A stretch of DNA of 32,000 nucleotides from Candidatus Heimdallarchaeota archaeon B3_Heim (lineage in GTDB: Archaea; Asgardarchaeota; Heimdallarchaeia; Hodarchaeales; Hodarchaeaceae): contig NJBF01000030.1 of NCBI GenBank assembly GCA_003144275.1, forward strand, positions 25,586 to 57,585, read 5' to 3'. The first letter of the stretch is position 1, and the number at the start of each line of letters is the position of its first letter. This document shows, piece by piece, positions 1 through 32,000 of the stretch. A program made the position numbers and the translations under genes. The notes beneath the pieces were generated by a model. It did no database searches. It worked only from the letters and a program-made list of their open reading frames with translations, and was not told the origin of the DNA.

Positions 1-932
1 GAGACATCAATATAATTCGCTTGGAAATCAGATTTTTTGATTCCTCTATCTTTTAATTCTCTCATAAGATCAAGTAGCGCCAATTGGCGAGTAACCTCAT
101 GATCACAGTATTGAGGTAGATCATTTATGTCCTGAATTCCTTTTAATTCAACTCGTGCTCCACCAGTTATTGAAATGTTAACATCTTGACGAACAGACCC
201 AATCCCTCTTCGTGCAATCCCCAACACTCTAATTCCCAGGCCAAGCAGTAATCCTATATTCTGTAAAGCAAAAGGATCGTGACAATCTAAATGATTCGTA
301 ATAATTTCTGTTAAAGGAATTCCTAACCGATCAAGATTATAATAAACAGTACGAGACGCTCTATCATGGAAATTTACTCTTCGTGCAGCATCCTCTTCTA
401 TTAATACGTTATTAATCCTAATTTTTTTGTCTTGGAAATTTATGAATCCATCACGAGCAATAATTGTTGTACGCTGAAAACCTGTTGTGATAGAGCCATC
501 CAAGTATTGCTTTCTGTTAAATATCACTTCATTTACTGGAGATTCACAATTTAAGAACCTTGCAAGTAAAAATCCTTTGGTTATGATATTATGACACGGT
601 GGGAAAGGAGGTGTCTCATCCATCTCATACGTACAAATATTATCTCCAAAAGTTTCATAAATTACACGATATTGCTTTTCAAACTCTACCAGCATCCCAG
701 CATCGAAATCTCCAAGTTCACCAAGTACAGGTCGGAAGTATCGCTCAAAATGAAAGTCACTACGAGCTGTAGAAGGTACCAGAACTGCAGGACAATGGCA
801 AAATAATTTTCGTTCAGACTGTAATTGTGCATGTATCTCCAAACCTGCACAAAAACCTAGTTCTTCATAATTATAATTGAAAGATTTTACTGACGGGGCT
901 TGCACTATCTGTCCTACCCAATTTTTGTACAT
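1..932 (-). CDS. gatE: Glu-tRNA(Gln) amidotransferase subunit E, 5' part only (runs off the left edge; missing from the ORF track)
   Basis: Manual translation of the minus strand gives GLEIHAQL..LFCHC, TYEMDETPP, RKQYLDGSITTGFQRT, EEDAAR, LDRLGIPLTEI and RRGIGSVRQDVNISITGGARVELKGIQ, all matching GatE motifs. Start is ATG at 932 or GTG at 905. No stop codon inside the window. Confidence 0.92.
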   Translation of the reverse strand, partial: MYKNWVGQIVQAPSVKSFNYNYEELGFCAGLEIHAQLQSERKLFCHCPAVLVPSTARSDFHFERYFRPVLGELGDFDAGMLVEFEKQYRVIYETFGDNICTYEMDETPPFPPCHNIITKGFLLARFLNCESPVNEVIFNRKQYLDGSITTGFQRTTIIARDGFINFQDKKIRINNVLIEEDAARRVNFHDRASRTVYYNLDRLGIPLTEIITNHLDCHDPFALQNIGLLLGLGIRVLGIARRGIGSVRQDVNISITGGARVELKGIQDINDLPQYCDHEVTRQLALLDLMRELKDRGIKKSDFQANYIDV

Positions 933-1125
933 TTTTAATATCGGATTGCTGCTGATTACCTGTAGCAAAATCAAACTTGGTTTTTCTGAATAAAAGCATA
1001 TAAAATTAAGCTTTTAAATCCATGAATACATCCTTCAATCAGATACTTACATCTTTCAATATTTCCAATCTTTTTACTTAAGATTTACAGCATAATATGT
1101 TCTGTCTCGGGAGATACACTTAATA

Positions 1126-2226
1126 ATGCCCAAAAGGAAACAAAAGTTTATTCATTTAGCTTTTACAACTGCGGAATGTAGACGAATAATTAAAAAAACA
1201 GGGATAAAACGTGTATCACAGAATGCCGCTGTAGCTTTAAATAAACTACTCACATACAAAGCTAGAGAAATAGCTGCTGGAGCAGTTGCCAGAAGTGGTG
1301 AAAGAAATGCTCAAACTGTTTCAGCTGATGACATTACTTATGCAGTTCGTATGGGATCTCCCGTAGCAGGATATGAAGTTGATAGTGCAGCTCCTGTGGT
1401 GCATTATGTTTGGTTTATATCGTCTGCTGGTACCTGCTTGCTTTCTCGCTCATATTCTGGATTAAAATTTCCTGATACTATTTTTGCTGGTCTGGTAACT
1501 GGTATAGTTGATTTGCTGGCTGAGGTTACTGGAAGATTGCTTGATAAAATTACTACAGACGAATTAGTTATTCATATCCGTAGAATAGGAGAAATGACTG
1601 TAGCAGTTATTTGTGATAGTGAGCAAACCGAACCCATTGATGAATTAACGGATTTACTTGCGCTTCGATTTTCAGACGTTTTTACAGAAGAAATTAACCA
1701 AGAAGTAATAGATGTGGGAATATTTGAAGATTTTACACCAGTTTTAGACGCTTTAGTTTCTGGTGCAGGATTGAACATCCCCAAAGGAAGACTGAAAGTA
1801 ATAGGTGAGCAGCAACTACGTCTTACAGATAAACAACTTGAAGAAACTGTCGATGCTGCTGCTTTAAGGCAAGAACTACGTCGTGCGCACGAATCCATCC
1901 AAGATTTTGGATTATTCAGGAGAGAAGTGGACGAAGAAGATTTAACGACTACTGATGTTGATTTGGATTTTGATGAGTCACCAGATGTGTCTGAAATAAA
2001 AGCTGTATTACGTCAAGCGTCGAAAGATATTCGACAAGAGATAAAATCCAATGACATTCCAGAAAATCACGAACTACCAAGTACAGAACAGGTAACTTCG
2101 AAAGACATTAGAGAAGAAGTGGCGAAGGATTTATCTGAAATTATTCAGCTGGAAAGCGAAGAACAGGTGATCAAAAAACCAACAAAGAAGAAAAAGAGAA
2201 AAAAATCACGAAAAAGACGTAAATAG
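1126..2226 (+). CDS. Histone-fold / longin-domain fusion protein with acidic C-terminal region and basic tail
   Basis: aa ~12-76 (FTTAECRRIIKKTGIKRVSQNAAVALNKLL...EIAAGAV...QTVSADDITYAV) align by eye with HMf-type archaeal histones. aa ~91-211 (VHYVWFISSAGTCLLSRSY...IFAGLVTGIVDLLAEV...FEDFTPVLDALV) follow the longin pattern. C-terminus is KKPTKKKKRKKSRKRRK. Confidence 0.8.
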   Translation: MPKRKQKFIHLAFTTAECRRIIKKTGIKRVSQNAAVALNKLLTYKAREIAAGAVARSGERNAQTVSADDITYAVRMGSPVAGYEVDSAAPVVHYVWFISSAGTCLLSRSYSGLKFPDTIFAGLVTGIVDLLAEVTGRLLDKITTDELVIHIRRIGEMTVAVICDSEQTEPIDELTDLLALRFSDVFTEEINQEVIDVGIFEDFTPVLDALVSGAGLNIPKGRLKVIGEQQLRLTDKQLEETVDAAALRQELRRAHESIQDFGLFRREVDEEDLTTTDVDLDFDESPDVSEIKAVLRQASKDIRQEIKSNDIPENHELPSTEQVTSKDIREEVAKDLSEIIQLESEEQVIKKPTKKKKRKKSRKRRK

Positions 2227-2238
2227 AATTCAGTACGT

Positions 2239-4866
2239 TTATAGTAATTTTTCCCACTGTTTTTGCGTAATACCATAAATTTTGAAGACAATTTCATCCA
2301 TAATTCTTTGATTATGGTTAAGGAAAGCGTGATACTTTTCAAGATCTTTTAGGAGGAATGATAGGTTCATTCTAGTAGTTTTAGAAAGAGCTGAGAACTT
2401 TTCTGGATTTTTACAGAAATGGAACAATCTTTTTTGCGAACTAAAAGGGAATACTTCAGAATTGGATTTGACTAACTTCCATATTTTCTCATAAATATTA
2501 GAAACATTGCTCCCAATTTGTATATTTTCTTGCGTTTTAACTTCTAATTGCTTAATTCTTTGAACTTGAAGGTTTGTACTATTTTTTAAGCTAATTATTG
2601 GAAAATGATTCATATCCCTAATTCGAATTTGTGGATATCGATTTCCTTCAGTTCCCGATGTACGAATTATATTTAACTCTTCTCCCAACCAATTCCCAAG
2701 AGCTGATGTAAGTATCCCAACTATCAAATATGGAGAATAAGGTGTTTGGATATTATAGATTGTATGGAGATTCCTCAATCCGAAAAACCCCTTTTCATCA
2801 TAATTTACAATAAATTTTGAAGCAGTTTGACGGACTAATATTTTTGGTTCAGTAAATCTTTCTTTCTCACCTGAAATTAAAAGGACTTCTTTATTTCCAA
2901 CTTTTGAACGATTCAAGTTATTCATTCGAAGATAATCTTCATAATCCTTTGAGAATCTAACGAAGGAATTTTTCATTCCTGAAACCCAAAAAGTTACAAA
3001 AGACTGTGGTAATCCATTAGCTCCATCTATCACTCGATACATATCACTAGATAGCGTATTGGATAGAAAATGAGATTTAAGCATACTTCCATATTCCAAA
3101 CCACAGGAAATCTTTGAGATGTCTCCCAATTTAATGACTACACTATTGATTTGATTAAGAATTTCACGGGTAGCCACTTTTCGGTAAATCTTTAAGATAA
3201 AATTTGGGTGATCACTAAAATGACTTGTGGATTCAATTTTAGGGTCATAATTCAGGTTCTTTTGGCCTAAAAATGATATAGAGTCCTTTTTATGATCCTT
3301 AGAGTTTTCTAATATTAGAATAGATAAGTCTACTACTGCTTGTTTATATTTGTAATTTTCAAGCAAGTAGATCAAAGTATACTTCTCCAATAACGTTTTA
3401 CGTATTTCAATGTACGAAGATAGATCAAGAAAGGAATGATCAATAACAAAACTCACGATCCCATCATTTAAACGTGAAGAATAGCGTAATGCTAAACCAA
3501 GAAACATAATGTAAAGATTATCACGCTTTCCCATGAATTTGGGGATCATTTGTTTGAGGATTTTCCTAATATCAGGGGGTATAACCTTTTGTGAAAATCG
3601 TCCTGATAATGGAATATAGGGGGGATTTGAAAGAATTAAATCATATCTAGGATGAGGAATGTTATTCTTATAATTATTGGACATATGAAGTAAGAAATTC
3701 TTTTTCTGTAAATTATTTAAATTTTCAGGCAAATCATTAGATAGATTAAGGTACAAATTAATAATATTTTTAGAAAAATTTATGATTTTTTCATCAATGT
3801 CAAATCCAAAGAAGGAAGATAAAAATAACTCTTTTCTGAGCTTTAAAAGTGAACTAAAGTGAAGTTGATCTTCGCGTTGGAGGACTTGATTAACTAGCCA
3901 TTCCAATGCTACAATAAGAATCAATCCAGTACCAGAAGCTGGATCTAGAATCTTCAATTTCTTGATGTTGTTGATTGAGGATATCTTGCTAGTTTTTATC
4001 TTATTAAAGGAGTGAGAAACCAATGGAAACGTAAGTTCTAAAGGGGTAAAATATTGACCTCTTAATTTGTCAATATTTAGCTGTAAGGGAGGATATTCAA
4101 GTAGGTGGATTAATGTGAGATCAAGAAGATCTACATAAGATAATTCAACGACTTGTTCAATAAGAATTTTCTTTTGTAGTAAGGCTAAAAAACGTGTAAT
4201 GTCGATATTAGTTGGATGTGTATCACTCTGAAGTTCAATCATTTCAAAATCGTTTAGAGTTTGTGAGTAACTCATAAAAAAGTCATTTGGAGAAGTAAAT
4301 CCTCGTAAACGATCCAATTTAGGAGTATCACCGTTTTTATGTAAACTACTTTTTCGTACAAACTCAATAATCTTTAAAAATACGCTAAAGCCATTTTGAT
4401 ATGATTCTAAACGAATTTTGTCATTATAAACCTCAAGAATCCCTGGGTTAATGAAAATTGAGGCAAGAAGCAGTGACACGAGGTTTTTAGGAATAATCGA
4501 CCAGCAAATAATGAAGTCGTGTGACATTGAAAAGATTAGAGTCTCATTAGTTGAAATGACAATGATCCAATCAGGAATCCCCTGAGTGATCAATTTCTTT
4601 CTAAGAAACTGAATAATTCTCAGATTTTTATAATTAAATAATTCTTGAGCAGAAATATTCGAAATGAGAATCCCCACATGTGATTTAATCCAAAAATTAC
4701 CAATATTCTTTAGATTTTCAGATGGAAAACCGAGTAAATTATTGAAGTTCTTAGCTTCAATATTCTGAATGGTTGCATGAAATTCTGAATTTTGTTCAGA
4801 ATCTGGATTCTCTTTTTCTAATATTAACTGATCCTCAATGAGTTTAATCTGTGCGTTAAGAGGCAT
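2239..4866 (-). CDS. N6-adenine DNA methyltransferase, Eco57I/TaqI-like (gamma class) with C-terminal target-recognition domain
   Basis: Motif X GQYFTP, motif I ILDPASGTG, motif IV NPPY, and TaqI_C-like FTEPKILVRQTA. No clear PD-(D/E)xK nuclease motif in the N-terminus. Confidence 0.88.
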   Translation of the reverse strand: MPLNAQIKLIEDQLILEKENPDSEQNSEFHATIQNIEAKNFNNLLGFPSENLKNIGNFWIKSHVGILISNISAQELFNYKNLRIIQFLRKKLITQGIPDWIIVISTNETLIFSMSHDFIICWSIIPKNLVSLLLASIFINPGILEVYNDKIRLESYQNGFSVFLKIIEFVRKSSLHKNGDTPKLDRLRGFTSPNDFFMSYSQTLNDFEMIELQSDTHPTNIDITRFLALLQKKILIEQVVELSYVDLLDLTLIHLLEYPPLQLNIDKLRGQYFTPLELTFPLVSHSFNKIKTSKISSINNIKKLKILDPASGTGLILIVALEWLVNQVLQREDQLHFSSLLKLRKELFLSSFFGFDIDEKIINFSKNIINLYLNLSNDLPENLNNLQKKNFLLHMSNNYKNNIPHPRYDLILSNPPYIPLSGRFSQKVIPPDIRKILKQMIPKFMGKRDNLYIMFLGLALRYSSRLNDGIVSFVIDHSFLDLSSYIEIRKTLLEKYTLIYLLENYKYKQAVVDLSILILENSKDHKKDSISFLGQKNLNYDPKIESTSHFSDHPNFILKIYRKVATREILNQINSVVIKLGDISKISCGLEYGSMLKSHFLSNTLSSDMYRVIDGANGLPQSFVTFWVSGMKNSFVRFSKDYEDYLRMNNLNRSKVGNKEVLLISGEKERFTEPKILVRQTASKFIVNYDEKGFFGLRNLHTIYNIQTPYSPYLIVGILTSALGNWLGEELNIIRTSGTEGNRYPQIRIRDMNHFPIISLKNSTNLQVQRIKQLEVKTQENIQIGSNVSNIYEKIWKLVKSNSEVFPFSSQKRLFHFCKNPEKFSALSKTTRMNLSFLLKDLEKYHAFLNHNQRIMDEIVFKIYGITQKQWEKLL

Positions 4867-4916
4867 TGCAGGTAGAAGAGGTAGTGCAATATAAGATTTA
4901 ACTAGTAAAACCTCCT

Positions 4917-6662
4917 CTAATTAGTAGATACTTCTTTTTCTGTTTCAGTTTTAATTTTAGAATAGAAATTACTCGCCAGGTTTCTTATTGTCCTATCTGA
5001 ATCGTGAAGAATAATATGCTCTAATACAGTAAGAATTTCTGCTTGTCTCTCTTCCTCTTCTAAACCTGCTTTCCCTAGTTGTTGAATTGCATCCATTCTT
5101 ATTATATAATTCTTTGAGGTACTCGCTTGCTTCAGTAAATCAATTAAAATGGACCCATTTTCATTTATACTCAATTTTTCCTCAGGGGGTATCATTAAAG
5201 GTAAATCTATCGTTACTTGACATCCTTGGTTGAATCCTTCAGATTCAATTTCGAACAAACCACCATGATCAGTTATTACTTGTTTTGCCAAGAATACTCC
5301 TAAACCTAGTTGACTGGCGGATGAGTGGAATGTCATGAAGGGTTCCCCTATATATTGTAGGTTCTCCTGATTAATTCCAACACCTGTATCCTTACAGGTT
5401 AATCTAATTATTTTATCTTTTTCAATGTTTAATGCAATTTCCACTGTACCATGACCCGTAAATCTTATCGCATTTTCAAAAATATTCCTTAAAGCTTGTA
5501 ACATGCGTATACGATCGACATTGATAACAAAAGGCGTTGTCGGGTATTCAATAACCAAGTGAACTCGGTATCGTTTCAAAATAAATTCAAGTCCGTCAAT
5601 TGCTTGTTGAACAATTGGCACAAAATCCTCTAACATAAGTGTACATTTAAATTTACCCATTCTGACTGCAGCAATGTCATTTAAATCGTTGACAATGGTT
5701 TCTAATTGTGAAAGATTTCGTCCAAACGCAGTTAACAGATTATTTTCCAATATCCCTTTTTCATCATCTGTAATACCATTTACTAATCGTGAATTGTAAA
5801 AATCCAGATGCCCACGAAGATTGCTTATCGGTGTTCGAAGTGTATGCTGGGAAAGTGTAAGAAAGTCGAATTTCATATCTGTTAACTGTTTGACAGGAGT
5901 TAAATCTACCATAATTCCTTGTACTATTGCGGTATTCCCAATATATAGTTTTTTAACGCTAGCCATGACAGGTATCCGAGTACCATCTTTACACAGTAAT
6001 TCTAGCTCTGTTGTTTCATAAGGAGAAACAAACTGTGTATCAATCGTATCTTCATCGATTTTTCCTGTAATTAAATCTCTTTTTGTTTCTAACAAATAAG
6101 CAGCAATTTTAGCTCTGTGTTCGGGAGAAACGAAAAATGTAGGGAGGAACTTCCTCTCTTCAATCTCCTCTTCAGTATATCCTAATTTTTCAATGAATGC
6201 TTGACTATACCAATCGATTATCCCATTCTTGAAGATAAAGAGGAAGTTAGGAGATTTACTAAATAAATCGTGAAATTGTTTTTGTTGTGAATCGAGATCA
6301 GCTCTTATTTGCATAAGCTTCCCAATATGCCGTATAAGGAGTAGGTCATATCTTTCACTAATAGACGAAACTCTTACTTGAATCCAAGTCGTACTACCGT
6401 CTGGTAATAGTGCTTGCCATTCGGATTCCCTGGGAAGGGGAATATCTTTATTTGAAACTGTTCGTGCGAATTTCTCTTTATCTGAAAGAGCAAGGAATTG
6501 AACAAACTGTTCAATAGAAAGGTTTTTGTGAGATGTAGGAATCTTGAGGTCTAACCGTGCTTTTGTATTTGCATAGTAAACTTGTCTATCCTTCAATACA
6601 ACGATTCCAGCAGGCAATTTATCAAGAAAATCTGCATCAAAAGGTGGATCTAGGGAAGTCAC
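4917..6662 (-). CDS. PAS-PAS sensor histidine kinase (HisKA + HATPase_c) with C-terminal HEAT-like helices
   Basis: Two PAS-like segments, H-box SQHTLRTP, N-box NIFENAIRFT, G1 DTGVGI, F-box EPF and G2 QLGLGV. The tail IRMDAIQQLGK...DSDRTIRNLA is HEAT-like. No transmembrane segments, so probably cytoplasmic. Confidence 0.9.
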   Translation of the reverse strand: MTSLDPPFDADFLDKLPAGIVVLKDRQVYYANTKARLDLKIPTSHKNLSIEQFVQFLALSDKEKFARTVSNKDIPLPRESEWQALLPDGSTTWIQVRVSSISERYDLLLIRHIGKLMQIRADLDSQQKQFHDLFSKSPNFLFIFKNGIIDWYSQAFIEKLGYTEEEIEERKFLPTFFVSPEHRAKIAAYLLETKRDLITGKIDEDTIDTQFVSPYETTELELLCKDGTRIPVMASVKKLYIGNTAIVQGIMVDLTPVKQLTDMKFDFLTLSQHTLRTPISNLRGHLDFYNSRLVNGITDDEKGILENNLLTAFGRNLSQLETIVNDLNDIAAVRMGKFKCTLMLEDFVPIVQQAIDGLEFILKRYRVHLVIEYPTTPFVINVDRIRMLQALRNIFENAIRFTGHGTVEIALNIEKDKIIRLTCKDTGVGINQENLQYIGEPFMTFHSSASQLGLGVFLAKQVITDHGGLFEIESEGFNQGCQVTIDLPLMIPPEEKLSINENGSILIDLLKQASTSKNYIIRMDAIQQLGKAGLEEEERQAEILTVLEHIILHDSDRTIRNLASNFYSKIKTETEKEVSTN

Positions 6663-6814
6663 GATTTTTACATTCCTCTTGGAGAATTTCTAGACAAGAG
6701 ATAGATTGTATATAGTACTTTCTTCGCAATTAACATACTTTTTAAAACATACTTCGACTTGTATGAACTAAACTTTCTTTCAATTTTATTATGCTAACCA
6801 GGAAATGATCAATA

Positions 6815-7453
6815 ATGAGTCTCGATGAAAAATTAAAATCTTTGGAACTTCAAAGGAATTACAGTGAGATGATTAACGAACTTCGGATAAATGAAAGCGC
6901 TATGACTCTATGGTACGCTAAGCTAAGCTCACTTATGGCCGAAGAACGTCCACAGATAGCTGGAATGTTACAATCGTTAGAAGAAATCTCACAGACAATA
7001 ACAACTCTTCTTAGAAAATGTACAATGTTCATGGATGAACATTTCTCTCCAGTTCCAGTTGAGATTGCAGCATCAACTACCATTAGTGCCCCTACCCCTG
7101 ATTTATCAAAGCGAGAACGCGATGATGTTTTTTCACTTGGCTCATTACGTACCCTAGCTCAGACTTTGCCTCAGAAGGAAATAGATAAGGAAAAAGCACA
7201 ATCAGTTAAATTTTGGTATATTACTGGTGGTGGGAAAAGCGAAGCATTAGACCTTACGTTTTCAGAAAAAGATTATTTTACTAATGTTTTAATATCGGTT
7301 CTCACTCAAATCGAGGGAATAACAGACAATGAAGAGTTCTCTGTATCCCCATTAGGTTTCAATCCTTTACTTCTTCCTCAGTTTGAAAGCTCATTAGATC
7401 AAATTCTTACTTCATATGCGAATGAATTTACCCTCATTAAATTTTATCCTTAA
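6815..7453 (+). CDS. Hypothetical protein (N-terminal coiled coil, C-terminal alpha/beta domain)
   Basis: 212-aa ORF with ATG start filling the gap between the kinase and zupT; no recognised motif. Confidence 0.65.
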   Translation: MSLDEKLKSLELQRNYSEMINELRINESAMTLWYAKLSSLMAEERPQIAGMLQSLEEISQTITTLLRKCTMFMDEHFSPVPVEIAASTTISAPTPDLSKRERDDVFSLGSLRTLAQTLPQKEIDKEKAQSVKFWYITGGGKSEALDLTFSEKDYFTNVLISVLTQIEGITDNEEFSVSPLGFNPLLLPQFESSLDQILTSYANEFTLIKFYP

Positions 7454-7526
7454 AGTAATTCCAAAAGTTCAATATCTAGCTGGAAATGATTCTAATTCTC
7501 CTATAAAGGATGGAACACGGTAATCA

Positions 7527-7542
7527 TTCGTTTTAATACGAA
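7527..7542. promoter_or_regulatory. Imperfect palindrome upstream of zupT, possible metalloregulator operator
   Basis: TTCGTTTTAATACGAA matches its reverse complement at 14/16 positions and lies about 60 nt before the zupT ATG. Confidence 0.3.
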
Positions 7543-7601
7543 AGTTCACATTCGATAATTTCTTATTTCACTAGAGAACGCGTTCTGTTGAGAGTCTGTT
7601 A

Positions 7602-8402
7602 ATGGATCTAACCCCAGTTATTAATGGTTTGATACTAGCAACTTTAGCTGGATTATCAACCACAATTGGTGCGCTTGGGATTTATTTTATAAAAGCGGAA
7701 AGTAGATTCATTAGTATAGCGATGGGATTCTCTGCTGGTGTAATGATAGGCGTATCTATGCTTGAATTATTACCCTCTGCCCTTTTTGAAATTGGATTAT
7801 TCAAAGCAGGTATCTCATTTATTCTGGGTCTGTTAGCTGTATCGATCCTTGACATTTTAATACCGCATGACTATATGCACGAACATTCCTGTGATGACGA
7901 AGAGTCAAACAGGTTTAATGGAACAAAGAATAGACTAGGACGAACAGGACGACTTGTGGCTGTAGGTATTGCAATTTATAACTTACCAGAAGGATTCATC
8001 ACCCTTTCTGGAGCTTTTTACTCAACAGAGCTGGGAATATTATTAGCAGTCGCGATCTCAATGCATAATATACCAGAGGGGTTATCTGTAGCCGTACCTA
8101 TCTATGCATCAACAAATGATAAGCGAGAAGCTTTCAAAATATCTTTTTTATCTGGTTTAGCAGAACCTTTAGGTGCAATTATAGCTACTGTTGTATTATT
8201 AACTTTCGGGTTGACAACAGATGAATTTATTCAAATGGCATTAGCCTTTGTTGCAGGAATTATGTTATTTATATCTTTAGACGAACTACTACCATCCGCT
8301 AGGGAAACTTGTAAGGAAAATGAAAGTGATTCGCATATAGTTACGCTTGGGATTATTGCAGGGGTTACGGTTATATTCTTGACTTTGGTAGCATTGACTT
8401 AA
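7602..8402 (+). CDS. zupT: ZIP-family divalent metal (zinc) transporter
   Basis: Multiple TM helices, LAGLSTTIG, GFSAGVM, His-rich loop HDYMHEH, YNLPEG and HNIPEG motifs, SGLAEPLG, AGIMLFISLDELLP. Confidence 0.93.
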   Translation: MDLTPVINGLILATLAGLSTTIGALGIYFIKAESRFISIAMGFSAGVMIGVSMLELLPSALFEIGLFKAGISFILGLLAVSILDILIPHDYMHEHSCDDEESNRFNGTKNRLGRTGRLVAVGIAIYNLPEGFITLSGAFYSTELGILLAVAISMHNIPEGLSVAVPIYASTNDKREAFKISFLSGLAEPLGAIIATVVLLTFGLTTDEFIQMALAFVAGIMLFISLDELLPSARETCKENESDSHIVTLGIIAGVTVIFLTLVALT

Positions 8403-8508
8403 TGCGTACCTTACTTTTCATTTAGCTTCGTCCTAAGCCACAATAAATAATAAATAGACATAATTAATTAGAGGTTAATTAGCAAAATTATCTGTGAGTC
8501 ATTAACCA

Positions 8509-9015
8509 GTGAAAGATCTTCAGACAATCTTGAGAGAAATCATGAGAGAAGGGAAAAAAAGCCCTGGGGAATGGAAAAGTATAGCTGCTCCAACACGTGG
8601 TAATACAGGTACAGATTTGCTTTTGTTCCATCCAATATCAGGACCAATATTTCAGGTACGTGCCTATGAAAAGAATCCTTACCAAATGCAAGGAATAGGT
8701 ACACGAATCTCGCGTTCAATTGATGAGGATTTTTTAAAACTCATTGATAAGCGAAAACAATCAGGAGATCTAGGAATTCTAGATTTAAACTTTAAATTAC
8801 TTCAAAGGTCGATGAAAGAAGGGGGGAACATTGATAAAATCCTATTTAATGCTCTAACTGGCCAAAAAAATCAAGGGATTGATTATCTTAATCTCGGGAA
8901 CTCTTTTACTCGTCCTCAGAACCCCCTTCCACTTTTAACCGATGAGCAAAAACGATTAGACAAAGAATTTAAGCGTCTAGTAAAAAGAGATGGAAAAGAT
9001 TCTATGTTTGGTTAA
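8509..9015 (+). CDS. Conserved archaeal hypothetical protein
   Basis: 168-aa ORF with GTG start. W..IA.....G.DL...HP....Q...Y.KNP....G.G..I.R.ID resembles, from memory, an uncharacterised haloarchaeal family. Confidence 0.65.
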   Translation: MKDLQTILREIMREGKKSPGEWKSIAAPTRGNTGTDLLLFHPISGPIFQVRAYEKNPYQMQGIGTRISRSIDEDFLKLIDKRKQSGDLGILDLNFKLLQRSMKEGGNIDKILFNALTGQKNQGIDYLNLGNSFTRPQNPLPLLTDEQKRLDKEFKRLVKRDGKDSMFG

Positions 9016-9077
9016 AACTTTTTTCCAAAAGACTTTCAAATAAAATGAGGGCAATGACCCAATCAGTGATCTAAGAT

Positions 9078-9875
9078 ATGTCGGACTCTGAATATTCCAA
9101 TCTTCTTTCTGAATTTACAACTGCAGTCGAATCTGAACTACTAGCCTATGTACGTGGTTTGATTTTATATGGATCGTTTCAAAAAGAGCAAGATAAAGGA
9201 CCAGGATGGATTATTCCCGGAACTTCTGACTTAGATTTAATTTTGATCATCGATGTAGATGATATCAATCCTAAGAAACCCCCTAGGCGTTTTGCAAAAA
9301 TTGGTGAGACATTGTCAGTTTTTTTTGTCCACCCAGTATATGCACCAGTATTAGATTTAAGAATCCTTGAATATCATGATCTACCTGCCAAGCTTGGAAT
9401 GGCCTTTTCTCCAATTCATGCAGAATCCGCTTCCCGTTATGGAGAAGTTCTTCTTGGGAATAATGTTCTCGAAAATTTCACTTTCTCAGAAACCCAGTTG
9501 AGTCGTTGTACTAAAATTGCTATAAATCAAGCTTATGAGTCGATAAAAAGTGACTACTTACAACGAGTAGTGATTGGTGAGCAACCTTTAACTTATGAGT
9601 TTGCTGATCTCATGCTCGATATAGCACACTCTACATTAGCATTCAAAGGAAAATTGGATTTGGTACGTTCCGAAGTACCAGAAGAATTTGATAAGTTGCT
9701 TGGAGACGATTTGGGAGCCACTAGTGTTGATATAGTCTATGAAGCGAAGAAATATCGGATGGGTTCTCAGAAGATGCGCCGCTCAGATTTTATTCGAGGG
9801 TGTATGGAAGTCTCTCAAAAAGTTATGAAATATATTCGAGACCCATTTACATTTGAAGAAAATAAAAAAGCATAA
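9078..9875 (+). CDS. Pol-beta-superfamily nucleotidyltransferase with helical C-terminal domain
   Basis: LILYGSF...SDLDLILII (GS + DxD) plus a likely third Asp in LDLR. The C-terminal half is helical, as in MNT-HEPN or KNTase-like proteins. Confidence 0.78.
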   Translation: MSDSEYSNLLSEFTTAVESELLAYVRGLILYGSFQKEQDKGPGWIIPGTSDLDLILIIDVDDINPKKPPRRFAKIGETLSVFFVHPVYAPVLDLRILEYHDLPAKLGMAFSPIHAESASRYGEVLLGNNVLENFTFSETQLSRCTKIAINQAYESIKSDYLQRVVIGEQPLTYEFADLMLDIAHSTLAFKGKLDLVRSEVPEEFDKLLGDDLGATSVDIVYEAKKYRMGSQKMRRSDFIRGCMEVSQKVMKYIRDPFTFEENKKA

Positions 9876-9972
9876 ATAAATGAAAATAGTCTTGTAAGTT
9901 CTGAAAATTCTTTGAGAATTAAATCTATGGATTTTTCTATTAATTTTTTATATACCAGTATTATCCTGAGAA

Positions 9973-10131
9973 ATGGCAATGAACCTCAAATTAATGACAT
10001 TGGCTTCAATTATTTCTGGTTTATTAGTACTTACAGTATTGAATGTTGTATTCTTTGTTCCACAAGCGAGTTCATCTTATCATGATTTTCTTTGTCACTT
10101 TTCAGGAGGAACTCTAATTGAAACTGAATAA
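9973..10131 (+). CDS. Small 52-aa membrane or secreted peptide (below the ORF-track cutoff)
   Basis: Manual translation: MAMNLKLMTLASIISGLLVLTVLNVVFFVPQASSSYHDFLCHFSGGTLIETE*. It has a hydrophobic core and overlaps the start of the next gene. Confidence 0.5.
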   Translation: MAMNLKLMTLASIISGLLVLTVLNVVFFVPQASSSYHDFLCHFSGGTLIETE

Positions 10132-11245
10132 TGATACAAATAGCCCCGATCGAAATGGCGAGTCACCTGCTCATATTCCGTGGATTAAACCTGAATTGGT
10201 AAAACGACGGAGAAAGAATCCTTATTTTCAAACAAGTGATTTAGTAATTATTGCATTATTTAGCAGTTTAGGTGGAATTTTTAGTACCTTTATTGGATAT
10301 TTAGCTAATTTATTAAACAGTATATTGGGAATCCCATTCGGAGGAGGTCAAGTTTTAGCTGGTCTTCATATTTTCTGGCTTGTATTCATTTTTCTCCTCA
10401 CAGATAAGAAGGTGGGTGTAGCATTTTCTGCTGGAGTCTTGAAAGGCTTTGTAGAATTTTTTACAGGTAATGCACACGGGTTACTAGTTATTCTCCTCTC
10501 TTCAAGTCAAGGCTTAATCATTGAATTGATTTTAATCCTATTTCTAGGGACAAAAAGAAGGAGTATCATAGCAATAGCTGCTGGATTTGCGGGGTTATCG
10601 AATGTTATTTTACAACAATTGTTATTTTTCAATTCTCAGATACCAATTACTTTCATTGCCTTGATAGGACTAATAAGCTTTATTTCAGGAATTACATTAG
10701 GAGGATTATTCCCTCTTTCAGTGTTTTATATTTTCAATAGATCACCGATTTTACAGTGGAGAAAACCGCTATCGTTATCTCCCAGATATCTAAGGAAAAT
10801 TCAAGCTATTCGGATTAGCATTATTGTGATATTACTTCTCGCAGAAGTCTCTGTCATTGTTTTCTTGATGTCTCAAAATAAATATTCTATAGAAATTACG
10901 GGGGAAGTATATAATCCTTATACATTCTACGTGGGTGACTTCCCTAAAATCACTATTGAAGCTGAGTTAATTGGTGATGTAACTTATGTACCTCCAAAGA
11001 ATTATACTGGTGTACCACTGTACCTTGCAATCGAAAAAGCACAGCCAAGACTTCAAAGCTATTATATACAATTGAGAGCTACTGATGGCTATTCTGTAAG
11101 GTTTAATTCAACTGAAGTAGATAAAAATGATAATATTATTATTTCCTCAGAGGATGGTAGATTAAGAATCGTTGCTGGTCACTATCACGGGAGTTACTGG
11201 ATAAAAAATATTGCCTCTATTGAATTAACTGCTTTACCTTCCTAA
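10118..11245 (+). CDS. ECF transporter S-component fused to a C-terminal molybdopterin-oxidoreductase-like soluble domain
   Basis: About 6 TM helices starting FQTSDLVIIALFSSLGG, directly upstream of ECF ATPase and T genes. The C-terminal ~120 aa (IEITGEV...YTGVPL...ATDGYS...LRIVAGHYHGSYWIKNIASIEL) resemble the Oxidored_molyb fold. GGAGGA SD precedes the TTG start. Confidence 0.8.
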   Translation: MKLNNDTNSPDRNGESPAHIPWIKPELVKRRRKNPYFQTSDLVIIALFSSLGGIFSTFIGYLANLLNSILGIPFGGGQVLAGLHIFWLVFIFLLTDKKVGVAFSAGVLKGFVEFFTGNAHGLLVILLSSSQGLIIELILILFLGTKRRSIIAIAAGFAGLSNVILQQLLFFNSQIPITFIALIGLISFISGITLGGLFPLSVFYIFNRSPILQWRKPLSLSPRYLRKIQAIRISIIVILLLAEVSVIVFLMSQNKYSIEITGEVYNPYTFYVGDFPKITIEAELIGDVTYVPPKNYTGVPLYLAIEKAQPRLQSYYIQLRATDGYSVRFNSTEVDKNDNIIISSEDGRLRIVAGHYHGSYWIKNIASIELTALPS

Positions 11246-11323
11246 TCAACCATAAAATCTTTATAGTTCCGAAATAGGAAAAGAAATTTGATTAACCGTT
11301 GGTATGAATAATTTCGACTAACA

Positions 11324-12820
11324 ATGGATTCTAATCAGATAATCATCCAATTGAATGATGTAAACTTTCAATATTCTGATTCTCAACCCAAAGTTATTTC
11401 AAATATGTGTTTAAAGATTCAAAAGGCAGAATTTATCGTAATTACAGGAAAGAGTGGTAGTGGAAAATCAACACTGGCATTAATATTGAGTGGATTTATT
11501 CCGCATCTAGTAGGGGGAAAATTCGAAGGTGAAGTTTCTTATCAAGGTATAGAAACCCAGACATTAACCTTAGGTGAAATTAGTCAACTAGCTGGACTAG
11601 TCCATCAAGATCCAGAAAACCAAATTGTAACCTCAAACGTTTTGGAAGAACTTGCGTTCGGGCCAGAAAACCTAAACCTCTCCAAGGACGAGATTACTAA
11701 ACGAATAAAGTTTTGCTTATCAGCAACGAATTTACATGAATTCATTTCCAGGTCCACCGATGAGCTTTCGGGAGGAGAAAAGCAAAGAGTAGCCCTTGCC
11801 TCTTTACTTGCAATGGGAGGATCTGTGTTAATTCTAGATGAACCAACATCATATCTAGATTTGGTAAATAGGACACAAGTACTGAAAACACTTCAGAGCT
11901 TAAATTTATTACAAGAAATGACAATAATTGTTATAGATCATCAACCAGAAATTTATAAGGATCTATTAACAAGACTTATCGTCCTTGATGAAGGTAGGAT
12001 TAGTGGAGATTATATTAAGGATGAGATCGATTTTTTTCCATACCAAGTTCCATTAAAATCTCTAGAAAGTATCCGAGACCTTTCCGCTATCAAACCAATG
12101 ACGAATGTAATTAAAACAAAGAACTACAATGTTTTTATTAAAAAAAATAGGATTCTATCCAATATATCTTTGAACCTCTATTCTGGTCTAATTTATGGGA
12201 TAATTGGTCGGAATGGATCAGGAAAAACTACATTTGCTAACTCTCTTTTAAATTTGCTTATAACAAAAGGAGATGTATCAATTTTAGGCGAAAATTCAAC
12301 AAAAATCCCTACTTATAAGTTAGCAAAGGATTGTGGATTGATCTTTCAAAATCCTAATCATCAAATTTTCGAACAAACTGTAGAGAAAGAATTACTTTTC
12401 GCACCTTTAAACCTGAATTTAGATTCTCAAATTACTGCTGCAAAAGTAAATCAACTTCTATGTGATTCATCATTACAACAATATACAAATTATCCTCCAT
12501 TCGGTTTATCATTTGGTGAGAAACGAAGATTGACGGTTATTTCCGTAGATGTTTATACACCATCGATATTAATTTTGGACGAACCCTTCATCGGTCAGGA
12601 TCGCTATAATTTTGAATTTATATTAAAAATCTTAGAGAAGAGAAAAAAGAATGGATTAATATCAATTATTATCTCTCATCGAAAAGAATTATTTAATTTG
12701 GTTGATAAGTTCATTGTTTTCGATGAGGGGCGTCTAATAGCAGAAGGAAGTCCAGAGGATCTTGTACCATTACTCAAGAACAAGCTATTATATCCGATAT
12801 CACACGAGGTTTTGTGGTGA
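11324..12820 (+). CDS. ecfA: ECF transporter duplicated ATPase (EcfA-A' fusion)
   Basis: Two ABC cassettes: GKSGSGKST / LSGGEKQR / LILDEP and GRNGSGKTT / FQNP / LSFGEKRR / LILDEP. Confidence 0.93.
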   Translation: MDSNQIIIQLNDVNFQYSDSQPKVISNMCLKIQKAEFIVITGKSGSGKSTLALILSGFIPHLVGGKFEGEVSYQGIETQTLTLGEISQLAGLVHQDPENQIVTSNVLEELAFGPENLNLSKDEITKRIKFCLSATNLHEFISRSTDELSGGEKQRVALASLLAMGGSVLILDEPTSYLDLVNRTQVLKTLQSLNLLQEMTIIVIDHQPEIYKDLLTRLIVLDEGRISGDYIKDEIDFFPYQVPLKSLESIRDLSAIKPMTNVIKTKNYNVFIKKNRILSNISLNLYSGLIYGIIGRNGSGKTTFANSLLNLLITKGDVSILGENSTKIPTYKLAKDCGLIFQNPNHQIFEQTVEKELLFAPLNLNLDSQITAAKVNQLLCDSSLQQYTNYPPFGLSFGEKRRLTVISVDVYTPSILILDEPFIGQDRYNFEFILKILEKRKKNGLISIIISHRKELFNLVDKFIVFDEGRLIAEGSPEDLVPLLKNKLLYPISHEVLW

Positions 12821-13614
12821 AAGATAATTACATCCCTGTAAATTCGGATTGGCCCTCTTTTACAACCCCAACTAGAACTATGAATCCAGTAATAAAATTT
12901 CTAGCAATTACATTAATAGCAATTTACTATTTTATAATTACTGATTTAATTAGAATGTATTCTCTGATTTTTATTGTTCTAATTTACTATAATTTCAAAT
13001 CATTCCCATATCAGGTGTCAAAACCTAAATATAGGTTTTTGATAATATTTTCCCTTTTGATCTTCTTAGTTCAAGCATTTGCAAACAACCAGGGTAAATT
13101 AGTATTTTATCTAATTCCAAGGATAATTGAGGTAGGTCCTTTCATTCCTATTCATGAAAACGGGTTATTTCTTGGTTTGTTACTTGTGGGGCGGTTTTGG
13201 GGGGTAATAACAATATCATGGGTATTTATTGACTCGACTAATCCATTTGACTTTGCACAGTCACTAACACAATTAAAAGTCCCATATCGGCTCGCTTACT
13301 CTCTTAGCCTTGCTCTACGTTTTACGCCAGTGTTAAACAATGAAATAATGACTATTCGAAATGCTCAACAAACTCGTGGATTAAATACCAACCCAAATTC
13401 GCTAAAAGGGACGTTCAACCTGTTAAAATTTACTTTATTCCCAATAATAAGTTCAACATTAAGTAGGATCAAAGATATAACATTAAGTATGGAAGGAAGA
13501 GCATTCGGGTTATACGTTGATCGAACCCCTCTAAAAGAGATACCTTTTCGAATTTCTGACATGATGCTATACCTAATGTTAATGATGGTACTTTGGTTAC
13601 TTTTGATTATCTAG
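12814..13614 (+). CDS. ecfT: ECF transporter transmembrane T component
   Basis: CbiQ/EcfT motifs LALRFTPVL, AQQTRG and MEGRAF. Overlaps the ATPase stop codon. Confidence 0.92.
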   Translation: MVKDNYIPVNSDWPSFTTPTRTMNPVIKFLAITLIAIYYFIITDLIRMYSLIFIVLIYYNFKSFPYQVSKPKYRFLIIFSLLIFLVQAFANNQGKLVFYLIPRIIEVGPFIPIHENGLFLGLLLVGRFWGVITISWVFIDSTNPFDFAQSLTQLKVPYRLAYSLSLALRFTPVLNNEIMTIRNAQQTRGLNTNPNSLKGTFNLLKFTLFPIISSTLSRIKDITLSMEGRAFGLYVDRTPLKEIPFRISDMMLYLMLMMVLWLLLII

Positions 13615-13697
13615 GTGGTATACAGAAATAAATTACTTAAATTAATCAGTTTTGTAGTATTAAATAATTAATTTCTTCTATTTCACGCAAAGAATAG

Positions 13698-14426
13698 GTG
13701 AGAGCAATTCAATCACATGGAAAAGACCACCCACCTTCTGATAAACCTTTGATAAAGTGTAGAATAGTTTTGATAGATATTGAAGAGCTCCATGGACATG
13801 AACAAGTAGTTGAATCTCAAGTAAATTATTTAAAGACAAATTTACAGCAGTTAGGATATTTTTTTCGACCAATATTAGTTGTGAAAAAACATAATGTAGT
13901 TTTAGATGGCCATCACCGAATTCAGGCGCTTAAAGAATTAGGAGGAGTAAGAATTCCTTGCATAGAAATTCCTTATCTGAAAAATGAGGATATAAGACTA
14001 GCAACATGGTTCCCTATATATACTGGACAATCAGGTAAATTTCCTGGAGAATTGAATACGCTAAAAATTGAATCTAGACCAGTTATATCATTAGATTCTA
14101 AATTCTTTTCAAATCCAGAATATGGATTCACTTTATTTGCGAAAAATGGGCAATGGCTATTGAAGGGGAGTCAAAAATCGCTCTATAATTTATTCCTTGA
14201 ATATTATGACCCTGAAAAATTCGAGTATGTCAAAACGCCTAGTTATGCTATTAATTCAGTGAATAATGGTTATTCTTCCTTTACCTTATTACGCAAAACA
14301 TTAACTAAGCAAGATGTATTAAAGACTGCAGTCTCAGGAAAGGTTTTTGCACCAAAAACTACAAGGCATATACTTACTTTTCGTTATCAAGATATTAAAG
14401 TACCCCTTGAGAATTTGTTTAATTAA
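13698..14426 (+). CDS. serK: ADP-dependent free serine kinase (ParB/Srx fold)
   Basis: HEQ, RPILV, LDGHHR, TWFP and VFAPKTTRH plus C-terminal VPLENLF match Thermococcus SerK as I recall it; 242 aa. Confidence 0.82.
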   Translation: MRAIQSHGKDHPPSDKPLIKCRIVLIDIEELHGHEQVVESQVNYLKTNLQQLGYFFRPILVVKKHNVVLDGHHRIQALKELGGVRIPCIEIPYLKNEDIRLATWFPIYTGQSGKFPGELNTLKIESRPVISLDSKFFSNPEYGFTLFAKNGQWLLKGSQKSLYNLFLEYYDPEKFEYVKTPSYAINSVNNGYSSFTLLRKTLTKQDVLKTAVSGKVFAPKTTRHILTFRYQDIKVPLENLFN

Positions 14427-14445
14427 GAACTGATGGTGTAAGCAA

Positions 14446-16134
14446 TTGGATATAGAACTTATACAAGTTACGGGAACGAAGGGGATAATCGAGGGAATGA
14501 AAACCTCTCGTCGTAAGAGTGAAATCGAAAATATTCCTCAAAAAGTGTTTAGCTGGGGACATTGGTCTGTACTGGAACATAGTTCGATCACGGTAAAAAT
14601 TTCGAATATAAGTAGAGCCAGTTGTTATGATGAGGCTACACAAGTCTTGACTTCTTGTGGATGGAAAAATTTTTTCGACTTGAGGAAATCTGATGATATG
14701 TATACTTTGAATTCAAATAATCACACCATTGAGCTACACAAACCGTCTAGTATCATTCAAGAGAGATACAAGGGGAAGATGTACTCTCTTAAATCGTCAA
14801 AGATCGACCTTCTCGTCACACCAAACCATCGGATGTACATCTATCCATTTGATACCCAAAGAGCAAAGAAGGCCGGATCTAAAGGAAGGGGAAATCCCTC
14901 TCTCTGGGAGATAAGAACTGCCTCAGAAATCATAGGAAAAAGAAAAGCGTATAAAAAGACGGGAAAATTGAGAAGAAAACCAACATCCACCGTTAGAATT
15001 AAAGGAATGGTTCGAAAACACGGAAGAGGAAATACAGAATTAAAACCTCTAAAATTAAAAACTAACGATTTCCTAGAATTTTTGGGCTATTATCTTAGTG
15101 AAGGAAATATACATCATTCGAATGGAAGTGGTTATGATGTTGTTTTACACCAAGGTAATGAGAAGATTAGAAATAAAATGTACAACGTTATCAAAAGACT
15201 TGGATTCAAACCAAGAATTGTCACACCTAAGGAAAGAGTACCTCATGTAAGAACGTCATCATACCAGTTATATCATTATCTAAAGAAGCTAGGGAAAGCA
15301 AAATCGAAATTCATCCCTCGTGATATATTAAATTCAATCAATAAGGAACAAGCGAATATTTTGTTAAATTCGCTGATGGAGGGTGATGGATCTAAGTGGC
15401 ATGGAGCATGGCGATATTATACCATTTCAGAACAATTAGCAGATGATGTACAAGAGCTCACCCTATTAGCAGGACTTGCTGCCAATATAGCTATCTCAGA
15501 TAGATCTGGTAAAGGACATAGATGGAAAGATATGTACATAAAGTATAATTATCCAAGTTATGTTGTAAAAATCTTGACACGTCAAAACAATCCATTAGTG
15601 AATACGCATGGGAAAATAAATGATACATGGGTTGATTACGACGGAAATGTGTTTTGTGTTACTGTTCCAAATGGGATACTATATGTCAGAAGGAACGGAG
15701 TTCCTGTATGGTGCGGAAATTCCCATCAACTTGTGAGACACAGGGTTGGAAACTCGTATACCCAAGAATCACAGAGATATTTTGATCCTCTCACCGATCC
15801 TGATTGGTATGTTATTCCTCCAAGAATTAAAGAGAACAACGTTCTGTTAGATAAGTATCGGAAAGCTAGAAAGGAGGAGGCTAACGAGTACAGATTGTAT
15901 CGAGAGAATGGAATACCCAAGGAGGATGCGCGGTTCTGTTTACCCAATGCCTGTAAGACCGTCGTTACATGGACTTTCAATATGAGTAGCTTAATCTGGT
16001 TTCTGGAAATGCGAAAAACTAAAGCCGCTCAATGGGAAATCAGGATACTTGCAGAAAAAATTTACGATCTTGTAATGAGCTTACCAGAATGGGCTGAGTT
16101 CCTACAAAATTGGGAACCTGGGCAAAGAAGATAA
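14446..16134 (+). CDS. thyX: Flavin-dependent thymidylate synthase ThyX interrupted by an intein
   Basis: GHWSVLEH, SRAS|intein|SHQLVRHR..SYTQESQRY, EDARFCLP and AQWEIR. Predicted spliced product is 196 aa. Confidence 0.93.
   Translation: MDIELIQVTGTKGIIEGMKTSRRKSEIENIPQKVFSWGHWSVLEHSSITVKISNISRASCYDEATQVLTSCGWKNFFDLRKSDDMYTLNSNNHTIELHKPSSIIQERYKGKMYSLKSSKIDLLVTPNHRMYIYPFDTQRAKKAGSKGRGNPSLWEIRTASEIIGKRKAYKKTGKLRRKPTSTVRIKGMVRKHGRGNTELKPLKLKTNDFLEFLGYYLSEGNIHHSNGSGYDVVLHQGNEKIRNKMYNVIKRLGFKPRIVTPKERVPHVRTSSYQLYHYLKKLGKAKSKFIPRDILNSINKEQANILLNSLMEGDGSKWHGAWRYYTISEQLADDVQELTLLAGLAANIAISDRSGKGHRWKDMYIKYNYPSYVVKILTRQNNPLVNTHGKINDTWVDYDGNVFCVTVPNGILYVRRNGVPVWCGNSHQLVRHRVGNSYTQESQRYFDPLTDPDWYVIPPRIKENNVLLDKYRKARKEEANEYRLYRENGIPKEDARFCLPNACKTVVTWTFNMSSLIWFLEMRKTKAAQWEIRILAEKIYDLVMSLPEWAEFLQNWEPGQRR
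14623..15720 (+). mobile_element. 366-aa intein with LAGLIDADG homing endonuclease in thyX
   Basis: Starts CYDEATQVLT (block A), has block B VTPNHRM, endonuclease motifs FLGYYLSEG and LLNSLMEGDG, ends VTVPNGILYVRRNGVPVWCGN, and is followed by a Ser +1. Confidence 0.93.
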
Positions 16135-16306
16135 TCCTGTAGGGTTTTTTTAGAAAATTCGACCTTTTTCGTCTTGAATACAAATCACAAATGAATCATG
16201 AAAATAGAATCCTAAAATCGGGAATATGTAAATTAAGCTACAATTAAAAGCAACAAAATTCTCAATTTGATTGCATTCCTACTTCCTAAAAAAGGGGATT
16301 GATGCT

Positions 16307-17872
16307 ATGAATTCTTGCGATAAGGGAACTTTTGAAACAGATTCCAATCTTAAATTGCAAGATTACGGTGAAATTGCCCTCCACAGTAAAAATCAGTTTG
16401 AATTGCGACTTGATTATTCAGTTGATCCACAAGATGATGAAACGAAATTTGAACTTGAATCATATTTTTTTATTCCTCAAAGTTTCAGGGTAAATCAACA
16501 GAACTATTCAAAAGAACGATTCTACGAGGATATGCAGGTTTATATTAGGTTTAATCCTGTTTTAATGACTTTACAGGAAATTATTAATCCCAAAAATAGA
16601 ATCTCTCCTCTAAATCGAGCAGTGAAATTGCTTAAAGGTATTTTTGGCGGAGATACGTCTGTAAACACATTAACACAAATTATTCACGAATTGAAGATGC
16701 TAGCAGTGATTGTTACCGCTAGTATTGAAAAACATACCGAATCAATATGTACACTTCTCCAGATTGAAAACTTAACACATCAAAATCTTCTTGATACAAA
16801 AAAACAAGCTAAATCCTTATTAGAGCAGATTCAGGCGTTTAATTTTGCGTTTCAGAAGAAAAGAAATGAATTTTTAACCCCATTTACTCCTATCGAAGTG
16901 AAAGAGACTTTCGATTTTGTTTTAGAATATATTAGTATTTTTATACAAGCTGAATTAACAAAAATTCTCAATTTTCTTACTAAAGAAATACCATTAAGTG
17001 GTGACTTTACCGATTCAATTGAACTAATTAAAATACTTTTGAAAAAAGAACGAGATTTTCGATCTGCTTGTGGATTTACTTCCGTACTTAACAAAAATGA
17101 AGAAAATGAAGAGTTTCCTTATCGGTATTCAATTCTCAAGAAATTTATATCCAATGTATTATATTTGAAGGCTCGACCAGAGCCAAGCCCGAGAGTGATT
17201 AAAGAAATGACCTATGCAGCCGCTGCAGGTATAGCAATGTTAATAGCAGTGCTTCTTACCTATTTTGTACAATTACTTTTTGAGGATTATACATTACCTT
17301 TTATCACTGCTCTAGTTGTATCATATATGATCAAAGATCGTTTGAAAGATTGGTTGAAAATTATTTTTGGTCAAGAAGGGACATATAGAAAGTCATACGA
17401 TTATAAATCCACACTTAAAGATAATGAAGGGAATATTATTGGATACTCAAAAGAAGATTTTTGTTTTATCAAAAAAATCCCGCAAGACATTATGAATCAA
17501 AGAAGTAGCTCTCATTTGACGAAGATCGAAGGAGAAGGTAGACCTGAAAATATAATTAGGTATGTTAAATCAATAAAATTATTCCCAAAAACGATTTCCA
17601 AATATCATACTCGTGTATTAAATACAAGCGATATAATTCGATTTGATGTGACCAATTTCCTTTCCAAAATTGAAGATCCTTATAATCTTTACCAATGGTA
17701 CAATATTGAAAATCAACAGGTTGAACTTATCAATGCCGCAAGAGTCTACCATTTGAATTTTGTTGTGAAATTCACCCATCATAGTCTGAATGGGAAAATA
17801 ACAGATGTTGATCGTGTAAGATTCATATTAGATAAAAAAGGAATAAAGCGAATAGAAACCGAGTTTCTATAA
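16307..17872 (+). CDS. Hypothetical membrane protein (large soluble helical N-domain, 2 TM helices, beta-rich C-domain)
   Basis: The ORF track starts at TTG 16271; ATG 16307 after AAGGGGA is more likely. TM pair AAGIAMLIAVLL...FITALVVSYMIKDRLK. Confidence 0.75.
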   Translation: MNSCDKGTFETDSNLKLQDYGEIALHSKNQFELRLDYSVDPQDDETKFELESYFFIPQSFRVNQQNYSKERFYEDMQVYIRFNPVLMTLQEIINPKNRISPLNRAVKLLKGIFGGDTSVNTLTQIIHELKMLAVIVTASIEKHTESICTLLQIENLTHQNLLDTKKQAKSLLEQIQAFNFAFQKKRNEFLTPFTPIEVKETFDFVLEYISIFIQAELTKILNFLTKEIPLSGDFTDSIELIKILLKKERDFRSACGFTSVLNKNEENEEFPYRYSILKKFISNVLYLKARPEPSPRVIKEMTYAAAAGIAMLIAVLLTYFVQLLFEDYTLPFITALVVSYMIKDRLKDWLKIIFGQEGTYRKSYDYKSTLKDNEGNIIGYSKEDFCFIKKIPQDIMNQRSSSHLTKIEGEGRPENIIRYVKSIKLFPKTISKYHTRVLNTSDIIRFDVTNFLSKIEDPYNLYQWYNIENQQVELINAARVYHLNFVVKFTHHSLNGKITDVDRVRFILDKKGIKRIETEFL

Positions 17873-17891
17873 ACGTTTTCATGACATTACA

Positions 17892-18083
17892 TCATAATTT
17901 ATAACCAACAGTCGCATTAACTCGAAGCTGTTGATCTTCATAAATTGTTTCTGTACCAATCCAACCACCCGATGACGCAATTAACATCATTTTTCCAGTA
18001 CTAGATTTTTTGGGGTTTATGGGTAATCTAACAATAATTTCACTGTTTTCATTATCTATCTCTATACTAACCATTTTCATCAA
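17892..18083 (-). CDS. Small 63-aa protein of a type seen in mobile elements
   Basis: PKKSSTGKMMLIASSGG resembles the S.SGK...IAS.GG motif I associate with small phage/plasmid proteins. Divergent from the RHH-integrase pair. Confidence 0.6.
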   Translation of the reverse strand: MMKMVSIEIDNENSEIIVRLPINPKKSSTGKMMLIASSGGWIGTETIYEDQQLRVNATVGYKL

Positions 18084-18395
18084 CTTAAGACAATTTTAGC
18101 AATCGTGTTACTAATAAAAAAACAGACTTACTTAAATTTATTCATTTTCCATATAGGTTTAGACTATCTAACTTACAATTATGGCAAGGACAGAATTTGA
18201 ACTTGAATAGTGTGCCCCTAATTTATCTTATAACAGTGTCTTCATGATTTCTGTTTTGGATTATAACCGAGTTTTATTCAATGTTACATAATGATAAAAT
18301 ATTTAAACGTCGTCAATGAGTTATTTCATACTACAGAACCTATATAAATTCTACATATTTTTTTAGCTTGCCGTTTTAGAAAGGAGCTAAAATAC

Positions 18396-18977
18396 ATGAA
18401 TAAGAAAAAAAATTCCTCAAAAGAGGAAAAACAACTTAAGAAGGTTAAAAAGAGGAAAAAACAGATTAATTTTTTGTTAACTGAAGAACAGGAGAATGTC
18501 CTCGATGATTTGGTTGAAGAATATTCTAGAAATCGAACAGACTTTTTTGTTACAGCCATCAACTTCTTTAAGCATAATCCAGAGCTGTATGGAAGAGGAA
18601 AAGTAGCAATACCTACTGAATCTATTACTAAAAAAGATTTAGAGGAACTAGAAACCAATTTATTTGAGAGACTTCAATATCAGATCCAGACCCTTCAAAT
18701 GATGACTCAATCCATTGTTGATAGAGAGGAAACAGAAGAGAAACAAGAAAAACTTACAGAAATTGAGCAGACTCTCTTTAATTTTAAAGGGTTGAAACGG
18801 TTAGATACGTATGATAAAATTGAGGGATTTCTGACAAAACAATTTCCTCAATGGGAAACAGAACTGACTGTAGAGAAAATCTATTATGATTTAGTAATAA
18901 AATTCCTTCAACAAGGAGATGTTATCTATAACACTCGCACTAAAAAGTTAAAATGGAGTGTGTCAACTGATGACTAA
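18396..18977 (+). CDS. Ribbon-helix-helix (CopG-like) regulator with coiled coil and possible winged-helix C-terminus
   Basis: KKQINFLLTEEQENVLDDLVEEYSRNRTDFFVTAI is an RHH pattern. AAGGAG SD. Overlaps the integrase start. Confidence 0.7.
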   Translation: MNKKKNSSKEEKQLKKVKKRKKQINFLLTEEQENVLDDLVEEYSRNRTDFFVTAINFFKHNPELYGRGKVAIPTESITKKDLEELETNLFERLQYQIQTLQMMTQSIVDREETEEKQEKLTEIEQTLFNFKGLKRLDTYDKIEGFLTKQFPQWETELTVEKIYYDLVIKFLQQGDVIYNTRTKKLKWSVSTDD

Positions 18978-19914
18978 AAGGAGAAAACTAAATTTTGCTA
19001 ATCCTCTAATAGAGGAATTTATTCAAGCAAAAAAATCAGAAAGACGACCAAGCACACTTAATCGTTATCGGTATGTGTTGTATGAATTTGACAGGTGGTT
19101 ACAAGCGCGTGGAAAATCCCTCTCAAGTATTCTCGTTGAAGATTTAGGTAGCTTCATAGCAGAGAAACAAGAGAAAGGTCTTTCCTCAAATACCGTAGTA
19201 GTCAAACTATGGGCAATTAAGGGTTTTGCTAAATGGTTGTGGTATAGAGACAAGTTAACAGAGAAAAATCACAAAGCATTTGATGAGTATTATCCTGACC
19301 TTCCCAAAAATGAGGATACTCGAAGTGCGTTGAAACCACAAGAGGAAAAACTCATCCTAAAGAAATTAGGGAATCAAATGTTTCGAATGATGTTTTGGGT
19401 AGGGAACAATTATGGGCTTCGGTGCTCGGAATTTTCAACTTTAATAGTGCAGAATATTGATCTAGAGAATCAAAAACTTCAAGTTCATGGAAAAGGCAAT
19501 AAATACCGAAGAGTAGGGATTCCTAAGGGACATATTCAGACATGGCAAGACTGGCTGACTACTAGAGAGGCGTATCACTTACCCCATGACCATGTGTTCT
19601 TCAGTAGCAATGGAAAACCAACTCACAGGACAATTCAACGCTACTTCAATAAAATGAGTGAACAGGTGTATCCCCTACCTGAGGGGATTTCGAGGGATGA
19701 AGTAATGCAGTTCAAGAAAGATAATTGGTTTACTCCCCACATCTTGAGATTTACCTTTGCTACAAAATTATACCTAGGTGGGATGCCATTATTAGATATA
19801 TCGAAGGCACTAGGACACAATTCCATTCGGACAACCCAAATCTATCTCCGCATTGACGAGCAGAAAGCCCATGAAAGCTATCTAAACAATGCTGAGAAAA
19901 TTCTAGGGAGTTAA
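18970..19914 (+). CDS. Tyrosine recombinase / integrase (XerC/D-like)
   Basis: N-terminal SAM-like domain and a full catalytic set: R (GLRCSE), K (GKGNK), HxxR (HILR), H (LGH), Y (TTQIY). ATG 18970 overlaps the upstream gene. Confidence 0.95.
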   Translation: MTKRRKLNFANPLIEEFIQAKKSERRPSTLNRYRYVLYEFDRWLQARGKSLSSILVEDLGSFIAEKQEKGLSSNTVVVKLWAIKGFAKWLWYRDKLTEKNHKAFDEYYPDLPKNEDTRSALKPQEEKLILKKLGNQMFRMMFWVGNNYGLRCSEFSTLIVQNIDLENQKLQVHGKGNKYRRVGIPKGHIQTWQDWLTTREAYHLPHDHVFFSSNGKPTHRTIQRYFNKMSEQVYPLPEGISRDEVMQFKKDNWFTPHILRFTFATKLYLGGMPLLDISKALGHNSIRTTQIYLRIDEQKAHESYLNNAEKILGS

Positions 19915-19916
19915 AA

Positions 19917-19951
19917 CTCTTCTTTCTTTTATCCTCTTCTTTTTTTTATTT
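19917..19951 (+). terminator. Oligo-T/pyrimidine tract after the integrase
   Basis: CTCTTCTTTCTTTTATCCTCTTCTTTTTTTTATTT immediately after the stop codon, typical of archaeal terminators. Confidence 0.5.
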
Positions 19952-21239
19952 AACTACCTTTTCTACTCATAAAACTTGATTAGAATCGTATTCAAACATT
20001 TGAATACAAAGGAGGAAGTTTCTCCCCACTGATAAAGCTTAGAATACACAGGAGAAAGACTTTTTTAATAGATATATCGTAAGAAGTGAAAAAATAGATG
20101 TTTTACAAGCATCCTAACTCTTTTGAAGGCAAAGAATGAAATTCCAATCATTTTTACTGAAAAATTTTTTATTTTTTGAGAATACTGTAATACAAAAATA
20201 CACAATGAGAACTGTGCGTTGCATTTAAACACATCTAAGTCCTTTTCTTAATATCTGTATTGTGCGAAAATATTCTTACAACATTTTTCACTTTCTTAAG
20301 TCATTTCAAGGGCTATCGGTTTCGATTTTGGGTGAGAATTACTTTTAATTCCGCTGAATCTATTTTTTTTATCACCCCTATCTATAAAGTGAGAGTTATA
20401 TCGTTAGTAACGCCTTCAATGTTATAGATAACCTTTACTTTCTCCATAGATATGTATTCACTTCCTCTAAAGGTTATTCGTTCGTTGGAATGATTCAGTT
20501 TAACTGTCTTTTCATAAATCTCCTTTGTAAAATGGTAAGCAAAGCCCACGGAATATTAACCTTTTTTGCTATCTTTTAGAGAAGAAATATAGATTGTCTA
20601 AGAAGTTAAGGGCTTAATCTCTCATGTCTTGAATAACTGATTGATTCATTTGTTTAAAAACCACTCGAAGAAGTCTTTGAATCTTTGTTTTTCTTTAGCT
20701 CATCTAGCTCAGGAGAGAAATTCTCAGTTTGGGAATTCTGGGTTTAGTTACCGTTCGGAGTGATCTTATATCTTGATTTTTCAATTGAAGGTTATCAGTA
20801 ATTTTTTGGTTTTGTTTTCTTTCCGCTTTAAACTCCTCCTCCAGTTACATTAAAGTTTTTTATGCATTGGATGAGTTTATGTTTTCTGACTGTTTGAATT
20901 AAATAGATTGTTTGCAATCGCACGTGACCGTAAGAAAAAGAAAGAATCGTTAAAGACAGGAAATAGCTACTTGTCAATAATAGGTTAAAGGGATATACCG
21001 CAAGAGGGAAACACATACAGATAATGCTTGATTTACTAAATCCTTTTCTTAGACCAGAAATCGGTCTACTGAGTGAGAAGGTTTTTTCTGTTACATACTA
21101 TTTCTCAGGGCATTCTCAGTGTAAACATTACATCACAACTTGATTCGTGAAGCTATTGTGCAATTACTTCAATAAAGCATCAACCATTGAAAGGTTTTCT
21201 ACCTTTTTTTTTAGTCACTAGGATCCTGGGTATTAGATG

Positions 21240-23219
21240 TTATCGTTTCTTTCTTTGCTTTCTAGTAAATGCTAGTGCCATTATTACTAATGTTCCCAAA
21301 GTATTTACAGACCTCATTCCTATTGTGGGTTCTGATGTGATTGTTTCTCCAGAAGTAGTTGTGGTTTCTGTGGTAGTTTCTGTAGAAGTATCTGTACTTG
21401 TGGTTGTACTTGTGGGTTCTAATTCTTCTTGATATAATTCGATTGCTATGGGATTTAACAGCCCATTTTGTGTAGTAGTAACAGCAACAGTCCATAATCC
21501 TGCTTCACTGATATTAGCAACCACAGCGTAATGTGTGCCATCCTGATAAGTTTGCGTTTCCGCACTTTGTCCATCTTTACTCACTGTAACAGAACCCACA
21601 CCATCGCGCCAATAGATTATTATGGAATTCTGACTCGCATTAAACTGCCACTGGTAAGTTTCTTCTACTCCTGGTTGGTGAAGTTTATTAATTGTGTGAG
21701 TCAGACTAGCGTCTTGCACAATATGAGTTCTAGCAGTTGATACTAGTGTGGAGGACATATTGAGATTACCAATCGTAATGGTAGGGGATTGAGCGAGTAT
21801 TCCAGCACTCCATGAAATAGCATTTTTAACTAAAATTTGAGAAGTACTTTCTCCTAACGTAGGATCGAATGTAAAAGTCACGGCCCTGTGGTTTCCTATC
21901 TCATATCGTAGAATAGCTGCTAACTTATCGGTAGATACTGCAGAAATCACTGCTGGTTTTAACAGGGCTTGAAGTTCAACTGGGAGAGGAATAATGAGAG
22001 TATGGTCAACAGTATAATCACCAATTGTAAAATGGATAGGGATTTCTAGCTCTGTTGGAGTATTCAAACGTGACTGGTACATACTAGCTAATAGCTCTGA
22101 AAGAGAATTCGTTATATTTTCCGCTATTTCATCCATGGTCTTTGCAGTAATATCAAATGTTGCAGTACCAGGGATGATGCCAACTGGATCACTACTCTTG
22201 AGATGATTGATGAAATTTCGAACACCTTCACGGAAATAATTTTTTAGTTGATTAACATAAGGTTTGGTAGCATTAATCGCGGTGGAGGCCATATAGAAGG
22301 GATATTGGAGTTGCCATCCAACCGTTGTGGTGTTATATTTCCCAAGAGACGGATCTTTTAAAGGATGTGTGAGGTCAATCGTGAAATCTTCTCCTAGACC
22401 TGACAGTATAGGGTCATTAAGTTCTTCTGCTACAAAGGAACCATTAAAAGGGACACCTATCGGACACAGCGGTAGACTCCATACAATAGGAGCATAATCT
22501 TTTGTGTTGGGATTACTATCCAAAACATCCCCTATTATCTCGCGTGCTTCTTCATAAAGAGTCATTAATCCCAGGCCAACCATGGAAGCAAGACTGGAAC
22601 GGTAATTATTCCGCAGTTGAATAGGATCTGGATTTTCAGTGAGATGTAGACGATCTATATGTCCATACGATCCAATGAATGTGCCTTCACTACTCGAACT
22701 GGTCTTGTAGCGCATATCAAACACTGAACCACCTAGAAGAATCAAGCCATGTCCTTCCTCAAGATAGTCATATAATGCAAGGCGCTCATTTTGATTTAGA
22801 CCAAAACGATCCCAAAGATCAAAGTTATGATTGGCTAAGACGATGACATCAGGTTGATAAGTTTCTAATTCATTGATAAAGTGGCTATCAGTCCATTGTA
22901 ACAAGCTATTTGTTGGAGGGATGCGATTAATTTCTATATTCACCTCTCCATTAATAGTATTCCAAAAAGTAGTTTCTATTGAGTCATTCACAGGATGAAT
23001 GTATAATGGATTTTGTACACCAGGTGTGATTGGATCTAGATCTTCTCGAAATTTGTCGATCCAAGGATCCTCTAGCCAATCCACTACTAAGACTTTGACA
23101 ACTGCTTTCGGTGAATTTATGATAGTAACACTTCCCTGAGATGATTCTCCCATATTTATTGCAATAATACTTGTACAAATTATTATCCCTAAAAAAATTA
23201 ACACGATTTTATACTTCAT
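21240..23219 (-). CDS. Secreted cell-surface protein with Thr-rich linker and C-terminal CTERM-type anchor
   Basis: Signal peptide MKYKIVLIFLGIIICTSIIA after a GAGGTGA SD (ATG 23219; the ORF track starts at 23237). C-terminus is a Thr-rich stretch, a hydrophobic segment and RKQRKKR. The N-terminal domain (YQPDVIVL...GHGLILLGG) looks class-I-GATase-like. Confidence 0.8.
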   Translation of the reverse strand: MKYKIVLIFLGIIICTSIIAINMGESSQGSVTIINSPKAVVKVLVVDWLEDPWIDKFREDLDPITPGVQNPLYIHPVNDSIETTFWNTINGEVNIEINRIPPTNSLLQWTDSHFINELETYQPDVIVLANHNFDLWDRFGLNQNERLALYDYLEEGHGLILLGGSVFDMRYKTSSSSEGTFIGSYGHIDRLHLTENPDPIQLRNNYRSSLASMVGLGLMTLYEEAREIIGDVLDSNPNTKDYAPIVWSLPLCPIGVPFNGSFVAEELNDPILSGLGEDFTIDLTHPLKDPSLGKYNTTTVGWQLQYPFYMASTAINATKPYVNQLKNYFREGVRNFINHLKSSDPVGIIPGTATFDITAKTMDEIAENITNSLSELLASMYQSRLNTPTELEIPIHFTIGDYTVDHTLIIPLPVELQALLKPAVISAVSTDKLAAILRYEIGNHRAVTFTFDPTLGESTSQILVKNAISWSAGILAQSPTITIGNLNMSSTLVSTARTHIVQDASLTHTINKLHQPGVEETYQWQFNASQNSIIIYWRDGVGSVTVSKDGQSAETQTYQDGTHYAVVANISEAGLWTVAVTTTQNGLLNPIAIELYQEELEPTSTTTSTDTSTETTTETTTTSGETITSEPTIGMRSVNTLGTLVIMALAFTRKQRKKR

Positions 23220-23293
23220 ATTAATATCACCTCTCATTTTCTTTTGTAGATCTCTTAACTGATTAATATAAGTGATTGTTTGTGATATTTTAT

Positions 23294-23372
23294 AATCCTT
23301 ATGGAAGGTAAATGGAATCCTTATAGAAGAAGGAGAATCCTTTTAGAAAAACAATGGAATCCTAATACTTGA
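23294..23372. repeat. Four phased direct repeats, consensus AATCCTTATAGAA
   Basis: Copies at 23294 (aatccttatggaa), 23316 (aatccttatagaa), 23336 (aatccttttagaa) and 23358 (aatcctaatactt); spacings 22, 20 and 22 bp. Confidence 0.75.
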
Positions 23373-23377
23373 TTATT

Positions 23378-23551
23378 ATGCCTAGAATCGCTGATAAACG
23401 AGATATACATTTACGATTGGAATTAGACACAGAGGAGCTATACAATGCCTTTCAATTAATAAAAAAGAAGAAGGGGATAAGAAGTAACACTGATATTTTA
23501 CGTTATTTAATCTTGGAAGAGGCTAATAGACTAATGAATGATCAAAAATGA
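23378..23551 (+). CDS. Small ribbon-helix-helix DNA-binding protein
   Basis: MPRIADKRDIHLRLELDTEELYNAFQLIKKKKGIRSNTDILRYLILEE fits beta-strand/helix/helix. ATG 23378 is preferred over TTG 23369. Confidence 0.7.
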   Translation: MPRIADKRDIHLRLELDTEELYNAFQLIKKKKGIRSNTDILRYLILEEANRLMNDQK

Positions 23552-23691
23552 AAGATTGGCTTTAAATAAGCTATTTTATAAAGAAAAGAAGTTACGTTAA
23601 GTCTGTAATTAGAATAATTACACTTCGTGCTGTTAGAAAAAGTTAGAAAATCAACTCGAGTAAAGTCCAAATATATTTAAAAATGTAGTAA

Positions 23692-24975
23692 ATGTTGGTA
23701 AAAATGCAAGATCCTCATAGGAACATTTTTTTCTCATATCAAGGGTCACGAAGGGACCAAACCATACAATTAGAGAACAATATTACTAAAGCACTGATAA
23801 ACACGCTAGAATATTCTTCACCTATAGTGGGAAGGGCTTTTGTACAAGAACTTGGTTTTGTTATTGATGATCAATCATTACAGTATGGCCTTCAACGGAA
23901 TCCTTTATCAGATCGTTCATTGGAACGAAATTTTCAAATGAAAGGTCTTATAGGGATTGTACCCGAGGAATACAAGCACGAATCCCCAGAGTTGCTCAAG
24001 GATAGTTTACCATCTCAACCTATATCTAGTGTTCCTGATGCCTGGATCTGGCAGGACAACAAATTGATTCTTGCGTTTGAAAATAAAATTAAAGGAAAAC
24101 TAGACAAGAATCAATTGAATGCTCATAAGAGCCTACTTAGTAGATCTGTCACTTACATTCTAAAAACATGGGAGGAATTAGCCAAATTTTTTGTCAAACT
24201 AATACCGAAGTTAGATCAAGGAAACCATCAAGAGAAGGTCAAAGATCTTTTTCTGATTGACCAATTTATCAAGTATCTAGAGATGAATAATTTGACACCG
24301 TTTTATGGTTTTTATCAGAGTGATTTCGACTTTATAGTAGGGGAAGACCTAGAGCAGAAAAGAATGGTTAAAAAAAGGTTCAAGAAGTTCATTAATGAGT
24401 TGTATCAGCAATTACCATCAAGATATATTCGCAAATTACGATACCATTACGTTGGTTCGCTTAAAGAACCACATTGTTGGGGAACATTTGCTAACAAACC
24501 GAAACATCTGCGAATAGATATTCCTCATTTCACATTTAATTTACGTCATGACGGTTTTTATGTTGGTGTGAACATTGAAGGAACAAATGCAGTAAAAAAG
24601 TTATATAATAGGCTTAAAATTAAACAGCAAAAATTTGAAGAATTGATAGATAGTCTTCCTAGTCAACAAAAAATCAAATTATATGTTTATCCGAGAGAAC
24701 ATATCCAAGTAAGTTTATACTACGACAGAACTCCCGTGATTTATGATCTTTCACAAAGTAACGGATTAACGACGATAGATGTTAACAATATTATTAAGAT
24801 GGCCAGACAAAGCATTCAACCAAATCAACCTAAATTCAGGTTTTATTTATGCACACATTACTCGCCTTCTGACTATAGGTTAAACGATCAAGAATTTATT
24901 GATCACATCAAAAAGGATTTAGATCTCTTCTGGCCTTTCTATTTATTTATAACACAAGATCATGGACAGAGTTGA
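23692..24975 (+). CDS. PD-(D/E)xK nuclease-family protein
   Basis: QLENNITKAL (helix Glu), VPDAWIW and AFENK form a PD-(D/E)xK triad; the C-terminal half is unassigned. Confidence 0.7.
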   Translation: MLVKMQDPHRNIFFSYQGSRRDQTIQLENNITKALINTLEYSSPIVGRAFVQELGFVIDDQSLQYGLQRNPLSDRSLERNFQMKGLIGIVPEEYKHESPELLKDSLPSQPISSVPDAWIWQDNKLILAFENKIKGKLDKNQLNAHKSLLSRSVTYILKTWEELAKFFVKLIPKLDQGNHQEKVKDLFLIDQFIKYLEMNNLTPFYGFYQSDFDFIVGEDLEQKRMVKKRFKKFINELYQQLPSRYIRKLRYHYVGSLKEPHCWGTFANKPKHLRIDIPHFTFNLRHDGFYVGVNIEGTNAVKKLYNRLKIKQQKFEELIDSLPSQQKIKLYVYPREHIQVSLYYDRTPVIYDLSQSNGLTTIDVNNIIKMARQSIQPNQPKFRFYLCTHYSPSDYRLNDQEFIDHIKKDLDLFWPFYLFITQDHGQS

Positions 24976-25029
24976 TGGAAAATATAGATGACCAATATTT
25001 TATGGACAATCATCTGTCTCTGAGATTGG

Positions 25030-25284
25030 GTGACATCATTGAATATATTTACACCTCCAACAGCGTTTATTAAACAAAATCTACTCTTTCTCAATACTAA
25101 ACTAAATGATGTATACTTAATTCCATTAGAAAATCAATTTAGTTTGGCCTATCATGCATTTAAAATTCAAGAATTTCTTTATCTATTAGAAAAAGAGTTA
25201 GAAGATAAAAGGAAGACAGGATTTGTTGAATGTTATCTTAGGCACCCAGTTAATAAAACTCCAAAAGAGCTTTTTTCTGCCTAA
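25030..25284 (+). CDS. Hypothetical protein
   Basis: 84-aa ORF with GTG start, co-oriented between two nuclease genes; no motif. Confidence 0.4.
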   Translation: MTSLNIFTPPTAFIKQNLLFLNTKLNDVYLIPLENQFSLAYHAFKIQEFLYLLEKELEDKRKTGFVECYLRHPVNKTPKELFSA

Positions 25285-25395
25285 TAATAGATATCATTTT
25301 CCAGTTTAGAAATGTTTAAACACATCGAATATTAAGTCTAAATCTTGAGCTGAAAATTTAAGAACTCTAATGTTCGATTAATTCTGCGTTCGGAT

Positions 25396-25965
25396 TTGGA
25401 GGTTGCAATGATGGGTGAAAGAGGAATTCCACCAATCCATATTGTTGAAAAGGAAATCGAAAGAATTTGGACACAAGAAATTAAACAAGATTTTCTACAA
25501 CGGAAAATCATGTATTTTGAAGTCACGCTACAAGGTGTTTTTTACCATCACTTTCGATCATTATTTGATAAATATCCACGATTAAGAATTTTCCTTGAGT
25601 ATAAAGATGATGAGTCAGGGCGGACATATGATTTAGTAGTGCAAAAATCACCCAAAAATGAGACTTGGAATCAACAAGACCATTGGATGAAGGATATTGG
25701 TGATTACTGGATTGTAATGGAGTTCAAATTTTTACCTAATTTTTTCGAAAAAGCAGCTCAAGAAGATATTGCTAAGTTTCAAGCTCTCAAAAAGCATCAT
25801 GAATCAATTCAACGGGTTTATTTTATAACCATTGAAACCAATGTTAATATTCTTCGCTATATTAACTATTGTGGACATTGGTTTGAGAAATTTTATCGCG
25901 AGGCGCGGGGAGTCCCAAATAATGAAGACTGGGACTTCTTCATCCTAAAACCCGAGGAGGAATGA
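25396..25965 (+). CDS. Restriction-endonuclease-like PD-(D/E)xK protein
   Basis: EVTLQ (helix Glu), TYDLVV, VMEFK and DIAKF pattern. The start may be ATG 25408 or 25411. Confidence 0.68.
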   Translation: MEVAMMGERGIPPIHIVEKEIERIWTQEIKQDFLQRKIMYFEVTLQGVFYHHFRSLFDKYPRLRIFLEYKDDESGRTYDLVVQKSPKNETWNQQDHWMKDIGDYWIVMEFKFLPNFFEKAAQEDIAKFQALKKHHESIQRVYFITIETNVNILRYINYCGHWFEKFYREARGVPNNEDWDFFILKPEEE

Positions 25966-26004
25966 GCTTATGCCATTTCCTAAATTACTTACGGTCGGAT
26001 AACA

Positions 26005-26430
26005 ATGAAAGAGGAAAAACAAATAGCTATTCCATTGAATATGTGGTTATCTATTGAAGAAATTGCTCAGCGAAAACAGCTCGATCCAAATGAATTCTTT
26101 GTATCAGTTCTGAATGAATCGCTTATTCCTTTCCAGATTATCGAATGCTCGACATGTGGAGACACAGGAGAAGCTAAAGACACTCAAATATGTGATTTCT
26201 GCGAAAATCGTGTGTGCTGTGGTTACATCAGCGGGGATGTAGTTGGGGATGACAGAGAGGATGTTGTTTGTTATAGCTGTCTATGTGATCCAAACACATG
26301 GGATGATCCTGATGACGCTTGCGAAGATCCATCAAGTATAGAATGTGGAGGATTAGTGGGGAGTATCATCGAAGGAGATTATGCCTTGGAAGTGACTGTG
26401 AATGTCCCCCCAAAAAATAAATTAAAGTAG
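26005..26430 (+). CDS. RHH-like N-terminus fused to an acidic Cys-rich zinc-finger-like domain
   Basis: KQIAIPLNMWLSIEEIAQRKQLDPNEFF, then C-x2-C-x11-C-x2-C-x4-CC-x16-C-x2-C; 11 Cys in total. Confidence 0.65.
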   Translation: MKEEKQIAIPLNMWLSIEEIAQRKQLDPNEFFVSVLNESLIPFQIIECSTCGDTGEAKDTQICDFCENRVCCGYISGDVVGDDREDVVCYSCLCDPNTWDDPDDACEDPSSIECGGLVGSIIEGDYALEVTVNVPPKNKLK

Positions 26431-26579
26431 TTGGATATAGTTCAAATTTGAGTGTAAATCTTGATTTAATTCCTTTACTAAACGTATCAAAATATGTCAT
26501 GGATTTCACATTGAAAAAGTCCCTATAAAGCACCCCAAAGGGATTAATAGGTGAGATCCCGAAGAATTTTCGAACCAAA

Positions 26580-27776
26580 ATGTCCTCGATAATCTTACCT
26601 GTTAGAAAATACATTCACGATTGCTTAAAAAACTTTCCATGGTCTTCTGATACACAATTCGAAGCCATCTGGGCCTACATTGACCATCAACTGACAGGAC
26701 GAGGGAGAGGACGACAGGCGTTGCTAAGGGCAGGAATGAGTGATTTCAGCGATCGAATTCTAGAATATCAACTCCGACAATCGAACTACTACCTGAAACT
26801 CCTGAATGAAGAAGTACAGACACGTTCCACAAATATTGATCGTAGACGGATTCATCAGCTCAGTCTTGATGACACGATGAACCAACGATTTGGGAAAAAG
26901 GTCTACGGAGCAGCCCATCAGTATAATCACAGTCATGGAAACGTTTGTCATGGGCAAACGCTGGTCGATCTCGTGCGTAGTACTGATCATGTTTTGGGGG
27001 TCGAATTTCAGCTCTATTTACCGAAGAAATACCTGCAACGTGCCAATGGGTCTTTAGACGGTTTTGAAACCAAAATTGAACAGGCTTATCAGCTGCTAAA
27101 AAAAGAAATTAGACAGCTCCGTCACCAGGGACTTGCACCATCAAAAATATGGACATCCATGGATTGTTGGTATGCCTGTGAGAAGCTAACCACACTTGTC
27201 CGCAATACAGGGACAAATTTTGTGCAAGGAATGAGAAAAGATGCCCTCTGCTACTGGTTTGGTCAGACTGCACGACTCGACCAGATCTTCAATCCCCACG
27301 ACAAGTGGTATTACAGGTCTGACCCTGATTCAGGGAGAAAAGTCTTTTTCCAAGAGAAAACTCTTAATCTCGTCAAACATGGGCGATGTAAAGTTTTTGC
27401 TCTCCGTAGAGGGGACGAAACTCGGATTCGTTATTATACAACAAATTCTCTCAAACTCTCGGTACAACAGCTGTTAGGTCGATTGAAGGTTCACTGGCGA
27501 GTAGAAACTATGCATCTGGACTTGAAAGAGCGTTTTCATTTAAATGGCTGTAATTCGGGGAAAGATGTGCTGAATACCATTCATTGGCAATTAAGTTACT
27601 TGATTTACTTTCTTTTTTGTCAGTATCAACATTTTCTTCGACTGGAAGGAGAAAAAATCACTCTTGCGCGTCTTCTCCTTCATTATCAATATCATTACGA
27701 TGAAATCCGTGCTCAGCGGTGTTTTTCCAGTCCTTGGCGGCGATTAAAACTCCAACAGCTTCTCGTGACATCTTGA
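26580..27776 (+). mobile_element. IS701-like (IS4 superfamily) DDE transposase
   Basis: LSLDDT, SMDCWY and HWRVETMHLDLK form the DDE triad. The ORF is intact and visibly more GC-rich than its flanks. Terminal repeats were not confidently located. Confidence 0.88.
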
Positions 27777-27795
27777 TGTGAATTCAATGCTAAAT

Positions 27796-27981
27796 AAGCA
27801 TCATTCACAAAAAAAGTGCTCTCTTTCCAGAAAAGATTCAAAAATATATTGAAGTCAAAAACGTATATACTGAAGTCAAAAACGAGATTTTTAAATTAAT
27901 GAAAGAAGCAGATGAAATTGCTGAAAGTATTAGAGATAAAATCAAAGAAAAATATTTCGTTAAAGAATATAAGGGAAATTA
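27796..27981 (+). pseudogene. Possible C-terminal gene remnant next to the IS
   Basis: Stop-free frame ISIIHKKSALFPEKIQKYIEVKNVYTEVKNEIFKLMKEADEIAESIRDKIKEKYFVKEYKGN* with no ATG until its second half. Confidence 0.35.
27845..27886 (+). repeat. 21-nt imperfect tandem duplication
   Basis: TATATTGAAGTCAAAAACGTA followed by TATACTGAAGTCAAAAACGAG; in frame it reads YIEVKNV / YTEVKNE. Confidence 0.7.
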
Positions 27982-28007
27982 AAAATCAGAATTGAGGAGG
28001 ATAATAC

Positions 28008-29246
28008 ATGGGAGAGCATGAGCAAGAAGAAGAAGTAGAAAGATCTGTAAATGAGTATATGCTGATATTTAAGGCAGGATTTTTAATAATACTTTTAATT
28101 TTCCCAATTATTTATCTTAATACAGAGCCACCTTATTTACATACACTCAAATCAGTATCTATGGAGAGAGTCTATAAATTAGAAATTGATTCATTGAATG
28201 ATTTCTCATATATATTAATCCCTATTGGGAGATTAAGTGGTTACAATACACGCCAAATAAGGATGTATTTAGAAACTGAAAATACATCGATTTTAGGATT
28301 ACAATGGGATTCAAATTTATATACTCCTTATTCAGGTGTTCAAGAGGTACAAGACGAAACAGGAACACCTTGGTTAAATATCAGTAAAGAATATCTCATT
28401 ATGCAGGGTAAAAACGCAAATGTGAAATTAACAATTCGTGTAAAATCTAGAAACCACAATCAAAGTTATAAATATCAAGCATATAATGTTAATGAGTCTA
28501 AATGGATTCTACCGACTAAATATATCGATAATAATCATACAAAGATACTAAATGTCGCATTGGATTTAAATAAATCAGGGAGAACAAGATTAGAATTAAT
28601 AAAAGATATTTTAAGCTTTGTACAAAAAAATATATTTTATAAGGACGCCAATACAAGTTTTGGGTATAATGAAACTTTTTATGGTGAAACGGGAGGAAGG
28701 GCATCAGATACACTTGAAAGAGGATATGGAGTCTGCAGACATTATTCAAGATTGTTTGTAGCATTATGTAGAGCATTAGGAATACCTGCAAGATATGTGT
28801 CTGGTTATTTAATAAATCTGGGTGAAGTGAAAGCTGAAAGTCATGCATGGGCAGAATTCTTGGATGAAGAGCAATACTGGCACATGGTGGAACCACAAAG
28901 TCCATATCAAACATATAATTCTTTACTCTATTTTAACACTGTTCATGGACCCTTTCAACCAGGATCTTTAGCTGAAGAATCTTTTTTTAGTGACGAGTCT
29001 GTAATAATTTCTTTTAATGATGAAGATGAACTAGATATGATTGATGCCTTTCTGGAAAAGTATGACGAATCTTGGCAAAGGAATGATAATTATTATCTCT
29101 TCACAACGGGACTCATACTCTCTGGGTATTTGATTCTAGTTTTAATGAGTAAAAATATCCAGAAAATTTCACACAAGACAGAAATGTATAAATTAACAAA
29201 TTTTGAAGGAAATAAGACAAATGAAAGCAAACCTAGAAAAAGATGA
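28008..29246 (+). CDS. Membrane-anchored transglutaminase-like (Transglut_core) protein
   Basis: GVCRHYSRLFVALCRALGIPARYVSGY and HAWAEF...WHMVEP. N-terminal and C-terminal TM helices. GAGGAGGA SD. Confidence 0.88.
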   Translation: MGEHEQEEEVERSVNEYMLIFKAGFLIILLIFPIIYLNTEPPYLHTLKSVSMERVYKLEIDSLNDFSYILIPIGRLSGYNTRQIRMYLETENTSILGLQWDSNLYTPYSGVQEVQDETGTPWLNISKEYLIMQGKNANVKLTIRVKSRNHNQSYKYQAYNVNESKWILPTKYIDNNHTKILNVALDLNKSGRTRLELIKDILSFVQKNIFYKDANTSFGYNETFYGETGGRASDTLERGYGVCRHYSRLFVALCRALGIPARYVSGYLINLGEVKAESHAWAEFLDEEQYWHMVEPQSPYQTYNSLLYFNTVHGPFQPGSLAEESFFSDESVIISFNDEDELDMIDAFLEKYDESWQRNDNYYLFTTGLILSGYLILVLMSKNIQKISHKTEMYKLTNFEGNKTNESKPRKR

Positions 29247-29646
29247 TAAACGAAGAAAAGTTGAAGATATATTAAATATGCTTAATAAAAATAGTATTTC
29301 AAAGAAATACTGCAGAACAAAGGATGTAAAAAAGACAACGGAATATATTTCCCAATATCTAGACATTCCTGATGAAGTCCTTCGAAAAATCGTCAAGGAA
29401 GAATCGGAGTTAGAAATGATCATGAAAAGGTTTCTTTATATTGTTATTGGTATTATTCTAGGATCTATAACTGTTTATACTGATTCAGATTTCCTTACAT
29501 CTATAATCTATATTTTTACTCTGTCTTGGTTTTTATTTTTACCAGTTATCTTTATCTACATGATAATGCGGCATAATAGGATAAACCGAATAATATTAGC
29601 TGAATGGGTAATATTTAATCGCAACAAACCATTATTTGATAATTGA
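29221..29646 (+). CDS. Hypothetical protein with two C-terminal TM helices
   Basis: The ORF track starts at TTG 29203; ATG 29221 is more likely. TMs FLYIVIGIILGSI and IIYIFTLSWFLFLPVIFIY. Confidence 0.65.
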   Translation: MKANLEKDDKRRKVEDILNMLNKNSISKKYCRTKDVKKTTEYISQYLDIPDEVLRKIVKEESELEMIMKRFLYIVIGIILGSITVYTDSDFLTSIIYIFTLSWFLFLPVIFIYMIMRHNRINRIILAEWVIFNRNKPLFDN

Positions 29647-29864
29647 ATAGCTCTAAAAGGAAATGTAGTTCTTATTACATCATTGATTAAATTAGTTGAA
29701 AAAATTATAATTTTCATAAAAAAAGATAGAATTAGGAAGTTTCCAATTTAATTTCTATATAATAGATGTGCAATAACCAACGCTTTCTGTCATATTATTT
29801 AATTAATTTTTAGGTTTAATCAACGCTCTCTAACATTTAACTAATTATCGGAGATTACTGAAGA

Positions 29865-31781
29865 ATGAATGGATTAAATACAAAATTTCTGTCAAAAAAT
29901 CTTTTTGTTCAAGCAACTGAATGTCCTACAAAAATATTCTATGCATCAAATCCTGCTTATGTTGACAAAACTGAAGAAAATGAATTTTATCTAGCCTTAC
30001 AAGAGGGAGGGTTTCAAGTCGAAGAATTAGCGAGACTGTATCATCCAAATGGCCACAACCTACATATCCCAGATCGAACGCGAGCAATTGAAGAAACAGA
30101 AAGAATTTTACTACAAGCTTCTGATATTACTTTATATGAAGCTTCAGTTGTTTATAATAACTGTTTTGCACGAATTGACATCTTAATAAAGGAGGGAAAT
30201 AAGCTAGATTTGATTGAAGTAAAATCAAAATCCATTGATTCCACAGATTATTCATTTCTTACAAAAAAAGGGTTTATCAGATCTAATTGGAAAAGATACC
30301 TTTATGATGTGGCTTTTCAAACATATGTTCTTTCTAGGGCTTATCCACAATTTACTGTTACTCCATATCTTATGTTAGCAGATACATCTAAACCAGCTAC
30401 AATTGATGGTTTGAATCAACTTATCAAAATTAATCGTGATGAACATAATCGCATCTTAATTACCCATGCTATTCCTAATATTAAGAAGGAGGATCTAGGA
30501 GAAGCAATTCTCATGAAAATACCTGTTCAGAAATTTGTTGATTTGATCTGGAAAGGAAAAGATATTGATCAATCAAAGAAATCTGAAGAGGAATTAAAAG
30601 ACTTTTTTCAAAGGATCCAAGAGTATTCGGCTTATTGTACAGAGAATAAGAGGTATCCAATTACTATTGGGGTAAAATGCAAGAATTGTGAATATAGAGT
30701 CCCAATAAGTAATTTACACTCTAATGAGAGGAGTGGATTTGTAGAATGTTGGAAGGATGTGTTAAATTGGAAGGAGGAACAATTTTCTAAACCACACTTA
30801 TTTGATCTCTGGAACTTTCGTAAAACTCAGGCGCTAATTGATGAGGGTATCTATTTTCTTGAAGAAATAAATTTTGATAGTGTTAAGCTAAATCCACGTC
30901 AGAAGCTACAAATCCAACAAACTGTATTCAATCCTGAACAGAAAGAATATATTAATGCGAAAATATCTGAAAGATTGCAGAAATTTAACTACCCCCTGCA
31001 TTTCATTGATTTCGAAACCACAAGAGTCGCTCTACCTTTTAATAAGGGAAGAAAACCGTATGAATTGATAGCATTTCAGTTTTCAATACATTCTCTAAAA
31101 AAGGATGGTGAGCTCAATCATTCTGCTGAATGGATTAATGAAGGTACAGGAGTTTTCCCAAACTACGAATTTGTTAGACAATTAAAGAAGAGCTTATCCC
31201 AAGATAATGGCACCATATTTCGCTATAGTCATTACGAAAACACAGTTCTTAACACAATTTATGATCAATTAGATAAAGATAAAGAAACTACTCCAGATGC
31301 TATTGAATTAATGGAATGGATACGATCGATAACTGAATGGAAAGAGGATAATGTAAAAAATTATGGAAATAGAAACATGGTCGATATGCTTGATTTAGTA
31401 AAATCTTATTACTATCATCCTTTAATGAAAGGATCAAACAGTATTAAAGAGGTTTTACGATCAGTTGTTAACGCAAGTGGATTTTTGAAGCAGAAGTACA
31501 CACAACCATATTACGGTACTAATTTTCCAGAAGGTATAATATGGATCAAGGAAGATGAAACCTCTGATCATTACAAAAATCCATATACGCTATTACCACC
31601 CATCGGTGAAGATATCATTGAGATCAAGGAGGGTGGAGCAGCTATGACAGCCTACGGAAAACTCCAATTTACAGATATTTCAGAACAAGAAAGGAAAGAA
31701 ATTGTAAATGGTCTACTAAGATATTGTGAATTAGATACACTGGCAATGGCAATGATTTATGAACATTGGATGAATAACTAA
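29865..31781 (+). CDS. DUF2779-type protein: Cas4/RecB-like nuclease fused to an RNase-H-like 3'-5' exonuclease domain
   Basis: ARIDIL...LIEVKS nuclease motif and cysteines in ECPTK, CKNC and ECW. C-terminal HFIDFET, QFSIH, YSHYE, DML and YCELDTLAM. Confidence 0.85.
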   Translation: MNGLNTKFLSKNLFVQATECPTKIFYASNPAYVDKTEENEFYLALQEGGFQVEELARLYHPNGHNLHIPDRTRAIEETERILLQASDITLYEASVVYNNCFARIDILIKEGNKLDLIEVKSKSIDSTDYSFLTKKGFIRSNWKRYLYDVAFQTYVLSRAYPQFTVTPYLMLADTSKPATIDGLNQLIKINRDEHNRILITHAIPNIKKEDLGEAILMKIPVQKFVDLIWKGKDIDQSKKSEEELKDFFQRIQEYSAYCTENKRYPITIGVKCKNCEYRVPISNLHSNERSGFVECWKDVLNWKEEQFSKPHLFDLWNFRKTQALIDEGIYFLEEINFDSVKLNPRQKLQIQQTVFNPEQKEYINAKISERLQKFNYPLHFIDFETTRVALPFNKGRKPYELIAFQFSIHSLKKDGELNHSAEWINEGTGVFPNYEFVRQLKKSLSQDNGTIFRYSHYENTVLNTIYDQLDKDKETTPDAIELMEWIRSITEWKEDNVKNYGNRNMVDMLDLVKSYYYHPLMKGSNSIKEVLRSVVNASGFLKQKYTQPYYGTNFPEGIIWIKEDETSDHYKNPYTLLPPIGEDIIEIKEGGAAMTAYGKLQFTDISEQERKEIVNGLLRYCELDTLAMAMIYEHWMNN

Positions 31782-32000
31782 GCTATTTTAGAAAAAATTG
31801 CACATTGCACTTTTATCTATATTGAATATATTTCTAAAAAACTGTATTGCTTCCTTGCACCTAAGTTGTTTATGTCGTAAAAGTCTGGTTTATATTACAA
31901 AAGTATAATACAACAGAAATTAAATACCTTCAATCATTCCCTGCTTCACATTCTACAAAAAATGAAGACTTGTTATTAGTTCACGAGTATCAACAAAATG

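Follow-up and report, generated by a model that had tools for sequence, protein, structure and literature searches.

Does a single archaeal gene join a histone fold to a longin domain, and what might such a protein do? The question arises near the start of the window, the whole stretch of 32,000 nucleotides analysed here, from Candidatus Heimdallarchaeota archaeon B3_Heim. An open reading frame on the forward strand (P0001) begins with an ATG at position 1126 and continues without interruption to 2226. According to the ORF list and its translation, the product has 366 aa, arranged as a histone fold, a predicted longin domain, helices and a polybasic tail. A sequence-only reading had proposed one uninterrupted frame at 1126-1760. 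The start and the open frame are as it described, but the end lies at 2226, and the C-terminal 155 aa missed by its coverage of aa 1-211 hold two conserved helices and the polybasic tail. An antisense ORF of 108 aa at 1572..1898, overlapping the most conserved coding part, was rejected as spurious.

A conserved fusion gene of Hodarchaeales

Full-length orthologues were present in 19 of the 22 genomes of the genus and in 2/2 other genomes of the order, and a search of 376 further Asgard genomes yielded none. We identified 66 homologous clusters with 53-96% identity over 80-100% of the length, and the same architecture recurred in assemblies from NCBI, JGI, ENA and Logan, where the longest contig measured 3.2 Mb. 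Remote full-length versions, including HeimC3_22820 of LC_3, had 27-38% identity. The histone–longin match is far beyond chance, and the fusion is a real conserved gene of Hodarchaeales. That two genes were wrongly joined during assembly or gene calling has a negligible probability: no point in its support was found, and it is contradicted by the uninterrupted frame, the independent sources of the clusters, the genome counts and the remote full-length versions. The recurrence of one architecture across clusters and genomes shows that the fusion is no assembly chimera. Among public sequencing runs, no RNA run was listed for the window; parts of it occurred only in DNA runs, from marine sediment and cold seeps, with a best share of words of 0.49.

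The architecture is already known from the literature. Hocher & Warnecke 2024 (PMC10919886, Genome Biol Evol) devoted one sentence to Hodarchaeales histone folds "fused to a Roadblock/LC7 domain", so the architecture put forward in the sequence-only reading had in fact been catalogued. Theirs is very probably the same family as the window's gene, because the other PF00808 matches listed for the order's 24 genomes lie in frames of only 67-158 aa. Their description is without the C-terminal helices, the polybasic tail and the losses of histone residues, all of which are described here. Our literature search returned no paper combining longin, histone fold and archaea. Schwab 2024 (PMC11390915), a catalogue of prokaryotic histones, makes no mention of longin, Roadblock or Heimdall, and the fusion is not mentioned in a 2026 Asgard chromatin preprint or in a 2026 structural-modelling paper.

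Predicted structure of the second domain

The second domain (aa 91-215, 1396..1770, forward strand, as are all parts of the gene) was delimited from AF2 and VIA. An AF2 model of aa 86-226 (pLDDT 88, pTM 0.83) has the topology β1-β2-α1-β3-β4-β5-α2-α3 by DSSP. VIA-align matched this model to Fuzzy LD1 (Z 14.6, 122 aa, rmsd 2.3), Trs23/TRAPPC4 (Z 14.3), VAMP7 (Z 13.9), Sec22b (Z 13.7) and Mon1 (Z 12.8), and solved longin domains overall spanned Z 12-14.6 over 120-126 residues (model range 6-130). Foldseek searches of the PDB and Swiss-Prot models returned AP σ/μ, δ/ζ-COP, TRAPPC1/4, SRα and Mon1/Ccz1, with a probability of 1.00 for AP σ, COPI ζ/δ, TRAPP and Mon1/Ccz1. These results agree with the longin domain that had been proposed at aa ~91-211. 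Matches at the level of sequence were faint: the TRAPPC1/Bet5 profile matched the longin part weakly (E 0.002), and Pfam gave no longin match for the window's protein. In other family members, Pfam matches below cut-off were to Fuz_longin_1 (7), Longin (5), Clat_adaptor_s (4) and SRP-alpha_N (2). A sequence search of aa 85-366 against the PDB returned only HST2 at chance level (E 0.33), and an ESM Atlas feature search with the whole protein gave no usable match.

Judged by the predicted fold, the second domain is a longin and not a Roadblock domain, an assignment that is new relative to the earlier literature. The α-β-β-α-β-β-β order of Roadblock/LC7 with its N-terminal helix is absent from the model, which has two helices after β5. 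The only helix ahead of β1 is histone α3, set apart from it by a disordered linker. A longin SNARE of the Ykt6/Sec22/VAMP7 kind, the hallmark of which is an unbroken SNARE motif, ~53 aa long, that leads into a membrane anchor, was also rejected. There was no Synaptobrevin or SNARE match in Pfam, the only helices are at 235-260 and 286-308 with a disordered acidic linker between them, and the C-terminus is polybasic, not a hydrophobic membrane anchor. The GAP-type longins FLCN, NPRL2 and SMCR8 carry a GP motif at the start of β2 (PMC12290439). The fusion has S-G-G-T-C at this place, with no proline and with G102, T103 and C104 invariant, and was not assigned to this type; these three proteins were not among the best 50 VIA matches listed, and a relationship to them may still exist.

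Conservation peaks in this domain. Mean pairwise identity is 77.9% in the longin, the most conserved part of the protein, versus 57.6% in the histone fold, as expected if the longin holds a conserved partner. A near-invariant stretch around SYSGLxFPDTIFxGLxTGIxDLxxEVTGR spans aa 107-137, and R137, which lies in the predicted dimer interface, is invariant across the family including its most distant members. GAP-type longins have a catalytic arginine finger close to the axis between the paired longins, a role for which R137 may be a candidate. No larger fusions pointing to a partner were found when aa 85-310 were compared with proteins of 642-2000 aa, which is weak evidence.

The partner need not be a GTPase. 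The protein could be a DNA-bound regulator whose longin has a sensory or oligomerising role towards another protein or a ligand, like that in the longin–winged-helix proteins which this genome also encodes. Two longin paralogues in this genome (211 and 213 aa) have C-terminal regions resembling TrmB/HTH_27, the related metagenomic proteins P0083 and P0085 match HTH_5 and TrmB, and in Atlas clusters of Asgard longins, 52% of the members carry TrmB and 50% carry HTH_47. However, all of these winged-helix matches fall under the Pfam cut-offs. Moreover, to our knowledge, nearly all characterised longin dimers of such type (TRAPP, Mon1-Ccz1, Fuzzy-Inturned, AP/COPI, SRX) work with small GTPases. 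We consider a GTPase-free regulator unlikely.

C-terminal helices and polybasic tail

Beyond the longin, a linker (aa 216-234, 1771..1827) with invariant I218 and P219 in the alignment leads to an amphipathic helix (aa 235-262, 1828..1911; AF2 helix 235-260) that has 72% mean identity and is kept even in the most distant family members. A variable acidic linker (aa 263-285, 1912..1980; pLDDT <50, 36% identity) separates it from a second conserved helix (aa 286-308, 1981..2049), for which the AF2 pLDDT is ~84 and identity is 66.5%. There follows a variable, mostly acidic segment with a helix in the AF2 model (aa 309-347, 2050..2166), placed with the help of the identity table. The protein ends in a polybasic K/R tail (aa 348-366, 2167..2223) with a net charge of +14, as judged from the alignment and charge table. 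Such a tail was present in 28/28 aligned homologues at net charges of +12 to +59; its charge is conserved and its sequence is not. In some homologues, it consists of KKPxKK-type repeats and reaches 138 aa. Despite this tail, the whole protein has a net charge of about -5, because the longin (-14) and middle regions (aa 216-347, -16) are strongly acidic.

The tails are long and contain neither hydrophobic residues nor lipidation motifs. Their composition resembles that of DNA-binding tails of the histone, H1 and HU type, and a tailed histone in the same genome has an N-terminal tail of the KKPAKK type.

Histone fold

The histone fold occupies aa 15-77 (1168..1356), with helices α1 15-24, α2 32-59 and α3 67-77 in the AF2 model. 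It is preceded by a short N-terminal tail (aa 1-14, 1126..1167) that begins MPKRKQK, is basic in the window's protein and has a mean pairwise identity of 33%. A linker (aa 78-90, 1357..1395) with pLDDT <50 at aa 80-83 and a mean identity of 47% connects it to the longin. Pfam PF00808 matched aa 16-74 (E 5.5e-8, 33.4 bits versus a cut-off of 21.4), and NCBIfam archaea_histone scored 47.6 bits, slightly below its cut-off of 50. In a phmmer search of the PDB, query residues 16-75 aligned with residues 6-65 of HMfB (1a7w, E 6.2e-7), gapless over 60 residues. The histone fold that had been read from the letters alone at aa ~12-76 is thereby confirmed, and the HMfB alignment reproduces its motifs RII, RVS, EIA..A and T...DDI..AV.

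Using HMfB numbering from the gapless alignment, we counted residues across 28 homologues. Among the DNA-contact and L1 residues, R19 was kept in 27/28, K13 in 24/28 and S21 in 26/28; G16 (27/28), D59 (28/28) and the R52 equivalent were also kept. The R19 position was R or K in 16/16 sequences that included the most distant members (23-34% identity). The R10 position was basic in only 11/28, and the L2 DNA-contact pair was frequently replaced, with E/D for K53 in 21/28 and E for T54 in 14/28. At R10, K13, R19, K53 and T54, the residues in the window's protein are R, K, R, Q and T. Its L2 is canonical-like with T54, and the net charge of its histone fold, +11, exceeds those of two canonical histones encoded in this genome (+5 and +6). 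In the majority of homologues, which have an acidic L2, the corresponding charge is only 0 to +4.

Positions of the tetramer interface have changed as well. H49 is E in 22/28 homologues and H in none, L62 is L in none of the 28, which carry Q, R, K, Y, H or F there, and the window's protein has R in place of L46. The fold retains its hydrophobic core. Given the change of H49 to E and of L62 to polar residues, a tetramer or hypernucleosome interface is not expected.

A protein altered in this way might use its histone fold for dimerisation only, as in SOS, TAFs and the Lokiarchaeal Rab-GTPase histones. It would then be a cytosolic or membrane-associated GTPase regulator whose tail has acidic lipids and not DNA as its ligand, with a possible contribution from the histone domain. 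The acidic L2 of most members, the lost tetramer residues, the stronger constraint on the longin than on the histone part and a net-acidic protein between two basic ends all fit such a reading. There are also precedents in the lipid-binding histone domain of SOS, cited by Schwab et al. 2024, and in the Lokiarchaeal Rab-GTPase–histone fusions (PMC11390915). Nevertheless, an L1 arginine or lysine persists in every member however divergent, accompanied by K13 and S21, and the long tails, which expand as KKPxKK repeats, have a composition like that of the genome's tailed histone. On balance, this reading strikes us as possible but rather unlikely.

Homodimer model

Predicted as a homodimer, the protein reached an ipSAE of 0.54 (0.52-0.58 in three runs) versus 0.01 for the best control; of 30 proteins whose solved structures are pairs, 20 attain the ipSAE mark, as does 1 of 23 whose solved structures are single chains. 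Agreement of contacts between runs was 84% or higher, and partner pLDDT was at least 72. Confident contacts fell into two regions. The first covers aa 12-74 and includes 42:42, the α2 crossing of a histone handshake. The second covers aa 113-147 and comprises α1 plus a symmetric strand pairing at 142:142 and 143:143. The model thus supports a homodimer that would join at two places, by a handshake of the histone folds and by an α1/β3 interface of the longins, and its score may reflect that the predictor has learned histone and longin/Roadblock dimers from solved structures.

Loss of the H49/L62-type interface with retention of the hydrophobic core would also suit a capstone or chromatin-boundary histone. 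In this role, the fusion would form a heterodimer with a canonical Hodarchaeal histone and end hypernucleosomes, and its longin would block stacking or bridge two ends. Possible partners exist in the same genome, which has seven further histone-fold genes (five plain ones of 67-74 aa, one tailed and one divergent) and a doublet. Capping of hypernucleosomes by histone variants is also current in the field, as in the model figure of bioRxiv 10.1101/2025.05.24.653377. However, the homodimer model fits the histone and longin interfaces together with high confidence, and a domain serving only to block stacking would not be expected to be nearly as conserved as the longin, which makes a capstone distinctly unlikely.

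Genomic neighbourhood and candidate partners

The fusion gene is convergent with a gene on the reverse strand (2239..4866) for an N6-adenine DNA methyltransferase-like protein of 875 aa, with an Eco57I/PglX-type MTase core and TaqI_C in Pfam. This gene directly adjoins the fusion gene in 8 of 12 related loci and lies within 5 kb in 2 more; the adjacency is kept within the genus and absent in order-level relatives. As a defence system it was rejected, since PADLOC and NCBIfam gave weak generic MTase, PglX and MAD2 matches far below cut-offs, and we treat it as context only. No conserved operon partner was found across the 12 loci, an upstream GatB/GatE-like gene being present in only 4 of them.

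The genome contains 46 Ras-superfamily matches, none on the contig of the fusion gene. No GTPase was a conserved neighbour; one lies two genes from the fusion gene at the LC_3 locus only. The sequence-only reading had suggested heterodimerisation with a histone–GTPase fusion, which finds no support here: the 46 Ras-family matches and the histone matches never fall together, no PF00808 match lies in a GTPase-sized frame in the genome, and the model supports a homodimer. Its proposed search for co-occurring histone-fold small GTPases likewise came up empty in this genome, and Rab-GTPase histones have been reported from Lokiarchaeota only (PMC11390915). Asgard longins fused to Arf/Ras GTPases were seen in an Atlas cluster and have been described previously (PMC10933270).

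Proposed function

We tentatively favour a non-polymerising, polyanion-bound and probably DNA-bound dimer, in which a small GTPase would dock on a platform formed by the longin pair. Two independent dimerisation modules would make the protein a constitutive homodimer. Its histone folds would pair by handshake, and loss of the tetramer residues would leave a single non-polymerising histone dimer. The L1 arginine, with a serine two residues on, the α1 lysine and the polybasic tail would most likely anchor this dimer on DNA. The longins would pair via α1 and the edge strand β3 into a continuous sheet with a two-helix platform. Longin and Roadblock dimers such as TRAPPC1/C4, Mon1-Ccz1, Fuzzy-Inturned and MglB dock a small GTPase on such a platform. 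A GTPase-binding or GTPase-regulating platform would thereby be placed on the nucleoid, and the suggestion of the sequence-only reading that the protein may tether a GTPase regulator to DNA is plausible. Also in favour of this explanation, the nearest relatives of the longin outside the fusion have C-terminal winged-helix (TrmB/HTH) regions, so this longin subfamily appears to have been joined repeatedly to DNA-binding modules.

The analysis establishes the folds, how they are conserved and where the gene occurs, and modelling supports the homodimer with its two interfaces. Both DNA binding and GTPase binding or regulation by the fusion are what we infer. If so, R29 and the tail should mediate polyanion binding, and the invariant α1 region should hold a partner, for which the 46 small GTPases of the genome are candidates. 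The acidic L2 of most homologues, the net-acidic protein and the lack of a GTPase neighbour count against this explanation, as does the fact that some longins, e.g., those of SNAREs, work without a GTPase.

A more ambitious version holds that a longin-type GTPase regulator is fixed to the nucleoid by its histone-fold dimer, so that one of the many Asgard small GTPases is switched locally at DNA in a non-homologous prokaryotic counterpart of chromatin-bound RCC1 and Ran. We consider this improbable as a whole. If true, it would provide a spatial cue meaning "here is the chromosome" before the nucleus, in the order proposed to be closest to eukaryotes. Should the partner prove to be a GTPase and the anchor DNA, it would be the earliest example of GTPase control localised to chromatin to be described in a prokaryote. 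Histone and longin modules are physically in one protein that is nearly universal in the order and strongly constrained. A one-line mention in the literature is here turned into testable statements concerning the longin, the non-polymerising homodimer, R29 and the tail, and the α1 partner.

Comparison with known systems

Canonical archaeal histones (HMfB 1a7w/5t5k and Hodarchaeal HHoB) resemble the fusion in fold, in the R-V-S of L1, in K13 and G16 and in the R52-D59 pair. They differ in length (~70 versus 366 aa) and in the K-T pair of L2, which is acidic in most fusion members. TRAPPC1/Bet5–TRAPPC4/Trs23, Mon1–Ccz1 LD1, Fuzzy–Inturned LD1 and HPS1 (BLOC-3) share the fold of the fusion's longin (Z 11.6-14.6 over ~122-126 residues), and α1/β3 pairing is the mode of the TRAPPC1–TRAPPC4, Mon1–Ccz1, Fuzzy–Inturned and HPS1 longin dimers. 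However, the GTPase-acting longin dimers are heterodimers, whereas the fusion is a predicted homodimer with a single longin, not a tri-longin, and has no TRAPPC3/Bet3 partners in cis.

The Roadblock dimers MglB and LAMTOR2 have a related α/β core (Z 11.6-11.8 over ~100 residues by VIA) and, as homodimeric GTPase platforms, are like the predicted fusion dimer. In contrast, the order of their secondary structures is circularly shifted relative to the fusion's longin: the alignment skips their N-terminal helix (chain range 26-138) and leaves α3 of the fusion unmatched (model range 4-107).

Lokiarchaeal Rab-GTPase histones and SOS join a histone fold to parts of small-GTPase signalling, as proposed for the fusion. 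The former carry a GTPase and SOS a Ras-GEF catalytic module, whereas the fusion carries a longin. Their histones are of the α3/face-to-face type or doublets, whereas the fusion has an HMf-type fold and is found in another Asgard class than the Lokiarchaeal proteins. RCC1, the Ran GEF on nucleosomes, is a β-propeller that binds histones, has no histone fold itself and shows no homology to the fusion; if our favoured explanation holds, the fusion would resemble it by functional analogy only, as a chromatin-anchored GTPase regulator that marks the place of the DNA.

A conserved histone–longin fusion

The fusion gene is a single unbroken ORF of 366 amino acids at window positions 1126..2226 of the forward strand. 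The sequence-only reading gave its extent as 1126-1760; the start was correct, but this interval covers only the first 211 residues. Region borders within the protein were set by homologue alignment, a full-length AF2 model and a per-region count of mean pairwise identity. A short variable N-tail (aa 1-14, 33% identity) precedes the histone fold (aa 15-77, 57.6%), from which a disordered linker (aa 78-90, 47%) leads to the longin domain (aa 91-215, 77.9%). After a further linker (aa 216-234, 57%) come a conserved helix (aa 235-262, 72%), a variable acidic segment (aa 263-285, 36%), a second conserved helix (aa 286-308, 66.5%), a helix-containing segment that is variable and mostly acidic (aa 309-347, 29%), and a polybasic tail of net charge +14 (aa 348-366). 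A 108-aa antisense ORF (1572-1898, reverse strand) within the most conserved part of the gene was rejected as spurious; its conservation extends no further than near-identical copies of the sense gene.

A word-indexed search of NCBI, JGI, ENA and Logan assemblies (contigs up to 3.2 Mb) recovered 66 clusters with identities of 53-96%; almost all are full length, and most are labelled Hodarchaeales/Heimdallarchaeota. Exhaustive HMMER searching added stand-alone longin relatives and remote full-length versions at 27-38% identity, including HeimC3_22820 of LC_3, a genome now assigned to Hodarchaeales (bioRxiv 10.1101/2025.05.24.653377). When 400 Asgard genomes were searched with a profile, 19 of the 22 members of the window's genus had the full-length fusion, a total that includes the genome from which the window comes and a gene divided between two contig ends; the order's two remaining genomes have it too. 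Completeness is 87, 71 and 93% for the three members of the genus that lack it. Among these 400 genomes no full-length fusion occurred outside the order, other families of the phylum giving only separate longin or ordinary 69-aa histone matches. A search for larger fusions among proteins of 642-2000 aa found none. The joining of both folds in one ORF, as proposed from the sequence, is genuine and conserved, and it is confined to one order.

The second domain has a longin fold

No Pfam match was obtained for the second domain. Folded alone with AF2 and 34 relatives, it yielded a confident model (pLDDT 88, pTM 0.83) whose elements run β1-β2-α1-β3-β4-β5-α2-α3, as in longins. Its VIA-align Z scores were 14.6 with Fuzzy LD1, 14.3 with Trs23/TRAPPC4, 13.9 with VAMP7, 13.7 with Sec22b and 12.8 with Mon1, each match comprising 120-126 residues and spanning model residues 6-130. 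In contrast, the Roadblock proteins MglB and LAMTOR2 scored 11.6-11.8 over only ~100 residues, the alignment omitting their N-terminal helix and α3 of the model. Foldseek with the full model, and against Swiss-Prot models, returned the same families. The family profile weakly matched TRAPPC1/Bet5 (E 0.002), and family members gave sub-threshold matches to Fuz_longin_1, Longin, Clat_adaptor_s, SRP-alpha_N and Sybindin; Robl_LC7 was absent from the 25 families they matched most often. Fold order, structural matches and weak sequence signals together bear out the original longin assignment.

Within this genome, the longin domain's nearest relatives outside the fusion family, of 211 aa (L022:1501-2136, contig C19) and 213 aa (L023:1501-2142, contig C35), combine an N-terminal longin, with G-R-P where β2 begins, and a C-terminal region resembling TrmB/HTH_27 below threshold. 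Two metagenomic relatives (P0083 and P0085) have sub-threshold HTH_5 and TrmB matches, and in Atlas clusters of Asgard longins TrmB and HTH_47 match 52% and 50% of members, others carrying V4R or Arf/Ras domains. All winged-helix matches are sub-threshold yet recurrent, which suggests a longin subfamily repeatedly joined to DNA-binding modules and GTPases. Longin–winged-helix proteins seem to recur among Asgards, and the papers examined did not describe this architecture. In a further 243-aa longin paralogue (L025:1429-2160, contig C47), the N-terminal longin signature is weak and the additional C-terminal half is unassigned.

Residues kept and lost in the histone fold

PF00808 matched aa 16-74 with E 5.5e-8, exceeding its gathering threshold, while the NCBIfam archaeal histone model fell slightly below its cut-off (47.6 vs 50 bits). 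A gapless alignment of aa 16-75 with the canonical archaeal histone HMfB (1a7w; E 6.2e-7) reproduced every histone motif initially noted. We counted residues in 28 homologues in this HMfB register. Conserved positions were K13 (24/28), G16 (27/28), R19 (27/28), S21 (26/28), R52 (24/28) and D59 (28/28); R19 was R or K in all 16 sequences of the set with the most remote members. The H49 position is E in 22 of 28 homologues and H in none, and that of L62 is Q, R, K, Y, H or F throughout, never L. At K53, E or D occurs in 21 of 28, and at T54, E in 14 of 28. In HMfB, H49 and L62 form the dimer-dimer contact in the four-helix bundle, and R10, K13, R19, K53 and T54 contact DNA. The window's protein belongs to a subclade (7/28) with a canonical-like L2 (RKTV; AQTV in the window), whose histone folds carry a net charge of +6 to +11, compared with 0 to +4 in most other homologues and +5 and +6 in two canonical histones of the same genome. 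Judging from these residues, the fold can presumably still dimerise and probably contacts a polyanion through L1 and α1, but should not polymerise.

Besides the fusion, the genome carries five plain histones, a separate histone whose lysine-rich N-terminal tail is of KKPAKK type (L004:1420-1692, contig C36), a divergent histone and a doublet (two folds in 142 aa; L003/L008, contig C27). The presence of a doublet and a tailed histone agrees with a published account of Hodarchaeales (PMC10919886).

A predicted homodimer with a basic tail

We modelled two copies of aa 1-225 with a 28-row alignment and three controls. The homodimer reached an ipSAE of 0.54 (runs 0.52, 0.58, 0.54), compared with 0.01 for the best control; the ipSAE mark is attained by 20 of 30 solved same-chain pairs and 1 of 23 solved single chains. 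Contacts agreed between runs by at least 84%, with partner pLDDT of at least 72. One confident block (aa 12-74) includes 42:42, where the α2 helices cross in the histone handshake. The other (aa 113-147) sets α1 against α1 with symmetric strand pairing (142:142, 143:143). Dimers of longin and Roadblock proteins with known structures pair in this mode, so the model's success may partly reflect memory of those structures; it supports a homodimer but does not show it. A role as hypernucleosome capstone would proceed via heterodimers of the fold, and we regard it as quite improbable.

A near-invariant stretch (aa 107-137) spans the predicted longin interface. Within it, the invariant polar residues D117, T118, D129 and E133 lie outside the named contacts and may offer a partner surface. 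R137, invariant family-wide, falls in the predicted interface region.

Both C-terminal helices, which match no known family, are conserved even in remote members. All 28 aligned members have a polybasic tail, variable in sequence but retaining its charge (+12 to +59); some tails extend to about 60-138 aa, two with KKPxKK- or SKPAPKR-type repeats. A low-complexity K/P/A/T composition lacking hydrophobic residues is what DNA-binding tails typically show, as in H1, mycobacterial HU and tailed archaeal histones. This likeness, together with the KKPAKK-type tail on a histone of the same genome, favours DNA over membrane as the putative anchor, without proving it. Our leading, still tentative reading is a non-polymerising homodimer that would be anchored on DNA by its histone L1/α1 sites and basic tail, its longin pair providing a candidate platform to which a small GTPase could bind. 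We consider less likely a regulator at the membrane or in the cytosol whose histone fold serves solely for dimerisation.

Genomic neighbourhood

A GatB/GatE-like gene lies upstream of the fusion gene in divergent orientation. Downstream and convergent is an 875-aa N6-adenine DNA methyltransferase-like gene (2239-4866, reverse strand), whose product has SAM-binding DPxxGxG and NPPY motifs, a TaqI_C domain and a 260-aa N-terminus of no known family. Across the genus it keeps this convergent position: of 12 related loci, 8 have it directly beside the fusion gene and two more within 5 kb, even at 33-35% methyltransferase and 57% fusion identity; order-level relatives lack it beside the fusion gene. 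Accompanying it are a PAS histidine kinase (4917-6662, reverse strand) and a 212-aa protein of no known family (6815-7453, forward strand). No restriction partner or defence-system match was found for the methyltransferase. Because the genes are convergent, they do not form an operon, and their adjacency is unexplained synteny.

Small GTPase genes are not among the conserved neighbours of the fusion gene; the genome's 46 Ras-superfamily matches lie elsewhere. LC_3 has a 183-aa Arf/Ras-type GTPase (L038:5827-6378) two genes upstream of HeimC3_22820. This proximity may be chance, as the genome is GTPase-rich and the other loci examined do not show it. A further reading, a DNA-bound regulator involving no GTPase, we judge improbable.

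Elsewhere in the window, a ThyX (Thy1) gene (14446-16134, forward strand) matches Pfam in two stretches flanking LAGLIDADG_3 (aa 212-283) and looks like an intein-containing thymidylate synthase. A tyrosine recombinase (Phage_integrase; 18958-19914, forward), several intervening ORFs of no known family (21240-23237, 23692-24975, 25396-26430) and a DDE transposase (26580-27776, forward) possibly constitute an integrated mobile element. An ECF-type transporter cluster (10118-13614, forward) comprises an ABC_cobalt-domain membrane component, a double ABC ATPase and CbiQ, and a ZIP metal transporter lies at 7602-8402.

Comparison with described systems

The sequence-only reading, which knew of no described histone–longin fusion, named an earlier catalogue entry as grounds for refutation, and such a description exists. 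A review mentions Hodarchaeales histone folds "fused to a Roadblock/LC7 domain" (Hocher & Warnecke 2024, PMC10919886). Among the PF00808 matches listed across the 24 genomes of the order, frames other than the fusion family measure 67-158 aa, so that sentence almost certainly refers to the family described here. The histone–longin architecture is therefore already in the literature under a neighbouring domain name, mislabelled and functionally blank. The fusion goes unmentioned in Schwab 2024, a 2025 HHoB cryo-EM preprint, a 2026 preprint on Asgard chromatin and Tran 2024, which treats GTPases, Roadblock and longin proteins of Asgard archaea. It is also absent from a 2025 paper on longin GAPs and from two structural surveys of 2026.

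The initial interpretation, a GTPase regulator tethered to DNA or brought to a histone–GTPase fusion, is partly supported. By analogy, the DNA-anchored homodimer that we tentatively favour might act as a chromatin-anchored GTPase switch comparable to RCC1-Ran, a specific likeness to which we attach little probability.
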